A DNA stretch of 61,815 nucleotides from Candidatus Falkowbacteria bacterium (GTDB lineage Bacteria > Patescibacteriota > Patescibacteriia > Patescibacteriales > UBA12465). A program made the position numbers and the translations under genes. The notes beneath the pieces were generated by a model that was not told where the DNA came from, searched no databases, and saw nothing but the letters and a program-made list of their open reading frames with translations. Of this stretch, positions 1 through 61,815 are shown one piece after another (positions within the stretch are counted from its first letter, which is position 1; every line of letters begins with the position of its first letter). The stretch lies in contig JAPLVZ010000008.1 of assembly GCA_026396805.1 (NCBI GenBank), positions 1 to 61,815 on the forward strand. Direction: 5' to 3'.

Positions 1-1185
1 ACGGATGGAGGACCGAACCCATTAGCCGTGCAACACTATGGGATGACTTGTGGTTAGCGCAGAAATTGTAATCGAACTCGGCAATAGCTGGTTCTCCTCG
101 AAATAGCTTTTGGGCTAGCGTCGGATGTTGATCTCAGGGGGTAGAGCACTGGATGAGGGCGGGCCGCAAGGTACCGTCTTCAATCAAACTCCGAATACTT
201 GAGAGTAAAGTCCGGCAGTCAGACTATGGGCGCTAAGGTCCATCAGTCAAAAGGGAAACAGCCCGGATCACAATCTAAGGTCCCTAAATCTATACTAAGT
301 GTAAAAGGTGGTGTTGTGACTACGACAGTTAGGAGGTTGGCTTAGAAGCAGCCATCCTTTAAAGATAGCGTAATAGCTCACTAATCAAGTTGTTTCGCGC
401 CGAAAATTTATCGGGGCTCAAGTATAGTACCGAAGGTGTGAACTTTCTGATTAATTTCAGGGAGTGGTAGAGGAGCATTCTCTTCAGCGTTGAAGCCGTG
501 TCGTGAGGCGCGGTGGAGCGAAGAGAAGGGAGAATGTTGGCATGAGTAGCAAAAAGGCGGGTAAAAACCCCGCCCATCGAAAACCTAAGGTTTCCTGGGC
601 AACGCAAATCGACCCAGGGTTAGTCGATCCTAAGGCGCAGCTCGTGTAGCGCGAGTGCCAGCCGATGGATGAGCCGGTTAATATTCCGGCACTACTGTTG
701 TTTTCCGAAGGGGGGACGCAGTTTCAAGGTTTGAGCGTGCTATGGTATGTACGTTTGCGGTCTCAAGAAATGGCCTAGGTAAATCCGGGCCGACAATTTC
801 AAGGGATCGTGAAGAGATGAAGCCGCAAGGCGGAATCAATTCAAGCGGAGGAACTGACAAGAAAAACCTCTAGGGCTAAGGCAACAGTAATCGTACCGTA
901 AACCGACACAGGTAGGTGAGGCGAGAAGCCTCAGATGTACGAGAGAAACTTCGTTAAGGAACTCGGCAAAACAGCGGCCGTAATTTAGAGATAAGGCCTG
1001 CCCCGCGCAAGCGGGGCCGCAGCTAAAGAGCCCAAGGGACTGTTTATCAAAAACATAGCTCTCTGCTAACTCGCAAGAGGATGTATAGAGGGTGATGCCT
1101 GGCCAGTGTCCGAACGTTAAGAGGAGAGGTTAGCCGCAAGGCGAAGCTTTGAATCCAAGCGCGGATGAACGCCGGCGATAACTAT

Positions 1186-1467
1186 GAACGATTGTAGTTA
1201 AAAAATTTGGCTAAATGCTGGAATCCCCTGTTAAGCTAAAGGTACTCATCTTTTTCAGAAGATAGTAAAAATCTTTTAGATAATTCCCAGAAGGGATACA
1301 GGACAATCAGCAGGAAAGACTCTTATGTGAGAGAATCCTCAGAGACTACACGCCAAACCGCTTTTTCCAAAAGAAAAATCAGCGGATGATATAGTCCGAA
1401 CTTTATGGAAACATAAAGCCGGTTGCCCCATGAAGGCGCCGGAATCTAGGAATAGATTAACATCATG
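1186..1467 (+). mobile_element. Group I intron without ORF, in the helix 69 loop (E. coli-equivalent L1917)
   Basis: A 282-nt insertion lies between ...GGCGATAACTAT and AATCGTCCTAAGG. Removing it restores an H69 loop TAACTATAA identical to E. coli. It follows a T and ends in G. It carries CAGAGACTACACG and GATATAGTCCGAAC, which resemble the group I P7/J8-7 core. Confidence 0.8.
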
Positions 1468-1471
1468 AATC

Positions 1472-2242
<771 letters not shown>

Positions 2243-2752
2243 AAGTTCCGACCTGCACGAATGGCTTAACCACTTGGGCACTGTCTCAACGAAGTACTCG
2301 GTGAAATTGCAAGACGAGTAAAGATGCTCGTTAACCACAGTTGGACGAAAAGACCCCGTGAAGCTTTACTACAACTTGATATTGAGTTAGGGATAGACAC
2401 GTTCAGAATAGGTGGGAGCCTTCGGGCGCCAGTGAGATACCACCCTTGTCTATTTTTAATTCTTACCCTGAGATTCAGGGGACAGTGTCTGGTGGGTAGT
2501 TTGTCTGGGGCGGATGCCTCCCAAAAAGTAACGGAGGCGTTTACAAAGGTCGGCTATCTCGGAATGGAAACCCGGGAGATAGTGTAAAGGCATAAGCCGG
2601 CTTTACTGCGAGACCTACAAGTCGAGCAGTCGCGAAAGCGGAACTTAGTGATCCGACCATTCAATATAGGATGGTGGAAGCTCATCGGATAAAAGCTACT
2701 CCGGGGATAACAGGCTAGTCAGGTCCAAGAGTCCACATCGACGACCTGGTTC

Positions 2753-2785
<33 letters not shown>

Positions 2786-2795
2786 GTGGAGAAGC

Positions 2796-2848
<53 letters not shown>

Positions 2849-2852
2849 CCGT

Positions 2853-3554
2853 CAATTTGGCGGCTTTCCTGAGTAATTGGGATTGCAAAAGCTGACTCAT
2901 ATCGGTGAAGTCCTAACAAGTTCATTGCAAAATGACCTGTCGTATGTTAGGATAATACCGAGGGAAGTCACTTATGTCTAAATTATCTTCAGTACAAAAA
3001 TCTTATTTAGCTGGATTCATTGATGGCGATGGCAGTATTTATGTACGCCTGAAACCCAACGATAGTTATCGTTATGGTTTCCAGGTTGCGCCATATATAG
3101 TACTGTTCCAAGCATCCAAAGATGAAGAAATTTTTCGGCGGGTTTGCTCGCTGATGGATTTTGGTTATTTAAGGAAACGAAAGGATGGTATATTAGAATA
3201 TACTATCGGTCGGACTGAAGATATTATTGAACTTCTGATAATGATTAAGCCGTATCTGATTTTAAAAAAAAGACAGGCTAATCTCATGTTAGAAATTCTT
3301 AAAAAAAAGAAGTCGGTTAAAAATAAAGCCGATTTTCAAGGTTTAATGGACTTAATTGATAAATTTAGAGATTTAAATTATTCCAAAAAACGCAAAAGAC
3401 ATAAATTGACCCCGTAGAGACTGACTCCATTTGCTTTAAATAGCAATATAAGTGGGAAAGGCGTTTCTTAACTGAGGCGTCAACACGTCGGCCCCCTGTT
3501 CAACAGGGTGATGGTATAGTCCGTACACTTAGTAATAGGTGAGTTATAATTATG
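2853..3554 (+). mobile_element. Group I intron carrying a LAGLIDADG gene (E. coli-equivalent L2593)
   Basis: A 702-nt insertion lies between ...GCTGGGTTCAGACCGT and CGTAAGACAGGTCGG. It follows a T and ends in G. It contains GTAGAGACTGAC and GGTATAGTCCGTAC core-like elements. Confidence 0.8.
2974..3417 (+). CDS. Single-motif LAGLIDADG homing endonuclease (intron-encoded, I-CreI-site type)
   Basis: 147 aa with the motif LAGFIDGDGSIY near the N-terminus and a basic C-terminal tail. It sits inside the L2593 insertion. Confidence 0.85.
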   Translation: MSKLSSVQKSYLAGFIDGDGSIYVRLKPNDSYRYGFQVAPYIVLFQASKDEEIFRRVCSLMDFGYLRKRKDGILEYTIGRTEDIIELLIMIKPYLILKKRQANLMLEILKKKKSVKNKADFQGLMDLIDKFRDLNYSKKRKRHKLTP

Positions 3555-3952
3555 CGTAAGACAGGTCGGTCTCCTATCCACTGTGGTCGTGGAAACTTGA
3601 AGAGGCCCTTCCTTAGTACGAGAGGACCGGGAAGGACGAAGCTCTAGTGTACCTGCTGTTCTACCAAGGGCATTGCAGGGTAGCTACCTTCGGTTTAGAT
3701 AAGCGCTGAAAGCATCTAAGTGCGAAGCTGTCTCTAAGATTAGGTTTCATAGACTGGTTAGAGAATATAACCTTGATAGGCCGTACGTGTAAGTCCGGTA
3801 ACGGATTGAGCGGAGCGGTACTAATAAGTCGTTTGATTTTCCCACACTTTTATTTTTAATAAAATTTTTGAATCTTTACAAAAACAGATATTTACAATGG
3901 TACCCATTGATGGCTTCGGCTCTTAATGGGGTCTATATAAAAGACACCATTG

Positions 3953-4069
3953 TTCTGGTGGTTTGAGCGGAGGGGTCATACCTGATCCCATCCCGAACTC
4001 AGTAGTCAAGCCCTCCAGCGCCGATGATACTTGGGCCTGAGCCCTGGAAAAGTAGGTCGCCGCCAGAAC
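3953..4069 (+). rRNA. rrf: 5S rRNA
   Basis: About 117 nt with the typical CCTGATCCCATCCCGAACTCAG and GTAGGTCGCCGCCAG blocks. The terminal helix is extended by flanking complementarity (3944-3960 with 4061-4077) and is followed by T6. Confidence 0.9.
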
Positions 4070-4161
4070 AATGGTGTTTTTTGTTGGGGAAAACCGTCAT
4101 TTAGGCCTTTATTAAAAGGCTTTTTTGTTATACAATTAGATTATAATATTAAAGATTATCT

Positions 4162-5583
4162 ATGCCTTTAATCAAATCAATCTCCGGTATCCGCGGCACG
4201 ATTGGCGGCGTCTCGGGTGAGAATTTAACTCCGCTAGATATTGTTAACTTTACCGGTGTTTTTGTTTTATTTTTAAACAAGAAATACCCGGGTACTAAGA
4301 TAAAAGTAGTGATTGGGCGAGACGGAAGAGTTTCCGGCGAGATGGTAAAAAATTTAACCGTTGGCACGTTATTAGCTCGGGGTGTAAATGTAATTGATTT
4401 AGGACTCGCGACTACGCCAACCGTAGAGGTCGTGGTAGTTGGCCAGAAAGCTCAGGGCGGCATTATTCTGTCCGCTTCTCATAATCCGCAGGGCTGGAAT
4501 GCTTTGAAGTTTATCGACGCTCGGGGTGAATTTTTATCTAAAGTTGACGGTGAAGAAATATTAGCGCTGGCTCAAGAAAATAAAGGAGATTTTTCTTCCG
4601 AAGAAAACCTTGGCTCCTATGTTATCAACCCCTTTCTTTTTCAAGAACATTTACGGCAAATCTTAGAGATACCGTTGGTTGACGTTGAGACGATTAAGTC
4701 TAAAAATCTCAAAGTAGTTGTTGACGGGATTAATGCGGTCGGTGGCATGGCCGTACCAGAATTATTAAAGCTGTTGGGTATTGATAATATTATTGAACTC
4801 AATTGTGAACCCAACGGTCAATTTACCCATAAGCCAGAGCCACTCGCGGAGAATCTAGCCCAAATCAGAGAAGTCGTGAAGAAAGAAAAGGCGGATTTAG
4901 GGATCGTCGTTGATCCAGACGTTGATCGTTTAGCTTTTATTATGGAAAACGGGGAAATGCTGAGCGAAGAATATACGATTGTGGCGATTGCCGATTATGT
5001 TTTAGAAAACTTTGCCGTTATTGAGACTGCTCGGCCGGGTAAGTATACTAAAAATACAGTTTCCAACCTCTCTTCCTCCCGCGCCTTAAAAGATATCACG
5101 GAAAAACACGGTGGTCAGTATGAAGCCGCGGCGGTTGGCGAGGTTAATGTCGTGACTAAGATGAAAGAATTAAGATCGGTTATTGGCGGCGAAGGGAATG
5201 GCGGCGTTATTTTTCCCGAACTCCACTACGGTCGTGACGCGCTCGTTGGCATCGCTTTATTTTTAAGTTATCTGGTCAAGAAAAATATATCCATGTCAGA
5301 AATGTATCAGGAACTACCGCAGTATTTTATGGTCAAAGATAGAATTGAATTAACGCCTGACATAAATTTACCGGCTATCCTTGAACAGATTAAGCAAACA
5401 TATTCTACTGAAAAAAGCACTGATATTGACGGCGTTAAAATCGATTGGGCTGATTCTTGGGTCCATTTGCGGGGTTCAAACACCGAGCCGATTATCAGAG
5501 TTTATGCCGAAGCTAAGACTTTAGAGTTGGCGCAAGCGAAGGTAAAGGAGATAAAAGATAATATTTTAGCTTATATTAAATAA
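4162..5583 (+). CDS. glmM: Phosphoglucosamine mutase / alpha-D-phosphohexomutase
   Basis: 473 aa with the active-site loop SASHNPQGWNALKF, metal loop DPDVDR and sugar loop GEGNGG. It is followed by a GlmU-like gene. Confidence 0.8.
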   Translation: MPLIKSISGIRGTIGGVSGENLTPLDIVNFTGVFVLFLNKKYPGTKIKVVIGRDGRVSGEMVKNLTVGTLLARGVNVIDLGLATTPTVEVVVVGQKAQGGIILSASHNPQGWNALKFIDARGEFLSKVDGEEILALAQENKGDFSSEENLGSYVINPFLFQEHLRQILEIPLVDVETIKSKNLKVVVDGINAVGGMAVPELLKLLGIDNIIELNCEPNGQFTHKPEPLAENLAQIREVVKKEKADLGIVVDPDVDRLAFIMENGEMLSEEYTIVAIADYVLENFAVIETARPGKYTKNTVSNLSSSRALKDITEKHGGQYEAAAVGEVNVVTKMKELRSVIGGEGNGGVIFPELHYGRDALVGIALFLSYLVKKNISMSEMYQELPQYFMVKDRIELTPDINLPAILEQIKQTYSTEKSTDIDGVKIDWADSWVHLRGSNTEPIIRVYAEAKTLELAQAKVKEIKDNILAYIK

Positions 5584-5647
5584 AATATTAAAATAAGCCT
5601 GTTTAAAAATTTGGTTGCTTCAACACTTAAAAAATGATAAAATATAA

Positions 5648-5678
5648 GGGAAATTCCGAGTGGATTTCCCTTATTATT
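5648..5678 (+). terminator. Putative intrinsic terminator after glmM
   Basis: The hairpin GGGAAAT-(9 nt)-ATTTCCC is followed by a T-rich tract. Confidence 0.4.
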
Positions 5679-5716
5679 AATTACTAATTTAGCTTGCTAA
5701 ATTAGGAAAACTAGCT

Positions 5717-6463
5717 ATGACTCGCATTATAATTCTGGCCGCCGGTAAAGGTACGCGCATGAACTGCGAATTACCGAAAGTTCTCGTGCCTCTGAAAGGC
5801 CGGCCGATGATTCAATATTTAATGGATGAAGTTAAGGCAGCCGGAGTCGATCCGCATCCGATAATCGTCGTCTCTCCTGACAATAAAGAAATAATTCGCG
5901 CGGCCTTGAAAGGATACGAAGCGGAGTATGTCATCCAGGCGGAACAGCTCGGCACCGGTCAGGCCGTCGCTTGCGCTCGAGCGGCGCTGGCCAAGGACGA
6001 TAAAGAAATAAAGAACATTGTCGTGCTTTACGGCGATCACCCTTTTTTAAAGAGCGCTTCCATTAAAAAGTTTTCCGCCATCAATTCTGAAGTCTTAACG
6101 ATTATGCCGACCAGCTTGCCGGATTTTGAAGATTGGCGTCAAAATTTTTATCATTGGGGCCGGATTACTAAGGGTCTGGACGGTGCGGTGGAAAAAATCG
6201 TAGAGTTTAAAGACGCAAGCGAGGAAGAAAAATTGATTACCGAGGTTAACCCGGGATTTATGCGTTTTAATAAAGATTGGTTATTCCAGAATATCGATAA
6301 GTTAACTAATGATAATCGGTCCAAGGAATATTATCTGACCGAGATGGTTAAGGCTGCTTTTGAGGGCGGACAGCCGGTCGGAACGATGAACATTGAGCCG
6401 CACGAGGCGATGGGCGTCAATAGTTTAGAGGAATTAAAGATTGCCGAAGGTTTATTGGGATAA
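5717..6463 (+). CDS. Sugar-1-phosphate nucleotidyltransferase, GlmU N-terminal-domain-like (no acetyltransferase domain)
   Basis: 248 aa with LAAGKGTRM...LPKVL and QLGTGQAV motifs. The ORF ends before any hexapeptide-repeat domain. Confidence 0.75.
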   Translation: MTRIIILAAGKGTRMNCELPKVLVPLKGRPMIQYLMDEVKAAGVDPHPIIVVSPDNKEIIRAALKGYEAEYVIQAEQLGTGQAVACARAALAKDDKEIKNIVVLYGDHPFLKSASIKKFSAINSEVLTIMPTSLPDFEDWRQNFYHWGRITKGLDGAVEKIVEFKDASEEEKLITEVNPGFMRFNKDWLFQNIDKLTNDNRSKEYYLTEMVKAAFEGGQPVGTMNIEPHEAMGVNSLEELKIAEGLLG

Positions 6464-6519
6464 ATTTTTTGAAACCGATTGGCTTTTAGGATATTCGAGA
6501 GTAATTTAAATTAGTCAAT

Positions 6520-7797
6520 ATGCAGCAGGTTTTAGATCTTCATATTCATTCCCGTTATTCGCGCGCTTGTTCGCCTCAGCTCACTTTAGCGAACATTGAG
6601 GCGGCTTGTCGCATCAAGGGTGTAGATATTATCGCGACCGGAGATTTTACTTATCCGGAGTGGTTCGCCAGTATAAATTCAGAACTGAAAGAGACTTTTT
6701 CCGGTTCCGGCCTGTATGTTTTAAAAACCGCCGTCGATGACCAGGTTAAATTTATTTTAAGTACGGAAGTGGCTTTAATATATAAAGATGATGAGAAAGT
6801 GCGAAGGATCCATCTGGTTATTCACGCGCCGAATATCGCGGCCGTTGAAAAATTAAATAAACAATTAGATAAGAAATTCAATATCCGTTCCGACGGTCGG
6901 CCGATTCTAGGAATTAAAGCGCCGGAACTAGTTGCGCTGTTATTAAAAATTGATCCGAATTTTTTAATTTATCCCGCCCACATTTGGACGCCATGGTTTT
7001 CCGTCTTCGGGTCCAAATCAGGATTTAATACGCTGGAAGAATGTTTTAAAGATCAGACGAAATATATCTATGCTTACGAAACCGGATTGTCCAGCGATCC
7101 GGAAATGAATTGGCGCTTGTCGGCCCTGGACGGATTAACTTGTTTGTCTAATTCGGACGCGCATAGTCAAAATAATATCGCCCGCGAGGCCAATATCATG
7201 GAAATTTCCGAGCCGCTTTCTTATCGGAAGATCTATGATATCATTAAGAATCAACGCGTGGCCGCGTCCGCCGGTCAAGATCAGGAGGGTCTGAAGATGA
7301 CTTTGGAATTTTATCCCGAAGAAGGGATGTACCATTTTGACGGGCACCGCGCTTGTAATTTCAGCTGCGAGCCGGCGATCAGCCGGCAAAATAAGAATCT
7401 TTGTCCGAAATGCCAGAAGCCGCTCGTTATCGGAGTTTTAAACCGGGTCGAGGAACTAGCCGACAGAAAGGCCGGTTTTCGGCCTAAAAACGCCGTTCCC
7501 TTTAAAAAACTTGTGGAATTAGATAAGATTATAGCGGAGGCGCTGGGAGTTAAAAGCCGTAACTCTTTAGCGGTTCAGAAACAGCATCGGCAAATGATCA
7601 GGGATTTCGGCAATGAGTTGTTTATTCTCCTCGACCTGGATTTGGAAAAAATAACCGGAATTGATTCGCGAATTACTGAAGGCCTTAGGCGCGTCCGGGC
7701 GGGAGAACTGATAATTTCTCCGGGGTTTGACGGCGAATACGGCCGGATAAATATTTTTTCCGAGTCGGATAAGAATAAGCAAGGCGCTTTATTATAA
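6520..7797 (+). CDS. PHP-domain protein of the endonuclease Q (TIGR00375-like) type
   Basis: 425 aa with N-terminal DLHIHSRYSRA, later SDAH, and a CPKCQKPL zinc-ribbon-like motif. Confidence 0.6.
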   Translation: MQQVLDLHIHSRYSRACSPQLTLANIEAACRIKGVDIIATGDFTYPEWFASINSELKETFSGSGLYVLKTAVDDQVKFILSTEVALIYKDDEKVRRIHLVIHAPNIAAVEKLNKQLDKKFNIRSDGRPILGIKAPELVALLLKIDPNFLIYPAHIWTPWFSVFGSKSGFNTLEECFKDQTKYIYAYETGLSSDPEMNWRLSALDGLTCLSNSDAHSQNNIAREANIMEISEPLSYRKIYDIIKNQRVAASAGQDQEGLKMTLEFYPEEGMYHFDGHRACNFSCEPAISRQNKNLCPKCQKPLVIGVLNRVEELADRKAGFRPKNAVPFKKLVELDKIIAEALGVKSRNSLAVQKQHRQMIRDFGNELFILLDLDLEKITGIDSRITEGLRRVRAGELIISPGFDGEYGRINIFSESDKNKQGALL

Positions 7798-7809
7798 AAT
7801 ATTCAAATT

Positions 7810-8274
7810 ATGTCTAAACCCTGGAAAGCTATCAGCAGTATCATCACGGTCGTCATTTTTTTAGTTTTAATAGCGGTGACAGCCGTCTTATATAGTGGCA
7901 GTCCGGAACAAAAAGTTAAAATGGAACAGAATTTTTTTTGGCGCAATACGAAAATTGCCATGGATTATGTCTGGATCGCTCTTCAAGGAGTCACTGATAT
8001 CGGTTTAGGCAAAGAATCCGATAATAGCGGCCAAGTCTCTTCAGAGACGGAAATGGCCAAGACGGCTGAAACCGGATTTTTTAAAAAAATCGGTTCAAGT
8101 ATCCGGGAAGAATGGGACAGCGGTGGCGAAAAGGAGTTAAGCGTCGCCCCGCCGATTAATTCAGATAAGGTCTGGCAGTGGCGAAAAAACGCGTCCGGCG
8201 CCGAAATTATTTTTAGAGATAAAAATGGCGAGGAACATAAAGTCTCTTTGCCGTTCAAGTTCTTGGCGGAATAG
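7810..8274 (+). CDS. Hypothetical membrane-anchored protein
   Basis: 154 aa with one N-terminal hydrophobic helix (ISSIITVVIFLVLIAVTAVLY). I recognise no motif. Confidence 0.5.
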   Translation: MSKPWKAISSIITVVIFLVLIAVTAVLYSGSPEQKVKMEQNFFWRNTKIAMDYVWIALQGVTDIGLGKESDNSGQVSSETEMAKTAETGFFKKIGSSIREEWDSGGEKELSVAPPINSDKVWQWRKNASGAEIIFRDKNGEEHKVSLPFKFLAE

Positions 8275-8437
8275 GCGACGGTCAATCGAGGAAACCGCTG
8301 GAATTAAAAGGGTTTTGGCAATTGATGATTTTAAAACGATTTTAAGAAATATTTTCAAATAATTTAAGATTTTTTAACGGTTTGATGATGGGCGATATGC
8401 TATAATTGATTTATTAATAAAAAATAATATAAAACGT

Positions 8438-9490
8438 ATGGCTAAAGAAAAAGACAAAAAGATTGTCTCGGAAAAGGAAGAGAATAAAGACAAGCGCGAC
8501 GACGCGGCGTTAAACGCCATCGCGCAGATTAGGAGCCGTTTCGGCGAAGGCGCGATTATGAAACTCGGCGACGTGCCGAAAACTAACGTCGACGCGATTT
8601 CCACCGGTTGTTTATCTTTAGATATCGCGACCGGTGTCGGCGGCGTCCCGCGCGGTCGAGTCATTGAAATTTATGGTCCGGAATCTTCCGGTAAAACGAC
8701 TTTAGCGCAGCATATTGTCGCGGAAGTGCAAAAACTCGGCGGAATCGCCGCTTTCGTTGATGCCGAACATGCGCTGGATCCGGAATATGCCGCTAAAATC
8801 GGCGTTAACATCAAAGAGATGTTATTGTCCCAGCCGGATAGTGGCGAGCAGGCCTTAGAAATCGTCGAGACTCTGGTCCGTTCTAACGCGGTTGATGTTG
8901 TCGTTATTGATAGCGTCGCCGCTTTAGTGCCGCAGAAAGAAATCGAAGGTGAGATGGGCGACCAACATATGGGCTTACAGGCGCGTTTAATGAGCCAGGC
9001 TTTACGCAAACTAACCGCCATTATCGCCAAAACCAATACGGTCGTTATTTTTATCAATCAAATCAGAAATAAGATCGGTGTTTTTTTCGGCAATCCGGAA
9101 ACGACGACCGGCGGCAACGCTTTAAAGTTCTATTGTTCCGTCCGAATTGAAGTCCGCCGCGCCGCTCAGATAAAACAAGGCGAAAAAATAATCGGCAACC
9201 GCGTTAGAGTGAAAATCGTCAAGAATAAAGTGGCCGCCCCTTTCCGGACTTGCGAATTTGACATCATGTATAACGAAGGAATTTCCGTCTCCGGCGATCT
9301 GGTCGATTTGGGCGTGGAATATAATGTCATCAAGAAGAACGGCAATACTTATTCTTTCAAAGAAGTGAAACTTGGCACCGGCCGTGAAGTCGCCAAGAAG
9401 ATTATCAAAGAAGATAAGAAATTGGCCGCGGAAATCCGCAAAGCGATTCTAGTCGAGGTAAAAGCTAAGGAGATTGAAGAAAATAAATAG
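8438..9490 (+). CDS. recA: Recombinase RecA
   Basis: 350 aa with Walker [12 protein letters not shown], plus the IDSVAAL and NQIR blocks. Confidence 0.97.
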
Positions 9491-9502
9491 GATTAATTTA
9501 AT

Positions 9503-9536
9503 AATCGCTCCCCTTTTTCAAAGCGGGAGCGATTTT
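9503..9536 (+). terminator. Hairpin after recA (terminator or attenuator)
   Basis: A 10-bp stem AATCGCTCCC/GGGAGCGATT with a 12-nt loop, followed by TT. It lies upstream of the preferred pyrH start. Confidence 0.45.
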
Positions 9537-9542
9537 GAGAAT

Positions 9543-10244
9543 ATGAACACGTCTTCGAATGTAAATAAATCTTTTGTCTTATCCGTCGGCGGATCTGTAA
9601 TAGTCACAAGCGCCGGTATCGATGTTAAATTTTTAAAGAAATTTCGCGCCTTTATTCTTAGCCAGGTAAAACGGGGGTATAAGTTCTATCTGGTAATCGG
9701 CGGCGGCGTTACTTGCCGTGATTATATAAAAGCGGCCTCGAAAATTACTATGGTAAACCATACCGACCGCGATTGGGTCGGAATTAGCGCGACGCGTCTC
9801 AACGCCCAATTACTTAGAGCGTCTTTTGGCTCAGCGGTTCATTCGGAAATAATTACTGATCCGACCAAGAGGATTTTTTCTCGGAAATCTATCGTTATCG
9901 CCGCCGGCTATAAGCCCGGTTGGTCAACTGACTATGACGCCATTCTTCTCGCTCGACATAATAACGTTAAAACGGTCATCAATCTTTCCAATATTGATTA
10001 CGCCTATAATAAGGATCCGTGCCATTTTAAAAACGCTAAAAAGTTAAAAACGGTTTCCTGGCCGACTTTTCGTAAAATTGTCGGCAATCGTTGGAAGCCA
10101 GGATTGAACGCCCCCTTTGATCCGATTGCTTCCCGAGAAGCAGCCAAATTAGATATGACGGTGATCATCCTGAATGGCCGCAATCTGAAAAATTTAGAAA
10201 AATGTTTGGGAGGAGAAAAGTTTAAGGGGACGATTATCAGTTAA
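9543..10244 (+). CDS. pyrH: UMP kinase, archaeal-type (amino acid kinase fold)
   Basis: The track ORF starts at 9474. I prefer the ATG at 9543 (MNTSSNVNKSFVLSVGGS) because it follows the recA hairpin. VIGGG and AAGYKPGWSTDYDA blocks are present. Confidence 0.75.
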   Translation: MNTSSNVNKSFVLSVGGSVIVTSAGIDVKFLKKFRAFILSQVKRGYKFYLVIGGGVTCRDYIKAASKITMVNHTDRDWVGISATRLNAQLLRASFGSAVHSEIITDPTKRIFSRKSIVIAAGYKPGWSTDYDAILLARHNNVKTVINLSNIDYAYNKDPCHFKNAKKLKTVSWPTFRKIVGNRWKPGLNAPFDPIASREAAKLDMTVIILNGRNLKNLEKCLGGEKFKGTIIS

Positions 10245-10266
10245 ATCAGTTATAATTACTTTAAAT

Positions 10267-10296
10267 AAAAAGGGCCGCTCTCCAGCGCCCTTTTTT
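10267..10296. terminator. Bidirectional terminator between pyrH and adk
   Basis: AAAAAGGGC-(loop)-GCCCTTTTTT sits between convergent genes. Confidence 0.6.
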
Positions 10297-10330
10297 ATTA
10301 TCCGCAATTTTTCGCGATTTACCCGAATGA

Positions 10331-10891
10331 TTATTTGTCTAAACGTTGTCTGATAGTCTTAAAGACGGTTGCTATCGCCAGTTGGCCGTCTATATTAATG
10401 ACTTTTTTTTGTTTTTTATAGTATTTCAAGAGCGGAGTTGTTTGAGTATTATAAACGGTAAAGCGAGTTTTAATGGTTTTGATGTTATCGTCGGAACGTC
10501 CGGAAGTTTGGCCGCGGCTTAGAGCGCGCTTGACCGCTTCGGTCTCGCTCAAGTTTAGATTTATGACCGCGTCTAAATTTATCTTCTTAGCTTTGAAAAA
10601 TTTGTCTAAGGTCTTAGCTTGTTTAATGGTCCGCGGATAACCGTCAAAAATAACGCCGCCTTTTTTAATATTCTTTATAATCGCTTTTTCCATTATGGTT
10701 ATTATCAGGGCATCGGGCACGAGCTTACCGGCGTCCTGGTAAGTTTTTATTTTGGCGCCTAATTCACCGGTTTTCAGCTCGGCGCGTAAAATATCCCCGC
10801 TGGATAAATGGGTTAACTTATATCTTTTAGAAATTAAAGCGGCCTGGGTTCCTTTACCGGCTCCCGGAGGCCCGAAGATTAGGAGATTCAT
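10331..10891 (-). CDS. adk: Adenylate kinase (short LID, no zinc knuckle)
   Basis: 186 aa with the P-loop GPPGAGKGTQA and the FDGYPRT block. Confidence 0.93.
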   Translation of the reverse strand: MNLLIFGPPGAGKGTQAALISKRYKLTHLSSGDILRAELKTGELGAKIKTYQDAGKLVPDALIITIMEKAIIKNIKKGGVIFDGYPRTIKQAKTLDKFFKAKKINLDAVINLNLSETEAVKRALSRGQTSGRSDDNIKTIKTRFTVYNTQTTPLLKYYKKQKKVINIDGQLAIATVFKTIRQRLDK

Positions 10892-10903
10892 ATAAAAGGT
10901 TAT

Positions 10904-11008
10904 ATCGGTGCGGTATTCTAAAGATAGTCCGAACGCATTTCGCCGCCTGCGGCGGCGAGGGAGTCCCCCCGCGAAAAATTCCTGAAAATGCGGCGGAGCC
11001 GCACCGAT
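10904..11008. ncRNA. GC-rich structured element upstream of adk (unclassified)
   Basis: A 10-bp closing stem ATCGGTGCGG/CCGCACCGAT encloses a CGCCGCC-TGC-GGCGGCG hairpin. It is far more GC-rich than the surrounding intergenic DNA. Confidence 0.35.
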
Positions 11009-11041
11009 GACAATTTTAAGTTTTTCTTTGGCGGCAGATTC

Positions 11042-11596
11042 TTATTTCCCGAATTTGAAGCTAGAAAACATCTGACTGATTTCGTCACGGTTGTAATATT
11101 CATTTGAACAAGGGTATAGTTCGATATAAGTATTTCCATTATCAAATAATATAAAATCTTCTAGATAATCCTTTGTATGCTTACCAGTAAAATCAGCCCC
11201 AACTTTATTAATTCCACTAACACGAAAAGCTTTATGTCCATCTATAGTTTTAAAGTCAATCGAAAGGTCGCTGATGTAATTATACTTAGATTGAGCATCT
11301 CGCTCTAATTGATTAAAAGAAATATCCGATTTTTTAACTTGTATAGTGTATTCTCCTCTGCATGCATCTATAATTAAAAGTTTTCTAGGATTACTGGTTA
11401 AGGTTAAAACTTCTTCCGCATATTCTGTCCGGCCTTCTGACGAAACGGAATACTTACTTAGATATTCAAAGCTAAATCCAAACCCCTTGTCTGTATAAGT
11501 TTTAACCCTATTAACAAACGTAAAATAACCAACCACACCAACGAGTGTGACAATGACTAGCACTAGAATTATGTTTACAAATCCTTTTTGGTTCAT
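11042..11596 (-). CDS. Hypothetical N-terminally anchored protein
   Basis: 184 aa with an N-terminal helix (FVNIILVLVIVTLVGVVGYFTF) in an AT-rich region. Confidence 0.5.
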   Translation of the reverse strand: MNQKGFVNIILVLVIVTLVGVVGYFTFVNRVKTYTDKGFGFSFEYLSKYSVSSEGRTEYAEEVLTLTSNPRKLLIIDACRGEYTIQVKKSDISFNQLERDAQSKYNYISDLSIDFKTIDGHKAFRVSGINKVGADFTGKHTKDYLEDFILFDNGNTYIELYPCSNEYYNRDEISQMFSSFKFGK

Positions 11597-11651
11597 ACGA
11601 ATTATTATAGCAAATTAATTTTCGACTTTCTCCAACTTGTGATTTCCTTAA

Positions 11652-11727
11652 TGGTGCCCCGTGCAGGATTCGAACCTGCGACCGTCTCGTTAAGAGCGAG
11701 CCGCTCTACCAACTGAGCTAACGAGGC
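11652..11727 (-). tRNA. tRNA-Lys (anticodon CTT), CCA encoded
   Basis: The reverse complement folds as a cloverleaf: GCCTCGT/ACGGGGC acceptor, anticodon loop CTCTTAA, T-loop TTCGAAT. Confidence 0.9.
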
Positions 11728-11732
11728 ATTTA

Positions 11733-12416
11733 TTATTTTGTTTCAATGATATGATAAATTTGTTCCACCCAAGTCATAATACGATGTCTAAGATTTTCCG
11801 TCCCTTTTCCGCACACCTGGATTCTAATGATGCCATGAGATAGGATATTTTTACGATGTCCCGTCCCTGGTTGCTTGATAAAACTTTTACCGAAATTTTG
11901 TAAAGGAATACCGGTTAATTTTGACCAATATTTTTTTATTACTAAATCATTATCTTGATTATGTATGTGTAAGTACGCTTTTATTCGGTTAATATCAATA
12001 TGTAAAAAATTTTTAAACCATTTAAGCATAAATAATATTATCCGTTCATCCGAATTAGCAATATACAGGCCGTTAGTTTTACAGCCCTCCGCCCAATAGA
12101 GCATGGCCCCGGCTACTAAAAAAGTAAAATCATTAATTTTTTTCCCGTTCATTTCTTTTTCGGCCAGTCTTTTCACTTCAGTAATTTCCGCTACCCTTAT
12201 CTCATGCAACCGCCTAGATCCTAGTTCTAAAACCTTTTTTTTATTGGCGAATAATTTATTATACTGCGCCGGTAATAATTTTATATCTTTGCACCATAAA
12301 CTGATATTGCTTTTTGAGGTCGCGCATTGTTTAGCAATGTTCCCATAACTAAAACCCTCTCGCCTAAGCATTCTAACTTTTGTATATAAAATTTTGTTTT
12401 TTGGTTTCCGAACCAT
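11733..12416 (-). CDS. Free-standing HTH + LAGLIDADG-like putative homing endonuclease
   Basis: 227 aa with an N-terminal HTH-like segment (GFSYGNIAKQCATSKSNISLW), a degenerate LAGLIDADG-like block VAGAMLYWAEGCK, and then NSDERIILFMLKWF. It is wedged between tRNA genes. Confidence 0.4.
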   Translation of the reverse strand: MVRKPKNKILYTKVRMLRREGFSYGNIAKQCATSKSNISLWCKDIKLLPAQYNKLFANKKKVLELGSRRLHEIRVAEITEVKRLAEKEMNGKKINDFTFLVAGAMLYWAEGCKTNGLYIANSDERIILFMLKWFKNFLHIDINRIKAYLHIHNQDNDLVIKKYWSKLTGIPLQNFGKSFIKQPGTGHRKNILSHGIIRIQVCGKGTENLRHRIMTWVEQIYHIIETK

Positions 12417-12481
12417 ATCAACGTGTTATATAACAATTGTACCAAAAGGTAAAAGAACTGTAAACGGTGGCAGGAAACTGT

Positions 12482-12554
12482 GGCGGGGGCGGGACTCGAA
12501 CCCGCGACCTTAGCGTTATGAGTGCTACGCTCTAACCAGCTGAGCTACCCAGCC
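12482..12554 (-). tRNA. tRNA-Met (anticodon CAT, elongator-like), no CCA
   Basis: The cloverleaf starts GGCTGGGTAGCTCAGCTGGTTAGAGC, with anticodon loop CTCATAA. It has a U4-C69 mismatch and an A31-C39 mismatch. A lysidine-type Ile identity cannot be excluded from sequence alone. Confidence 0.75.
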
Positions 12555-12592
12555 ATTTTTTTCGGGTGCTACTCCGTGCGCCAACCGGCGGA

Positions 12593-12606
12593 TGAGCTAC
12601 CCAGCC
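12593..12606 (-). repeat. Duplicated 14-nt 5' fragment of the tRNA-Met gene
   Basis: TGAGCTACCCAGCC at 12593-12606 is identical to 12541-12554. Confidence 0.8.
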
Positions 12607-12632
12607 AAATAACCGGGCTGACCCGGTTAATG

Positions 12633-12706
12633 TGCGCCCGGCAGGATTTGAACCTGCAACCTCATGGTCCGAAGCCAAGCACTCTATCCAGTTGAGCTAC
12701 GAGCGC
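12633..12706 (-). tRNA. tRNA-Arg (anticodon TCG), no CCA
   Basis: Cloverleaf with GCGCTCG/CGGGCGC acceptor, anticodon loop CTTCGGA, T-loop TTCAAAT. Confidence 0.88.
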
Positions 12707-12769
12707 TAATAATACGCCCTTATCATAAGGAAGCGCGTTTCCTTTAGAGAGAGCTCGGGCGTGTCATGT

Positions 12770-13057
12770 TTATCTGTTTCCCTTCAAAGCCTGCTTAAGA
12801 TGGTAGCCGGTTTTGAATTTCGCCACCTTAACCGCCGGAATCGTTATTCTCTCGGTTGGCTTTTGCGGGTTAACGCCGCCACGGGAATAACGAACTCGGG
12901 ATAAGAAGGTGCCGAAACCGGCAATCGTCACTTCGCGGTCGTTTTTCAACTCTTCCACGATAGTGTCGGTTAGGACATCTAGCATCTTTTCGGCCTGCTT
13001 TTTGTTGAGGCCCTCGACATCATGATGAATTTTGTCGATTAGTTGTGCCTTGTTCAT
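12770..13057 (-). CDS. hup: HU/IHF-family DNA-binding protein
   Basis: 95 aa with MNKAQLIDKI and GFGTF...R..RNP-like arm (GFGTFLSRVRYSRGGVNPQKP). Confidence 0.9.
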   Translation of the reverse strand: MNKAQLIDKIHHDVEGLNKKQAEKMLDVLTDTIVEELKNDREVTIAGFGTFLSRVRYSRGGVNPQKPTERITIPAVKVAKFKTGYHLKQALKGNR

Positions 13058-13125
13058 ATTTTTGTTTTAGCTTAATTTTTAAGCATGACTTTAGAAAATA
13101 ATGGCTTTTTAAAGGGTTTTTGGCT

Positions 13126-14649
13126 TTACCTGGCGTATTCGGTCACCCGCAATTCTCTGATAACGTTGACTTTTATCTCCCCTGGGTATTTTAACTCATT
13201 TTCTATCTTTTTTGCAATATCTCTAGCCAAATTATAAGCCTTAAGATCATCGATCTGTTCCGGCTGAACAAAAACGCGAACTTCGCGGCCGGCCTGAATG
13301 GCATAAACTTTTTCAATGCCTTCAAAGGTTAAAGCGATTTTTTCCAGCTCTTCTAAGCGTTGCAGATAGTTTTCATAGTTATCTTTGCGCGCTCCTGGTC
13401 GAGCGGAAGAAATAGCGTCGGCCACTTTAACGATAACGGAGATAAGAGTCGCCGGTTTATCATCATGATGGGTGGCAATCGGAGCGATAATCTCCGGCGG
13501 CAAGTTAAACTTCTTGGCGATATCGCGGCCGATCTCGGTATGGTTTCCCTGGACTTCGTGGTCAACCGCTTTGCCGATATCATGGAGCAAACCGCCCTTT
13601 TTGGCGAGAGTAACATCAGCTCCTAATTCTTCGGCGAGCATCGCGGCCAAATGAGCGACTTCAATCGAATGTTTTAAAGCGTTTTGACCGTAACTGGTAC
13701 GATATTTTAAGCGGCCCAGAATTTGGACAAGTTTCGGTTCAAAGCCGGTCACGCCGACTTCATACATCGCCTCTTCGCCGGCCTTCTTGATATCAAGAGC
13801 GATATCTTTTTTGGCGTTCTCAACCGCCTCTTCAACCTTAGTCGGATGGATGCGGCCGTCTTTTATCAAGTAATCAAGAGCCTTTTTCGCGATATGGCGG
13901 CGGATGAGCGAGAAACCTGAAACAGTAATGGCGTTAGGAGTATCGTCAACGATTATTTCCACGCCGGTCATATTCTCGATCGCCTTGATGTTTCGGCCTT
14001 CGCGGCCAATAATTCGGCCTTTCATTTCATCGTTTGGCAGGTCAACGGTCGTGGTCGTGAGTTCCACGGTATAATTAGAAACCAATCTCTGCATCGCGAG
14101 CGCCATGATATCTTTAGCTTTTTCGCCCAACGCTTCTTCGGCGTTATTTTCCAACTTATTAATTCGGACAATCAAATCTTCAGCGCTTTTTGCCTCCACA
14201 TTTTTGAGCAATATTTCTTTGGCCTCGGCTTGGCTGAGTCCGGAAACACTCTCCAGCTTGGCTTCTTGTTCAACTTTAATACTCTTAATTCTTTCCTTGA
14301 TTTCTTGGACCTCGTTAACCTTATCAAATAGTTTTTGCTGTTTTTCCTGTAAATCTAAAAGTTTTTGGGAAAAAGAAGTTTCTCTTTGCTCCAGTCTCTT
14401 TTGCAGATTGTTCATTTCGTTGCGGCGGTCAACCTCTTCTTTTTTTGACTCTTCAATAATTTTCAAAGCCTTGTCCTGGGCCTTCAGAAGCAGGTCTTTT
14501 TCTTTGGTTTTAGCCTCACTAATAAGTTTGTCGGCCTTTCCGGCGGCATTATTGATTTTAGAATTGGCTGATTTTTTGTAGAAAACATAGCCAATAAAAA
14601 AACCACCCGTAATCAAGACCGCGTACAAGACATAGTTCAAGTATTCCAT
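13126..14649 (-). CDS. rny: Ribonuclease Y
   Basis: 507 aa with an N-terminal TM helix, a coiled coil, a KH domain (GRIIGREGRNI) and an HD domain (LLHDIGKA). Confidence 0.95.
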   Translation of the reverse strand: MEYLNYVLYAVLITGGFFIGYVFYKKSANSKINNAAGKADKLISEAKTKEKDLLLKAQDKALKIIEESKKEEVDRRNEMNNLQKRLEQRETSFSQKLLDLQEKQQKLFDKVNEVQEIKERIKSIKVEQEAKLESVSGLSQAEAKEILLKNVEAKSAEDLIVRINKLENNAEEALGEKAKDIMALAMQRLVSNYTVELTTTTVDLPNDEMKGRIIGREGRNIKAIENMTGVEIIVDDTPNAITVSGFSLIRRHIAKKALDYLIKDGRIHPTKVEEAVENAKKDIALDIKKAGEEAMYEVGVTGFEPKLVQILGRLKYRTSYGQNALKHSIEVAHLAAMLAEELGADVTLAKKGGLLHDIGKAVDHEVQGNHTEIGRDIAKKFNLPPEIIAPIATHHDDKPATLISVIVKVADAISSARPGARKDNYENYLQRLEELEKIALTFEGIEKVYAIQAGREVRVFVQPEQIDDLKAYNLARDIAKKIENELKYPGEIKVNVIRELRVTEYAR

Positions 14650-15027
14650 ATAAGGGGCGGCTGTCTTTAGAAATTGGGCGGTTAAGCTCCAGAAGTATTA
14701 AATTTTTGAAAAACTAACCACGCGTCCACAGGGAAGTTGTGTTTATTTTAGAGATGAGTTTAAACTCGTTTGATTTTTAGCTAATTTTAGATTAAAAATC
14801 AGGGAAAACATAAATGATTTGATGCTCAAAAATAATTTTTTTTCACAGTTGATCGGCGGTTAGTTCTTTCAATAATTTCTAAAAACAGATTTGATTAATA
14901 TTTTATTTAGATTACAAGATTACCTTAGCATTAATTTTAAATTTTGGGAAGAGGGCGGGTTTGGCTGTCTCCATTTTCGCAATCGGCACCTTTTGATGAA
15001 AATTTAGGTGATTTTAGGGCTTTTTGG

Positions 15028-15056
15028 TTGACTAAAGCCCAAAAATAACGTAATCT
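15028..15056 (+). promoter_or_regulatory. Putative sigma70-type promoter for infB
   Basis: TTGACT-17 nt-TAATCT lies about 30 nt upstream of the ATG. The -35 element sits in the loop of a GGGCTTT/AAAGCCC hairpin. Confidence 0.35.
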
Positions 15057-15088
15057 TAAAGAATAGATCAATATTTAAATCAATCTTC

Positions 15089-17062
15089 ATGAATGTAACC
15101 GAACTAGCCCGTATTCTAAGAATTCCTCCTCAAGAACTGCGCGATTTATTGCCGCAGCTCGGTTTTGCGATCGGTCAAAAAGCGATCAAGGTAGATAACA
15201 ATACGGCCAAGAAGATAATTAGAGATTGGCCGTTTTTAAGACGTGAGTGGGAACAAAAGAAAATGGCCGCGGCCATGAAAAAACAGGATGAAGTTTTACC
15301 CAAGGAAAAGAAGACTATTTTCGTCCCGAAGGTTATAACCGTCCGCGCTTACGCGGAGCTGGCCGGAATTCCGATTAATCGGGTTTTGGCGGAATTAATG
15401 AAAAATGGTGTTTTCACTTCAATTAACGAAAAAATAGATTTTGATACGGCGATGATTATCGGTGAGAATTTAAATCTGGACGTCCAACTGGCCGAAGCCA
15501 AGCTCGAAGATAACGATAAGGAAGATAAAAAATTAGCCGACATCTTGGCGGGTGAAGCGACGGAAAATCTTCAGGACCGTCCGCCGGTTATTGTGGTCAT
15601 GGGTCACGTTGATCACGGCAAGACTAAACTGTTAGATTCTATCCGCAGTACGAATGTTATCGCCGGCGAGGCCGGTGGCATTACCCAGCATATTGGCGCC
15701 TATCAGATTACCCGCAAGGGTCGCGTCCTCACCTTTATTGATACTCCCGGGCATGAAGCTTTTACCGCTATGCGCAGCCGTGGCGCTAAGGTCGCCGATA
15801 TCGCTATCTTAGTGGTAGCGGCCGATGATGGCGTTAAACCGCAGACGATCGAGGCCTTTCGAATTATCGAAGCCGCGAAAATTCCGTATCTGGTCGCGAT
15901 TAATAAGATAGATAAGCCGACGGCCGATATTAACAGAACTAAACAGGAATTATCCACGCAATTAAATATCGCCCCGGAAGATTGGGGCGGGAAGACCATC
16001 TGTTCGCCGATTTCCGCTAAAGACGGAACCGGGATTGAAGAACTGTTGAATATGGTCTTGTTGGTGGCGGAAACCGAAGGAACGGCTTTAAAAGCCAATC
16101 CGAACGCGGACGCGGCCGGGACTGTCATCGAATCTAATGTCGATAAAACAGCCGGACCGCTGGCGACCATCCTTATCCAGAACGGGACTTTGCGGGTCGG
16201 CGACCAGTTATGTTTTAACGAGATTATTTACGGCAAAGTCAAATCGTTGAGAAATTATAAAGGCGAAGAGGTGAAAGAGGCCGGTCCTTCCACTCCGGTT
16301 AAGATTCTGGGCCTAAAAATTTCTCCGGCTGTCGGCGATATCTTGAATGTCGGCGAGGGTGAAAAAATAAAGATCAGGAAAATAAAATCCGGTCCTCAAA
16401 ATGCCGATAATCTTCCGGCGGCCGGCGATGATGGCGGAGAAGACAAGATTCCGAAAGTCAATGTCGTCATCAAGACAGACTTTTTAGGTTCGGCGGAAGC
16501 GATCGAAGAGTCTTTATTGAAATTGAATAATGAAAAAGTAAAAGTAAAAATAATCAGCAAAGGCCTAGGCTATATTACCGAAGGCGATATTAAGCGCGCT
16601 GAAGACGCCGGCGCGAAAATTTTAGGGTTTAATGTCCGGATGTCGCCGGCGATAGAGAATCTGGTCCGCGAAAAGCAGGTGACAGTCAGGATTTTTTCCA
16701 TCATTTATGATTTGATTAAATTCATTAAAGACGAGATGCAACTCTTGGTCAAGCCGGAAATAAATCGGATTGATTTAGGGCGTTTGAAAGTTTTAGCTGT
16801 TTTTCGGACGGAAAATAACAGCCAGATTGTCGGCGGGAAAGTTTTGGATGGAATTTTAAAAAATAACAGCTTAGTGGCGGTTAAGCGTGGCGACGATTTC
16901 ATCGTCTCCGGCAAATTGACGCGTCTTCAATCAGGCAAACAGGATGTCGATCAGGTTGAACAGGATCAAGAAGCCGGCCTTAAATATGAAGGGAAGCCGC
17001 TTATTGTCGTTGATGATATTTTATATATTTATCGGGAGGAAAGAGTTGTTGATAAGATTTAA
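15089..17062 (+). CDS. infB: Translation initiation factor IF-2
   Basis: 657 aa with GTPase motifs GHVDHGKT, DTPGH and NKID. No nusA gene lies upstream. Confidence 0.96.
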   Translation: MNVTELARILRIPPQELRDLLPQLGFAIGQKAIKVDNNTAKKIIRDWPFLRREWEQKKMAAAMKKQDEVLPKEKKTIFVPKVITVRAYAELAGIPINRVLAELMKNGVFTSINEKIDFDTAMIIGENLNLDVQLAEAKLEDNDKEDKKLADILAGEATENLQDRPPVIVVMGHVDHGKTKLLDSIRSTNVIAGEAGGITQHIGAYQITRKGRVLTFIDTPGHEAFTAMRSRGAKVADIAILVVAADDGVKPQTIEAFRIIEAAKIPYLVAINKIDKPTADINRTKQELSTQLNIAPEDWGGKTICSPISAKDGTGIEELLNMVLLVAETEGTALKANPNADAAGTVIESNVDKTAGPLATILIQNGTLRVGDQLCFNEIIYGKVKSLRNYKGEEVKEAGPSTPVKILGLKISPAVGDILNVGEGEKIKIRKIKSGPQNADNLPAAGDDGGEDKIPKVNVVIKTDFLGSAEAIEESLLKLNNEKVKVKIISKGLGYITEGDIKRAEDAGAKILGFNVRMSPAIENLVREKQVTVRIFSIIYDLIKFIKDEMQLLVKPEINRIDLGRLKVLAVFRTENNSQIVGGKVLDGILKNNSLVAVKRGDDFIVSGKLTRLQSGKQDVDQVEQDQEAGLKYEGKPLIVVDDILYIYREERVVDKI

Positions 17063-17085
17063 CTGGCGTCAGCCCAGGTTTATTT

Positions 17086-17433
17086 ATGTCTAAAATTCCG
17101 CGCTTGAATGAAATCTTAAAAGAGGAATTGGCCGCTGCCATTAATCGCGAGGTCGGTTTGCCGAACGCTCTGATTACCGTTACTTACGTAGAATGCAGTC
17201 CGGATCTGAAGCGGGCGAAAGTTGGGGTTTCGGTCTTGCCGGATAATTTAACCGGGACGGCTTTACATAAATTAACGGCCGGAACCGGGGAAATAGTCAG
17301 GATCTTAAAATCGCGCGTTAAACTAAGGGCTATGCCGCATCTGATTTGGGAGTTTGACGCGACGGAAAGGGAAGCCGGCAAGATTGAAAAATTAATCGCC
17401 GGAATTACCGGGGACGAATATGAGGATGAGTGA
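17086..17433 (+). CDS. rbfA: Ribosome-binding factor A
   Basis: 115 aa immediately after infB, with an RbfA-like KH-type core (ITVTYVECSPDLKRAKV...P.L.F). Confidence 0.85.
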   Translation: MSKIPRLNEILKEELAAAINREVGLPNALITVTYVECSPDLKRAKVGVSVLPDNLTGTALHKLTAGTGEIVRILKSRVKLRAMPHLIWEFDATEREAGKIEKLIAGITGDEYEDE

Positions 17434-17470
17434 TTATAAGATGGAGTAAAATATGGAGTAAAATAAAGAA

Positions 17471-17494
17471 TCCAGCCAGTCTGGACTTTTTTTT
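17471..17494 (+). terminator. Intrinsic terminator after rbfA
   Basis: TCCAG-CCAGT-CTGGA followed by T8. Confidence 0.5.
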
Positions 17495-17518
17495 ATTTTT
17501 GAGGTAGGATAAGCGGTT

Positions 17519-18529
17519 ATGAATTTAACCGAAAAACTACAAGCCGCCTATAATCAGCTCCGCTTAGCCAAGCGGGTTTTAATCGTCGCTCATACTTCTC
17601 CGGATGCCGATGCTTTGGCGTCTGTCGGGGCGATGATTGAGGTCGCCAGATTCCTTAAACTGAATATCTATGCCTATGCGGATAAAAAACCGGAAGGAGT
17701 TTATGGTTTCATCCCCAACGAAGCCCTGGTCTTCTCGAAAGAGCCTGAAGACCTGCGGCAGTTTGATGTTATTTTAATCCTTGATTGCGGCTCCATTTCC
17801 CGGACGGGTCTGGAAGCGCGTTTAAGAGCCTTACTTAAAGCCGAATCCGAAGGCCGAATTGTTGAACGCCCATATCTGATAGAATTTGACCATCATCCGC
17901 TTCAAGAAGCTTACGCGGATTTAGAAATCCGCTTGTCCGATAAAGCCTCAACAACAGAAATAATTTACCACTTTTTGAAAGAAAATAATTTAGAAATTAC
18001 TAAAGAACTGGCTAATTGCATCCTGATCGGCTTAATGACCGATACTGGACATTTTTTACACGCCAATTCTTCTAAAGAAGCGATCACGGTTTCTTCAGAG
18101 ATGCTTCTGCGCGGCGCCTCGCTGCCGAAAATCATCGATCATACCGTTAATAATAAAAGTTTTGTTTCTCTTAAGGTTTGGGGTCGGGCTCTGGAGAATA
18201 TGCATTTTAACGCCGAGACCGGGCTAATCTCATCCGGTTTGACCGCTTCGGAATTAATTGACTTGCTTGGTCCGGAGATGGCTGTGAGTCTAGATTTATT
18301 CGGGGATATTGTTTCTTTTTTAAGCACGCTGGCCGATGTAAAAGTCGCTTTGCTTTTGCGCGAAGAAGGAGATAGGATTAAGGGTAGCTTAAGGACTAAC
18401 GGCGAGGAAGTAGATGTCGCCGCTATCGCGCGCGATTTCGGGGGCGGCGGCCACAAGAAAGCGGCTGGGTTTTCACTGGCGGGGCGGCTGTCTCGGACGG
18501 CTACGGGCTGGAAAGTGATAAAGCGATAG
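17519..18529 (+). CDS. DHH/DHHA1 phosphoesterase (NrnA-like)
   Basis: 336 aa with HTSPDADALAS, DHH (EFDHHP) and C-terminal GGGGHKKAAG motifs. Confidence 0.85.
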   Translation: MNLTEKLQAAYNQLRLAKRVLIVAHTSPDADALASVGAMIEVARFLKLNIYAYADKKPEGVYGFIPNEALVFSKEPEDLRQFDVILILDCGSISRTGLEARLRALLKAESEGRIVERPYLIEFDHHPLQEAYADLEIRLSDKASTTEIIYHFLKENNLEITKELANCILIGLMTDTGHFLHANSSKEAITVSSEMLLRGASLPKIIDHTVNNKSFVSLKVWGRALENMHFNAETGLISSGLTASELIDLLGPEMAVSLDLFGDIVSFLSTLADVKVALLLREEGDRIKGSLRTNGEEVDVAAIARDFGGGGHKKAAGFSLAGRLSRTATGWKVIKR

Positions 18530-18733
18530 CCGCTAAGATTGTTTTTATATATTATAAGATTAATTTCAAAAAAGCCCGAAAAAATTTCGGACTTTTTACT
18601 AGGTCAGGAAACCCCGCACGGAGGTTAAAGTAGTAAGACTAATTATACAGTCAAACTGTGGACTTTGACCGGAGTGCGGGGATGAATGACTCCGCCCTTA
18701 ACACGTCCCGCAGGGACGTGTTAAGCTGTAGTC

Positions 18734-19162
18734 ATGAGAATCCGAGCCTTAAATCATTCAACCTATCAACATCAGTATCATATAGTCTGGGGCACCAAAT
18801 ACCGCCGGAAGTTTTTAAAAGAGTATGTAAGGCCGGAGCTTCTGGCCGTCTTTGGCAACGCCATGAAAAAATATCCCGAGCTCCAGCTTATCGCCATAAA
18901 TACGGATAACGACCATATTCATATGCAAATTGAGATACCCCCAGACATTTCAGTTGCAGCCGCCGTCCAACAATTAAAATCGATGTCCTCGGCTCATCTC
19001 AAAAAAAAGTTTAAATTCATTAAAACTATGTATCTCGACGGCGGCATCTGGAGCGTCGGATATTTTTCCTCGACAATAGGGTTGAACGAAGAACAAATTA
19101 AAAAGTATATCGCTTGGCAAGGCCAGAAGGATTTACCGCAGTCAACAACGCTCGGATTCTAA
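18734..19162 (+). CDS. tnpA: IS200-type Y1 (HUH) transposase TnpA
   Basis: 142 aa with the YHIVWGTKYRR block, HUH-like HIHM, and a C-terminal catalytic-Tyr region (KKYIAWQ). Confidence 0.92.
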   Translation: MRIRALNHSTYQHQYHIVWGTKYRRKFLKEYVRPELLAVFGNAMKKYPELQLIAINTDNDHIHMQIEIPPDISVAAAVQQLKSMSSAHLKKKFKFIKTMYLDGGIWSVGYFSSTIGLNEEQIKKYIAWQGQKDLPQSTTLGF

Positions 19163-19192
19163 TGAAAACCCGGAAAGGAAACCCCGTATGAA

Positions 19193-19218
19193 AAAAGCTA
19201 TCCAAGGGATAGCTTTTT
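19193..19218 (+). terminator. Hairpin/terminator at the IS200 right side
   Basis: AAAAGCTATCC-AAG-GGATAGCTTTT followed by T. Confidence 0.55.
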
Positions 19219-19260
19219 GAGTGCGGGGAGGAGGTCATTGAGTGCGGGGAGGAGGTCATT
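19219..19260. repeat. Perfect 21-bp tandem duplication
   Basis: GAGTGCGGGGAGGAGGTCATT occurs twice, head to tail. Confidence 0.95.
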
Positions 19261-19297
19261 ATTCGGGGTTTAAGATTCAAATTTTTTATCTGTCAGG

Positions 19298-19969
19298 CTA
19301 GACTTTTTTCATGGACCTCTCTCGCCAGGCTTTTATTTTTTTGTGGTCGCCGGAAAGAAGAATTTTAGGAACAGAATATTTTTTACCTTTAGCTGTAAAT
19401 ATTTCGGGGCGGGTATATTGCGGGTATTCCAGGAGTCCGCTGGCGGAATGAGATTCTTCTATCAAGCTTTGGTTATTGCCTAAAACGCCGGGCAGCAAAC
19501 GGACAATCGAATCAATAATAGTAAGCGCCGGCAGTTCGCCGCCGGTCAGCACATAATCGCCGACAGAAAGTTCTTCATCAATGAATTTTTTAATCCTAGC
19601 GTCCACGCCTTCATACCGGCCGCAGATCAGGACTATTTCATCCAACTTCGAATATTTTTGGGCGAGCGCTTGCGTCCATTTCTGGCCGCCGGCCGACATC
19701 AGGATTATTTTTCTTTTTTTCGGGCTTATTTTCTTATTCAGTTTTTTAATATCTTCCAGGGCTTTATAAAGCGGTTCTATTTTCATAAGCATCCCGGCGC
19801 CGCCACCGTAAGGAGCGTCGTCGACAGTTTTATGCTTATCACTGGCCCAGTCGCGAAGATTATGAATCTTGAATTCTACCGCTTTCTTTTTTTGGGCGCG
19901 TTTTAAGATACTCTCATTAATATAAGAGTCGAAGATATTAGGGAGGATGGTTAAAAGATGAAAGGTCAT
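19298..19969 (-). CDS. trmD: tRNA (guanine37-N1)-methyltransferase
   Basis: 223 aa with the conserved blocks DDAPYGGGAGM, CGRYEGVD and GDYVLTGGE. Confidence 0.95.
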   Translation of the reverse strand: MTFHLLTILPNIFDSYINESILKRAQKKKAVEFKIHNLRDWASDKHKTVDDAPYGGGAGMLMKIEPLYKALEDIKKLNKKISPKKRKIILMSAGGQKWTQALAQKYSKLDEIVLICGRYEGVDARIKKFIDEELSVGDYVLTGGELPALTIIDSIVRLLPGVLGNNQSLIEESHSASGLLEYPQYTRPEIFTAKGKKYSVPKILLSGDHKKIKAWRERSMKKV

Positions 19970-20697
19970 AGATTTTTAATCGCTAATTTAAATAAAGTCT
20001 GAAAAGTTTTTATAATTTTTTGGTTTCTTATCTTTAGACCGATTGGATGCTGTTTGTCTAGAGTAAAAATCGCGATATTTTCATCACCGACGGCAATCAA
20101 GGCTGGAGCTTCAAAATTTTTATCATTTATCAAATACTGTTTTCTTAAAATTTTTTTGTCATTTTCTAATTCTTTAATTGAGCTCTCTGTTTTATTGGTT
20201 ATCAGCTCAATATAATTTCCGTTTTTCACTCTTTCTTGGGAAAACTTTTTAGAATAAGGGCCGAAAACATTCCAGTCGCCGATTTCATAAATATATTTAT
20301 TCTTACCGGCAGTTGAGATCATTAAAGAATTTACCGCCTGAGCACCATCATAGAAAGTAACTTCTGGACGATCGATCTGATGTTTTATTTCATTAAGCTG
20401 TTTTTCAATATTTATAACAATTTCCTTTTTCGTTTTTAAATTTTCTTCCTCTTGGTCTATTAGGTCTCTCAAATTCTTCGGCGGCTCGGCGGTAAAATTT
20501 TTTATCCGGCCATTAAAAGAAGTGCCGACTAACCCTTTTTTTATTAAAGATTCCAGGGAAGAGTATGTAGTCGGGCGTGGCAATTCATTTTTTTTGGCAA
20601 TTTTTGAGGCGCTTAATTCAGGAAATTGCAATAAAGTTAAATAAATTTTTGCTTCTTTATCCGATAAGCCAATTTTTTGTAAATCATTAATTAGCAT
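19966..20697 (-). CDS. TrmB-family HTH transcriptional regulator
   Basis: 243 aa with an N-terminal LQKIGLSDKEAKIYLTLLQ...SASKIAK winged helix. Its stop overlaps the trmD start by 4 nt. Confidence 0.7.
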   Translation of the reverse strand: MLINDLQKIGLSDKEAKIYLTLLQFPELSASKIAKKNELPRPTTYSSLESLIKKGLVGTSFNGRIKNFTAEPPKNLRDLIDQEEENLKTKKEIVINIEKQLNEIKHQIDRPEVTFYDGAQAVNSLMISTAGKNKYIYEIGDWNVFGPYSKKFSQERVKNGNYIELITNKTESSIKELENDKKILRKQYLINDKNFEAPALIAVGDENIAIFTLDKQHPIGLKIRNQKIIKTFQTLFKLAIKNL

Positions 20698-20808
20698 AAT
20701 ATATTGTTAGTGTTGTCAGATATGTCCGACAATTTAAACATATCAAGGAAATAGGATATAGTCAAGCCAGTTTTTTAACAAATAAATAATTTTAAAATAG
20801 GAGGTATT

Positions 20809-21081
20809 ATGAAAAAAATTGTGGTAACTTATTTCGAGGATGACGGAACGTTATTGGGCAAGACGATTGAACATAAGATAGCCGATTTTGCCAATCAAAA
20901 TAACTTAAGTCCGTCTGATTTTAAAATCTGTCATATCGGGACACGTCAAGAAAAGAAGGATAATACTGATATTCTGATAAGAGAGGTTTCGGTTTTATAT
21001 TATGCGGACGAGGAACTGGCCAGGAAAGTTTCGGCTCAGTATTATACAGAAAGAGAATTTAAGGAATTATATGGAGGGTGA
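20809..21081 (+). CDS. Hypothetical protein
   Basis: 90 aa with a strong AGGAGG 6 nt upstream of the ATG and a terminator downstream. Confidence 0.55.
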   Translation: MKKIVVTYFEDDGTLLGKTIEHKIADFANQNNLSPSDFKICHIGTRQEKKDNTDILIREVSVLYYADEELARKVSAQYYTEREFKELYGG

Positions 21082-21119
21082 ATTAGTGTAATGATTTAAG
21101 AAGCTCTTTGGATAAACAG

Positions 21120-21149
21120 GAAGCTCTTTAAACAAAGAGCTTCTTTTTT
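21120..21149 (+). terminator. Intrinsic terminator
   Basis: A 10-bp stem GAAGCTCTTT/AAAGAGCTTC with loop AAAC, followed by T6. Confidence 0.75.
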
Positions 21150-21202
21150 ATAACAAAAAAGCCCGCTGAAGGGCCTTCTTGTTTATTCAATCTTCTGGAG
21201 AT

Positions 21203-21541
21203 TTAAATTTTTAAATCGTCAATCGCGGAAGTATCGATATCGTCACGGCTAGTATCGCGATGAGCTTCGCGAGCTTCGTGGCGGGCCGGACCTTCCGGAT
21301 CATAAATCTTTAAGTTGACGCGGGAGTTATTTTTAGCACCGATTATTTTTAATAAGGTGCGGATTGACTGCGCGGTTTGACCCTTGCGGCCAATAACATA
21401 ACCCATGTCGGCCGGATTTGTCTTGAGGGTCAATAAGACGCCTCTCTCATCAATCGTCCGGTCTACGACCACATCGTTCGGATTGGCAACGATGGCTTTT
21501 ACCACAATTTCCAGGAACTGTTTGTCTTCCATAATTTTCAT
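21203..21541 (-). CDS. KH-domain RNA-binding protein (YlqC-like) with a charged C-terminal tail
   Basis: 112 aa with the VIGRKGQTAQSIRTLL KH signature, located downstream of rpsP. Confidence 0.85.
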   Translation of the reverse strand: MKIMEDKQFLEIVVKAIVANPNDVVVDRTIDERGVLLTLKTNPADMGYVIGRKGQTAQSIRTLLKIIGAKNNSRVNLKIYDPEGPARHEAREAHRDTSRDDIDTSAIDDLKI

Positions 21542-21679
21542 TCGTCTTTCCGGTTTGGGTCGGATTTACATCCGGATAAACCAGAAAGAATTGTTATTAA
21601 ATAACTGCCACATCAGCAGCTTTATATCAATAATTATAGCACTTCAACGGCTTTTGTCAATTCAACTTTTTTCTGAAAT

Positions 21680-22141
21680 TTATTCAGTTTTAGTTTTTTT
21701 CTTGGGGGCTTCTTTGGTCGGAGCATCCTTAATTGGAGCGGCTTCGACCGGGGTTTCAACCGGAGCGGTTTCAACTAAAGTTTCGGTAACAGGATTTTTG
21801 GCGACCGGAGCGGCTTCGCGAACGGCTTTCTTATCAGTCTTGGTTTTTAACTGGGCCAAGCGTTTTTCGCTGGTCTTTTTCACTTTGGAAGCCGTCGCTT
21901 TTTTGCCTTCGATAATCTTCTTTTCAATTAAAAGATTGTTGATAGTGGCGGTCATTTGAGCGCCCTTAGTCAGCCAGTATTTAACTCTATCGGCTTTAAC
22001 GGCCAGTTCTTTGGAGTGAGGATTATAAGAGCCTAATATTTCTAAAATATTACCATATGGGTCGCGGCCTTTTTCAGAAATAATCACCCGGAACATTTTC
22101 TTGTTGGTCTTGCCAGTTTTCGCTAATTTAATTGCTAACAT
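21680..22141 (-). CDS. rpsP: 30S ribosomal protein S16 with an Ala/Pro/Lys/Glu-rich C-terminal extension
   Basis: 153 aa with an N-terminal MLAIKLAKTGKTNKKMFRVI...GSYNP core and a low-complexity tail of about 70 aa. Confidence 0.92.
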   Translation of the reverse strand: MLAIKLAKTGKTNKKMFRVIISEKGRDPYGNILEILGSYNPHSKELAVKADRVKYWLTKGAQMTATINNLLIEKKIIEGKKATASKVKKTSEKRLAQLKTKTDKKAVREAAPVAKNPVTETLVETAPVETPVEAAPIKDAPTKEAPKKKTKTE

Positions 22142-22230
22142 AAGGTTTTTTTCGGTATTATTTTTATTGAAAAATAATAACTTATTCTTAAATAAAAGTC
22201 AATATTTAGGTTTTAGCTCGGATTCCAGGA

Positions 22231-24504
22231 TTATTGGCCGCTTCTATCGAAACGACTCGGGCGCGCCGGACCGCTCGGACGGCGACCGCCGCCAAAACTG
22301 GGGCGACCGGATCCGCCGCCGAATGAAGTGCCGTTAGATTTACCCTTTTCATCTTTCCAAAGATGGGCGTTTTCTTCTAAGCCTTTCATGGTTAAGCTAA
22401 CGCGGCCCTGATCGTCGATTTCTTTGATTTTAACGGTGACGATATCGCCAACAGCTATAAGGTCGCTGGGCTTCTCGACGCGGTAAGGCGCCAGTTCGCT
22501 GACATGGACCATCCCGTCCTGGCTGGTATTTAAGGCGACGAAAGCGCCGAAGTCTAATAATCTGACCACTTTGCCTTTGACTATCTCGCCGGCGGCAAAG
22601 ACATGAACAATCTCTTTGACCTGTCTAACCGCTTCGTCAACCATGGCGGCGTCAGTGCCGCAAATCATGACCAAGCCGCTGTCCTCAATATCAATACTAA
22701 CACCAGTTTCATCAATAATTTTGTTAATGATTTTTCCGCCCGGACCGATAATCGCTCCGATTTTTTCAGGATCAACGCTGAAGCTGATTAAGCGCGGGGC
22801 ATACTTTGATAATTCCGCGCGCGGTTCGGCGATAGCGGATTTAATGACTCCTAAAATCTGGTTCAAAGCGGCTCGGCCTTGAGTTAAAGTTTGCGTGATA
22901 ATCGTGTCGCTTAAACCGATCGTTTTGGTGTCTAGTTGAATGGCGGTCAATCCCTTTTCCGTACCGGTAATCTTAAAGTCCATGCCGCCGTCGCCGTCTT
23001 CCAAATCTTGAATATCGGTTAAGACAGCCCACTTACTCATATCTTTGTTAGAGGCGAGTCCCATCGCGATGCCCGCTACCGGGCGTTTAATCGGAACGCC
23101 GGCATCCATTAACGCTAAAGTGGAGGCGCAGGCGGAAGCCATTGAAGACGAACCGTTTGAGCCCAAAGTTTCGCTGACGATGCGGATAGTATAAGGGAAT
23201 TCTTCTTTAGTCGGGACAACCGGCAAAAGAGCTTTTTCCGCCAAAGCGCCATGGCCGATTTCTCGACGTCCGGTGCTGCGGAGCGGGGAAGCTTCGCCGA
23301 CCGAATACGGCGGGAAGTTATAATGATGCATGTATCTTTTCTTGCTCTGTCCTTCAAGACCTTCCAGGGATTGTTCTAATCCGGGAGCGCCTAAAGTGAC
23401 AATAGACATGACTTGAGTTTCGCCTCGTGAGAACAAGGAAGTTCCATGATCACGGGGGAGGATGGCCACTTCGGCGGATAAGGGGCGGATTTCATCGATT
23501 GCCCGGCCGTCAACACGGCGTTTATCTTTTAGAACAGCGTCGGTGACTTCGGCGTCAATCATCTTTTCCACCAGCTTCTTAATAATAAAACCGCGCTTGT
23601 CCTCGGTCAGGCCTTGAGAAATCAGATAGACCTCCAGTTGCTCCTTGATGGCGCCGACGGCTAATTTTCTTTCACCTTTAGTATAATAGACTTTATCGAA
23701 TAAGATTTTTTTGATGTTGGCTTTTAACCAAGTTTCACCGATTGTAAGCAACGCTTGTTTAGTTTCGGCCGCTTGCTGTTCTTCCGGAGTACCGATTTTT
23801 TTAACATCGCCGGAGATTTTTTTCGGAGTGACGCCGTTTTTTAGTTCGTTAATCAGATCAATCGCGCCTTTCATTTGGTCGCGTCCGGCCAAGATCGCTT
23901 TTAACATGACATCTTCCGGAACTTCATTAGCCCCGGCATCAATCATAATAACTTTTTCAGTTGTGCCGGCCACAATCAAATCCAGCGAACTTTTCGCCTG
24001 TTCCGCGTAAGTCGGGTTAAAGACGAATTTATCCTCAATCAAGCCGACGCGGACACCGCCGATCGGGCCGTTCCATTTTAAGCCGGAAATAGATAAGACC
24101 GCGGAAGCCGCGATCAAGGCGATGATATCATAGTCATTCTCTTGGTCAACAGCCAAAGTCGTGATAATGACTTGGATATCGCGATTGTCGCCCGGTTCGA
24201 ACAAGGGGCGGATAGAGCGGTCAATCATGCGGCCGGTCAAAATAGACAAATCGGTCGGCCGACCTTCGCGCTTAACCCAGCGGGAACCTTTGATAATTCC
24301 GGCGGCGTAGAGCTTTTCTTCAAAATCAACCATCAACGGGAAGAAATCAACGCCTTCGCGCTCGGTTTTAGATTGGACGACAGTCGCCTGAACGACGGTT
24401 TCGCCATATTGGACCCAGACAGCCGCATCGGCTTGCAGGGCGACCTTCCCGGTCTTAATAGTGAGAGGGCGGCCAAGCCACTCTCCGGTAAATACTTTTT
24501 CCAT
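22231..24504 (-). CDS. pnp: Polyribonucleotide nucleotidyltransferase (PNPase)
   Basis: 757 aa with two RNase PH domains, KH (GPGGKIINKI), S1 (GKVVRLLDFGAFV) and a C-terminal Gly/Arg-rich tail. Confidence 0.96.
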   Translation of the reverse strand: MEKVFTGEWLGRPLTIKTGKVALQADAAVWVQYGETVVQATVVQSKTEREGVDFFPLMVDFEEKLYAAGIIKGSRWVKREGRPTDLSILTGRMIDRSIRPLFEPGDNRDIQVIITTLAVDQENDYDIIALIAASAVLSISGLKWNGPIGGVRVGLIEDKFVFNPTYAEQAKSSLDLIVAGTTEKVIMIDAGANEVPEDVMLKAILAGRDQMKGAIDLINELKNGVTPKKISGDVKKIGTPEEQQAAETKQALLTIGETWLKANIKKILFDKVYYTKGERKLAVGAIKEQLEVYLISQGLTEDKRGFIIKKLVEKMIDAEVTDAVLKDKRRVDGRAIDEIRPLSAEVAILPRDHGTSLFSRGETQVMSIVTLGAPGLEQSLEGLEGQSKKRYMHHYNFPPYSVGEASPLRSTGRREIGHGALAEKALLPVVPTKEEFPYTIRIVSETLGSNGSSSMASACASTLALMDAGVPIKRPVAGIAMGLASNKDMSKWAVLTDIQDLEDGDGGMDFKITGTEKGLTAIQLDTKTIGLSDTIITQTLTQGRAALNQILGVIKSAIAEPRAELSKYAPRLISFSVDPEKIGAIIGPGGKIINKIIDETGVSIDIEDSGLVMICGTDAAMVDEAVRQVKEIVHVFAAGEIVKGKVVRLLDFGAFVALNTSQDGMVHVSELAPYRVEKPSDLIAVGDIVTVKIKEIDDQGRVSLTMKGLEENAHLWKDEKGKSNGTSFGGGSGRPSFGGGRRPSGPARPSRFDRSGQ

Positions 24505-24597
24505 AACATTTTTGCCTGGCCGCTAAATTACAGAACTGTATTAATATACAGCGCTATCTATTTATCGGTCAGGTTTATTAAATTATTTAAATTTTTC

Positions 24598-25098
24598 TTA
24601 ACGATAAAGCAGGAATTTCTTGTTGGCGCTCAAATCGGTAAAGTCATCGGCTTCTTCTATGAGTTTAGATGAGCAGGTTTTTTTGAAAGCCATTATTTCC
24701 ACGAGACAGCCTTTGTTATTCTGCAGATAAGATACCAGCGGGAGATAATCGCCGTCGCCGGAAACTAGAACGATAACATCAAGTTTATCGGCCAGCTTGA
24801 TGGCGTCGATGGCGATACCCACATCCCAATCGCCCTTTTTCGCGCCGCCGGCGAAGATTTGAAGGTCTTTCATCTTGACTTCAAAACCTTGCTGATCAAG
24901 CGCCTCGATAAAGGGGGATTCCTCCTTATTTTCCGTGCGGATAGCATAAGCGGTGGCCCGGATCAGTTTTCGGTCGGCCACTGCCTTAGCTAAAATCTCT
25001 CTGAAATTAACTTTCCGATTATATAAATTCTTCGCCGAATGATACATATTGGAAACATCCACCAGAATTCCGACTCGTTGTTCCGTATGTTTTATCAT
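24598..25098 (-). CDS. NYN/LabA-like domain protein (putative RNase)
   Basis: 166 aa with the VDVSN...GDWDVGIAIDA...VSGDGDY acidic motif pattern. Confidence 0.75.
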   Translation of the reverse strand: MIKHTEQRVGILVDVSNMYHSAKNLYNRKVNFREILAKAVADRKLIRATAYAIRTENKEESPFIEALDQQGFEVKMKDLQIFAGGAKKGDWDVGIAIDAIKLADKLDVIVLVSGDGDYLPLVSYLQNNKGCLVEIMAFKKTCSSKLIEEADDFTDLSANKKFLLYR

Positions 25099-25104
25099 AA
25101 ATGA

Positions 25105-25479
25105 TTATTTTACGTCTTCAATAACTTCTTCTTTTATCTCGTCGCCTTCTTCGGTCTCGATATATTTTTTTTCTTTCTTCTTTTCTTCTTCCTCTTCTTC
25201 GATGAGCTTTTGGGAGATTCTAAGTTTCAGTCTTTCGGATAATTCCTTAAATTGTTCGGAATTTTCTTTCTGTAAGTATTTAAGCAATTTGCGTCTTTCG
25301 CCGACCTTTTTTAAGAGGCCGCGGCGGGAAGAGAAATCGTGCTTATGTTTCTTCAAGTGCTCGGTCAGCTCCTTAATCTCTTCGGTGAGGATTGCGATTT
25401 GGACCTGGGAAGAACCGGTATCCGTGTCATGGACGCGGAATTTCTTGATGATTTTTTCTTTGTTTTTTTTGTCTAACAT
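25105..25479 (-). CDS. rpsO: 30S ribosomal protein S15 with an acidic C-terminal extension
   Basis: 124 aa with TGSSQVQIA...[17 protein letters not shown], then an E/K-rich tail. Confidence 0.93.
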
Positions 25480-25554
25480 AGTTTATTCGCTCCTATCCGA
25501 GAAGCGGTTAATCGGTCCGCATCCAAGAAAGAGTACCTTAATTATTTAAATCAC

Positions 25555-25815
25555 TTATTTAAAAGCGTTGATTTTTTTCATCAATTTTGATTTTTTGCGG
25601 GCGGCGGTGTTTTTTTTGATTAAGCCCTTCCTAGCGGCTTTATCAATCGCCTTAATGGTTTTTTTATAATCTTCTTTTATATTCTTATCTCCGGCCTTAA
25701 TCTGTTTTAAGCTGGTTTTTACCAAATCTTTCAATTTTCCGATAATTTTTTTATTTTGGGCGCTTCTTTTAACGGCTTTACGCAGTTCTTTGGCGGCCGA
25801 TTTCTTGTTTGGCAT
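25555..25815 (-). CDS. rpsT: 30S ribosomal protein S20
   Basis: 86 aa, highly basic, with MPNKKSAAKELRK...N and the usual helical repeat pattern. Confidence 0.88.
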   Translation of the reverse strand: MPNKKSAAKELRKAVKRSAQNKKIIGKLKDLVKTSLKQIKAGDKNIKEDYKKTIKAIDKAARKGLIKKNTAARKKSKLMKKINAFK

Positions 25816-25960
25816 ACTGAATTTTTAAATTATTAATTAATTAATATAGAGAAATACTAACATAATAGTAAACAAAAATCAAGTCCGCCCAATCTTTGGG
25901 AAAATTTTGTCTATTAGTATATAATATAGGTATGCTTAAGATACGTTTAAGAGTATAGAT

Positions 25961-26761
25961 ATGTTCAAAATCCGTAACTCAAATAAGAAAAAACTCCTAG
26001 TCTTAGCGATTATTTTAGTGATTATCGCCGGGGGTTATTTAAATCGTGCCTATTCTCATATTTATGGGGTGCTCGGCGCCGCTGATTTAAGGCCGGCAAA
26101 CGGGCAGGGAACTTATTTAATAGGCGGAACTAATTTAATAGAGGGCGTTAACCAGATAAATAATATGGCGACCACCAGTCTTATCTATGTTGCTTTAGGG
26201 GACAGTTTGACCGCCGGAGTCGGTACTGATAGTTATCAGGAAATATTACCTTACCTCTTGGCTGAAAAATTTGCCGCCGGCGAAAAGACGATTGTTCTAA
26301 AGAATCATTCTGTTCCCGGAGCGGAAACCGCGGACGTAGTTACTGATCTCCTCTCCACGGCCATTAATGATAATCCGGATATTGTCACGCTTTTAATCGG
26401 TGTTAATGACATCCATAATAAAGTTTCGGCCGCGAAGTTCACGGAGAACTATGAGGAGATTTTAAATCGTCTCCAGCGGGGGACAAGGGCGAAGATTTAT
26501 GTTATTAATCTTCCGTTCCTGGGTTCTGATAAATTGATGCTTCCGCCATACCAGTCTTTATTCGACGCGCGGACTCGGGAATTTAATGAAATCATTAAAG
26601 GCCTGGCCGATAAATATTCCGTTCAATATATAGATTTATATACGCCGACCGTTGAACTATTTAAACGTTCCGGCGACCATTATTCAAAAGATTTATTTCA
26701 TCCTTCCGCCGGCGGTTATAAACTTTGGGCGGACATAATTTATGATCGTATCAATAACTAA
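25961..26761 (+). CDS. SGNH/GDSL hydrolase with an N-terminal membrane anchor
   Basis: 266 aa with block I ALGDSLTAG, block III GVND and block V DLFHPS. Confidence 0.85.
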   Translation: MFKIRNSNKKKLLVLAIILVIIAGGYLNRAYSHIYGVLGAADLRPANGQGTYLIGGTNLIEGVNQINNMATTSLIYVALGDSLTAGVGTDSYQEILPYLLAEKFAAGEKTIVLKNHSVPGAETADVVTDLLSTAINDNPDIVTLLIGVNDIHNKVSAAKFTENYEEILNRLQRGTRAKIYVINLPFLGSDKLMLPPYQSLFDARTREFNEIIKGLADKYSVQYIDLYTPTVELFKRSGDHYSKDLFHPSAGGYKLWADIIYDRINN

Positions 26762-27845
26762 TCCAATCCAGGCCACTTGGATTTTTTCGCTTCTGTTTGG
26801 CGCGGTTCTGCTCATTTCCGCGCGGCCGCGAAAAATTACCGACTGGTTTCCGGCGTCTTTGACAACGGAGCTAAAGGGAGTGGCGATACTTATGATCGTT
26901 CTTTCCCATATCGGATATTTTTTGGTTTCCGATACTCGCTTCCTTTGGCCGCTCTCAATTATGGCCGGCGTCGGCGTCAATTTATTTTTGTTTTTATCCG
27001 GTTTCGGTTTGACGGCCAGCGGTCTGCAGAAAAATCTTAGCGTTGGCCAATTTTATAAGCGCCGTCTCTTAAAATTATTCACGCCGTTCTGGTTGGCTCT
27101 AGTGATTTTCTTGGCGGCCGATTTTTTTATTCTCGGGAAGAGTTATTCCTTTACTTTCCTTTGGCAAGGGATACTGGGGATTTTTACGCACGCGAATTTG
27201 TATACCGACTTTAATTCGCCGCTCTGGTATTTTACCTTGATCCTTTTATATTATTTGTTGTTTCCGTTAGTATTTTTTAAACGTTTCCCTTGGCTCTCGG
27301 CAATTATTCTCTTTCTTGCCGGTAATTGGTTGATTAAACTGGAGCCGACTTTTTTTGACAATGTTTTGTATCTTTATAAAATTCATATTATGGCGTTTCC
27401 GCTCGGCGTTTTGGCGGCTTGGGCGGTTACGAAATTACCGAGCGCGGCCTGGCTGGAAAAATTGTCTAAAGGCTGGCGGGCGATTGGATATTATTTGGTT
27501 TTACTAAGTTTATTGGCGGTTTTTGTCTATGCGAATATTAATTCCGGTATCGGCGGCAGCGCGTCTAAAGAACAATGGATGAGCGTGATAGCTGTTTTAA
27601 CAATCGCCCTGGTATTTATGATGAAGAAATTAGAGTTTAGATTATTTTCTCTCTTCGGATTATATTCCTATGAGATTTATCTGTGGCATTGGCCACTTAT
27701 GTATCGCTATAATATTTTTTACGGCTTCATGCCGCCTTGGCTGGCGACGATTTTGTATTTAGGGTTGTTTATCGGGGTGGGATGGGGTGCGCAGAAGATT
27801 ATGGGGTTGTTAAATAAGTCGAGGTTAATGATGGTAAAAAAATAA
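26742..27845 (+). CDS. Acyltransferase family 3 (integral membrane O-acyltransferase)
   Basis: 367 aa and polytopic, with the early G..ILMIVLSH motif. It overlaps the SGNH gene by 20 nt. Confidence 0.8.
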   Translation: MIVSITNPIQATWIFSLLFGAVLLISARPRKITDWFPASLTTELKGVAILMIVLSHIGYFLVSDTRFLWPLSIMAGVGVNLFLFLSGFGLTASGLQKNLSVGQFYKRRLLKLFTPFWLALVIFLAADFFILGKSYSFTFLWQGILGIFTHANLYTDFNSPLWYFTLILLYYLLFPLVFFKRFPWLSAIILFLAGNWLIKLEPTFFDNVLYLYKIHIMAFPLGVLAAWAVTKLPSAAWLEKLSKGWRAIGYYLVLLSLLAVFVYANINSGIGGSASKEQWMSVIAVLTIALVFMMKKLEFRLFSLFGLYSYEIYLWHWPLMYRYNIFYGFMPPWLATILYLGLFIGVGWGAQKIMGLLNKSRLMMVKK

Positions 27846-27858
27846 TTCTCAAAAAAAT

Positions 27859-27885
27859 CAGGAGCCTAGTCAGCTCCTGTTTTTA
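27859..27885 (+). terminator. Intrinsic terminator
   Basis: CAGGAGC-(7 nt)-GCTCCTG followed by TTTTT. Confidence 0.7.
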
Positions 27886-27966
27886 TTTACGATGTCGGGA
27901 TTAAAATAGTAATTTGTTAGAATTACAATATAAAATAAATAAATTAAATATTTTTTACGTAAAATT

Positions 27967-29907
27967 CTATCTAACTATACTAAAATCATAATTCTTATTT
28001 CCAAAGAATGAATATTTTTTTGATATTAGTTTTTGTTTCTCCTTATTATTTAAACCGCTAAGATAAAGTTTGCCGCTGTAAGACGGCGGTAGTTTTAGCC
28101 CGTCAATTGTTGCTAGCCCGTCGAGGAGAAGATCACCATTAAATGACTGAGGTAATTTCAACCCTCTGGCCGATTTAAGACCACGGAGGTTTAAGCTGCC
28201 AACAACTTCCGGTAATTGAAGATTTTCAGCTGATTCCAAATCCATTAGATTAAGATCGCCGGTGACTATTCTTGGTAACCGTAAATTATTGGCATCTTTT
28301 AAGAAATATAAATACAGGTTGCCATTAATGACTTTCGGTAAAACTAAGCCATCAGCTGAAGTTAGTTCATTAAAAGATAAGTCTCCTTTCATGGTTTCGG
28401 AGAATTTTAAACCTTTAGCCGTTGTGCATTCTACAAACAAATCACCATAATGATATTTATTTCCGCAATTTAGAGTTTCTCCTAGGGTAACGTTTAAACT
28501 CTTTGGACTAGTAAGGCTGATATCATCTTTAGAATAACCGAGGGCGAAGGAAATGTCCTCTTTAATATCCCGGCTATCTATTAACTCTATTATTCTTGGG
28601 TCATCTTCAAATCCAAACCCCTGTATTTTACTGTCTATTTCATACAAAAATTTAATATCCTCTTTAGATAATGTTTCTCCTTTTTTAATTTTAGTTTCAA
28701 CTTCAGTCAGACGCTTCATATCGGCAGATTTCTTTTCATATTCCTTACTGTCAGGAAATTTAGCCATTTTTTCTTTAACGATATCATTAATGTAAGGATC
28801 CATATTTTGGCTCGGAGCAATGCCGCGAACTTCGGCAATTTTATCCTCCTCCATTCTAATAGCGACGCGCGGAATAACAGCTTCGCCGTCTTCATTATTA
28901 GAATAATAAACATGGAAATCTCCACCTTGAAGTTGAGTCTTGGCAGTATCGGCATCGGCGGTACACCACTCCAAGGGATGGCCATCCAGCGATTTTACCA
29001 ATTCATCCGGTTCAGATCCTTGTTTATAGATAACCCATTTTCCGCGCGTTTCCTTTAAGCCGTCAGTAGAATATTCAGGAATTTCTTTTAAAAACTGGGC
29101 ATAAATCTTTGAGAAATTTTCTGAATTTAAAAGTTCTTTAAATTCTACAGCATTTAACCTTTTGCTTTTATTTTCAATTTTTTCTTTTTCTTCCTTGGTA
29201 TTTTTAAGATTGTTTTCCGCTTTGTTGGATATCGACCCGATAGTCAGAGCCAAGGCCCTGGGGTTTAGCGGTGGAAATGAGGCAACCGTATCTTTAGTTC
29301 TTCTTTTAAATTGAACGAGTTCTGCTTTAGTGTCCGGATCTTCTTTTTTTTCAAGCTTCCCCATACTAAGTACGGATTTAAAAGTCCAATATTTCGCCCA
29401 CATGGGATATTGGGCATTAGCAGATGATAAATAATTTATCCACTTGTCCAAACTTCTTTTTTGGTTATTTATTATTTCGTTGGTCTTTTTTTGTCTAAAT
29501 TCATCGGTAATTTCAACCGTCCCATGTCCCAGTTCTCTAGCAATTTTCTGCTCCAACAAAAAAGTCGCCTCGGGGATATCCTCAGCTTTAATTACATTTT
29601 CTTTGTAATAGAATTCTTTAATTCTATCTATAACCCTGGGGTCGTCTTGATGCCCTAAATGAGTTTTTTCTATTACCTCTAACCAATTAGCAATCTTATC
29701 AGCCGGTTTTTGAGATAATTGTTCTTTTTTTTCTTTGTCTTTTTCAGGTTCAACTTTATCGGCTGGCTTCTGCAACAATATTTCCTTTTCTTTTTTATCT
29801 TTATAGTCTTCTTTTATTTTTCTTCTTTCCGCTTCATACTCAACCGGCTGAGACGTGTGAAGTTTAGTATCTTTTTGACTTAAAAATTGTTCACCAAAAT
29901 TTTTCAT
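27967..29907 (-). CDS. Large hypothetical protein with a C-terminal array of ~22-23-aa leucine-rich-like repeats
   Basis: 646 aa. The N-terminus has a duplicated QKPADK segment. The C-terminal repeats follow a GDL.L..L.SA.GL.LP pattern. The region is AT-rich. Confidence 0.6.
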   Translation of the reverse strand: MKNFGEQFLSQKDTKLHTSQPVEYEAERRKIKEDYKDKKEKEILLQKPADKVEPEKDKEKKEQLSQKPADKIANWLEVIEKTHLGHQDDPRVIDRIKEFYYKENVIKAEDIPEATFLLEQKIARELGHGTVEITDEFRQKKTNEIINNQKRSLDKWINYLSSANAQYPMWAKYWTFKSVLSMGKLEKKEDPDTKAELVQFKRRTKDTVASFPPLNPRALALTIGSISNKAENNLKNTKEEKEKIENKSKRLNAVEFKELLNSENFSKIYAQFLKEIPEYSTDGLKETRGKWVIYKQGSEPDELVKSLDGHPLEWCTADADTAKTQLQGGDFHVYYSNNEDGEAVIPRVAIRMEEDKIAEVRGIAPSQNMDPYINDIVKEKMAKFPDSKEYEKKSADMKRLTEVETKIKKGETLSKEDIKFLYEIDSKIQGFGFEDDPRIIELIDSRDIKEDISFALGYSKDDISLTSPKSLNVTLGETLNCGNKYHYGDLFVECTTAKGLKFSETMKGDLSFNELTSADGLVLPKVINGNLYLYFLKDANNLRLPRIVTGDLNLMDLESAENLQLPEVVGSLNLRGLKSARGLKLPQSFNGDLLLDGLATIDGLKLPPSYSGKLYLSGLNNKEKQKLISKKYSFFGNKNYDFSIVR

Positions 29908-29921
29908 ATTATTTCTTTATG

Positions 29922-29985
29922 TGTCGGGGTGGAGAGATTCGAACTCTCGATCTTCCGATCCCAAACCAGACGCCTTAAACCAACT
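29922..29985 (-). pseudogene. Truncated copy of the tRNA-Pro 3' portion (direct repeat, att-like)
   Basis: 61 of 64 positions are identical to 31186-31249. It lacks the 5' acceptor arm, and its anticodon stem is disrupted. Confidence 0.85.
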
Positions 29986-29988
29986 TAA

Positions 29989-30435
29989 TTAATTTTCTTT
30001 ACTTTTAATCAAATCATCTATTTTATTCAATAAAACCCGAGCGTCGTTCATGGCTTGTTTTAATTCCGCCTCAGAAATGCTAGCCAGAGTACCATAATCG
30101 AACCTATTTCTTTTCTGTCTCATTTTTTGAATTCTTTGAAATTCGTTGCTCATATCCCCGTTCAATAATTCACCGGCGGCGTTAATGGTTATATAATGAT
30201 ATCCTTCCGAACTTTTCTTTGCCCGGTATCCGGATAACCATAAAACAATCTCACAGCCCATCCGGATAGAATCGTAAAGGTTAGTATAAATAATATCCTC
30301 ATCCCCCGTCCCTGATAAATTTTTAACGGCAAAATTAAAAATCCGACGCGCTTTTTTTCGTCTATTTTCAATATCCGCTAAAGAAACAGTGAATTTTTCT
30401 ATTTGGTCGTTATTTGATAATTTTTGTGAATTCAT
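29989..30435 (-). CDS. HEPN-domain protein (putative toxin of a HEPN/MNT pair)
   Basis: 148 aa, helical, with the C-terminal motif RQKRNRFDYG (an R-x-x-x-x-Y/H type HEPN signature). It overlaps the upstream MNT gene by 26 nt. Confidence 0.6.
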   Translation of the reverse strand: MNSQKLSNNDQIEKFTVSLADIENRRKKARRIFNFAVKNLSGTGDEDIIYTNLYDSIRMGCEIVLWLSGYRAKKSSEGYHYITINAAGELLNGDMSNEFQRIQKMRQKRNRFDYGTLASISEAELKQAMNDARVLLNKIDDLIKSKEN

Positions 30436-30988
30436 AAGAATCGCCTTTTAAAGAGATTAAGGGGGAAGAAAAAATATTGATAAAAAAACTGTCGTTTTCT
30501 TTGATTTTTTTGATAACTTCCGCGCGACTGAAAATATGATAATTTATTTCTCGATTGATTTCTCCCTCAATTTTACTGATTTCATTAATCAAGATATTTT
30601 GATCAATTTTGCCGACAAGCATCAGATCGACATCGCTATTACCATTCTCTTTGTTTTTAGCGATTGAACCGAAAAGAAAAGCGCCGTCTAAATCATTGAA
30701 TTTATCAACCAGATTTCTTAATTTAGCTTCCAAACCGACGGTTTTTGAAATGATACTTTTTAATTCCGCGAAGAGATGATAATTTTTGTTTAATCTGAAA
30801 AATCGCATATTGCCCTTGCGTTCGTCCTGTAAAATTCCTTGGTCGACCAATTCGTCTAAATGTCTTTGGTAATGGCTCGGTTCTTTATTTAAGCTTTTGG
30901 CGATTTCTCTAAGATAATAGTCTTTTTCGGGATCGCTAAAAAGAAGTTTAAGAATCTCGCCTTTGCCGTTTTTAAAAAAATCTAACAT
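30410..30988 (-). CDS. wHTH + minimal nucleotidyltransferase (MNT) protein (putative antitoxin/regulator)
   Basis: 192 aa with an N-terminal ArsR-like winged helix (YLREIAKSLNKEPSHYQRHLDELVDQG) and the NTase motif GS-x10-SDVDL. Confidence 0.7.
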   Translation of the reverse strand: MLDFFKNGKGEILKLLFSDPEKDYYLREIAKSLNKEPSHYQRHLDELVDQGILQDERKGNMRFFRLNKNYHLFAELKSIISKTVGLEAKLRNLVDKFNDLDGAFLFGSIAKNKENGNSDVDLMLVGKIDQNILINEISKIEGEINREINYHIFSRAEVIKKIKENDSFFINIFSSPLISLKGDSYEFTKIIK

Positions 30989-31048
30989 ATTTATTTAAGT
31001 TTTAGGTATATGATTTATAGTATTGTTTTTGTATACGATTGTATATAA

Positions 31049-31077
31049 ATTGTATACAACTTAATAAGAAGTGTCAA
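31049..31077 (-). promoter_or_regulatory. Sigma70-type promoter for the MNT/HEPN operon
   Basis: On the minus strand, TTGACA (31077-31072), a 17-nt spacer, then TACAAT (31054-31049). It is overlapped by three TTGTATA repeats spaced 10-11 bp apart. Confidence 0.55.
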
Positions 31078-31079
31078 TT

Positions 31080-31119
31080 ATGTCCATGGACTTGTACATA
31101 TGTCTGTGGATTTGTATAT
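31080..31119. repeat. Imperfect 20-bp tandem repeat upstream of the MNT promoter
   Basis: ATGTCCATGGACTTGTACAT / ATGTCTGTGGATTTGTATAT (16 of 20 identical). Confidence 0.8.
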
Positions 31120-31187
31120 TATATCTTTTTATATTTTTTGCCTTGTTTTCGCAAAAAAAGGACAATTTAATGTCCGTCTTTCATTTG

Positions 31188-31262
31188 TCGGGGTGGAGAG
31201 ATTCGAACTCTCGATCTTCTGGTCCCAAACCAGACGCCTTAGACCAACTGGGCCACACCCCG
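31188..31262 (-). tRNA. tRNA-Pro (anticodon TGG), no CCA
   Basis: Cloverleaf with CGGGGTG/CACCCCG acceptor, anticodon loop TTTGGGA, T-loop TTCGAAT. Confidence 0.9.
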
Positions 31263-31328
31263 GATATATACCTAAAAAAATAAACCCAACAATATAAATA
31301 TAGCCTGGGCTTATCTTTTGTCTATACG

Positions 31329-31400
31329 TGCCCCGGGTCAGAATTGAACTGACGACACAAGGATTTTCAGTCCTTTGCTCTACCACTGAGCTACCGAGGC
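31329..31400 (-). tRNA. tRNA-Phe (anticodon GAA), no CCA
   Basis: Cloverleaf with GCCTCGG/CCGGGGC acceptor, anticodon loop CTGAAAA. Confidence 0.9.
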
Positions 31401-31429
31401 ATGAAAATTTTATTGTTAAAACTATCCTG

Positions 31430-31502
31430 TTGCGGGGGTCGGACTCGAACCGACGACCTCTAGGTTATGGGCCTAGCGAGCTGCCAACTGCTCTACCCCG
31501 CT
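31430..31502 (-). tRNA. Initiator-type tRNA-Met (anticodon CAT), no CCA
   Basis: Strong block similarity to E. coli tRNA-fMet as I recall it (xGCGGGG..GAGCAG..AGCTCG..AGGTCGTCGGTTC..CCCCGCAA). It has a 1:72 mismatch (A-A) and the anticodon loop CCCATAA. Confidence 0.8.
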
Positions 31503-31565
31503 ATGATATTTGTTTGGCTTTACTGAACATGGCTTACTTGGGCTTTTCAATTAATCTCGGGCGAT

Positions 31566-31642
31566 TGGTGGGCAATGGAGGATTCGAACCTCCGACCTCA
31601 ACATTATCAGTGTTGCGCTCTAACCAACTGAGCTAATTGCCC
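31566..31642 (-). tRNA. tRNA-Ile (anticodon GAT), CCA encoded
   Basis: Cloverleaf with GGGCAAT/ATTGCCC acceptor, anticodon loop CTGATAA. Confidence 0.92.
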
Positions 31643-31702
31643 GTAATTTACGAGTAAAAATATAACAAATAATAAATAAAAAGGCAAGCGTTCACGTTTG
31701 TT

Positions 31703-32671
31703 TTAGAGCTCGGAAATGAGCAGGCTTAATTCGGTTCTAACATCGCCGCGCCCGGTTTTATTTAAAAAGTCTAAATGGATCAGACGGTTCAAGTAATTCT
31801 TTAAGACCGAAGCGCTGAAATTTCTGGCTTGAAGCGCGCCCTTCTTCGCGACGTAAGGATGGATTTTCAGCCGACTGGCCATTTCGGCCGGATTCATGTT
31901 AGCGTCCAGAGCGGCGCGGATTTGGAGGAGAATTTTGAATTGGCGGGTCAGCATAGTCAGTAAATATTCATCGCTTAACCCGGCGGCATATTGCTCTTCT
32001 ATCAGACTGATGGCCGCTTTTCTATTTTTCGCGCTAATAGCGTCGGTCAGGCCGAAAATATTTTCATCGTAAGTTCCGGGCACCATCTCCTTGACCGATT
32101 CGGGACTTATCACCGGCTCGCCGCTGCGAAAAGACAATTTTTTTATTTCCGTGCTTATCTGCCAAAGGTCGCCGCCGGTTAAATCGGCCAATAGGGAAGC
32201 GGCCGGAGCACCGATGTCTTTATTGTAAAGCGCCGCTTCTTTTTTAATGAAAGTTAAAAGCTGGGCGGGAGCGAGAGGTTTGAATTCTTGGGTATAGGGC
32301 TGGAGCTTGAAGAAGGCTAATAATTTTTTAGCCGGCGCTTTCAGAGCCTTGGTTTGGCCGGCGATATCTTCGTCGCGAAAAATCAAGATGTTATCGTCGC
32401 TCTTAGTCAGTTTTTCCAGATAAGCGGTCAGTTCGCTAAAAATCTTGTCCGATTTATTTTTGAAAATATTTTCAATGACCACGAGTCTTTTTTTGACGAA
32501 GAGCGAACCGGTATTGATTTGTTCGCTGATGGCGCTTAGAGTCGCGCTAGACCCGTCAATCACGCTGAAACTATGGGAATTTTGATCCACGTCTTTGATG
32601 AATTTATTTTTCAGTTCTTGGAGGAAACGGCGGGAGCGGAAAGAATCGGCGCCGTAAAGAGAGATGATCAT
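31703..32671 (-). CDS. holA: DNA polymerase III delta subunit
   Basis: 322 aa with N-terminal LYGADSFR and a HolA-like three-domain helical C-terminus. Confidence 0.75.
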   Translation of the reverse strand: MIISLYGADSFRSRRFLQELKNKFIKDVDQNSHSFSVIDGSSATLSAISEQINTGSLFVKKRLVVIENIFKNKSDKIFSELTAYLEKLTKSDDNILIFRDEDIAGQTKALKAPAKKLLAFFKLQPYTQEFKPLAPAQLLTFIKKEAALYNKDIGAPAASLLADLTGGDLWQISTEIKKLSFRSGEPVISPESVKEMVPGTYDENIFGLTDAISAKNRKAAISLIEEQYAAGLSDEYLLTMLTRQFKILLQIRAALDANMNPAEMASRLKIHPYVAKKGALQARNFSASVLKNYLNRLIHLDFLNKTGRGDVRTELSLLISEL

Positions 32672-32716
32672 ATTTTATATGGCAGCTATTTTATAGCTCG
32701 AATTTATAATTCAGCT

Positions 32717-33559
32717 TTATAACTCGGATATCTTAACTCGTTCTAAATTTTTTATTTCACTTCCCAGGAATTTTTCGCCCCAATCTTTAAAAAGACGCTG
32801 GTCGTCGGTCGTATAAAATTTACAGGTTGGGTTCGCTGGCGTCGTCAATCCCAATTCTTCGTGGCGAGCGAGATAATCAACCAAGCTTCGGGCGATAATT
32901 TCCCCGGGTTGCGGCACGAGAATGCGCCGTCCCATTATTTTGTTTATTTCTTTATAGAGAAAAGGGTAATGAGTGCAACCGAGAATGAGCGCGTCTATCT
33001 GCTTAGCTTTAAGCGGCCGCAAATATTTTTTTAAGATCATCTTGGTTTCCGGCTTGCGCGCCCAACCCTCTTCAATCAGCGGAACGAGCAAGGGGGTGGC
33101 TTGTTGCTCTATCCTTAATTCCGGCTTTAATTTTTTCAGTTCCAGTTTGTAAGCGTCAGAGTTTATCGTCGCCTTAGTGCCGATGATACCGACCGATTTA
33201 ATTTTTTTATCGCGAGCGATCGCCTCAACTAACGGTCGAATAACGCCGAGTATTCGGCGGTCCGGATAAGCAGACGGCAGATATTCCTGCTGTAAACGGC
33301 GGAGCGCTTGAGCGGAGACGGTATTACAGGCGATAATTATCAGATTACAGCCGGCGGTAAACAAGAAATCAGCGGCCTCGCGGGTATAATCATAGATGGT
33401 TTCCGGTGATTTTTCGCCGTAGGGCAAACGGGCGTTATCACCGAGATAAATATAATTATATCCGGGGTTATCATGCAAGAAATATTTTAAAACCGTTAGA
33501 CCGCCGAGGCCGGAATCAAAGACGCCGATGATATTTTTTTTATTTTCTTGACCTAACAT
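32717..33559 (-). CDS. murI: Glutamate racemase
   Basis: Motifs GVFDSGLGGLTV, IIACNT and LGCTHYP. The track ORF extends to 33652. I prefer the ATG at 33559 (MLGQENKK), which overlaps the murD stop region. Confidence 0.9.
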   Translation of the reverse strand: MLGQENKKNIIGVFDSGLGGLTVLKYFLHDNPGYNYIYLGDNARLPYGEKSPETIYDYTREAADFLFTAGCNLIIIACNTVSAQALRRLQQEYLPSAYPDRRILGVIRPLVEAIARDKKIKSVGIIGTKATINSDAYKLELKKLKPELRIEQQATPLLVPLIEEGWARKPETKMILKKYLRPLKAKQIDALILGCTHYPFLYKEINKIMGRRILVPQPGEIIARSLVDYLARHEELGLTTPANPTCKFYTTDDQRLFKDWGEKFLGSEIKNLERVKISEL

Positions 33560-34883
33560 ATTTTTTAAACAAATCGCCGCGCTCTTTGTAGTTTTTAAAT
33601 ATGCCGAAACTGGCGCAGCCGGTGGAAAGCAGGACGACATCACTCTCGGCACCGGCTATTTTAGCAATCCTGACCGCCGTTTTCATATCCGCCGCCGTTT
33701 TTAAACAGTTTTTTTGAAAACCCGCCGCCATAACCGCTTTTTGCAAGCGCGGAGTCGCTTGGTCCGGAAGTAAAATTAATAATTTTACGCGTTGCTTGAT
33801 TATTTTCGCCAGCGGCCGGAAATCAGCGCCTTTATCGGCTCCGCCGGCGATAAGAATTATCGGAGTAGAGAATGATTTTAAATCCAAGGCCGTACTTTCG
33901 GGAGTAGTGGAAAAACTATTATCAAAATACCGGACGCCTTTTATTTTTTTAACTAATTCCAAGCGATGCTCAAGATTAGTAAAATTGGCGACGGTTTTTT
34001 TATAAACGCTCGGCTTTATTTTTAATAATTCGGCGCTGGCGACGGCGGCCGCGATATTCTGTCGATTAAAATCGCCGATCATAAGCGAAGGCAGAGAACT
34101 GGCGCCAAAATAAATTATTTTAGTTTTTAGCCCAGACGCTTTTATTTTTTTAGCTAGATTCTTATTGACGACTAAATATTTATTATCTTTATTCTTCGCA
34201 ATTTGGAGCTTCGCTAGCCAATAGGCTTTATAAGAAGAATGAGAATTAGGGTTATTAGGGTCGGCCGGCGCCAGATGTTCTTTAAAGAGATTGGTGATGA
34301 CGGCGAAACGGGGTGAATATTTTAAATCTTCCAGCTGGAAGCTGGATAATTCCAAGACGACATAGTCGGTCGCTTTAATCTTGTCCAAAAAACCCAGAGG
34401 CGAAACGCCGATATTGCCGCCGAGCCAAACGCGTTTTTTGGCGTCAGCCAGTATTTTATAAATCAGACTAGCGGTCGTGCCCTTACCCTTAGTGCCGCTC
34501 ACGCCGATAATATTTTTAGACGGGCAGAGAGAAAAGAACAGATTAAGAGGATTGGATAATTCGGTTCGGCCATTTTTCAGAGCGGCGCGTATGCCCGGAC
34601 AGGCAAGCGGCCAGCCCGGAGACCGGAAAAGGATATTGAATTTATCTAGACGCTTATTAAAACTTGAGCCCAGTTGATAATTTATTTTTGAATAAGCGGA
34701 TTTTACGGCTGGCAGAGCGGTCAGCAGGTGGAAATCGCAGATCGTTATTTCGGCCGCTATTTTATGTTTTTCCAGTAACGCTAAAAGAGCCTGGTTATCC
34801 AGACCAAAACCGAGCAGGGCGATTTTTTTGGTCTCCAGCCGGTCTAATCCTGATTTTTTAATATTTTTTTTCATTTTGGACAT
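33540..34883 (-). CDS. murD: UDP-N-acetylmuramoylalanine--D-glutamate ligase
   Basis: Mur ligase P-loop GVSGTKGKGTT. An alternative upstream start at 34916 would overlap the polA stop. Confidence 0.88.
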   Translation of the reverse strand: MSKMKKNIKKSGLDRLETKKIALLGFGLDNQALLALLEKHKIAAEITICDFHLLTALPAVKSAYSKINYQLGSSFNKRLDKFNILFRSPGWPLACPGIRAALKNGRTELSNPLNLFFSLCPSKNIIGVSGTKGKGTTASLIYKILADAKKRVWLGGNIGVSPLGFLDKIKATDYVVLELSSFQLEDLKYSPRFAVITNLFKEHLAPADPNNPNSHSSYKAYWLAKLQIAKNKDNKYLVVNKNLAKKIKASGLKTKIIYFGASSLPSLMIGDFNRQNIAAAVASAELLKIKPSVYKKTVANFTNLEHRLELVKKIKGVRYFDNSFSTTPESTALDLKSFSTPIILIAGGADKGADFRPLAKIIKQRVKLLILLPDQATPRLQKAVMAAGFQKNCLKTAADMKTAVRIAKIAGAESDVVLLSTGCASFGIFKNYKERGDLFKKYVRSRK

Positions 34884-34897
34884 TTGATAAATTCTCT

Positions 34898-37693
34898 TTA
34901 TTTTAATTCGCCCCAACTCTTCCCGGTATTTTCTTCCACGACTATCGGGACGCGCAATTTTAACCCCGACTCCATAATCTTTTTTATCTTCGGCAAGTAG
35001 ATTTCCAGTTTATCTTTCCTGATTTCAAAAATCAACTCGTCGTGGACTTGGAGAAGCATCTTTATTTCCGTTTCTTTCCCCTCGATAAGTTTAGCAATTT
35101 CAATCATCGCCATTTTTATCAGATCGGCGGCCGTGCCTTGGAGCGGCGTGTTTATCGCCATGCGCTCGGCGCCGCGGCGGACCGCTGGGATGGAAGAAGT
35201 CATTTCCGGTAGGGGACGTTTGCGACCGAAAAGTGTTATGGCGTAACCCTTTTTTTGTGCCTCCTTAATGGAGGAATCCATCATTTTTTTTATGTTCGGA
35301 TAAGCGATAAAATATTTTTTAATGAATTCATTGGCGCGGGCATAAGAGATGCCGGCCGACTGACTTAAACCGTGCGGACCCTGGCCATAAATGATGCCGA
35401 AATTGGTCGCCTTAGCTTCACGGCGCATCTGTTTAGTCACTTCTTCCGGTTTGACGTCGTTTATTTCCGCCGCCGTCGCGCTATGGATATCTTCGCCGCC
35501 CTTAAAGGCGTTAATCATTTTTTTATCGCCGGAAATATGCGCCGCTAAGCGCAACTCAATCTGCGAATAATCAAAGCCGGTTAGTTCATAGCCGCTCGCG
35601 GCGACGAAAGCGCCTCTGATTTTTTGCCCTTCTTCAGTCCGAGTCGGGATATTCTGCAGATTCGGCTCGGTGGAAGACAAACGTCCGGTCGCGGTGATTG
35701 TTTGATTGAAGCTGGTATGAATGCGTCCGGTTTTAGGATTAATCATGAGCGGCAGAGCGCTTAAATAGGTCGTCTGCAGTTTATTTAATTCCCGATAATC
35801 CTGAATGAAAGGAATTATCGGATGCAAGTCGCGCATTTTTGCCAGTTCATCCTCGGCCGTGGAAAATCCGGTCTTAGTTTTTTTTAAATTATCGGTCGGG
35901 ATGGCCAATTTTTCAAAAAGAATTTCCTTTAACTGTTTCGTCGAGTTGATATTGAATTTTATCCCCGCTAATTTATGGATGGCCTTTTCCAGTTTTTCCA
36001 ATTTGGCGGCGACTTCCAGGCTTAATTTTTCAAGCGGCGCCGTTTCCATTTTAATGCCGTTATTTTCCATGGCGCCAAGAATCGGGATAAGCGGCATTTC
36101 AATCTTGGAAAATAGTTCCTCCAGTTTTTCTTCTTTTAATCTCTTGGACAATATCGCGACCAGGCGATTGGTAAAATCGGCATCCTCGCAAGAATAAAGA
36201 CTTAACTTATCGGTATCCAGCGTTTTAAAATCTAAAGTTAATTGGGTCGGTTGGGATCTGGCCAGGTCGGCCTTGCTTATTTTTTCAAAGCCCAGTTCGG
36301 TGAAGGCCAGCGAATCCAGATTATGCTGGCGACTGGAGGGGTTAAGAAGATAAGACGCGATCATGGTGTCAAATTCCAAGCCGCCGACATCCACGCCTTG
36401 ATTCTTTAAGACGCGCCAATCAAATTTCAGATTATGCCCGTATTTTTTAATTTTTACGTTTTCCAAGATCGGCTTTAAGATTTCTAGGCGTTTCGCATTG
36501 GCTAAGACAAAATAGGCCTCGCCGCTCTTCCAAGAGAAACTGATGCCGAGCAGTTCGGCCGTTATCGGATCAAGGCCGGATGTTTCCGTATCAAAAGTAA
36601 AACTTTTTTTGGTTTTCAGTTTTTTTAAGAAAACCGTGAATTTCTTATCATCATCAATCAGCCGGTAATTAAATTTTTTGGCGTTACGCGCGAATTTTGT
36701 CGTTTCCATCCGGTCATTTTTTCCTTTAACTGGAGTTTTAGAAGTCTCGGAAGGTTCGGTTTCAGTTTCCGCCCGTCCGCCATGAACTTTATTAAGAGTA
36801 TCTCTTACTTCTTTGACTTTATTAAGGAGAGACTTAAATTCCAACTCGCTGAAAAGATTCAGGACATTCTCCAACTTGAAAGAGGAAAATTCAACATCGG
36901 AGAGAGAAAATTTTATCGGCGCTTTCAGATTAATCGTCGCCAGTTCACGGCTTAGGTAAGCGTTAGTCTTATTTGTTTTAAGCAATTCCAAAATTCGCGC
37001 TCTTATTTTCGGGTTATTTTTTTCGACCGCTTTATAAACTCCGTCCAGATCCTTGAATTCCACCAATAATTCACTGGCGGTTTTTTCGCCGATGCCCTTA
37101 ACGCCGGGAATATTGTCGCTGGGATCGCCCCGCAGAGCTTTATAGTCGATGATTTGTGCGGGCACAAGATTATAGCGAGCTTTGACCTGGTCGGTTCCGT
37201 ATAAGACGCTGTCGGACAAGCCGCGGCTCATGGTATAGACTTTGGTTTTATCATCAATCAGTTGAAGAGTATCCAAATCGCCGGTAATAATTATATTTTC
37301 TAAGTTTTTATGGGTTTTAGTCTGGGCGCAAATGGTGCCGATTAAATCATCCGCCTCATAACCGTCCAATTCAAAAATCGGGATATTAAAAGCGGTCGCC
37401 ACTTTTTTGACGAAGGGAATCTGTTCATATAATTCGTCCGGCGCTTTGACGCGTGTGGCTTTATAAGCCTCGTAAGCTTCATGGCGGAAAGTCGGACTTT
37501 TCTTATCTAAAGTTAAAACCACGTATTCCGGATGGAATTCGTTTAAAGCTTTTAACAGGAAAGAGGTAAAACCATAAACCGCGTTAACAAGCTGGCCGTT
37601 CTTAGTCCTTAGAGTCGGCGGGAGAGCGTGAAAACTGCGATGAATAAGGGCGTTTCCGTCAATGATAATCAGTTTTGGTTTGGTTTTAGACAT
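34898..37693 (-). CDS. polA: DNA polymerase I (5'-nuclease, 3'-5' exonuclease and polymerase domains)
   Basis: 931 aa with IIDGNALIHRSFHA (5' nuclease), FDTETSGLD (Exo I), RREAKATNFGIIYG (motif B) and QVHDELIFE (motif C). Confidence 0.96.
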   Translation of the reverse strand: MSKTKPKLIIIDGNALIHRSFHALPPTLRTKNGQLVNAVYGFTSFLLKALNEFHPEYVVLTLDKKSPTFRHEAYEAYKATRVKAPDELYEQIPFVKKVATAFNIPIFELDGYEADDLIGTICAQTKTHKNLENIIITGDLDTLQLIDDKTKVYTMSRGLSDSVLYGTDQVKARYNLVPAQIIDYKALRGDPSDNIPGVKGIGEKTASELLVEFKDLDGVYKAVEKNNPKIRARILELLKTNKTNAYLSRELATINLKAPIKFSLSDVEFSSFKLENVLNLFSELEFKSLLNKVKEVRDTLNKVHGGRAETETEPSETSKTPVKGKNDRMETTKFARNAKKFNYRLIDDDKKFTVFLKKLKTKKSFTFDTETSGLDPITAELLGISFSWKSGEAYFVLANAKRLEILKPILENVKIKKYGHNLKFDWRVLKNQGVDVGGLEFDTMIASYLLNPSSRQHNLDSLAFTELGFEKISKADLARSQPTQLTLDFKTLDTDKLSLYSCEDADFTNRLVAILSKRLKEEKLEELFSKIEMPLIPILGAMENNGIKMETAPLEKLSLEVAAKLEKLEKAIHKLAGIKFNINSTKQLKEILFEKLAIPTDNLKKTKTGFSTAEDELAKMRDLHPIIPFIQDYRELNKLQTTYLSALPLMINPKTGRIHTSFNQTITATGRLSSTEPNLQNIPTRTEEGQKIRGAFVAASGYELTGFDYSQIELRLAAHISGDKKMINAFKGGEDIHSATAAEINDVKPEEVTKQMRREAKATNFGIIYGQGPHGLSQSAGISYARANEFIKKYFIAYPNIKKMMDSSIKEAQKKGYAITLFGRKRPLPEMTSSIPAVRRGAERMAINTPLQGTAADLIKMAMIEIAKLIEGKETEIKMLLQVHDELIFEIRKDKLEIYLPKIKKIMESGLKLRVPIVVEENTGKSWGELK

Positions 37694-37743
37694 AGTTTGA
37701 TTTTATCATTTCCAGGAGAATTTATAAAGAAAGAAAGGGATAG

Positions 37744-37775
37744 AAAAAAGGCGGCTCGGAAGCGGAGTCGCCTTT
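37744..37775 (-). terminator. Putative terminator upstream of the polA promoter region
   Basis: A 9-bp stem AGGCGGCTC/GAGTCGCCT (one mismatch on the minus-strand RNA). The minus strand reads T6 after the stem. Confidence 0.45.
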
Positions 37776-37776
37776 A

Positions 37777-37816
37777 GCACCCTAATTAAAGGAAGGTGCG
37801 CACCCTAATTAAAGGA
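37777..37816. repeat. 17-bp direct repeat (period 23)
   Basis: GCACCCTAATTAAAGGA occurs at 37777-37793 and 37800-37816, with the palindrome GGTGCGCACC between the copies. Confidence 0.9.
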
Positions 37817-37843
37817 TGGAGTGTCTTTACTGATAAAGAGAAT

Positions 37844-37875
37844 CTAGTGATTTCTCGCCCTAGTGATTTCTCGCC
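37844..37875. repeat. Perfect 16-bp tandem duplication enclosed by a 9-bp inverted repeat
   Basis: CTAGTGATTTCTCGCC occurs twice. It is flanked by CTGATAAAG (37830-37838) and CTTTATCAG (37877-37885). Confidence 0.9.
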
Positions 37876-37927
37876 CCTTTATCAGCTGGGGAAGTTTGGT
37901 CGCGGGTATAATAGGCCCCCCATGGCA

Positions 37928-38140
37928 TCATATTATACCCTTTTGTTTGTCCCCGGGAAGTAAAACCAGATCATCCCTTTCTTTTAAAAACAAAAAAGAT
38001 GATTGTTTGCCGTCGCTAACAAGGACTGTGAGCGATATCCCGTTGCTAGGCATTTCCTTAGAAGCGGGAATGCCGATTATGAGCAAGGGAATGGCAAGGA
38101 GACAAACGAAGAACGAAAAAGAACTAAAACTAATTTTCAT
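37928..38140 (-). CDS. Small hypothetical protein with a signal-peptide-like N-terminus
   Basis: 70 aa (MKISFSSFSFFVCLLAIPLLIIGIPA...). GGAGAG lies just upstream of the ATG, and a TTGACA-17-TAGTAT promoter lies upstream. An antisense ORF (37863..38201) competes with it. Confidence 0.4.
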   Translation of the reverse strand: MKISFSSFSFFVCLLAIPLLIIGIPASKEMPSNGISLTVLVSDGKQSSFLFLKERDDLVLLPGDKQKGII

Positions 38141-38159
38141 ACTCTCCGTTTATGTCTTT

Positions 38160-38188
38160 ATACTAATTCCGATTTCTGAAATTGTCAA
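38160..38188 (-). promoter_or_regulatory. Sigma70-type promoter for the small ORF
   Basis: On the minus strand, TTGACA (38188-38183), a 17-nt spacer, then TAGTAT (38165-38160). Confidence 0.45.
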
Positions 38189-38240
38189 TGACGGAAATTA
38201 GAAGAATTAAATAGGCGTCTTGGCCGCTAAAAAGGAAAAA

Positions 38241-38270
38241 GCAGGCCGGTGTCGGTCTGCTTTCTTTGTT
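38241..38270. terminator. Bidirectional-looking terminator hairpin
   Basis: GCAGGCC-(6 nt)-GGTCTGC is flanked by an A-rich tract on the left and TTTCTTTGTT on the right. Confidence 0.45.
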
Positions 38271-38662
38271 CGCATCAAGCAAGTTCGTTTTTTTTGCTTT
38301 AAGAAATTGTGCGGCTTTTCGCTATCCGCTGAAAGATGTGAATTTAAGGCATAATGGGCCGTTGCAAAAAAGGCAACGTCTTTCTGCACATTACACCTAA
38401 TATCGCAACTGCTAAACCACCGCAGCTATGGTGATTTAACCGTTGTAGTTGATCCACATGACAGTTACTACTGCCAAGAATTTTAGTTTTTGCATCAAAT
38501 GATTCCAATTGCCGAAGTGTTCGAAGAATCGGCGACAATAGCAATTCACAAGATGCAAAAAGAAAAAGATTGAAAAGAACTTCCATAACATCAAGTTTGT
38601 AATATCTATATTATAAAATCCTTTTAAGGATGTTAAGAGTAAAACCTAACCCTGGTTTATCT

Positions 38663-38690
38663 TTGAAAATATGGTATTCTGGCTTATAAT
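38663..38690 (+). promoter_or_regulatory. Sigma70-type promoter for the hydrolase-murF-ddl operon
   Basis: TTGAAA (38663-38668), a 16-nt spacer, then TATAAT (38685-38690). The ATG is at 38748. Confidence 0.5.
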
Positions 38691-38747
38691 GTAATTGTAT
38701 TTAGATGTTAAATTATTAGAAGTATAAATTAGCCAAAAATCGCTAAT

Positions 38748-39488
38748 ATGGTAAAAAAAGAGATTATCATCTCTGGTCTAAAAATCAATTATTTAGTGAG
38801 TCCCGGCTTTAATCAGGATCAGGCTGTGGTTTTTTTGCCGGGCTGGAAATCGCCGGTTAATTTATTTTGTTCGGTTATGGGCGATATTCCCAATTTATTG
38901 GCAGTCAATCTTCCGGGTTGGGGCGGAAGCGACAGACCGTCAGGAAATTGGGGCTTGGTTGAATATTCCGGGTTTATCAGGGAATTTTTGCAGAAATTAG
39001 GGATTGATAAGCCGATTTTAATCGGCCATAGCATTGGCGGCGCCATCGCGGTTGATTATCTGGCCGCCGGGGGACAGGCCAAGAAACTAATTATCATTAG
39101 TGGAGCGATTATTAGAGAGAGATCCGGTCAGACCAGAATCATGTTTGTCGGCGCTAAAATCTTTCGTTTCTTATTTCCTTTTATTAATAAGTGCTTCCGG
39201 CAGCGTCTGGCCGGGAAAGTGCTTAGCCCTGATTATGTTCAAGCCGGCGAACTCGAAGGTACTTATAAACGATTGATTAGCGAAGATAGAAAAAATCTAT
39301 TTACTAAGTTAAGTCTGCCGATTATATTAATCTGGGGCCGCAATGATCAGGACACTCCCTATGCTCAAGCGGAACAATTAAAAGTTCTGCAGAGTCAGGC
39401 TATCTTAGAGGCCGTTCCTAATGCCGGCCATTATTGTTTTTTGGATCGGCCGAATAAATTCCGAGAAATAATCTTTAAGTTCCTATGA
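38748..39488 (+). CDS. Alpha/beta-fold hydrolase
   Basis: 246 aa with the nucleophile elbow GHSIGG and a C-terminal GHYCF His region. Its stop overlaps the next start (ATGA). Confidence 0.8.
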   Translation: MVKKEIIISGLKINYLVSPGFNQDQAVVFLPGWKSPVNLFCSVMGDIPNLLAVNLPGWGGSDRPSGNWGLVEYSGFIREFLQKLGIDKPILIGHSIGGAIAVDYLAAGGQAKKLIIISGAIIRERSGQTRIMFVGAKIFRFLFPFINKCFRQRLAGKVLSPDYVQAGELEGTYKRLISEDRKNLFTKLSLPIILIWGRNDQDTPYAQAEQLKVLQSQAILEAVPNAGHYCFLDRPNKFREIIFKFL

Positions 39489-40855
39489 ATATAATCCGTA
39501 AATTAATTTATGTTCTGCAGAAGGAATCTTATGATGCCGGTCGATTTTTGTCTTTTGTTTATCATAATTGGCGCTGGTGGTCATGGGAGAAAAGACAAGC
39601 GATTGACTGGACCGCTAAGGCTAAAGCCCTTTATTTTTCTTTGTGGCTGCTGGTAATCGGCTTAATTATTTTATTTTTTTATTTTTGGCATTGGTGGGGT
39701 TTTCTCCTGCTGCTTCTTTTAATTCCGATTCTTCCCGTTCTGACTTTATTTGTCTTATTATTATTTTCGCCCGTTGATTATTTTTTAAAAAAACTTATAA
39801 TCCGCCGGGCGGAACGAGCTTTACTTAAAACCGAAGTAAAGGTTATCGGTATCACCGGCAGTTATGGCAAAACGAGCCTTAAAGAAATATTGGCTATCAT
39901 TTTAGGCAGCGGCTTCAAGATAGTAAAAACGCCCAATAATGTTAATACTGATTTAGGCATTGCTTATTTTATCCTGGCGCATCGGGCGGAAATCGCTACC
40001 AGTGATTTTTTTATTGTTGAAATGGGCGCCTATCAGATTGGCGATATCGCTCAAGTCTGCGACTTGGTCCATCCGCAATATTCTTTCTTGACTGGCATCA
40101 ACGAGTCGCATTTGGAAAGATTCGGTAATTTGCAAAATACCATTCGAGCTAAATTCGAATTAGGCGAAAGAACCGCCCAGAAAGTAGTTTTGAATTTGAC
40201 TGATGAGAATGTTAAAGATAACTACTCTAAATTTAAGTTGCCCGATTATTTAGGCGTAGATGAAAGGGCGGTTAGCGATATTAAAATTTTATCGGAGTTT
40301 GCCGGTTTATCTTTTCAATACCAGAAATATAATTTTTCTACGCCCTGGCTGGCCAAGCATAATATTATCTTGATAGCCATGGCTCTGGCTCTGGCTGAAG
40401 ATTTAGGTTTAGATTTAGCTAAAGCGGCCGAACCTTTGGCTTCCGCTCCTTTCATCAAGAATCGTTTAGAGCCGATTTGGAACGCCGCTTCTCAACTACT
40501 GGTGATTGATGACAGTTATAATGGTAATTTTTCAGGATTTATCAGCGGATTGGAAGTTCTAAATCGCGCCCGCGGCCGGCGGCTCGTTATCACTCCGGGT
40601 TTAGTGGAATTGGGAGATAAAAAAGAAGAGCGGCATCGGGAAATTGCCCGTTTATATGCTTCCAGAAATTTAGATTTAGTGCTATTAATTAAAAACAGCG
40701 CGACCGACTATATTATTGATGAATTTAAGAAGATCGGTTTTTCTAAATATCGAGTATATCCCGACGCTTTATCGGCCCATCAAGATTTAGGCGCGGTTTT
40801 ACGAGCCGGAGATACGATTATTTTTCAAAATGATTGGCCGGATAATTATAAGTAG
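39485..40855 (+). CDS. murF: Mur ligase, MurF-like, with a polytopic membrane N-terminus
   Basis: 456 aa. About 100 N-terminal residues form hydrophobic helices. These are followed by GITGSYGKTSLKE (P-loop) and the DDSYNGN motif typical of MurF. It lies next to ddl. Confidence 0.65.
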   Translation: MNIIRKLIYVLQKESYDAGRFLSFVYHNWRWWSWEKRQAIDWTAKAKALYFSLWLLVIGLIILFFYFWHWWGFLLLLLLIPILPVLTLFVLLLFSPVDYFLKKLIIRRAERALLKTEVKVIGITGSYGKTSLKEILAIILGSGFKIVKTPNNVNTDLGIAYFILAHRAEIATSDFFIVEMGAYQIGDIAQVCDLVHPQYSFLTGINESHLERFGNLQNTIRAKFELGERTAQKVVLNLTDENVKDNYSKFKLPDYLGVDERAVSDIKILSEFAGLSFQYQKYNFSTPWLAKHNIILIAMALALAEDLGLDLAKAAEPLASAPFIKNRLEPIWNAASQLLVIDDSYNGNFSGFISGLEVLNRARGRRLVITPGLVELGDKKEERHREIARLYASRNLDLVLLIKNSATDYIIDEFKKIGFSKYRVYPDALSAHQDLGAVLRAGDTIIFQNDWPDNYK

Positions 40856-40864
40856 ATTAATTAT

Positions 40865-42046
40865 ATGCAAACAATAAAAAACATCGGCGTTTTCTTCGGC
40901 GGTAAAAGCCCGGAGCATGACATTTCCGTCATTACCGGACAATTAATTATTTCCGTTTTAAAAAAGATGCCGGAGTATAAAGTGATACCCGTTTATTTGG
41001 ACAAGCAGGAAAAATTTTATATTAATGAGAAGCTGGGCAGCCTGTCTTTTTTTAGCGCCGCCGCTTATCAGGATCAATTAGTTAAATTCGGCTCTTATAA
41101 TCTGAGTCTTGATGATTCTCGGGATTGTTTGGTGTTTAACAAAAGAGGTCTGTTTTCTCAGAAGACAATCAAGATCGACCTGGTCTTTCCCGCCTTCCAT
41201 GGCAATCTGGGCGAAGACGGTTCGATGCAAGGGCTGCTTAATATTTTCGGCGTTCCTTATGTCGGCTGCGAAGTCGCCGCTTCCGGCATAGCCATGGATA
41301 AGATACTGACCAAAATTTTTTATCAGGGCTTAGGCATACCGACAACCAAATTTATTTCTTATAGCCGTTCCCAGTGGGCGGAAAAGAGGGCTTTGATTTT
41401 AGAGGAAATCAAACAATCTTTGCAGTGGCCGGTTTTCGTGAAACCGCCGCATCTCGGGTCTTCCATCGGTATCACTAAAGTCAGTAATTTTGTCGATTTA
41501 GAACAAGCCTGTGAAGTGGCTCTGCATTATGATGACCAGCTTTTGGTTGAGGAGGGTGTTACCGACTTAGCGGATATCACCTGCGCCGTCAGAGGCTATA
41601 AGAATCCTCAAGCCTCGCTCCTGCAAGAATCCTCTTTCAGCTCCGATCTTTTTAGTTATGAAGATAAATACCTAAGTGATGGCGGCGCTCAACTAGGGAA
41701 GGCGGAGAAAAAAATAATTATTCCCGCCAATCTGGACGAAGCGACAACTAAGAGTATCCAGGATATGTCATTAAAAATATTCCGCGCTTTAGGTTGTTCC
41801 GGTATCGCTCGCTTCGATTTTCTTTATAATAAAGCCAATCGTCAATATTTTGCTAATGAGATTAATCCTTTTCCGGGCACGCTTTATCATCACTTATGGC
41901 AGAAAAGCGGCGTGGAAATTGATCAGCTGATACGCGGGTTAATCAGCGATGCGCTGGTTCGCCATGCCGAGAAGAAGAATTCCGCTTATAGTTTTTCTTC
42001 CGAAGTTCTCGGTCAGCTGAAGGGTTTAAAGTTAGTCAGGAAGTAA
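40865..42046 (+). CDS. ddl: D-alanine--D-alanine ligase
   Basis: 393 aa with FFGGKSPEHDISV, an ATP-grasp core and NEINPFPG at the C-terminus. Confidence 0.92.
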   Translation: MQTIKNIGVFFGGKSPEHDISVITGQLIISVLKKMPEYKVIPVYLDKQEKFYINEKLGSLSFFSAAAYQDQLVKFGSYNLSLDDSRDCLVFNKRGLFSQKTIKIDLVFPAFHGNLGEDGSMQGLLNIFGVPYVGCEVAASGIAMDKILTKIFYQGLGIPTTKFISYSRSQWAEKRALILEEIKQSLQWPVFVKPPHLGSSIGITKVSNFVDLEQACEVALHYDDQLLVEEGVTDLADITCAVRGYKNPQASLLQESSFSSDLFSYEDKYLSDGGAQLGKAEKKIIIPANLDEATTKSIQDMSLKIFRALGCSGIARFDFLYNKANRQYFANEINPFPGTLYHHLWQKSGVEIDQLIRGLISDALVRHAEKKNSAYSFSSEVLGQLKGLKLVRK

Positions 42047-42054
42047 GGAGCTTA

Positions 42055-42402
42055 CTATAGATTAATTAAAAAAATAACTCGGTCAGCCGAGTTGTTTTTG
42101 TGGACCCTAATTTGGTCGAGATTATACTCTTTAACGCTTTTGCTCGTTAATCCTTTTCGCAGAAACAATAATTTATTAGATGTTTTACCAAGACTAACAG
42201 TAGTAATTTTCGCAACAAAGACGACAAAACCACCGAGCAAAACTCCGACGAAACCTGATCACATAGGAGGTTGGTTCGTAAAAAAATCTAGTTTGAAAAT
42301 TACCACGAACCCTACTAATGTAAATATTATTCCGACAATAAAGACAGCAATATTGCTGTCTTTGAGAATCATTAAATTTTGATCTTCTCTTATAATTTTC
42401 AT
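42055..42402 (-). pseudogene. Small two-TM membrane protein gene interrupted by an in-frame TGA
   Basis: The ATG at 42402 opens MKIIREDQNLMILKDSNIAVFIVGIIFTLVGFVVIFKLDFFTNQPPM. A TGA follows at 42261-42259. The same frame then continues SGFVGVLLGGFVVFVAKITTVSLGK... to a stop at 42055. Confidence 0.5.
42076..42099 (+). terminator. Intrinsic terminator after ddl
   Basis: AACTCGG-TCAG-CCGAGTT followed by GTTTTT. Confidence 0.75.
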
Positions 42403-42409
42403 GGTAATT

Positions 42410-43156
42410 TTAATAACCCGAAATTACACACACTCCAGTGTTCATTGCTTCTTGAAGAGGATTATCAACCACCTTACCGTTTATTGTGTATGTCGTTTTC
42501 TGTTCTCCACTTCCCGAATTTGCATTTACGCTTGTTCCCGCTGATTCGGCTGTAGCCACATCTTTGTAATATTGAGCCGCTACCATTCTCTCGCCCTCCG
42601 AATATTTACACTCCATTTTTCCACCGTTTGGCATTTGCTCAACATAATCACATTTACCGCTGACAATTCCCAAAACTTCTTTTTCCAAAATTTCCCCTGT
42701 TATTGGATGTTTAAAAGTGATTTTATATTTTGTGCAGGAATTCAACTTATCCGCAAAAACTATTTCCGGATTTTGTGACTGGGCTTCTTTTACGGGTTGT
42801 TCTGATGGTTTAACGGTTTCTATCGGCTTACTTGTGGGCGATTGATTTAAAACTTCATTGGATACTTTTGGCACTTCTTTTGATTTGGAAAATGTTTTAC
42901 TGGCAAAATAAATTCCGCCACCAATAGCTACCGCTCCAATTAAAGAGACTATAATAATTTTCCATATCTGAACTGGTGCTTTATTTGAGAAATTTGAAAT
43001 CGGCTGACCTTGAGCAGAATAATTTATTGAATTAAAAGCTTCCTCAATATCAATATTCTGCCAGCCATTAGCTAGAAGTGATTGTTTAATTTGCTCATTA
43101 TTTACTCCTTGTTGAGTTTGTTGCTTGATATAATCAAGCAGTTGTTGATTTACCAT
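42410..43156 (-). CDS. Hypothetical single-pass membrane protein
   Basis: 248 aa with an N-terminal soluble segment of about 60 aa, one TM helix (IWKIIIVSLIGAVAIGGGIYFA), and an extracytoplasmic domain containing Cys residues. Confidence 0.55.
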   Translation of the reverse strand: MVNQQLLDYIKQQTQQGVNNEQIKQSLLANGWQNIDIEEAFNSINYSAQGQPISNFSNKAPVQIWKIIIVSLIGAVAIGGGIYFASKTFSKSKEVPKVSNEVLNQSPTSKPIETVKPSEQPVKEAQSQNPEIVFADKLNSCTKYKITFKHPITGEILEKEVLGIVSGKCDYVEQMPNGGKMECKYSEGERMVAAQYYKDVATAESAGTSVNANSGSGEQKTTYTINGKVVDNPLQEAMNTGVCVISGY

Positions 43157-43201
43157 AATATTTTTCCTTAGTTATTATTAAAAGTTTGCGACCTTACTTA
43201 T

Positions 43202-43229
43202 ATTTTACCCCCCCAGACACTTTTTGCAA
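43202..43229 (-). promoter_or_regulatory. Putative promoter for 42410..43156
   Basis: On the minus strand, TTGCAA, a 16-nt spacer, then TAAAAT. Confidence 0.35.
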
Positions 43230-43311
43230 TATTTTTTATTTTAACAAATCATCAACTGGAACATCTAACGCCTTGGCTATTTTTTGTTAGTGGTCGTTAA
43301 AAAACGGATTT

Positions 43312-43599
43312 CTATCTCTTTTTAAATTTTACTTGATTTGTTTCTTCCAGGATTTCAATAGTGGCTTTGGCCGACGGATTATCAGTGTTTTTTAATATTA
43401 AATTGTTTTGGTATTTTTTTTGAAGCGGGGACAAAAATTCGTCGCCCCAAGAAGGCGAAAAAGTTGAAACATCCGAAAAATCAATAATAACTTCTTCGCT
43501 ATTGTCTTTTGGAAGTTGAAGCGATATGGCCGACAGAGCTTCCTTCCCGAATTGTCGGGAAGTCAATAAATTACCAAATTTTTTTAATTCAATAGTCAT
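43312..43599 (-). CDS. STAS-like small protein (DUF4325-type)
   Basis: 95 aa with the pattern G....SR..G..A......L........I.IDF..V...S.S..DEF, as I recall it for STAS-like DUF4325 proteins. It lies 4 nt downstream of the GHKL gene. Confidence 0.5.
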   Translation of the reverse strand: MTIELKKFGNLLTSRQFGKEALSAISLQLPKDNSEEVIIDFSDVSTFSPSWGDEFLSPLQKKYQNNLILKNTDNPSAKATIEILEETNQVKFKKR

Positions 43600-43603
43600 A
43601 ATT

Positions 43604-44350
43604 TTAAAAATTAATTAAAGCCAGGCACCCCCTGAAGGAAATAGCGGTTTGCTCGATTTTTAAATTAATCGTTTTATTATCTAGAATAGTAAAAGCATTT
43701 CCGGATTGGAAATATAATTTTAGAGGTATGTCTTTTTTTATATCAACTAATACTTTCTTAACATATTTAAGCCCATTGCCTCTATTTTCCGGTGCTCGTC
43801 CGGAAATTTTTTTGGTAAAGGCGGTGAAAAGAGCCTCACTATCGTTTTTCAATTCCGGGCAAACTCTTTTTAGAGTAGTTAAAATACCTTGACCCCGATC
43901 AGCTAAAACGATTTGTCGCTTGTGTAAATCATAAGCAAAAAATATACCTCTAATATCCGGCCAGGAACCAAGATTATGATCAAAGGAATTATTGCCGATT
44001 TCTCCGACAATCGAGCTGATTAGAGAAAAATCTTTTTCTAATTCCGGAATTTTTTGCATTAAATTTTCCAAATGGCTAAGTCTGGCCTGAAAAGTATAAC
44101 TGTCTATACAAAAAAATTGGCCGTCCGGCTCAATCGCTATAGATTTTAAAATCCAATTTTCGGCTAAAGAAAAAATATTATTAGCTATTAATTGAATATC
44201 GAAAAATTTATAATAACGGTAACCAGCGGGACTAATTCGGATAGCTTTAAGTTTACCGGACTGATCCCAACGTCTTAATGTTTGCATGGAAACATTAAGC
44301 ATTTTTGCCGCCTCGTTGATTTTTATTAGTTTATTATTATCATTCAGCAT
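43604..44350 (-). CDS. MerR-type HTH fused to a GHKL (HATPase_c-like, anti-sigma/RsbW-like) ATPase
   Basis: HTH KINEAAKMLNVSMQTLRRWDQSGKL. ATPase N-box EIGNNSFDH, G1 DRGQGI, G2 GRAPENRGNGLKY. No His-phosphotransfer domain. The track ORF starts at 44380. I prefer the ATG at 44350 (MLNDNN). Confidence 0.65.
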   Translation of the reverse strand: MLNDNNKLIKINEAAKMLNVSMQTLRRWDQSGKLKAIRISPAGYRYYKFFDIQLIANNIFSLAENWILKSIAIEPDGQFFCIDSYTFQARLSHLENLMQKIPELEKDFSLISSIVGEIGNNSFDHNLGSWPDIRGIFFAYDLHKRQIVLADRGQGILTTLKRVCPELKNDSEALFTAFTKKISGRAPENRGNGLKYVKKVLVDIKKDIPLKLYFQSGNAFTILDNKTINLKIEQTAISFRGCLALINF

Positions 44351-44408
44351 AATATATACAAATATTATAAAATTATACAAACCTATACATTTTTATATCA
44401 ATATATAC

Positions 44409-44436
44409 ATTATAATACAAAGATAAAAAATGTCAA
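44409..44436 (-). promoter_or_regulatory. Sigma70-type promoter for the MerR-GHKL/STAS operon
   Basis: On the minus strand, TTGACA (44436-44431), a 16-nt spacer, then TATAAT (44414-44409). TATACA repeats lie immediately downstream. Confidence 0.5.
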
Positions 44437-44577
44437 TAAGCCAATCTTAGAAACAAAAAGAGACAATGAAAATGAATAAAATAAAGAGATAGGCGAAACA
44501 TCCCAAAAGAACAAAAAGGGTATTTATTATAGCAAATATTAAGAATAATGTCAATTATTCTATCATAAGTCAAAAGA

Positions 44578-44606
44578 TTGACAGATTTTATTTCATAGAG
44601 TATACT
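44578..44606 (+). promoter_or_regulatory. Sigma70-type promoter for the XRE-Panacea/MazF operon
   Basis: TTGACA (44578-44583), a 17-nt spacer, then TATACT (44601-44606). The ATG is at 44636. Confidence 0.55.
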
Positions 44607-44635
44607 ATAAATAGTTAATATTTTATATCAATTTT

Positions 44636-45451
44636 ATGATTAACAAACAATCTTTGGGCAATAAAATCAAGGCTTTAAGAGAGTTTGATGACATGAGCCA
44701 GGAAGATTTGGCTCAAAAAATCGGCTTATCAAGAGTCGCTATATCACAAATCGAACAAGGCAATAGAAGCGTTGATTTTTTAGAGCTGGCCAAAATAGCC
44801 GAAGTTTTTAAATTGAAAACTGATTATTTTTTAATTGAAGATGAATTGCCAAATATCGAATTAGCTAAGAATCAAAAAAAAGTTAATAATTTTGATCCAA
44901 AAAAATTAAAAAATGTTATTTTATATATTCTAGAAAAATGCGCGGGAAAACCGAACGTCGGAGAAACAGTCTTGTATAAATTATTATATTTTATTGATTT
45001 TGATAATTTTGAAATTAACAACCAATCAATCTCGGGGTTAGATTACATTCATTTACAATACGGCCCAGCGCCAGCAGCCCTACAATATTCGCCGGTTATA
45101 GAAGCGATGAAGGCCAACCAAGAACTTAAAATTATTATTCAAGATTATTTCGGTTTAAAAATAAAACGCTATATTAATTTAATTGGGCATAATATTGACT
45201 CTTTATGCCCCAAAGAAACAAAAGTTATCGATGACGTCATAGGATCTCTTTCTAATATGTCTGCTTCGCAGATAGAAGAATATTCGCATGGCGACGCTCC
45301 CTGGCAATTAACCGGCGATAAGGAAGCCATTCCGTATAACCTTGTTTTTGAACGTCAAACACCTTACGCCAAAAGAAGTCCTGATGATTTAAGATGTTTC
45401 AAAATGACAGGAGCTAAAGACATATTAAATCAATTAGGCTCTATTTTCTAA
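44636..45451 (+). CDS. XRE-family HTH fused to a DUF4065/Panacea (SocA-like) antitoxin domain
   Basis: 271 aa with the HTH MSQEDLAQKIGLSRVAISQIEQGNR, then the block VLYKLLYFIDFDNF...LQYGPAP that I recognise as DUF4065-like. Confidence 0.65.
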   Translation: MINKQSLGNKIKALREFDDMSQEDLAQKIGLSRVAISQIEQGNRSVDFLELAKIAEVFKLKTDYFLIEDELPNIELAKNQKKVNNFDPKKLKNVILYILEKCAGKPNVGETVLYKLLYFIDFDNFEINNQSISGLDYIHLQYGPAPAALQYSPVIEAMKANQELKIIIQDYFGLKIKRYINLIGHNIDSLCPKETKVIDDVIGSLSNMSASQIEEYSHGDAPWQLTGDKEAIPYNLVFERQTPYAKRSPDDLRCFKMTGAKDILNQLGSIF

Positions 45452-45478
45452 AACAGAATACGATCATTACGAAAATCT

Positions 45479-45832
45479 ATGATGACGAAAGGCGAGATTA
45501 GCTTCGGCGATGTTGTTTGGGCTGAATTTGATCCTAGTGTTGGACACAAATATCAAAGTAAAAGACCGGCAATTGTCGTTGAGTCAGATGAACAATTAAA
45601 AAAGACAAATTTGATTACTATAATTCCGCTCACTTCGCAAAAAGATAATCGTATGTCCGATGATATTTTAGTGGAAGCTTGCAAGGAAAATAATCTAATG
45701 TCTGATTCGCTAGCTAAAGTGTATTGTATAACGTCCTTTGATTACGCAAGATTTGAGAAAGTAGTCGGGAGAGTAAATAAAGAAATTTTGTTAAAAATTA
45801 AGAATTATTTTAAAAAACATTTTGATATATAA
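45479..45832 (+). CDS. PemK/MazF-family toxin (putative endoribonuclease)
   Basis: 117 aa with GDVVWAEFDPSVGHKYQSKRPAIVV and IIPLTS blocks. Confidence 0.8.
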   Translation: MMTKGEISFGDVVWAEFDPSVGHKYQSKRPAIVVESDEQLKKTNLITIIPLTSQKDNRMSDDILVEACKENNLMSDSLAKVYCITSFDYARFEKVVGRVNKEILLKIKNYFKKHFDI

Positions 45833-45863
45833 TTATTTTTGAAAAGTTAATAATATTAGTTTT

Positions 45864-47720
45864 ATGAAACTCATTAAAGAAGAAAAAATTTCCAAAAAAA
45901 TAACCAAACAATATTCTTACGATTTTATGCTTGCCGAAGATGGTTTGTATCTAATAGAAATAATCGCGAGCGCTAAAAGCTGGTGGCAGAATTTTAAAAC
46001 GAGCCGCTCTTTTTTTAAAGATGATGACATATTTTTATATTTGGATAATCAAGAATTAACCACTTCACAATACACAAAAAAGGATGCGCGGTCGGCTTGG
46101 AACGGAAACGAATTGTGTGGTTTAGAAAAAACCGTTATTGTTGCTACTAGTTTAAGTAAAGGAAAACATGCAATTGATTTAAAGCCCGACCAAAGCCCCT
46201 ATCTAAAAAGTATTATTGTTTCTAAGGTAGAAGAAAATGATAAAATAATATATTTTCCGACTGTCAATAATCCAGCTCAAAAAAGCGAGGGACGTCCTTG
46301 GCTAAGTTATATTATTCTGGACTTATTCATCACTAAATTATCTATTTTAGCTTATGCCGATAAGAATGGTCGAGATGATGACGACCTGAAATTATTGATT
46401 AATGGAAAGATACAGATAAATGAGAATACAAAATCTCATCGCGATTGGTATTGGTGCGGTAAAGCGCTAAAGGGGAAAGAAAAAAGTTTTAATCAAGATA
46501 TTAACTTAAAAACTAAACAATTTAACCTTGATTTATATTCCGATGAAACTCCGCGTCTGTCGAAAATAGAAATAGGGATAAAGCCAGCCGAAACAAAAAG
46601 AATCCCCACCGTCGACGATCCGCTTTGGACTGGAGATTTTAAGGATGATGCCGACGAAATGATATTGGCTCGGGCGGTATTCGGTGAAGGGAGGAGCCTC
46701 CCGGACGAAGGAAAAGTTGCAATCGCCTGGTCAATAAGAAATCGTGTCGAAGATGATAGATGGGCCGATAATTATCATGATGTAATTTTGCAAAAAAATC
46801 AGTTCAGCGCTTTTAAAATTGATGATCCAAATTGGGAATATGTAAAGAACCCTTTTTATGAGATTAATCCAGAACAATTAACAGCCTGGGGAAAGTGCTA
46901 CAAAATTGCCGGCTTAGTTATATCAGGAGAAATAAAAGACCCAACGGGCGGTGTAAACCATTATTTTTCTGATTATATTGATTATCCAAGTTGGACTAAA
47001 AGCAAGAACGCTAAATTTATAATGAAAATAGGCAATACTTTATTTTATAATTTAAAAAAAGAAAGTAATGGCGGTTTTATTAGAATAAAATATTTGTTAC
47101 TTGCCTTACTTATTATTTTGATTGGCCTCGGCGTGTATTTGGCAATTTTGTGGCAATTTGGAGGCCGAGAAACAGAACAAATTTGTGAGGCAAAAGAAGG
47201 AAGATCAATAGAAGACGTCAATGGTTCCATTGAAGAGACTGCTGGCGGATTGTACGGATATTATCATCATGTTTATATAAATCCCAAAAAATCGGAAGTA
47301 GAGAGAATTTTTTTTGATCAGGAGGGGCGGTTCTCTGAACTTAAACGTTTGACTAATGACGGTCACTATAAATATGACCTAAAATTATTTTCGTCTGATA
47401 GTTTTCGTTTTGGATACTTTCAGGATTTACATAAGGGCGATGAAGATTTCGATGAAAATAACGATAAACAAAGAGAGGAATATTATAAAAATTACACGTC
47501 TTTAATAATAAGTCCGGGATATGGCTCAACGCCTATTGAAGTTTATCGGGGCAATGATCATACCTCTTCATGGGAATGGGAAGATATTAATCATGTAAAA
47601 GTATATAATAATTGCGGAACCTGTTGCCGCTATTACTATTTAATAAATATTAATACTCAGAAAATTGAAGAAGAAGGGCATCTTGAGGTGGAAGAAACCG
47701 CTTGTATGCAAATTCGCTAA
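45864..47720 (+). CDS. Multidomain protein with a SleB/CwlJ-like cell wall hydrolase domain, one TM helix and a C-terminal domain
   Basis: 618 aa. It has two related N-terminal modules, then the hydrolase_2-like block ILARAVFGEGRSLPDEGKVAIAWSIRNRV...QKNQFSAF. A TM helix (YLLLALLIILIGLGVYLAILW) and a tail of about 190 aa ending in a CGTCC motif follow. Confidence 0.6.
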   Translation: MKLIKEEKISKKITKQYSYDFMLAEDGLYLIEIIASAKSWWQNFKTSRSFFKDDDIFLYLDNQELTTSQYTKKDARSAWNGNELCGLEKTVIVATSLSKGKHAIDLKPDQSPYLKSIIVSKVEENDKIIYFPTVNNPAQKSEGRPWLSYIILDLFITKLSILAYADKNGRDDDDLKLLINGKIQINENTKSHRDWYWCGKALKGKEKSFNQDINLKTKQFNLDLYSDETPRLSKIEIGIKPAETKRIPTVDDPLWTGDFKDDADEMILARAVFGEGRSLPDEGKVAIAWSIRNRVEDDRWADNYHDVILQKNQFSAFKIDDPNWEYVKNPFYEINPEQLTAWGKCYKIAGLVISGEIKDPTGGVNHYFSDYIDYPSWTKSKNAKFIMKIGNTLFYNLKKESNGGFIRIKYLLLALLIILIGLGVYLAILWQFGGRETEQICEAKEGRSIEDVNGSIEETAGGLYGYYHHVYINPKKSEVERIFFDQEGRFSELKRLTNDGHYKYDLKLFSSDSFRFGYFQDLHKGDEDFDENNDKQREEYYKNYTSLIISPGYGSTPIEVYRGNDHTSSWEWEDINHVKVYNNCGTCCRYYYLININTQKIEEEGHLEVEETACMQIR

Positions 47721-47722
47721 CT

Positions 47723-47750
47723 AAAAACTCTAACATTTGTTAGAGTTTTT
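47723..47750 (+). terminator. Intrinsic terminator
   Basis: An 11-bp stem AAAACTCTAAC/GTTAGAGTTTT with loop ATTT, followed by a T-rich tail. Confidence 0.75.
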
Positions 47751-47876
47751 AGTTTAATAGAGTTTAGGCTAATAATATTAACGGAATAGGAATTAGTGTT
47801 TTTTGTCAGAGAATATTTTTAATTTAAATTTATTTCTAATCTATCCGCTCCATCCGTTAATTGCGAATCCCAAACA

Positions 47877-47907
47877 AAAAAACTCCTAGCATTCGTTAGA
47901 AGTTTTA
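47877..47907 (-). terminator. Terminator after tRNA-Ala
   Basis: On the minus strand, AACTTCTAA-CGAAT-GCTAGGAGTT followed by T7. Confidence 0.55.
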
Positions 47908-47915
47908 TTTGTTTG

Positions 47916-47989
47916 TGGACCCTATCGGATTCGAACCGATGACCCCCTGCTTGCAAAGCAGGTGCTCTAGCCAGCTGAGCTAAGGGCCC
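47916..47989 (-). tRNA. tRNA-Ala (anticodon TGC), no CCA
   Basis: Cloverleaf with GGGCCCT/AGGGTCC acceptor, including the G3-U70 Ala identity pair, and anticodon loop TTTGCAA. Confidence 0.92.
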
Positions 47990-48108
47990 AACATTGTTTT
48001 CCGATTTTCTTTTTCGCGATTGATAGAAGATTAGCAATTAATATTTTAGCGGTCAAGTAATTTTTTTTTCTGTAATTTATTTTTTCATCATTAGCTTTTC
48101 CGCCGGTG

Positions 48109-48366
48109 TTATTGTCCGGTTCCGCTATATTTTAAAAGCGGACCCAAAATCCATTGGCCGAATTCAACGCCGCTGCCGGTCATGATAATAATGCCGATTA
48201 TCAAGCAGACAATGCCAACCAGTTTATAACCTAAGCGTGATCCGCCTTCTGAACCAAGCTTGTCTTCAAACCAGGCGATACGCCCGAAATTATTCAGGAA
48301 CCATTCGGTCTTTATCACTAGAAAAGCTCCGGCCGCGATGATTAATATTCCTACAAAGATAGACAT
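48109..48366 (-). CDS. Small two-TM membrane protein
   Basis: 85 aa with two hydrophobic helices. Confidence 0.5.
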   Translation of the reverse strand: MSIFVGILIIAAGAFLVIKTEWFLNNFGRIAWFEDKLGSEGGSRLGYKLVGIVCLIIGIIIMTGSGVEFGQWILGPLLKYSGTGQ

Positions 48367-48392
48367 ATGGGGGATGTGTGAATTAATTATAG

Positions 48393-49733
48393 TTATTTGA
48401 TGTAATTAAGCGGGTTGTATTTTTTTCCGTTGATTAGCACCTCAAAATGCAAGTGCGGTCCGGTCGAGCGTCCGGTTGAGCCCATGGCGGCGATATTTTC
48501 TCCTTTCTCAACCTCGTCTCCCACTTTAACAAAAAGTTTGGAGGCGTGTCCATAGCGTGTTTTGTATCCGCCGCCGTGGTTGATGACGATAGTATCGCCG
48601 TAGCCGCCGTTCCAGCCTCCTTGGGCAATCTCCACAACACCGGCTTCGGCCGCGTAAATTGGCGTCCCGGTTTTATTCGCAATATCTACACCGGTATGGC
48701 GCCAAGAGAAATACTGGGTGATGCGATAGCCGATGGTCGGCCAAGCCATTTTGCCGCTTCCGGCCTTTACGGTCGAGGTTTTTATCAAATCGCGAATGAC
48801 CGATAAACCGCTTTGAGTAGTGGCGCCCGCGCCGCTCGTTTGCTCGCTTAGCTTACTGGCTCCAGGTAAGATTATTTTTTGTCCGATTTTAAGGTTACCG
48901 CCGATATTATTGAAGCTCAAAATCTTGTCGGTGTCTATTCCATACCTGGCGGCAATTTTAGAAATGACATCGCCGGATTTAACAGTATATAAGATACCGC
49001 TGGTCGGTAAGATAGTCAGGCTGTCTTCGGGACGAATCAAGCTGAAGGCGCTTAAGTTGTTTGCCCACAGGACAGTATTAATCGTTAGGCCGAAATGGCG
49101 GGCGATAGAGCTGACAGTATCGCCAATTTGGACGGTGTAATAAGTAATTTCACTGCGAGCCGGAGTTATAATATTGCCGCCGGTGATGGAGGCGCCGATA
49201 AAGCGCGGTTTTAATAAGGTATCGCCGGTATCGTTAAAAACTAAAGCCAATTCATCATCCGGATTTTCCATAATGATCAGACTGTCTTGCTTATCTAAAG
49301 CATAAGTATTCTCCGCGTCCCCTTTTTTATTTGTCGCCGCCATATTAGCGGGGATGGCCGTCTCCTCGATTAATTCTTCATCTTGTTGGCGCGAACCTAA
49401 ATCGGCCGGAATTAAGTCGGCCATGACGGTTTTGGATATTTTTATTTCCAGATTGCCGGCCTGGCTCTGATTTATCAGATTAGTAAAAATAAATAGAACC
49501 GTTAAAAAAACAACAAAGAAATAAACTAAATGGTTTTTAATAACTTCGCTGACGGCATTATGAGCCAAATCATTCTTTTTCAGTTTGAAAATTCCGTAAT
49601 AGATTTTGACTAATATTTTATAAAAAATGCTCTTAAAGAGTAAACGAAAAAAGCCGGCGCCAAGCCGGAACAGATTAATCAGGATTTTTCCTGATAAATT
49701 AAGGATTTTTAGGGAAATAAGGCCGATTTCCAC
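48393..49733 (-). CDS. LysM-domain M23 family metallopeptidase
   Basis: 446 aa with a GTG start in the track and an N-terminal TM. It has two LysM-like repeats (YTVQIGDTVSSIARHFG, YTVKSGDVISKIAARYG) and M23 motifs HTGVD and GSTGRSTGPHLHFE. Confidence 0.88.
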   Translation of the reverse strand: MEIGLISLKILNLSGKILINLFRLGAGFFRLLFKSIFYKILVKIYYGIFKLKKNDLAHNAVSEVIKNHLVYFFVVFLTVLFIFTNLINQSQAGNLEIKISKTVMADLIPADLGSRQQDEELIEETAIPANMAATNKKGDAENTYALDKQDSLIIMENPDDELALVFNDTGDTLLKPRFIGASITGGNIITPARSEITYYTVQIGDTVSSIARHFGLTINTVLWANNLSAFSLIRPEDSLTILPTSGILYTVKSGDVISKIAARYGIDTDKILSFNNIGGNLKIGQKIILPGASKLSEQTSGAGATTQSGLSVIRDLIKTSTVKAGSGKMAWPTIGYRITQYFSWRHTGVDIANKTGTPIYAAEAGVVEIAQGGWNGGYGDTIVINHGGGYKTRYGHASKLFVKVGDEVEKGENIAAMGSTGRSTGPHLHFEVLINGKKYNPLNYIK

Positions 49734-49910
49734 CCCGATTTTCTTAAATTGTCGCTTAATTGATTCACTGATATGATTTAGATTAAGCTCCCTTCCATAC
49801 TATCACTTTCCCGCTTTTATCGTCAATTTGCTTGGCAATTTGTTTAATAATAAGCGGGAAGATTTGTGCTATAATGATTTCAGGTTAATATAGAGTTAAG
49901 ATAAAGCTTT

Positions 49911-50654
49911 ATGTATAAATTAGTATTACTCCGCCATGGAGAAAGCGCCTGGAATAAGAAGGGTCTTTTTACCGGTTGGGTTGATGTTGATTTGAGCGCC
50001 CGGGGCATTAAGGAATCGCATATCGCCGGCCAGAAATTAAAAAAGAATAAATTCTTCTTTGATTTGGCTTACACGTCTTTTTTGAAACGGGCGACGCGGA
50101 CTCTAAAAATAACTTTAGCGGAATTAAAAGAAGCCAAGATTCCGATCATCACCGATTGGCGCTTAAATGAAAGACATTATGGCAACCTACAGGGCGTGAG
50201 CAAAGTGAAGATGGCGGAGAAATTCGGTCTGGATCAGGTTTTTCGCTGGCGCCGCGGTTATGACGTCCATCCCCCGAAAATTACCTTAGACAATCCCTAT
50301 GATCAACGGGATGATAAAAAATATCAGGGAATAAAAGTCCCGCGTGAAGAAAGTTTGAAAGATGTCGTGTCTCGAGTAACACCATTTTGGCGTGAAGCCG
50401 TCGTACCGCGGATCAAGTGGGGTGACCGAATTTTAATCGCCGCCTCCGGTAATAGTTTACGAGCCCTGATTAAGTATTTGGATAATGTTTCGGGCAAGGA
50501 AATTACTAAGCTGGACATCCCTTTTGCTATCCCTTTGGTTTATGAGTTGGGTAAGGATTTAAAGCCGCGGCGGAATTATTATCTCGCTTCTAAAAAGGAG
50601 CTTGATGCGGCCATCGCGCGCGTTCGGCGCCTGGCAGAAATTAGGATTGATTAA
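49911..50654 (+). CDS. gpmA: 2,3-bisphosphoglycerate-dependent phosphoglycerate mutase
   Basis: 247 aa with LVLLRHGESAWN and RHYG motifs. Confidence 0.93.
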   Translation: MYKLVLLRHGESAWNKKGLFTGWVDVDLSARGIKESHIAGQKLKKNKFFFDLAYTSFLKRATRTLKITLAELKEAKIPIITDWRLNERHYGNLQGVSKVKMAEKFGLDQVFRWRRGYDVHPPKITLDNPYDQRDDKKYQGIKVPREESLKDVVSRVTPFWREAVVPRIKWGDRILIAASGNSLRALIKYLDNVSGKEITKLDIPFAIPLVYELGKDLKPRRNYYLASKKELDAAIARVRRLAEIRID

Positions 50655-50730
50655 AGCGGCGGACTTTTTAGAATTTAGAACAAAATTATCAAAGAATTTA
50701 AAAATCTCCGGGTGGCCGGAGATTTTTTTC

Positions 50731-51642
50731 TTACCTTACGATTATTGGAAAAGGCTTTTTTTGTCCGTAAGCCCGCGAGCCTATCTGGCAAAAGCGGGAA
50801 ATATCTCGGGTAAAATAAGGCGGCTTGATTTCTTGGATGAGGCCGATGAGGTAGTAACTTAGAGCCATAACCAAACCGATATTGGCGCCAGACGGAAGTT
50901 TTATTTCCAGACGGTGATTCTTGGCGCCAAAATATTTATTGGCGCCGAGGCTAATAACTAATTCTTTATTCCAAGGATGAACGAATTTAGCGTGCCGCGC
51001 TTCGCCATAGGTAAAAGCGCGCAAAGATAAATGCGGTCCGAACAATTCATGTTTTTTTATCTCCAACATCGGCGTCAGGGCGGCGAATTCATCCGGCAGG
51101 ATAAAAGCGTAAGCTTGATAGTCTCGCAGATTTTTCACCAGTTTTAAGCCAGAGATGAATTTTTTAATGTCCGCCGCTTTTTCGCCGCTTACGGCTAGGA
51201 ACATTCCTAAGTACGTAGACGTATTATAGGTGTATGGTTCCGGCAGCTTTCTGAAGACGATAGTTTCGGCGGCGATTTTAGCGGCGCTGGAATCGCCGTT
51301 ACAAGTTAATAAAATCATTTTTAATCCATATTTTTTAGCCAGTTTTGTTTCCCAGACAGAATCTTTTTCTCCGGAAGCGGAAATAATCAGGGCTTGGGCT
51401 ATCTGCTTGCTCTTGATAAGCCCTTGATAATTTTTTAGAGTTTGCTTAAAATTGCTTTCGCTGGCGACAATCGCCGGCCGGCTGCCGAAGATAGCCAGCC
51501 CGGCGTTATAGGCGTTGCCGCTACCGACGACGATAGGAAAATTAAAACGTCTTAAATCCAAGCGCGGTGGCTTGTTTTTCGTAAAAAAGTCCAGAGCGGC
51601 CAGAACAATTTCGTTAAGGCTTGGCAAATTTAAAGTTTTCAT
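50731..51642 (-). CDS. SIS-domain-like protein (possible phosphosugar isomerase)
   Basis: 303 aa with a VVGSGNAYNAG ... ISASGEK pattern reminiscent of SIS folds. The assignment is tentative. Confidence 0.4.
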   Translation of the reverse strand: MKTLNLPSLNEIVLAALDFFTKNKPPRLDLRRFNFPIVVGSGNAYNAGLAIFGSRPAIVASESNFKQTLKNYQGLIKSKQIAQALIISASGEKDSVWETKLAKKYGLKMILLTCNGDSSAAKIAAETIVFRKLPEPYTYNTSTYLGMFLAVSGEKAADIKKFISGLKLVKNLRDYQAYAFILPDEFAALTPMLEIKKHELFGPHLSLRAFTYGEARHAKFVHPWNKELVISLGANKYFGAKNHRLEIKLPSGANIGLVMALSYYLIGLIQEIKPPYFTRDISRFCQIGSRAYGQKKPFPIIVR

Positions 51643-51780
51643 ATTTTTTAGGTTATTTTACTGATATTTTCATTATAATTCATCTTGATTTTTATTTCAA
51701 TTTACGCTAAAGTTTTGTGAGAGGAATATCTGCTTGAGGGCGGAAGATTTGATGTTAAATAATAACCCATTTGTTTTTTT

Positions 51781-52500
51781 ATGTCCGGACATTCTAAGTG
51801 GGCGACCACTCATCGCCAGAAAGAATTAATCGACGCCAAGCGTGGCACGATTTTTACTAAGCTGGCCAATGTAATCACGATTGCCGCGAAAAAGGGCGGC
51901 GACCCCAATGCTAACCCGTCTTTAAGAGCGGCGATTGATCGGGCGCGCGATACCAGTATGCCCAAAGATAATATCGAGCGCGCTCTAAAGAAGGGCACGG
52001 GTGAACTCGGAGGCGAACAGATAGTGGAATTATTCTATGAAGGCATTGTTCCGCCGAATGTCCAGGTAGTCGTTAAATGTTTGACCGATAATAAGAACCG
52101 GAGCGGCTCAACCGTCCGCCATTTGTTTACGAAGAACGGCGGCGCTTTCGACCCGGTCTTATGGAATTTTTCCCAGCTCGGAGTTATCCGTATCGCCAGC
52201 GCCGCCAGCGCCGCGAAAAAGATAAATAATGAAGAATTGGAACTGGAACTCATCGATCTTGGTATTATTGATTTTCAGAAAGAAGATGAGGGGATTACTA
52301 TTTATACGGCCGTGAAAGATTTTCAGGCTGTCCGCGATTTTTTAGGTTTTAAAGGTTTGTCGGTGGAGTCGGCGGAGATTGAATATGTCGCCAAGGAAAA
52401 AATCGGATTGCCAGCCGAGTCCCGGGAAAAGATAGATAAATTTTTTGAAGAGTTAGACAACAATGAAGACGTTAACGACTATTATTCTAATTTACTGTAA
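51781..52500 (+). CDS. YebC/PmpR-family protein
   Basis: 239 aa with N-terminal MSGHSKWATTHRQKELIDAKRG. Confidence 0.92.
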   Translation: MSGHSKWATTHRQKELIDAKRGTIFTKLANVITIAAKKGGDPNANPSLRAAIDRARDTSMPKDNIERALKKGTGELGGEQIVELFYEGIVPPNVQVVVKCLTDNKNRSGSTVRHLFTKNGGAFDPVLWNFSQLGVIRIASAASAAKKINNEELELELIDLGIIDFQKEDEGITIYTAVKDFQAVRDFLGFKGLSVESAEIEYVAKEKIGLPAESREKIDKFFEELDNNEDVNDYYSNLL

Positions 52501-52511
52501 ATTCTCGGCTT

Positions 52512-53000
52512 ATGGCCAAGATTATTTTAGGGATTGATCCGGGAATCGCCGATACCGGTTACGGATTAATCAAAAATGAAGGCGGAAAATTAACTTGCCT
52601 GGCTTATGGTTCCATCAAGACTAAGGCCGGCGGAGATTTGGCCGCCCGCCTCCTGCTTCTTAATTCCGAATTGGATAAGATAATAAAAAAATATCAGCCG
52701 GATTTAGCGGCGGTAGAGCAATTATTTTTCAATAAGAATGTCCGAACCGCTCTAGTTGTCGGTCAAGCTCGCGGGGTCGCGCTCCTAACCCTCAAACAAA
52801 ATAATCTGCCAGTTGTTGATTTTACGCCGGCCCAGGTTAAACAAGCCGTCTCCGCTTACGGCCAAGCTTCCAAAAAACAAGTCCAGAAAATGGTTAAATT
52901 GATTCTTAATTTATCGGTCTTGCCTCAACCCGATGACGCGGCCGACGCGCTCGCCATCGCCATTTGCGCTTTAAATTCGCGTTTATGCCTAAAAAGTTAA
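52512..53000 (+). CDS. ruvC: Holliday junction resolvase RuvC
   Basis: 162 aa with ILGIDPG, VEQLFF and DAADALAIA blocks. Confidence 0.92.
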   Translation: MAKIILGIDPGIADTGYGLIKNEGGKLTCLAYGSIKTKAGGDLAARLLLLNSELDKIIKKYQPDLAAVEQLFFNKNVRTALVVGQARGVALLTLKQNNLPVVDFTPAQVKQAVSAYGQASKKQVQKMVKLILNLSVLPQPDDAADALAIAICALNSRLCLKS

Positions 53001-54448
53001 AAATAGTCCATATTGCCTCGGAAGTGGCGCCGTTTTCCAAGACCGGCGGCTTGGCCGATGTGACTCGCAGTTTGCCCAAGGCCCTAAAAAGATTAGGTCA
53101 TGAAGTCATTATTATTACTCCTCTTTACGGCCGGTTGATAGATAAGACCGCCAATAATTTAGGTTTAATGGCCGCTGACGTTAACTTGCATCTCAACAGC
53201 CAAGAAAGTATCAAGGTCAGCTATTGGCAAGGCTATTTGATGTCCGGTTTGCCGATTTATTTTGTGGACTGCCCGAAATTTTTTTCCCGGCATCGCCATA
53301 TTTACGGGTCAACCCATGAAAACGCCCGTTTCTTGGTTTTTAATGTCGCCGCTTTGAAATTATTATCGCTCTTGAAATTCTCGGCCGATATCATCCATTG
53401 TCATGATTGGCAGACTGGTTTGATTCCGTACTATCTGAAGACGGAGTTCCGTTATTCCAAGACTTTAGAGAAAGCGAAAACAGTTTTTACTATTCATAAT
53501 CTTATTTTTCAGTTGGGCCATAATTGGTGGGAAATTCCTGTCGCCGATAAAGATTATGGTCGCTCCCGTTTGCCGCATTTGTCTAACCCGACGCTGGAGA
53601 CTATCAATTTCGCCAAGCGCGCGATCTTGTCAGCCGACATTATCAATACGGTCAGCGAAACTTATCGCGAGGAGATAATGACTAAGAAATTCGGTCAAGA
53701 TTTGCATCGCATTTTAAAAAACCGCTCGGATCGTCTCTTCGGGATAATCAACGGCATTGATTATAACGCTTATAACCCGGAGCAAGACCAGACTTTGGCG
53801 AAGCGTTATTCTTTTTCTAATCCCGCGGCCAAAGCGGACAACAAAAAATACCTGCAGAAAACTATCGGTTTGCCGGTCAATTCCGATATTCCTATGCTTT
53901 GCACGACTTCGCGCGTCACTTTTCAAAAAGGTTTCGACGTTATCCTAAAAATTATTGATTCTCTTCTGCGGCTGGACGTCCAATTGGTATTTATGGGTGA
54001 CGGCAGCAAGGAATATATCGCGCCGATCAAGAAACTCCAGAAAAAGTATCCGACTAAGATCATCTGGCTTCCTTTCGATCAGCTGAAAGAGAACCTTCTC
54101 TATGCCGCCAGTGATTTTTTTCTGCTTCCTTCCAATCATGAGCCCTGTGGCATCAATCAGCTTATCGCGATGCGCTACGGTTGTATTCCCATTGTTCGAG
54201 AAATCGGCGGCCTGTATGATACCGTAGAAAATTTTAAGCCGGCGTTAAAAACCGGGGCCGGTTTCACTTTTAAGACCGACGATGAATTGGATTTTTACGC
54301 GACCATCGTCCGCGCTTTGGAAAGTTATCGGCATAAGTTCGTTTGGAACGCGCTGATTAGGCGAGCGATGAAGCGTTCCCATAGCTGGGAGATACCGGCC
54401 AAGAAATATTTGGAGCTTTATCAGAAGGTGCTTAAATATAAGAAATAA
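52985..54448 (+). CDS. glgA: Glycogen/starch synthase (GT5)
   Basis: KIVHIASEVAPFSKTGGLADV is at the N-terminus. The track ORF starts at 52964. I prefer the ATG at 52985. Confidence 0.9.
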   Translation: MPKKLKIVHIASEVAPFSKTGGLADVTRSLPKALKRLGHEVIIITPLYGRLIDKTANNLGLMAADVNLHLNSQESIKVSYWQGYLMSGLPIYFVDCPKFFSRHRHIYGSTHENARFLVFNVAALKLLSLLKFSADIIHCHDWQTGLIPYYLKTEFRYSKTLEKAKTVFTIHNLIFQLGHNWWEIPVADKDYGRSRLPHLSNPTLETINFAKRAILSADIINTVSETYREEIMTKKFGQDLHRILKNRSDRLFGIINGIDYNAYNPEQDQTLAKRYSFSNPAAKADNKKYLQKTIGLPVNSDIPMLCTTSRVTFQKGFDVILKIIDSLLRLDVQLVFMGDGSKEYIAPIKKLQKKYPTKIIWLPFDQLKENLLYAASDFFLLPSNHEPCGINQLIAMRYGCIPIVREIGGLYDTVENFKPALKTGAGFTFKTDDELDFYATIVRALESYRHKFVWNALIRRAMKRSHSWEIPAKKYLELYQKVLKYKK

Positions 54449-54465
54449 GAAGCTTATTAAAATTT

Positions 54466-55692
54466 ATGCTTTGGCTTAATTTTTTACATTTTTATCAGCC
54501 GGCGAACGCCGAATCTTACAGCCTTCATAAGGCGCTGACTAAGAGTTATTGGCGCTTGCTGCGCTTGATGGAGGAGCACCCGAACTTGCGCGCGACTTGG
54601 AATGTGAGCGGTTGTTTATTGGAGCGCCTGGCGGATGAAAAAGCCGATGCTTTTATAGATCGTTTGAAATTCTTAGTCAAAAAAGGACGGATTGAGTTAA
54701 CCGGTTCGGCCGCTTATCACGGTTTTTTGCCTCTTTTGCCGGAAGCGGAAGTTATTCGCCAGATAAGAATCAATGAAAAAATTTTAAGAAAGTATTTCGG
54801 CAAGAATTTCAAACCGGCCGGATTTTTTTTGCCGGAGATGGCTTATTCGCCGGCCCTGGCTAAACTGGTAAAACGCCTCGGCTATTCCTGGATTATTCTT
54901 GATGAAGTCGCTTATAGTGCCAAAAATTCGCGCCGAATAGAATCGGGGAAGATCTATCTTGACGCCGCCAGCGGATTAAAAGTCGTTTTTCGCGACCGAA
55001 TTATATCCAGCGCTTATCCGCCCGATAAGATTTGGCCGCTGGTTCAAAAAGAGCGGGTCGTTTTTAATAAGGAGAAGGGCGTTTCCAATCAGAGTAGAAA
55101 TAAAAATTCGGTCGTAATTTTAACCGCGACCGATGCCGAGCTTTATGGTTTGCGTCACGAAGATCCGACCGCGGAAATAGAAAAGATCGCTAAGGTAAAA
55201 AATTTGCCGAGCGCGACATTATCCGCTTTTATTTCTCTAGCCAAGGGCCGCCCGGAACCGGCGGAATTAAAATCTTCCTCTTGGGAATCAAGTCCGAAAG
55301 ACGTTGCCAGTAATCGGCCCTATCGTTTATGGTTGGACAAGAATAATAAGATTCAAGTCAATCTTTGGAGGCTCGCCAATCTGGCGCTTGACTTGGGCGT
55401 TAAATTCAAGAATGACAAGAATTTCTATTGGTACCGCTGGCACCTGGTTCGCGGACTGGCGAGTTGCACTTTTTGGTGGGCGAGCGCTCATGATTTTTCC
55501 AAGATTTACGGTCCCTACGCCTGGAGCCCTGATGAAATTGAGCGCGGTTTGGAAGATTTAATCCGTTCCGTCCGCTCTTTCGCCGATTTAAAAACTAAGA
55601 AAAGGAAATTGGAGGCGGAAGCTTATTATCTGAAGATAAAAAAATTAATTTGGGAAAGCCATTGGAAGAAACATTGGCAAAAAACCGTATGA
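54466..55692 (+). CDS. Glycoside hydrolase family 57 protein
   Basis: 408 aa with GH57-like conserved regions FLHFYQP, GRIELTGSAAYH, FFLPEMAY and TDAELYG. Confidence 0.75.
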   Translation: MLWLNFLHFYQPANAESYSLHKALTKSYWRLLRLMEEHPNLRATWNVSGCLLERLADEKADAFIDRLKFLVKKGRIELTGSAAYHGFLPLLPEAEVIRQIRINEKILRKYFGKNFKPAGFFLPEMAYSPALAKLVKRLGYSWIILDEVAYSAKNSRRIESGKIYLDAASGLKVVFRDRIISSAYPPDKIWPLVQKERVVFNKEKGVSNQSRNKNSVVILTATDAELYGLRHEDPTAEIEKIAKVKNLPSATLSAFISLAKGRPEPAELKSSSWESSPKDVASNRPYRLWLDKNNKIQVNLWRLANLALDLGVKFKNDKNFYWYRWHLVRGLASCTFWWASAHDFSKIYGPYAWSPDEIERGLEDLIRSVRSFADLKTKKRKLEAEAYYLKIKKLIWESHWKKHWQKTV

Positions 55693-56711
55693 ACAAGATT
55701 TTGCGATTGTTTGACGAAGCTTACGTCGTCAAGTTATTCAGGAAAGAAGTTTTGCCTCATTACCCTTCTTTCAGCGACATTAAAAGAGTAGTGATTAGGC
55801 CGTATAAAGAGCTGGTTTGGGAAACGACCTATCACGTCGTTATCAGCTTCACGGCTTATTTCGCTAAAGCCGACGGTACGGAAGACAAAATTCCGATTGT
55901 TTGCTCGGCGCATAGCAGCGAAGAACGGGAGAATGTTTATCTGGCGCTCAAATATCTCTGGGCGGCCGGTTTCCCCAGCGAGACAATCGATATCCCCGAT
56001 CCTTTATTTTACTCACCTTATTTCCGCGGCACTTTTTATCGCGGCTTGAAAGGCGAAAATCTTTTGTCTTATATCAAGAATAAGGACTTTGCGACTGTGG
56101 AAAAAATTGTTATTGCCAGCGCTCGGTTATTCGCCCGCCTGCACGCCTTGCCGGGCGACGCTCGGGCCAACTTTAATCCCATTAATTCCCGGATCAGGAC
56201 GGTCGTTCCCGGATCGGAAAATATCATCAAGGAAATCGCGAGCCGTTTCCCGGATAAATATGACCTTGATTTGCGCCGAATTTACGCCCTTTTTATTGAA
56301 AAAGAAGAAGCTTATTTTCAGGGCGGCGGCCAGCTGTCTCTCATCCACGGCGACGCTCATCCGGAAAACATTATCCAAACTTCAGCAAATAGAGTCGGGC
56401 TGATTGATTTTACCGATTTATGTTTGGGGGATTTGGCCCGTGACCTGGGTTCTTTTTCGCAGCAACTAGAATATAAGATTTTAAGGAAAGCCAGCGACGC
56501 CGCTTCCGCCCGGGCCATGAAAAAATTATTTTTGGACACTTATTTGGCGGCTTCCGGTTTGACTCTGACCGGCGATCTGCAGGCGCGAATCGATTTGTAT
56601 TATAATTGGACGGCTGTCCGGACGGCGACCTATTGGCTTTTGAAGTTTGATCATGATGAAAACGCCGCCATTGGACTGATCAGGCAAGTTAAAGCTAATT
56701 TAAAATTATAA
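55689..56711 (+). CDS. Aminoglycoside-phosphotransferase-fold kinase (possible sugar/maltose kinase)
   Basis: It has the catalytic loop HGDAHPENI and IDFTDL. Its start overlaps the GH57 stop (ATGA). The track ORF starts at 55650. Confidence 0.65.
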   Translation: MNKILRLFDEAYVVKLFRKEVLPHYPSFSDIKRVVIRPYKELVWETTYHVVISFTAYFAKADGTEDKIPIVCSAHSSEERENVYLALKYLWAAGFPSETIDIPDPLFYSPYFRGTFYRGLKGENLLSYIKNKDFATVEKIVIASARLFARLHALPGDARANFNPINSRIRTVVPGSENIIKEIASRFPDKYDLDLRRIYALFIEKEEAYFQGGGQLSLIHGDAHPENIIQTSANRVGLIDFTDLCLGDLARDLGSFSQQLEYKILRKASDAASARAMKKLFLDTYLAASGLTLTGDLQARIDLYYNWTAVRTATYWLLKFDHDENAAIGLIRQVKANLKL

Positions 56712-56714
56712 TTT

Positions 56715-57746
56715 ATGTGGTCCAGACCGAGGTCAATCGCGCATATCCATGTTTGGGACAAAAGCAATAAAGGTGATTTAGGGATAGTCCTGGCGGTTCA
56801 AGAACAGCTTCGAGCCGCATATCCCGGCGTTAAAATAATAGATTTTCCGATTGAAGTCCTGAAAAAATTCAATCGCCGGCGAGCGGCGGCGATTAATCGG
56901 GCCGATCTGGTTATCTTTGGCGGCGGCGGCGTTTTTTACCGTTATTTTTTGCCTTTTTCCGGCGAAATGATTAAAGCGATTAAGATTCCCCTGGTAATTT
57001 ACGGCGTCGGGTATATCCGTGAAGTCGGAGCCCCGGCTTTGTCTAAGAAAGAGCGCGCCAGCCTGGTCACTCTGGTGAAACAAGCTCGGCTCGTCGGTGT
57101 CCGGGAAAATTATACCAAAACGTTTCTGGTCAGACAGGGGATTCTCGCCGCAAAAATTAAAGTTATCGGCGATCCGGCTTTTTGTCTGAAAGAAATAAAA
57201 CCCGATAAAATCCCATCCGGTTTTAAATTGGGGTTGAATTTAAATTATTCCGGCTGGCTCGGTTTCGGCCGATGGGAGGAAGATATCTTGAAAGCCTATC
57301 GCGCCACCGCGGAATTTTTTCAAAATAAATATGACGCCCAAGTTTATTATCTTCAGCATCACCCCGGCGAAAAGAAAATCTATCCGAAATTGAAAATTAA
57401 GAATCTAAAAATCATTGATCTGAAACCGGCGGCGCAAAAGGGGTTTTACGGCACCTTAGATTTAGTTATCGGCATGATGCTTCATTCCTGTGTCCTGGCC
57501 GCCGGCGCCTTGACGCCGGAAATCAATGTCGCTTATGATTTACGCAATCGCAATTTCGCGCGTTTTATCGGTTGTCCGGAACTGGTCGTGGAACTGGCTG
57601 ATTTAAAATCAGGCGGGTTGTTGAAAAAAGCCCGGACCATCGTCAAAAATCGCGCCGTTTATCGGCAGAAATTTGCGACCGTCAAGAAACGTATCAAGTT
57701 GGCTTCAACCGCTTTGCTGGTTCAAACTCAGAAGCTTATTAATTAA
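56715..57746 (+). CDS. Polysaccharide pyruvyl transferase family protein
   Basis: 343 aa with the N-terminal NKGDLGI motif and a GGGG loop. It starts 3 nt after the kinase stop. Confidence 0.6.
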   Translation: MWSRPRSIAHIHVWDKSNKGDLGIVLAVQEQLRAAYPGVKIIDFPIEVLKKFNRRRAAAINRADLVIFGGGGVFYRYFLPFSGEMIKAIKIPLVIYGVGYIREVGAPALSKKERASLVTLVKQARLVGVRENYTKTFLVRQGILAAKIKVIGDPAFCLKEIKPDKIPSGFKLGLNLNYSGWLGFGRWEEDILKAYRATAEFFQNKYDAQVYYLQHHPGEKKIYPKLKIKNLKIIDLKPAAQKGFYGTLDLVIGMMLHSCVLAAGALTPEINVAYDLRNRNFARFIGCPELVVELADLKSGGLLKKARTIVKNRAVYRQKFATVKKRIKLASTALLVQTQKLIN

Positions 57747-57779
57747 GATAAATAAAAAAATTAAATTAATCTTGTTAAT

Positions 57780-58805
57780 ATGATAAGCGCTCAACCTAAT
57801 TCCCGCCCCAAGATTTCCGGATTACTCCCGGTCATCGCCGCTTTTACCGGTAACGCCGTCGTCTGTATAGCGAAGTTTTTCGGTTTTGCCGTTACCGGAT
57901 CGGGCGCGATGTTTTCTGAAGCCATTCATAGTTTAGCCGATACCGCCAATCAATCATTGCTGATTATCGGCGTCAGTAAATCGGTGAAGAAGGCGGATGA
58001 AGAATATCCTTACGGCTACGGTAAAGAACGTTTTATTTGGGCGTTAATTTCGGCTTGCGGCATCTTCTTTGTTGGTTGCGGCGTAACGATTTATCATGGC
58101 GTTAACTCTTTGACGGGCGGATCGGAAACTCATTTCAATTCCTTGAATCTTTATATTTTATTAATCGCTTTCGTTATTGAATCGTTGACGCTCTGGTTGG
58201 CTATCCGCGATTTAAAAAAACACTTTCCCGACGAGAAGCTGGGCAAGATAATTTCGCTCGCCGATCCGACGACTTTAGCCGTGGTTTATGAAGACGGCTT
58301 AGCCGTCATCGGCGTTTTTATCGCTTTCTCAAGTATCATCCTGGCTTATCTGACCGGACAAGCTTATTGGGATGCTATCGGTTCCATTATTATCGGCTTA
58401 TTACTAGGAGCCGCCGCCATCCTGCTCATCGCCAAGAATCGCAACTATCTCATTACTAAATCTATACCGAAAGAAATTGAAGAGCTGATCATTGATATCT
58501 TAAATAACGATCCGACCGTGGAAAAGGTCTTGGATTTCAAATCGGCTATTTTAGATGTGGATAAATATTTAATCAAATGCGATATTGAATTCAACGCCGC
58601 TTCTTTAATCAAGGAATTATCCAAGCATCATTTCCTGGAGAACGAATACGAAGAAGTTAAAGAAAGCTATGAAAATTTCATGAAGTTTTCCGTGGACTAT
58701 ATGGATAGAGTGCCGCGTTTAGTCGGCCGGAAGATCGACGAACTGGAAAAAAAGATTCGCGCCCAAGTCCCGCAGGCGATTTTTATTGACATTGAAATAA
58801 ATTAG
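57780..58805 (+). CDS. Cation diffusion facilitator family transporter
   Basis: 341 aa with six TM helices, HSLADTANQ in TM2, and a C-terminal cytoplasmic domain. Confidence 0.85.
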   Translation: MISAQPNSRPKISGLLPVIAAFTGNAVVCIAKFFGFAVTGSGAMFSEAIHSLADTANQSLLIIGVSKSVKKADEEYPYGYGKERFIWALISACGIFFVGCGVTIYHGVNSLTGGSETHFNSLNLYILLIAFVIESLTLWLAIRDLKKHFPDEKLGKIISLADPTTLAVVYEDGLAVIGVFIAFSSIILAYLTGQAYWDAIGSIIIGLLLGAAAILLIAKNRNYLITKSIPKEIEELIIDILNNDPTVEKVLDFKSAILDVDKYLIKCDIEFNAASLIKELSKHHFLENEYEEVKESYENFMKFSVDYMDRVPRLVGRKIDELEKKIRAQVPQAIFIDIEIN

Positions 58806-58897
58806 CGGTCAAACGTCTCCGCTCGGTTTAAACTGCGCTTTTTAATTGGTTTCAGCTATGATATAATAGGATTATTAGTAATCATAATTTTTCCAGT

Positions 58898-61537
58898 ATG
58901 GGTCGCAAAAAGAAAAACTCCAATCCGTTTGACTATATCGCTCTGCCGAAATTCAATCTGGACGATAAAGCTAAGCGCAGCATCGTTATTGTCTTCCTGT
59001 TGGTTTTCGGTCTGGTCAGCTTTTTGGGTCTATTCAATTTATCCGGGCATTTCGGCCTCTTTATTTCCAAATGGCTGACGCTTATTTTCGGTTTTGGCAA
59101 ATGGCTCGCGCCTTTGATTTTATTATATTGGGCGCTGATTCTAATCCGCCAGGCTAAGAAGCCTTTAAAATTTACTGATTATCTCGGCTTGCTCCTTCTC
59201 TTCGCTTCTTATCAGACTTTATTTCATTTTTTTATTTCACCTCTGCAGTGGAAGAGTTCCGTGCTGGAAGGGGTCGGCGGCGGTTATGTCGGCTTATATT
59301 TAAGCCAGCTATTTTTTTATATCTTCGGTTTTTGGGGAAGCGTCTTAGTTTTAATCGCCTTATTGCTTATAGCTTTAGTGTTGGTCTTTAACACTTCTTT
59401 GGGCCGGATTATCGGGCGGGAAAGCTTGTTCGCGAAAATTTTTCATCCGATTGGTCTTTTTTTCCGAAGTCTTTTTTGGACGTCGGCCGAGGAGGAGGAA
59501 AATGAGAGCCGGAAATTGATTAGTGACGCACGGGAAGAAGTTTTAAACGCCTGGCAGAGAAAAGAAATACCGGCGAAACTGGAAAAAATCGAGGCCGAAG
59601 ACGAGAGCGACGAAATTGTCAGCCCGAGCGTTAAGAAAGAAGGGAAGAAGATCCAAGAAAAAATCGTCTGGCCGAAGCGGTCGATCAAAATCGACATGCC
59701 TCTGGAATTATTGAATAATAAATCTAGCAAGGCTATCGGCGGCGACACGGAACTGAACGCTCAAAAAATAAAGAAAACCCTGGCCAAGTTCGGTATTGAA
59801 GTGGAAATGGGAGAAACCAAAGTCGGCCCGACCGTGACTCAATATACTTTCCGTCCGGTTGAAGGCGTTAAATTATCGCGCATCACTACTTTAAATAACG
59901 ATTTATCTTTGGCGCTGGCGGCTCATCCGATTAGAATTGAAGCGCCTATTCCGGGGAAATCCTTAGTCGGCGTTGAAGTCCCGAATAAAGCGAAAGCCAT
60001 CGTGGGTTTAAGGGAAATTTTAGAAGATGAAACTTTTAAGGCGCGAAAGAATAATCTGTCTATCGCGCTCGGTAAAGACGTAGCCGGTACGGCCTGGCTG
60101 TATGATTTGTCGAAAATGCCTCATCTCTTAGTGGCCGGCGCGACCAATTCCGGTAAATCTGTCTGCTTGAACGCGATTATTGTCAGTCTTTTATATCAGA
60201 ATAATCCGGATGACTTGCGTTTTATCATGGTCGATCCCAAACGCGTGGAACTCCCGACTTATAACGGCATTCCCCATTTGCTTACTCCGGTTATCACCGA
60301 TGTCAATAAAACCATTAACGCGTTGAAATGGTGCTTGAATGAAATGGAGCGCCGTTATGATGTTTTAAATAAATCCGGCAAAAGAAATATCCAGTCTTAT
60401 AACGCGAGTAATTCGGAGAAGATGCCTTATATCGTCTTTATCATCGATGAGCTGGCCGATTTCATGATGACAGCGGGTAAAGATATGGAGGCGGCGGTTA
60501 TTCGTTTAGCGCAGATGTCCAGAGCAATCGGCATCCATCTTATTTTGGCGACACAGCGTCCGAGCGTTGATGTCATTACCGGTTTAATCAAAGCGAACAT
60601 CACGACGCGCATCGCTTTTTCCGTCGCCTCCTTGGTGGATTCTAAGACCATTCTGGATTCGTCCGGAGCGGAAAAATTATTAGGGCAGGGCGACATGTTG
60701 TTCATGTCCGCGGAATTTTCCAAACCGAAACGTATCCAGGGAGCTTATTTAAGCGATGAAGAAATTAACGATGTCGTTAATTATATTAAGGATAAGAGCG
60801 GAGCGGCGGAATATCTGGAAGGAGTCACCGAACGCCAGAAAGTCGGCGGTAATGCCGGCGTCGGTTTGGATGGCAATCACGGCGACGAAGATGAACTGTT
60901 TGAAGAAGCGAAAGAAATCATTATTCGAGCCGGCAAAGCCTCAACCTCGATGCTTCAGCGTCGTTTATCAATCGGTTATGGCCGGGCGGCCAAGATTTTG
61001 GATATGCTGGAAGAAGCGGGAATCATCGGTCCGTCTAACGGCGCCAAACCGCGTGAAGTGATGATCAGTCAAGAGCAATATGAATTTATGGGCGGCAGCG
61101 ATATTATCGGAATCCCGATACATAATCGCGCCGAGGCGAGTGCGCCGGACAGTTATTTAGAGGATGAAGAAGATAGCGGTCTGGTTTTTAAGAACGGCGA
61201 AATGGAGGATGAAGAGGGAACATCAGAAGATGAGACAAAAAATGAAATTAATGGTTCTGAAGATGAGCCGGAAGCGGGAGATGAATCGGATAAAGATATG
61301 CCCACGGCTGAAGACGAAGATACCGGCGAAGAGGCGGACTCTAGTGAAGAGGAGGAAACTAAAGCGGAAGCGGAATTAAGACTGACTCCAGACGAGGAAG
61401 ATAAAGCGATTAATGATGAAGACGAAATTTTAGAAAAAATCAGAGCCGATAAGAAGGTCATTAAATCCAAAGAAGAAAAAACCGGCGGCGGCAGCCGTCC
61501 GTTTGAGGACGACGACGAAATGTTTTTCTCGAAATAG
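58898..61537 (+). CDS. ftsK: DNA translocase FtsK/SpoIIIE with an acidic C-terminal extension
   Basis: 879 aa with N-terminal TM helices, motor motifs GATNSGKS and IIDELAD, and the gamma winged helix SMLQRRLSIGYGRAAKILDMLE. A D/E-rich tail of about 155 aa follows. Confidence 0.93.
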   Translation: MGRKKKNSNPFDYIALPKFNLDDKAKRSIVIVFLLVFGLVSFLGLFNLSGHFGLFISKWLTLIFGFGKWLAPLILLYWALILIRQAKKPLKFTDYLGLLLLFASYQTLFHFFISPLQWKSSVLEGVGGGYVGLYLSQLFFYIFGFWGSVLVLIALLLIALVLVFNTSLGRIIGRESLFAKIFHPIGLFFRSLFWTSAEEEENESRKLISDAREEVLNAWQRKEIPAKLEKIEAEDESDEIVSPSVKKEGKKIQEKIVWPKRSIKIDMPLELLNNKSSKAIGGDTELNAQKIKKTLAKFGIEVEMGETKVGPTVTQYTFRPVEGVKLSRITTLNNDLSLALAAHPIRIEAPIPGKSLVGVEVPNKAKAIVGLREILEDETFKARKNNLSIALGKDVAGTAWLYDLSKMPHLLVAGATNSGKSVCLNAIIVSLLYQNNPDDLRFIMVDPKRVELPTYNGIPHLLTPVITDVNKTINALKWCLNEMERRYDVLNKSGKRNIQSYNASNSEKMPYIVFIIDELADFMMTAGKDMEAAVIRLAQMSRAIGIHLILATQRPSVDVITGLIKANITTRIAFSVASLVDSKTILDSSGAEKLLGQGDMLFMSAEFSKPKRIQGAYLSDEEINDVVNYIKDKSGAAEYLEGVTERQKVGGNAGVGLDGNHGDEDELFEEAKEIIIRAGKASTSMLQRRLSIGYGRAAKILDMLEEAGIIGPSNGAKPREVMISQEQYEFMGGSDIIGIPIHNRAEASAPDSYLEDEEDSGLVFKNGEMEDEEGTSEDETKNEINGSEDEPEAGDESDKDMPTAEDEDTGEEADSSEEEETKAEAELRLTPDEEDKAINDEDEILEKIRADKKVIKSKEEKTGGGSRPFEDDDEMFFSK

Positions 61538-61555
61538 AATATAGTTCCAGAAAAT

Positions 61556-61594
61556 AAAAAAGTCCGGATCAATATATTTGATTCGGACTTTTTT
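61556..61594 (+). terminator. Intrinsic terminator after ftsK
   Basis: AAAAAGTCCGGATCA-(loop)-TGATTCGGACTTTTT with one G-U pair. Confidence 0.75.
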
Positions 61595-61815
61595 AAAAAC
61601 TTTTACCTATTTAAAACCCATTTCTAATTTTATTTAGTAATTATAAATAAAAAAGCGGAAGTATTAAACAACCATGCACTCGTCCATGACATAATTAACA
61701 CACCCCCCTGACTAATATGGCAAATTGGAGTAATATCTTCGGATTAAGCAATAAATCCGAAGATATGATACAAACCAGGGCGGAGATTAAGTTCAATCCA
61801 TACCGATACCATTTG

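Follow-up and report, generated by a model that had tools for sequence, protein, structure and literature searches.

A HEPN/MNT cassette without a recombinase of its own, in a two-module insertion at tRNA-Pro of a Candidatus Falkowbacteria genome

Introduction

Bacteria of the candidate phyla radiation have genomes of about 1 Mb, and their mobile elements are poorly known. In the 61.8-kb stretch of DNA from an uncultured Candidatus Falkowbacteria bacterium that we analysed (61,815 nt, here called the window), a two-gene HEPN/MNT cassette lies between an intact tRNA-Pro gene and a displaced copy of the 3' part of that gene. Foreign DNA flanked by direct repeats of the 3' part of a tRNA is, by the textbook, a sign that an integrase put it there, and a preliminary description of this locus took it as the footprint of site-specific integration, with the cassette either mobilised in trans or left as the residue of a larger element. 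How did such a cassette come to stand at a tRNA gene with no recombinase beside it?

A single block gained at tRNA-Pro

The block and its edges comprise:

31187–31262, minus strand: intact tRNA-Pro(TGG) (ARAGORN; Rfam tRNA, 65.9 bits; cloverleaf fold)
27900–31185, minus strand: whole inserted block, made of the cassette module, the 64-nt joint and the 646-aa module (comparison with the relative L178)
29922–29985, minus strand: distal copy of tRNA-Pro, nt 14–76 plus one base (61/64 identical to 31186–31249)
27967–29907, minus strand: 646-aa gene with C-terminal LRR-like repeats, the second module (ORF; absent from L178 and L001)
27893–27899, minus strand: CCCGACA, the ancestral tRNA-Pro 3' end at the far edge of the insertion (sequence comparison, L178 alignments)
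27859–27879, no strand assigned: CAGGAGC..GCTCCTG, the native bidirectional terminator, with the former end of tRNA-Pro on one side and the acyltransferase gene (26742–27845), convergent, on the other

The tRNA-Pro gene is the last of a cluster of tRNA-Ile, Met, Phe and Pro. In the closest relative (L178; identity to the window 94% for holA, 97% for PNPase, 99% for NYN and 93% for PolA) the order is tRNA-Pro, 12 nt, a terminator identical to window 27859–27879 and the acyltransferase gene, with both the cassette and the 646-aa gene absent. Blastn of the window against L178 gives alignments at 27350–27899 and 31186–34893 that overlap in L178 by exactly 7 nt (7931–7937) and leave 3286 nt extra in the window (27900–31185, minus strand). 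Since the L178 site is empty, the window gained one 3286-nt block, and the alignments show it to have been inserted at the very 3' end of tRNA-Pro(TGG) in the window's lineage. The site, with terminator and acyltransferase gene directly 3', is also empty in at least eight more distant relatives, which bears out the view that the cassette is DNA inserted at a tRNA gene.

The block consists of two modules arranged head to tail, the toxin-antitoxin operon beside the tRNA and the 646-aa gene distal to it, and a 7-nt direct repeat of CCCGACA (27893–27899 and 31186–31192) bounds the whole. The preliminary description had expected an empty site in which tRNA-Pro directly precedes the 646-aa gene; this arrangement was found nowhere, that gene being itself part of the 3286-nt insertion. 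The 1.26-kb cassette is one half of a 3.3-kb two-module insertion, a fairly ordinary genomic islet in minimal form.

The distal tRNA copy forms the joint between the modules, beginning 3 nt past the HEPN stop codon and stopping 14 nt short of the 646-aa gene's start codon. Its 61/64 match to the intact gene, as first described, is real and far beyond chance: a blastn search of the tRNA against the whole window returns nt 14–76 at 29923–29985 (60/63, E 1e-24) as the sole tRNA fragment there, and a repeat finder pairs 29916–29985 with 31180–31249 (70 nt, 93%). Beyond the tRNA end the similarity goes on for about 6–11 nt, much more weakly, and the trailer after the fragment resembles foreign trailers at p 0.04–0.12, which is not significant by itself. 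The copy had been said to lack the 5' acceptor strand and to cover the 3' acceptor, T-arm and anticodon arm, all of which holds; starting at nt 14, in the D-loop, it takes in the 3' strand of the D-stem and the variable loop as well. Its three substitutions are all transitions, and the T/T/G found at these sites occurs in 0 of 21 related tRNA-Pro genes. They had been thought to break the anticodon stem, but in the change from CCAGA to TCGGA a G-C pair becomes G.U and a U-A pair becomes U.G, both of them wobbles, and the stem is weakened rather than broken. The tRNA-Pro gene itself is 100% identical in most of the 21 related genomes, where holA is only 53–64% identical.

The HEPN/fragment joint is not an assembly artefact. 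One contig (L127) runs from HEPN through the fragment into the 646-aa gene, crossing the joint independently, and an X7 contig covers 28712–30432 across it. A 1290-nt unitig from 10 samples (L128) coincides exactly with the interval from one 34-nt exact core of the repeat to the other, boundaries that are expected of a k=31 graph. In four metagenomes the cassette is covered as deeply as its flanks (ratio 1.00–1.07 in three of the runs; in the fourth, the low-depth X2, about 1.3 declining to 0.8). The contigs of eight metagenomes and three metatranscriptomes showed even depth and no informative joints at the locus, although contigs cannot reveal excision or circles here because the 34-nt exact core exceeds the assembler k of 31. 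The metatranscriptomes yielded no cassette reads and only two 151-nt contigs, both on the 646-aa gene.

Gene content of the block

Between the two tRNA copies we distinguish:

29989–30435, minus strand: putative toxin of 148 aa, a HEPN-domain protein of the UPF0332/AF0298 type (fold, profiles, PADLOC)
30410–30988, minus strand: putative antitoxin and autorepressor of 192 aa, a wHTH-MNT nucleotidyltransferase (Pfam, PADLOC)
31029–31077, minus strand: cassette promoter, −35 TTGACA at 31077–31072, 17-nt spacer, −10 TACAAT at 31054–31049 (promoter scan, 11/12)
31078–31152, minus strand: spacer of 75 nt with two tandem 16-mers (direct reading)
31153–31186, minus strand: trailer and intrinsic terminator, hairpin GGACATTAAATTGTCC at 31160–31175, then T7 (terminator scan)

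The first gene had been read as a wHTH-nucleotidyltransferase, and the profiles agree. It passes the cut-offs of two Pfam families (Polbeta, 2.1e-8, 34.7 bits against 26.9; NTP_transf_2, 1.4e-6, 29 bits against 21), its translation contains the catalytic motif GSx10DxD (G-S-IAKNKENGNS-D-V-D), and it matches PADLOC PDC-M05A at 2.5e-47 (residues 4–188 on profile positions 10–196 of 201). The Pfam match to an ArsR-type HTH is below cut-off, and the score against the NCBIfam MntA equivalog is 23.7 bits, the cut-off being 60. All 336 homologues are from Patescibacteria. The gene overlaps the HEPN gene by 26 nt.

The second gene is HEPN-like, as proposed, by its fold and family profile; where the MNT protein passes profile searches directly, the HEPN protein does so at the family level, its single-sequence Pfam match (0.058, 14 bits) lying below the cut-off of 22. 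The Pfam family PF05168 is matched by 16 of 20 close and 42 of 75 distant relatives (best 8e-14), and a profile of the wider family reaches AF0298 (PDB 2hsb) at 2.9e-11; a PDB sequence search with the close-family profile gave no match, so that the wider one was needed. The AlphaFold model (pLDDT 88) has HEPN domains as all of its top Foldseek matches (2hsb, 4nqf and the sacsin HEPN domain, with 7ae9, 7bxo and 5yep also among them), and PADLOC PDC-M05B is matched at 1.4e-16 (residues 1–145 on profile positions 1–140 of 146). The canonical HEPN RNase motif R-x4-6-H is absent; the protein has R109-x4-Y114 with no His (R109-N-R-F-D-Y114, in RNRFDYG), and the Tyr at the His position is invariant in 75 relatives, as are Y54 and R109, while H80, on another helix, is nearly so. 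AF0298 shares the R-x4-Y motif. A viral origin of the cassette was considered and rejected, the HEPN protein having no relative in IMG/VR contigs.

By profile and architecture we assign the pair to the Class II type of HEPN/MNT system, equal to the PADLOC candidate PDC-M05: an MNT gene adjoins a PF05168-type HEPN gene lacking RX4HXY, and both PDC-M05 profiles are matched. To our knowledge no Class II member has been tested for toxicity or defence. Class I and II, the latter being the PF05168-type HEPN without RX4HXY, were defined along with the AMPylation mechanism (PMC7641770), and the PDC-M05 architecture is given in PMC12988326. The window pair shares with these the overlapping MNT-then-HEPN order, the GSx10DxD motif and a UPF0332/AF0298-type HEPN protein with R-x4-Y. 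Its N-terminal ArsR-like wHTH is a possible difference, although the PDC-M05A profile covers the wHTH, which is therefore probably typical of PDC-M05.

The pair is not of the Type VII HepT/MntA kind (Class I; Shewanella SO_3166/SO_3165, Aphanizomenon, Legionella). The two-gene MNT plus HEPN arrangement, GSx10DxD and the four-helix HEPN fold are common to both, and both probably follow the same logic, in which an RNase toxin is neutralised by an enzyme. However, the window HEPN protein lacks RX4HXY, with Tyr in the place of the catalytic His and no Tyr at +2; it is of the PF05168 rather than the DUF86/PF01934 family; its partner carries an extra DNA-binding domain and falls short of the MntA equivalog (23.7 bits vs 60). 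By analogy with the family, the HEPN protein would be the toxic partner, which the MNT protein (GSx10DxD) would neutralise, probably by nucleotidylylation, while its wHTH, acting on the GTATACAA repeats, would repress the operon; an addictive pair of this kind would make the islet more stable. In view of the R-x4-Y motif one may ask whether Class II HEPN proteins are RNases at all, and the cassette, with its promoter and putative operator, offers a compact and well-delimited PDC-M05 representative.

That the cassette has its own consensus promoter was confirmed (TTGACA/TACAAT, 11/12). The promoter overlaps three GTATACAA-type repeats, a putative operator and putative binding site of the MNT protein's wHTH. 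Homology among cassette copies begins exactly at the −35, and a block of TTGACA plus GTATACAAT...TACAATTGTA.ACA is kept in seven copies from five genomic contexts. The 16-mers of the spacer, ACAAATCCACAGACAT at 31115–31100 and ACAAGTCCATGGACAT at 31095–31080, have the core palindrome GTCCATGGAC; the spacer has no blastn match in any other cassette locus compared.

The terminator after the intact tRNA gave local alignment scores of 23, 19 and 17 against the tRNA-Pro terminators of L139, L143 and L135 (null 6.9 ± 1.4; none of 2000 shuffles scored as high) and of 8 against the native terminator of L178 (p 0.24). Because it matches the tRNA-Pro terminators of other Falkowbacteria lineages and not that of L178, we read this trailer and terminator as imported DNA of chromosomal type.

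The 646-aa protein has no match in Pfam, NCBIfam, PADLOC or PDB. A scan found neither promoter nor terminator between the cassette and its gene. Lacking a promoter, this gene is probably transcribed by read-through from that of the cassette.

Related modules in other genomes

Homology of the cassette to its copies in L001 and L002 starts at the −35 and ends 2–7 nt after the HEPN stop. A true flanking repeat was present at just one of the 49 loci tested, that of the window, and no decayed attR copy after HEPN in L001, L002 or L126 rose above shuffled controls. The L001 cassette occupies the same site (tRNA-Pro, terminator, cassette) with no 646-aa gene; those of L002 and L126 follow tRNA-Gly, and that of L098 is inverted next to tRNA-Pro.

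Two further ideas about these copies were dropped. Greater conservation of the cassette than of its flanks was set aside as a sign of horizontal transfer, orthologous L002 and L126 showing the same pattern (72/73% vs 44%). The window and L001 as sisters with an inherited cassette found no support in holA and acyltransferase trees, which are star-like.

A Pfam search of all ORFs of at least 100 aa found no recombinase in the block or the 61.8-kb window; the block holds only the MNT, HEPN and 646-aa ORFs, so the cassette is indeed without a recombinase of its own. The preliminary description suggested looking for the cassette next to integrases elsewhere, and none recurs near the more than 50 homologues: among 149 representative neighbour ORFs, no recombinase family appears in the 25 most frequent families, a survey that could miss singleton integrases. 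Nor were integrases found in the variable DNA at tRNA-Pro of other genomes.

Homologues of the 646-aa gene directly adjoin the 3' side of tRNA-Ser genes or tRNA-Ser fragments (L182, L005, L013, L004), and the nucleotide homology to L182 and L004 spans 27909–29913. In L005 the gene lies between 19/21 repeats of the tRNA-Ser T-loop-to-3'-end (579–599 and 2952–2972), and close within each end comes an exact internal repeat of 21 nt that could represent arm sites; in L004 a tRNA-Ser fragment of about 17 nt precedes the gene. The L005 repeats suggest that tRNA-targeting integrases act in this group. No one-module intermediate was seen among close variants of the 646-aa protein, the best of which (77% identical) follows tRNA-Ser.

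Origin of the block

Several of the signs by which tRNA-gene islands are recognised are present: foreign DNA adjoins an intact tRNA 3' end, the site is empty in relatives, and a direct repeat of the tRNA 3' end marks the distal boundary (64 nt for the cassette, 7 nt for the whole block). An integrase is the missing sign. We lean, tentatively and at a little under even confidence, toward two integrase-less islets stacked at tRNA-Pro and joined by a crossover within the invariant tRNA, by host homologous recombination. The incoming DNA would have carried the operon together with the 3' 63 nt of tRNA-Pro and a trailer and terminator from another Falkowbacteria lineage. A single reciprocal crossover within tRNA-Pro, whose sequence is identical across these lineages, would join it to the chromosome, rebuilding an intact tRNA with the imported terminator and cassette behind it and pushing the tRNA 3' copy downstream. 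This might occur by Campbell-type insertion of a small circle, or by homology on one side only, the other end being joined illegitimately at the HEPN stop codon; the left edge is abrupt, with the repeat beginning at D-loop nt 14.

The agent was most likely host homologous recombination acting on "portable homology", a dedicated integrase being less likely. The foreign tRNA-Pro terminator, the D-loop start and the repeat-free related cassettes mean that homology-driven capture fits at least as well as the site-specific integration originally proposed. Several objections can be raised to it. The outer 7-nt repeat lies exactly at the tRNA end, as an integrase would leave it; homology-facilitated illegitimate recombination seldom occurs, and an earlier illegitimate event would be required to form a 1.26-kb circle; uptake of DNA by the organism is an assumption. 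The host does encode RecA (8438–9490 in the window).

A less probable alternative, though a serious one, is that the cassette is a CIME-like mini-element whose 64-nt tRNA-like attP was recombined by a tyrosine integrase acting in trans and coming from another part of the genome or from a passing element, the target being tRNA-Pro or a resident 646-aa islet's att site, with accretion as in ICE/IME/CIME tandems. It would account for the tRNA 3' direct repeat around foreign DNA and for the outer 7-nt repeat, it has parallels in the tRNA-Ser repeats of L005 (19/21 and the exact 21 nt) and the fragment of L004, and close-clade cassettes stand after tRNA-Pro, tRNA-Gly and tRNA-Pro again, three independent contexts. 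Yet no integrase is found in the block or window, or recurrently near the more than 50 homologues, and the intact tRNA is followed by a chromosomal tRNA-Pro terminator of other lineages, which an attP need not carry. The crossover in tRNA integration sites usually falls in the anticodon loop or T-loop; this repeat starts in the D-loop. The other cassette copies lack a flanking repeat, the one in L098 being inverted, and the even depth across cassette and flanks in four metagenomes gives no sign of excision or circles, contigs being a weak test of these.

Somewhat less probable still, the fragment may belong to the 646-aa module, the cassette having been resident first, as in L001. A piece of a related chromosome from tRNA-Pro nt 14 through a 646-aa islet would then have come in afterwards, recombining homologously at its acyltransferase end and being joined illegitimately at the HEPN stop; in another version the 646-aa islet would have integrated site-specifically at the 3' end of an existing fragment. 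Consistent with this, the 646-aa gene starts just after the fragment and lacks a promoter, tRNA 3' ends or fragments accompany its relatives (L182, L004, L005, L013), L001 shows tRNA-Pro, terminator and cassette alone, and incoming elements often enter at attR (PMC5704250). However, the relation of L001 to the window is not closer than that of empty-site genomes (holA 64% vs 63–64%; acyltransferase 55% vs 58–68%), and since L178 lacks both modules a resident cassette is not ancestral here. The version with an illegitimate joint leaves unexplained a direct repeat that brackets exactly the cassette; in the attR version the cassette is still a repeat-flanked insertion, and only the order differs.

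A bolder extension of the homologous-recombination account, which we consider unlikely, makes the tRNA fragment the vehicle: a toxin-antitoxin operon between ultra-conserved tRNA 3' copies would be a recombinase-free mobile unit, looped out by RecA, taken up by other Patescibacteria and re-entering via tRNA-Pro with the donor's terminator. If so, the pair would fix the unit, and islets could stack at the tRNAs of integrase-poor, streamlined genomes.

The other suggestion of the preliminary description, a larger tRNA-Pro island from which the integrase and other genes were deleted while the pair and two att sites were kept, is improbable. The 75-nt spacer at 31078–31152, with its tandem 16-mers, occupies a position that an integrase-proximal arm might once have had, and when islands decay, toxin-antitoxin pairs are the likeliest genes to be kept. 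But the same tight unit, from −35 to stop, occurs with no integrase nearby in at least five other contexts, so that parallel deletions would be needed, and pseudogene remnants do not fit between the HEPN stop and the fragment (3 nt) or between terminator and promoter (75 nt). The insertion is moreover younger than the split from L178 (flanks 82–93% identical in nucleotides), which leaves little time for complete decay without trace.

A local partial tRNA duplication or an assembly artefact, with no gene movement, is very improbable: nothing speaks for it beyond the bare existence of the repeat, L178 and many relatives have an empty site, a duplicated fragment without the cassette, earlier named as the sign of local duplication, is absent from all relatives examined (21 tRNA-Pro genes), and independent contigs from several samples span both joints at even depth; the blastn E value and these contigs rule out chance or artefact as the origin of the repeat.

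The locus provides a clean, dated gene gain in a candidate-phyla-radiation bacterium, with an empty relative, a filled site and both edges placed to the base. The interval between tRNA-Pro and the acyltransferase gene is a hotspot whose cargo differs between lineages, and tiny recombinase-free modules can evidently stack there with tRNA fragments between them. Entry by homologous recombination on an invariant tRNA would offer defence or addiction modules a cheap route between lineages whose proteins are about 60% identical.

Comparison with known systems

A CIME is a cis-mobilizable element that kept its att sites and no longer has the genes for integration and transfer, and accretion has been modelled for such elements (PMC5704250). 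Like CIMEs and other tRNA-gene islands, the block has foreign DNA 3' of an intact tRNA, tRNA 3' direct repeats (putative att sites), stacked modules with a tRNA fragment as their joint, no integrase inside and an empty site in relatives. Unlike them, the cassette is a 1.26-kb single operon with no remnants of ICE, IME or prophage, its repeat is nt 14–76 rather than an anticodon-loop or T-loop core, and it brings a tRNA-Pro terminator of another lineage into a streamlined Patescibacteria genome.

Displacement arrays formed by homology-facilitated illegitimate recombination, as in T6SS effector-immunity arrays and Rhs/CDI orphan modules (PMC5361080), likewise have a conserved upstream anchor, an older module pushed downstream with a stub and no dedicated recombinase. 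The anchor in the window is a tRNA gene instead of a protein-coding core and there are two modules only; in both cases the mechanism is an inferred one.

Toxin-antitoxin cassettes of chromosomal integrons are also promoter-bearing pairs in a compact mobile unit. The window, however, has no attC-like site, integron integrase or repeat array, and 3 nt past the HEPN stop comes its flanking repeat, itself a tRNA fragment. A 44-nt repeat in L099 and L100 was considered as a target duplication and rejected, being a member of an intergenic repeat family. The distant cassette homologue in L100 lies within an array of small ORFs separated by a repeat of about 90 nt.

Layout of the locus

The intact tRNA-Pro gene is followed by a cassette of two overlapping genes, a partial tRNA copy and one further gene:

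31187-31262, minus strand, tRNA-Pro(TGG) (ARAGORN and Rfam), last gene of the cluster Ile-Met-Phe-Pro
31160-31175, minus strand, hairpin of the trailer and terminator 3' of the intact tRNA-Pro
31078-31152, minus strand, 75-nt spacer between terminator and cassette promoter
31077-31049, minus strand, cassette promoter TTGACA-17-TACAAT (11/12 match in a promoter scan)
30988-30410, minus strand, first cassette ORF (192 aa)
30435-29989, minus strand, second cassette ORF (148 aa), overlapping the first by 26 nt
29922-29985, minus strand, 64-nt tRNA-Pro fragment, beginning 3 nt past the end of the second (HEPN) ORF
29907-27967, minus strand, 646-aa ORF, its ATG 14 nt past the fragment

The preliminary description had placed a repeat of the tRNA-Pro 3' part around the cassette. 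We recovered it both with a repeat finder (29916-29985 versus 31180-31249; 70 nt, 93%) and with a blastn search of the window using the tRNA as query, in which nt 14-76 recur at 29923-29985 with 60/63 identities (E 1e-24); the same query found no second tRNA fragment elsewhere in the 61.8-kb window. All three differences from the intact tRNA-Pro are transitions. Two fall in the anticodon stem and were thought to break it; they produce G.U and U.G wobbles, and the stem is weakened, not broken. The spacer at 31078-31152 (minus strand), in which two 16-mers with a GTCCATGGAC palindrome lie in tandem, matches no fetched locus; it could be a binding site for a regulator or a recombinase.

Extent of the insertion

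We sought tRNA-Pro loci in the genome collection with a degenerate 62-nt pattern; each of the 21 recovered is a complete gene and has the canonical base at all three variable positions. The syntenic order is polA-murD-murI-holA-tRNAs-tRNA-Pro, variable DNA, then acyltransferase(-)-lipase(-)-S15-NYN-PNPase, and in several genomes the acyltransferase gene follows tRNA-Pro with nothing in between. An acyltransferase search then retrieved L178, which is much closer to the window than any other relative (amino acid identities to the window: PNPase 97%, NYN 99%, S15 98%, holA 94%, PolA 93%). Its tRNA-Pro is followed by 12 nt, the hairpin CAGGAGCTGACTAGGCTCCTG-T7 and the acyltransferase gene. The same hairpin occurs in the window at 27859-27879. 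Ahead of it stands CCCGACA (27893-27899), the 7-nt end of the tRNA region; these 7 nt make up the whole overlap of the two blastn alignments between window and L178 (27350-27899 and 31186-34893). From this overlap and the shared hairpin we conclude that the window lineage gained 27900-31185 after its split from L178. In the gained block of 3286 nt the 64-nt fragment separates the cassette from the 646-aa gene. No locus showed the predicted empty site, in which tRNA-Pro would stand immediately ahead of the 646-aa gene; that gene lies inside the same block.

L178 shows two peculiarities of its own: its acyltransferase gene, possibly a pseudogene, is short of about 237 nt (window 27113-27350) at 7365-7372; and its tRNA-Pro (7931-8007) has the T-loop TCCGAAT instead of TTCGAAT. 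Four relatives at an intermediate distance (L153, L154, L155 and L163; holA ~80%) carry a different, 72-nt tRNA-Pro(TGG) at the same cluster position (e.g. L153 8874-8945), and the 76-nt type is common to L178, the window and more distant genomes, a distribution suggesting that the tRNA-Pro gene itself has been replaced at this hotspot.

The joint between HEPN gene, fragment and 646-aa gene is no assembly artefact, because contigs of other samples cross it, namely L127 and a contig of sample X7 covering 28712-30432. The strain is present in lake metagenomes (runs X1-X5). A 1290-nt unitig (L128) recurs in 10 samples and ends at the exact points where a k=31 graph must break, given the 34-nt exact core. 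Word depths of cassette and flank agree in three of four metagenomes (26.8 versus 25.1, 22.7 versus 21.9, 32.4 versus 32.3), and the cassette is therefore fixed and single-copy; in the low-depth run X2 the cassette drops from 8.5 to 5.1 against a flank of 6.5. Contigs are unable to reveal attB or attP joints at the cassette.

The cassette encodes a HEPN/MNT pair

The two ORFs had been read as MNT and HEPN, and profile searches bear this out. The 192-aa protein scores above cut-off for Pfam Polbeta and NTP_transf_2, has the motif G-S-x10-D-V-D and shows weak ArsR-type wHTH matches at its N-terminus. By itself the 148-aa protein matches Pfam HEPN marginally (E 0.058), while PF05168 is matched by 16/20 close and 42/75 distant relatives (best 8e-14), and a profile built from 75 relatives matches the solved UPF0332 protein AF0298 (2.9e-11). 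Its AlphaFold model (pLDDT 88, pTM 0.85) has only HEPN domains as best fold matches, HepT toxins included. The PADLOC candidate defence profile PDC-M05, a nucleotidyltransferase plus HEPN whose antiviral role is unconfirmed (PMC12988326), matches both proteins full length (2.5e-47 and 1.4e-16, respectively).

Across the 75 relatives Y54, R109 and Y114 are invariant and H80 nearly so. The motif is R-x4-Y, as in AF0298; canonical R-x4-6-H and the type VII HepT RX4HXY are absent from the 148-aa protein. Tyr thus stands in place of the catalytic His of R-x4-6-H, invariantly in the 75 relatives and also in the solved AF0298, and the nearly invariant His is located on another helix. PF05168 HEPNs without RX4HXY define the 'Class II' HEPN/MNT pairs (PMC7641770). 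The cassette pair is a Class II member and does not belong to Class I/type VII, although it probably works much like the latter. This putative toxin-antitoxin or defence cassette offers a handle on the class with an R-x4-Y HEPN, and raises the questions of whether such a protein is an RNase and whether Y114 is a nucleotidylylation target.

Contexts of the two modules

Cassette homologues are found exclusively in Patescibacteria, and no relative of the HEPN protein occurs in the viral contigs of IMG/VR. Comparison of seven copies, drawn from five contexts, shows that conservation begins exactly at the -35 hexamer and stops 2-7 nt past the HEPN stop; the conserved sequence includes a putative operator block, GTATACAAT / TACAATTGTA.ACA, overlapping the -10. 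Cassettes occur in differing surroundings:

directly 3' of tRNA-Pro and terminator: the window and L001
directly 3' of tRNA-Gly in a tmRNA-Leu-Gly cluster: L002, L126
convergent to a tRNA-Pro of another isotype: L098
upstream of infC: L122-L125
preceding three unrelated genes: L184-L186
a conserved non-tRNA locus: the 60%-identity clade

Of 49 testable cassette loci the window is the sole one with a true flanking repeat; at L001, L002 and L126 not even a decayed one is present.

Some neighbouring features of these loci deserve mention. L001 has a tRNA-Phe(GAA) split after the anticodon-loop region by a structured insert of ~250 nt (4075-4385; no ARAGORN call), probably a group I intron, and tRNA-Phe is likewise uncalled in the same cluster of L163 and L154. 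A distant MNT-HEPN homologue (60%/48% aa) at L100 2015-5586 (also L099, L101) sits inside a small-ORF array with five copies of a ~90-nt repeat (CCGCCCGGCAGTTTAGAGAGGAAAGCGGTGGAGGAGGAG...) between ORFs, spaced 691-1284 nt, and a second hairpin repeat, GAGATTGCCGCGCCGCCCTGATTACAGGGGCGGCTCGCAATGA; the arrangement resembles an integron-like cassette array or else a family of intergenic repeats.

The 646-aa protein has no family (Pfam, NCBIfam), defence (PADLOC) or structure (PDB) match; its C-terminal ~170 aa form LRR-like repeats (LxLxxLxSAxGLKLP). Its homologues number more than 600 and come from Patescibacteria as well as Bdellovibrio-like and Erysipelotrichaceae/Tenericutes MAGs, some with extra domains (PF04399, HNH_5); the nearest are 75-77% identical. 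The family accompanies tRNA-Ser 3' ends. One homologue (77%; L182 4709-5003) lies 204 nt 3' of tRNA-Ser(TGA) and another (L013) 3' of tRNA-Ser(GGA). At L005 512-2972 a homologue (59%) forms a one-gene islet between 19/21 repeats of the tRNA-Ser 3' end, with an exact 21-nt repeat, AATTGTGACGCTATTGTGACA, just inside both ends that could represent arm sites. At L004 4480-4740 the homologue (75%) follows a tRNA-Ser 3' stub of ~17 nt and then the same terminator and leader as in L182, with no tRNA gene within 4.7 kb. In this group, therefore, small modules that lack an integrase and are bounded by tRNA 3' fragments occur repeatedly. Metatranscriptome contigs yielded only two perfect 151-nt pieces, both from the 5' part of the 646-aa gene (29436-29586, 29604-29754).

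Origin of the inserted DNA

The trailer and terminator 3' of the intact tRNA-Pro, GGACATTAAATTGTCC-T7, can be aligned to the native trailers of the tRNA-Pro genes in L139, L143 and L135 (scores 23, 19 and 17; shuffled null 6.9+-1.4, with 0/2000 shuffles reaching any of the three) and do not align with that of L178 (score 8, p 0.24), so the DNA beside the rebuilt tRNA comes from another Falkowbacteria lineage and is of the chromosomal tRNA-Pro-locus type. The short trailer past the fragment also looks nearer these lineages than L178, though not significantly so. The tRNA-Pro is identical in most of these genomes, in which holA proteins are 53-64% identical.

We have thus an insertion at the tRNA-Pro 3' end, made of two modules, with 64-nt internal and 7-nt outer tRNA repeats and no self-encoded recombinase. 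Both ingredients have known counterparts, the one among tRNA-associated islets or accreted tandems and the other among Class II HEPN/MNT (PDC-M05) modules; the locus is a clean, well-delimited example of islets stacked without a recombinase in a CPR genome. The 64-nt repeat would result from a single crossover inside tRNA-Pro sequence, between the resident copy and incoming DNA that may have brought, besides tRNA-Pro nt 14-76, the operon and a foreign tRNA-Pro terminator. As agent we favour, at somewhat under even confidence, host homologous recombination on the invariant tRNA, either by Campbell-type insertion or by homology on one side only, the other joint being illegitimate and falling at the HEPN stop, a route proposed for displacement arrays (PMC5361080). 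We do so because the terminator after the intact tRNA-Pro is imported, the D-loop boundary of the fragment is abrupt, integrases are absent, all other cassette copies are without flanking repeats and the L098 copy is inverted. A strong rival, which we rate as a real if lesser possibility, is that a CIME-like element was acted on by an integrase supplied in trans (PMC5704250); the tRNA-Ser repeat and stub patterns of L005 and L004 and the 7-nt outer repeat speak for it.

The absence of recombinases noted in the preliminary description was upheld: none of the window ORFs of at least 100 aa matched a recombinase family, none recurs near cassette homologues among the matches listed for 149 representative neighbour ORFs, and none was found in the variable DNA at tRNA-Pro of other genomes. 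That interpretation stands as regards insertion at tRNA-Pro without a self-encoded recombinase and is not borne out on the empty site; its alternative suggestion that the cassette is what decay has left of a larger island is unlikely.

A mere local duplication of tRNA-Pro is refuted.

Other genes of the window

Among the window ORFs of at least 100 aa, the mobile-type genes are limited to two LAGLIDADG ORFs and an IS200-like TnpA 11 kb from the cassette:

1746-2201, plus strand, LAGLIDADG homing-endonuclease ORF (Pfam 2e-27)
2974-3417, plus strand, LAGLIDADG homing-endonuclease ORF (Pfam 4e-13)
18734-19162, plus strand, IS200-like Y1 transposase (Pfam Y1_Tnp 9.5e-31), between a DHH phosphoesterase gene and trmD

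Both LAGLIDADG ORFs probably sit in rRNA-gene introns, where such ORFs are common in Patescibacteria. A second toxin-antitoxin pair lies at 44636-45832 (plus strand), in which a MazF/PemK toxin (117 aa) follows an antitoxin of 271 aa with an HTH-SocA/Panacea domain, ~2 kb from tRNA-Ala (47915-47989).

Follow-up and report, generated by a model that had tools for sequence, protein, structure and literature searches.

A MerR/BldC-type HTH–GHKL protein and its STAS-like partner as a candidate autoregulated pair native to Patescibacteria

Two adjacent genes in a Candidatus Falkowbacteria genome raise the question of what is regulated by a protein that joins a DNA-binding domain to a kinase-like core, and what part a small STAS-like partner has in it. 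In the 61.8-kb window (the whole stretch of DNA analysed), gene A (43604..44350, minus strand; stop codon TAA at 43604-43606) is called as an ORF for a 248-aa HTH-GHKL protein, and gene B (43312..43599, minus strand) is assigned from Pfam, an AlphaFold2 model and synteny to a 95-aa single-domain STAS-like (DUF4325) protein. Alignment of 37 orthologues places the start of A at the ATG at 44350 and not at the mechanically called TTG at 44380. The gap from the A stop codon to B is 4 nt, which is also the modal gap across loci. An initial annotation of this DNA had described two minus-strand ORFs, 4 nt apart, the first fusing a MerR-type HTH to a GHKL kinase-like core in one gene and the second encoding a 95-aa DUF4325/STAS-like protein. 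Both ORFs are present at the coordinates it gave, every peptide that it quoted (KINEAAKMLNVSMQTLRRWDQSGKL, EIGNNSFDH, DRGQGI and GRAPENRGNGLKY) was found, and its reading of the two proteins is borne out by the Pfam, motif, fold and homology evidence that follows.

Domain architecture of the two proteins

Residues 8-56 of A (44183..44329, minus strand) form a MerR/BldC-type winged HTH, as judged from Pfam, NCBIfam and PDB sequence matches. The Pfam MerR match (E 1.1e-11) is confined to residues 10-47, MerR_1 is matched at 8.4e-8 and NCBIfam HTH_BldC at 3.3e-6, under the family cut-off, and the top PDB sequence matches are the BldC-DNA complexes 6ama/6amk. The recognition helix reads S21-M-Q23-T-L-R-R27-W28 and the wing lies near G43-Y-R45-Y-Y47; R26, W28 and R45 are invariant in all 81 orthologues, and R27 in 80 of the 81. 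As in BldC, this HTH comes without coiled coil or effector domain, and no long coiled coil is seen in the AlphaFold2 model of A (pLDDT 87), whereas BldC itself is a stand-alone protein of 68 residues with neither an enzymatic domain nor a STAS partner.

The remainder of A, residues 106-248 (43607..44035, minus strand), is assigned to a GHKL (Bergerat-fold) ATP-binding domain from motifs, Foldseek and homology to CapK. CapK is a proven Ser kinase that phosphorylates CapS at Ser54 (Chambers et al., EMBO J 2026, PMC13373217). The motifs in A are an N-box E117-IGN-N121-SFD-H125, a G1 box D151-R-G-Q-G155 and a G2 box G184-RAPENR-G191-N-G193-LK, and E117, N121, H125, D151, G153, G155, R185, E188, R190, G191, G193 and L194 are invariant in 81/81 orthologues. 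Of the three HMM matches anticipated for the pair, MerR_1 on A and DUF4325 on B (E 2.8e-7, 30.6 bits against a cut-off of 23) were obtained, while HATPase_c stayed under threshold on A (E 0.21). The GHKL call therefore leans on the motifs, the fold, the HTH-less relatives of A, which match HATPase_c and HATPase_c_2, and the homology to CapK. A PDB sequence search with whole A returned solely MerR/BldC HTH matches and one with a profile of the GHKL domain returned nothing at E up to 10, so that the fold and CapK comparisons were needed.

BLASTP aligns A105-239 with CapK202-361 at E 8e-6 and 28% identity, and profile-profile comparison (hhalign) of the A GHKL domain with the CapK family gives E 1.5e-7 to 2.7e-7 at a probability of 93-94%. 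N121 of A is the equivalent of the CapK active-site Asn, N218, and the motifs of the two proteins are nearly identical (E-L/I-x-G/N-N-x-x-D-H; D-S/R-G-x-G-I-x-T-T-L-K-R). CapK is closer to A than is SpoIIAB, for which profile comparison is marginal (E 0.013); the motifs of A and SpoIIAB agree in register. With SpoIIAB and RsbW, A shares the Ser-kinase N-box ExxxNxxxH, the G1 and G2 boxes and, as initially annotated, the lack of a His-phosphotransfer domain.

In Foldseek searches of the PDB with the A model, the best matches are Hsp90/TRAP1 N-domains (E 2.5e-5, with low TM-scores), and with full-length A these are the exclusive occupants of the best 50 matches listed, none of which are kinases. 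This result supports a GHKL fold without separating kinase from ATPase. It also speaks for the reading that A is a DNA-bound GHKL ATPase, a clamp or remodeller like Hsp90, MutL or MORC, and not a protein kinase, with non-phosphorylated B gating its ATPase cycle; the N-box of A has in addition the NSxD signature of the Hsp90 and MutL families, and the multi-copy phased sites described below would suit an oligomerising ATPase. We nonetheless regard this reading as improbable, given that A is homologous to a Ser kinase and its relatives match HATPase_c_2 (the RsbW/SpoIIAB family), that its N-box is of the SpoIIAB type, that no transducer or middle domain follows the 140-aa GHKL core, and that the phospho-acceptor position of B is occupied by an invariant Ser. 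Homology and conservation suggest that the GHKL domain binds ATP and is enzymatically active, as a kinase of the anti-sigma-factor/CapK type.

Between the HTH and the GHKL domain, residues 57-105 (44036..44182, minus strand; from alignment and model) make up a helical segment of about 49 residues, modelled as two helices, in which W66 and C81 are invariant and a D83xxxF87xxxL91 pattern is seen; HTH-less relatives keep the segment. It is a possible counterpart of the ssDNA-binding element W68-IDxxxFExxL of CapK, the likeness being one judged by eye and from one non-significant BLAST segment, and would make W66 the equivalent of CapK W68. The architectures differ otherwise, as CapK (368 aa) is an HTH(Z-alpha-like)-STAS-GHKL protein and A (248 aa) consists of a MerR/BldC-type HTH, a short helical linker and the GHKL domain. 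The internal STAS domain of CapK forms the ssDNA-binding groove; A has no internal STAS domain, and its input signal may therefore differ from that of CapK.

The AlphaFold2 model of B (pLDDT 96) finds RsbS, SpoIIAA (1tid_B, TM 0.63, probability 0.90) and stressosome STAS domains as fold matches in Foldseek, with TM of about 0.6 and weak E-values of 0.07-0.4. B carries no DNA-binding domain or extra tail, its chain stopping right past the STAS fold in the model. Ser50 (codon at 43450..43452, minus strand) is the candidate phospho-acceptor, on the basis of its invariance and of the alignment to CapS. It lies in the motif F-S-P-S50-W-G-D-E-F at the N-terminus of helix alpha2 and is invariant in 78/78 sequences, with S48 varying among S, T and A; CapS, too, has an invariant Ser where helix alpha2 begins, and hhalign places S50 on CapS Ser54 in a weak alignment (E 0.022, probability 2%). 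When B is aligned with VapS and SpoIIAA, the register could be off by one residue. Among PDB sequences the B profile matches VapS best (E 0.04), and a VapS fragment matches a protein annotated as DUF4325; a plasmid search for the VapK gene with this fragment yielded a degraded DUF4325 remnant in Leptotrichia and nothing more. VapK and VapS resemble A and B in being a kinase with a small DUF4325-type STAS protein and in having a conserved Ser/Thr in the same motif region, but VapK is a STAS-GHKL protein without HTH.

Distribution and genomic position of the pair

The two genes are conserved together in other genomes. No fewer than 517 species genomes carry the pair, at 50-80% identity; virtually all of them belong to Patescibacteria, and the 80 best loci are spread over many CPR lineages. 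B lies directly downstream of A in 81 of 85 loci, with the other four being contig ends or cases of truncated B. The neighbours, by contrast, are variable. Across 80 loci, 403 neighbouring ORFs fall into 339 clusters without a conserved third gene, and of 149 flanking ORFs from 46 loci most are housekeeping genes, no family recurs and defence matches are few. The remark in the initial annotation that no sigma factor gene is nearby holds around the pair in the window and extends to the recurrent neighbours of the 80 loci. A PIN gene is likewise absent beside the pair in the window and among genes recurring at the 80 loci, and no PP2C phosphatase gene adjoins the pair at the locus.

The initial annotation had placed the pair in an accessory island with conflict or defence cargo, and its description of the patch was accurate: positions 42-48 kb have a GC content of 0.28-0.36 against about 0.44, a tRNA-Ala gene lies at 47915-47989, and the AT-rich pair abuts a divergent toxin-antitoxin module (HTH-Panacea/MazF genes). 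A mobile module of the abortive-infection or toxin-antitoxin-like kind would also fit with the characterised kin, CapKS and VapKSC, which are tied to immune operons (PMC13373217), with a phage family, phrog_3364, that matches the A GHKL domain (E 1.4e-10), and with one orphan B beside AbiE-like genes. The island reading itself does not stand. In related Falkowbacteria the pair occupies a conserved position beside tRNA-Ala, and in the window a 3.4-kb toxin-antitoxin/hydrolase insertion lies between tRNA-Ala and the resident pair, whose DNA is 75-78% conserved compared with 64-70% in the housekeeping flanks. By this comparison, the low-GC ‘island’ beside the pair is an insertion that has nothing to do with it. 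A search for att-like direct repeats at the borders of this 3.4-kb segment found none, and Rfam over 42-48.5 kb gave nothing beyond tRNA-Ala. No PADLOC v2 model covers the ATPase domain, and none matches B at E up to 1; on A, the HTH alone matches generic models (mad1, an MTase HTH). A relative of A is encoded by 1 of 2.9 million viral contigs. With a resident syntenic position, housekeeping neighbours in at least 517 species, no effector gene and next to no presence in viral contigs, a defence module is a very improbable explanation of the pair.

Operator repeats and a recognition code

The promoter that the initial annotation had read ahead of A as TTGACA-16-TATAAT is present as P1 (44409..44436, minus strand), a 12/12 consensus match with its -35 TTGACA at 44436-44431, a 16-nt spacer and its -10 TATAAT at 44414-44409. 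P1 is kept in close relatives, whose homology to the window starts at 44438/44439, and the spacer runs from 16 to 18 nt among orthologous loci. Comparison of these loci shows that A promoters bear 2-5 helically phased direct repeats of the form TG[T/C]ATAGNTTT. Four copies are present in the window, all on the minus strand. O1 (ATGTATATATTG, 44399..44410, PWM 11.8) lies at about -7 from the predicted start and overlaps the -10 box and the transcription start. O2 (ATGTATAGGTTT, 44379..44390) is a full consensus copy with a PWM score of 16.0 (maximum 17.6), spaced 20 nt from O1 and 10 nt from O3 (TTGTATAATTTT, 44369..44380, PWM 12.3), and O4 (TTGTATATATTA, 44350..44361), the weakest copy (PWM 10.3), abuts the start codon. 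The same four-copy layout is found at one further locus (L001).

TGTATAG occurs in 36/81 and TGCATAG in 35/81 upstream regions, where shuffles give 2.4 and 0.7, and the repeats are strand-specific (36 vs 3). At least two copies are present at 65 of the 81 loci, with spacing peaks at 10, 20-21, 31 and 42-43 nt and positions of about -44, -34/-24, -7/-1 and +10/+20 relative to the predicted start. Because the sites lie over or flank the -35, the spacer, the -10 and the start, we take their effect to be repression rather than activation, and the most likely role of A is to repress the A-B operon. All 58 site clusters in 697 kb of loci are located at an A promoter, and the sole phased repeat pair of the window is that at 44350-44410. 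A second operator cluster was found neither in the 61.8-kb window, relaxed thresholds included, nor in 697 kb of flanks, the regulon scan having covered about 6% of one genome and the 10-kb flanks of the loci. When metagenomes were searched with the repeat pair, 56 of 120 matches had an A gene directly downstream. The 64 matches without one fall at contig ends, in tandem repeats, in eukaryote-like or phage sequences and ahead of a few heterogeneous genes, and are indistinguishable from chance with the exception of two orphan STAS genes; orphan B-like genes stand behind an A-type operator at loci L102 and L183. Matches to the operator pattern in 40 viral contigs were judged unrelated, being recurrent, often from high-GC phage, and without a common downstream gene.

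The repeat and the protein vary in concert. Gln23 (codon at 44282..44284, minus strand) occupies what covariation with the repeat marks as the specificity-determining position of the recognition helix: residue 23 is Q or M in 30/30 TGTATAG loci and D in 26/26 TGCATAG loci, a perfect pairing of residue 23 with base 3. On a tree from which the HTH was left out, the two positions switch together at least eight times independently. Further variants are N with TGGGTAG and S with TGAGTAG. That residue 23 reads the third repeat base is well supported by this covariation, which in turn implies recognition by A of its own promoter. In BldC, which sits head-to-tail on direct repeats, the base contacts are made by Lys26 and Arg30 (PMC5859096). 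They align with Gln23 and Arg27 of A, and by analogy with BldC Arg30 it is probably Arg27 that recognises the invariant TG step. The two proteins share a recognition pattern, a pyrimidine-G step with an AT-rich tract a few bases off, the BldC repeat being AATTNNNN(C) and the A repeat TGYATAGNTTT. The comparative data thus give good support to head-to-tail binding of A to the repeats of its own promoter. Classical MerR activators differ in having a palindrome in a 19-20 bp spacer and a C-terminal effector domain, compared with the direct repeats, the 16-18 nt spacer and the GHKL C-terminus seen here.

Proposed mechanism and its meaning

There is precedent for such a pair. The statement in the initial annotation that the architecture has no experimentally assigned function is outdated in so far as homologous systems, CapK/CapS and VapK/VapS/VapC, were characterised in 2026, and stands in that their domain architecture and genomic context differ. 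CapK/CapS and A/B have in common two neighbouring genes, the kinase gene first and the STAS gene second, and binding to and autoregulation of their own promoter, which for A/B is read from comparative genomics. The differences are that CapS carries a wHTH and binds palindromes as a dimer, whereas here kinase A would read direct repeats and B has no wHTH, and that in Proteobacteria and other groups CapKS precedes immune operons, whereas A/B stand alone amid housekeeping genes in Patescibacteria. SpoIIAB-SpoIIAA and RsbW-RsbV also have a single-domain STAS partner; those modules sequester a sigma factor and their kinases carry no DNA-binding domain, unlike A.

We lean, without great confidence, towards A/B as a self-contained, autoregulated kinase-repressor with its STAS substrate or partner, native to Patescibacteria and kin to CapK/CapS and VapK/VapS. 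A would bind the phased repeats of its own promoter through its BldC-like HTH and keep the A-B operon repressed. A would also bind B and, as homology and conservation suggest, phosphorylate it at the invariant Ser50 that opens helix alpha2. In the least certain step, unphosphorylated B bound to the kinase domain, as opposed to released B~P, might alter the oligomerisation of A on the repeats, such that the nucleotide state of the kinase or an activating ligand could be turned into a change in transcription. Candidate inputs are ssDNA, the activator of CapK (PMC13373217), and the ATP/ADP ratio, as for SpoIIAB. This would be the CapK/CapS logic with its DNA-binding output shifted from the STAS protein to the kinase. 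Among the points against the model are that no phosphatase gene to reset B~P lies beside the pair and that a regulator acting on itself alone makes little sense.

Two further readings may be set beside it. In the first, the kinase-STAS chemistry is unchanged but B is the output: unphosphorylated B, or B~P, would act on a widely conserved third target elsewhere in the cell (for example a sigma factor, RNA polymerase or a cell-wall enzyme), as VapS does on VapC, and the A HTH would set operon dosage alone. The mean column identity of B, 68% over all 95 residues, exceeds what a mere kinase substrate would need, STAS proteins of relatives are fused or coupled to effectors (an SLT lytic transglycosylase at locus L211, the wHTH of CapS, VapC in VapKSC), the orphan B-like genes at L102 and L183 stand behind an A-type operator, and CapK signals without its N-terminal HTH, which is dispensable (PMC13373217). 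On the other side, no conserved third gene adjoins the pair in 80 loci, and the HTH and operator are strongly constrained and co-evolve. VapS inhibits VapC through a C-terminal tail (PMC13373217; PDB 9z7o); B has no such tail or domain, and a VapC/PIN gene is missing beside A/B. We see this reading as possible, if on the unlikely side. In the second, the pair would be a lineage-wide master stress switch of Patescibacteria, with the kinase as repressor (‘one-and-a-half-component’), sensing ssDNA or DNA damage (the W66 element deriving from CapK-like ancestors) or energy state, and with a regulon that extends beyond its own operon and includes the orphan STAS genes; this we consider doubtful.

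HTH-less GHKL + DUF4325 pairs exist (loci L087 and L209), and these, together with the STAS::SLT fusion at L211, indicate that the kinase-STAS pair is the conserved core and that extra domains are swappable outputs. The CapK/CapS principle would then extend beyond phage defence to a portable kinase-STAS switch with an output domain on either partner: a wHTH, a PIN inhibitor or a lytic transglycosylase on the STAS side, and a MerR or MarR HTH on the kinase side.

Patescibacteria (CPR) account for a large share of bacterial diversity and are mostly uncultured, and to our knowledge almost nothing is known about their gene regulation. The A/B pair is among the most conserved non-housekeeping modules traced across CPR, at 50-80% identity over class-level lineages, and the match of residue 23 to repeat base 3 provides a first concrete, testable cis-element and specificity code for it. 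If it is true that the kinase uses a STAS partner to toggle its binding to DNA, this would be a design without prior experimental description, and if the master-switch reading were true, the pair would be a functional stand-in for SOS-type control in reduced genomes.

Domain anatomy and constraint in the A–B pair

Gene A, the minus-strand HTH-GHKL gene (248 aa; ATG at 44350 to stop at 43604, with the start aligned to orthologues), is followed 4 nt past its stop by gene B, its DUF4325/STAS-like partner (95 aa; 43599 to 43312, minus strand). Both lie behind promoter P1 (TTGACA-16-TATAAT, 44436..44409, minus strand), a 12/12 match to consensus, confirming the arrangement given in the initial annotation. 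Mechanical ORF extension would start A at TTG 44380, but 37 orthologues all begin at the ATG position. Of the Pfam matches anticipated for the pair, MerR (A residues 10-47, E 1.1e-11) and DUF4325 (B, E 2.8e-7, above the gathering score) were obtained, whereas HATPase_c on A itself stayed below threshold (E 0.21). A PADLOC search gave only a generic HTH match for A and none for B.

The C-terminal half of A is nevertheless a GHKL domain, so that its description as a MerR-HTH::Bergerat-fold fusion holds. The N-box (E117-x3-N121-x3-H125), G1 box (D151-x-G-x-G155) and G2 box (G191-x-G193-L-K) are invariant in 81/81 A orthologues, HTH-less relatives match Pfam HATPase_c and HATPase_c_2 (E about 5e-4), and homology to CapK (below) agrees. 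The AlphaFold2 model (pLDDT 87) is an alpha/beta sandwich with Hsp90/TRAP1 N-domains as top PDB matches (E 2.5e-5), at TM-scores that are low because the query has two domains. For B, the STAS-like assignment is likewise borne out by a model (pLDDT 96) with the STAS beta-alpha layout, whose top PDB matches are RsbS, SpoIIAA in the SpoIIAB complex (TM 0.63), a stressosome STAS and an anti-sigma antagonist, with the weak E-values (0.07-0.4) expected for a 95-residue domain. Pro49 and Ser50 are invariant in 78/78 B sequences, and Ser48 varies between S, T and A. Comparative evidence thus shows absolute constraint both on Ser50 in B and on the predicted ATP site in A.

For a minus-strand 248-aa ORF downstream of B (42410-43156), one membrane segment is predicted, Pfam gives no family and PHROG just a faint Zot-like match (E 0.003); the ORF is not kept beside the pair in other lineages.

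Phased operator repeats and their covariation with residue 23

An 11-nt motif, TG[T/C]ATAGNTTT, is common to the upstream regions of 81 A orthologues. TGTATAG is found in 36/81 of these regions (2.4 in shuffles) and TGCATAG in 35/81 (0.7 in shuffles), and the motif is directional, since only 3 and 2 regions contain the respective reverse complements. At least one copy is present in 75/81 loci and two to five copies in 65/81, with spacing peaks at 10, 20-21, 31 and 42-43 nt, equal to whole helical turns. Four copies (44410-44350) are the only phased sites in the window, and in 697 kb of scanned loci all strong-site clusters (at least two sites; 58/58) lie at an A promoter. An exact metagenome search for pairs of copies at a 21-nt spacing yielded 120 loci, 56 with an A gene directly downstream and 2 with an orphan B-like gene. 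Measured from the predicted start site, the copies lie at about -44, -34/-24, -7/-1 and +10/+20; these positions, overlapping or bracketing the core promoter, argue for autorepression over activation by A. Within the 61.8-kb window and the 697 kb of loci, no A target besides its own promoter was found.

The repeat sequence covaries with A residue 23, which opens the recognition helix (VS-x-[Q23]-TLRRW). This residue is Q or M in 30/30 TGTATAG loci and D in 26/26 TGCATAG loci, giving a mutual information of 1.0 bit with repeat type. On a neighbour-joining tree of A residues 60-248 only, residue and repeat switch at least eight times, always jointly, and the pattern extends to rarer variants, in which TGGGTAG goes with N, TGAGTAG with S, and mixed repeats with A or T. 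The best PDB sequence matches of the A HTH are BldC-DNA complexes. BldC is a MerR-like protein without a coiled coil that binds head-to-tail on direct repeats; Lys26 and Arg30 are its two major-groove base-contacting residues, and Arg30 reads a pyrimidine-G step (PMC5859096). A Gln23 and Arg27 align with this pair, and the A repeats start with an invariant TG, comparable to the step read by Arg30. Taken together, covariation and the BldC alignment make it a well-supported prediction that A binds its own promoter sequence-specifically, in the manner of BldC.

Orphan B-like STAS genes immediately follow the same operator pair, with no neighbouring A, in two contigs (L102, 7014-7280; L183, 1729-2019; 88 and 96 aa), the latter between AbiE-like genes and a 250-aa ORF; this suggests that A may act in trans on extra STAS genes. 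The exact operator-pair pattern also occurs in 40 IMG/VR viral contigs (L214-L253), against fewer than 5 by a rough composition-based chance estimate. Many of these have a high GC content and are repeated, identical phage sequences; an A gene is absent and the downstream genes are not shared, and the sites are probably unrelated phased repeats.

A resident patescibacterial pair beside an insertion

In a scan with one genome per species, at least 517 genomes encoded A relatives. The best 80 of these share 50-80% identity and include Falkow-, Moran-, Magasanik-, Yanofsky-, Doudna-, Giovannoni-, Roizman-, Peregrini-, Peri-, Shapiro-, Kerfeld-, Uhr-, Portnoy- and Staskawiczbacteria and WWE3. A few records bear other labels as recorded ('Gammaproteobacteria', 'Saprospiraceae', 'Bacillota'), and an A relative was found in only 1 of 2.9 million viral contigs. 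The pair is native to and widespread in Patescibacteria (candidate phyla radiation, CPR). A B homologue lies directly 3′ of A in 81/85 loci, most often after a gap of 4 nt, the remaining four being three contig ends and one truncated B; comparative evidence of this kind shows the predicted A and B genes to be inseparable. In the Saprospiraceae-labelled record (L059, a 1.58-Mb contig), residue 23 of the A orthologue is Gly and its upstream region shows no recognisable operator repeats; this is either an acquisition outside CPR or a wrongly labelled bin.

The initial annotation had placed the pair in an accessory island, a context that it called typical of conflict or defence cargo; the neighbourhoods do not support this reading. 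The 403 neighbouring ORFs fall into 339 clusters, and flanks are unconserved outside close relatives. Among 149 flanking ORFs the commonest families are mainly housekeeping (MreB, YchF-type GTPases, ABC ATPases, M23/LysM peptidases, Mur ligases, Hsp70), no family exceeds 4/149, and defence-type matches are few and scattered. In four close relatives (L001, L008, L010, L011) a tRNA-Ala lies 70-190 nt upstream of the pair promoter, and window homology with them begins precisely at the -35 box edge (44438/44439). Missing from these relatives is a 3.4-kb insertion (about 44440-47850) between tRNA-Ala (47915-47989) and P1, which carries the toxin-antitoxin genes: an HTH_3 + SocA/Panacea antitoxin (44636-45451) and a MazF toxin (45479-45832), with their promoter at 44578-44606 (plus strand). 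It also holds a membrane-anchored, endolysin-like Hydrolase_2 protein of 618 aa (45864-47720), behind which lies a perfect 17-bp hairpin (47719-47754), and a second perfect sigma-70 promoter directed toward A (TTGACA-17-TATAAT with upstream TG; 44526-44554, minus strand) that partly duplicates the P1 region (repeat 44426-44449 / 44544-44567). In another relative (L009) this site is occupied by a different insert of 2.7 kb, indicating an integration hotspot; att-like direct repeats were looked for at the 3.4-kb insertion and none were found. Among these genomes the pair DNA is 75-78% identical, against 64-70% in flanking housekeeping genes, which together with the synteny with tRNA-Ala marks the pair as resident and strongly constrained. 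On this sequence evidence, the low GC of the pair is intrinsic and no mark of recent transfer.

Further low-GC patches (0.32-0.38 versus about 0.44) occur in the window at 11000-12000, 20000-21000, 25000-26000 and 27000-31000, some adjoining tRNA clusters (11652-12706 and 31187-31642).

Relation to CapK/CapS and a proposed mechanism

CapK (HTH-STAS-GHKL) is activated by ssDNA and phosphorylates Ser54 of CapS, a STAS-wHTH repressor, which breaks the CapS dimer and lifts repression of the neighbouring immune operon; the same study describes the related toxin-antitoxin system VapK/VapS/VapC (Chambers et al., EMBO J 2026, PMC13373217). Using sequences from the source data of that study, A105-239 aligns with CapK202-361 at 28% identity (E 8e-6), and profile-profile comparison of A with 26 CapK homologues gives E 1.5e-7 to 2.7e-7 (probability 93-94%), whereas the match to SpoIIAB is poorer (E 0.013). 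The top PDB sequence match of the B profile is 'Escherichia VapS' (9z7o, E 0.04). In a weak alignment with the CapS STAS domain (E 0.022), B Ser50 falls on CapS Ser54; with VapS and SpoIIAA the alignment carries a one-residue uncertainty in register. The architectures differ: CapK has an internal STAS domain and a Z-alpha-like N-terminus, whereas A has no such STAS domain and a MerR-type HTH, and CapS has a DNA-binding wHTH and an adjacent immune operon, whereas B lacks a DNA-binding domain and the pair a downstream effector operon. By eye only, the invariant Trp66 of A and the DxxxFxxxL preceding its GHKL domain look like the ssDNA-contacting W68-IDxxxFExxL element of CapK, a likeness that may serve as a lead. 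The best PDB sequence matches of the CapK N-terminal HTH are the Z-alpha domains of PKZ, ADAR1 and ZBP1 (E 0.01-1.6); Z-alpha domains bind Z-DNA and Z-RNA. The role of this HTH was left open by the authors (PMC13373217).

An exhaustive search of 1.84 billion representatives with the C-terminal 192 residues of A gave only 302 clusters (50% identity, E <=1e-3), and the family is therefore compact. Some members have no HTH: these proteins of 190-200 aa retain the pre-GHKL segment and every motif, and in three contigs (L087, L209, L211) their genes again precede a small DUF4325 gene. The L087 partner is 36% identical to B, and the L209 pair sits amid cytochrome c and secretin genes, indicating that this is no CPR genome. 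In L211 (6001-7568) the HTH-less gene overlaps a STAS (DUF4325-like)::SLT lytic-transglycosylase fusion gene (hhalign E 4.6e-12; Pfam SLT 8.9e-11), and the kinase-STAS pair may here directly control a cell-wall enzyme. In a few members a MarR-type HTH or a cytidylyltransferase replaces MerR. These HTH-less pairs, the STAS::SLT fusion and the swapped HTHs mark the kinase-STAS pair as the conserved core, with interchangeable output domains that can sit on either the kinase or the STAS partner. A 304-residue PHROG profile (phrog_3364) matches the A GHKL (residues 94-234, window 43607-44068, E 1.4e-10), indicating that phages carry CapK/VapK-like kinases; a 293-aa gene reported as unknown that adjoins a DUF4325 gene in a Francisella prophage (PMC7924643) may be an example.

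In the mechanism that we propose, residue 23 and the residues around it let A occupy the phased direct repeats at its promoter, a step well supported by the comparative evidence, and A, judging from homology, would phosphorylate B at Ser50. Least certain are the subsequent steps, in which the kinase domain, depending on whether B is bound or has been released as B~P, might alter cooperative A assembly on the repeats, and a signal, either ssDNA by analogy with CapK or ATP/ADP by analogy with SpoIIAB, might tune transcription. The partner-switching-like reading of the pair is supported and sharpened. The pair is a new architectural form of the CapK/CapS-VapK/VapS kind, itself recently established, with the HTH on the kinase and a single-domain STAS partner, and it now has a defined operator and a specificity residue, residue 23.
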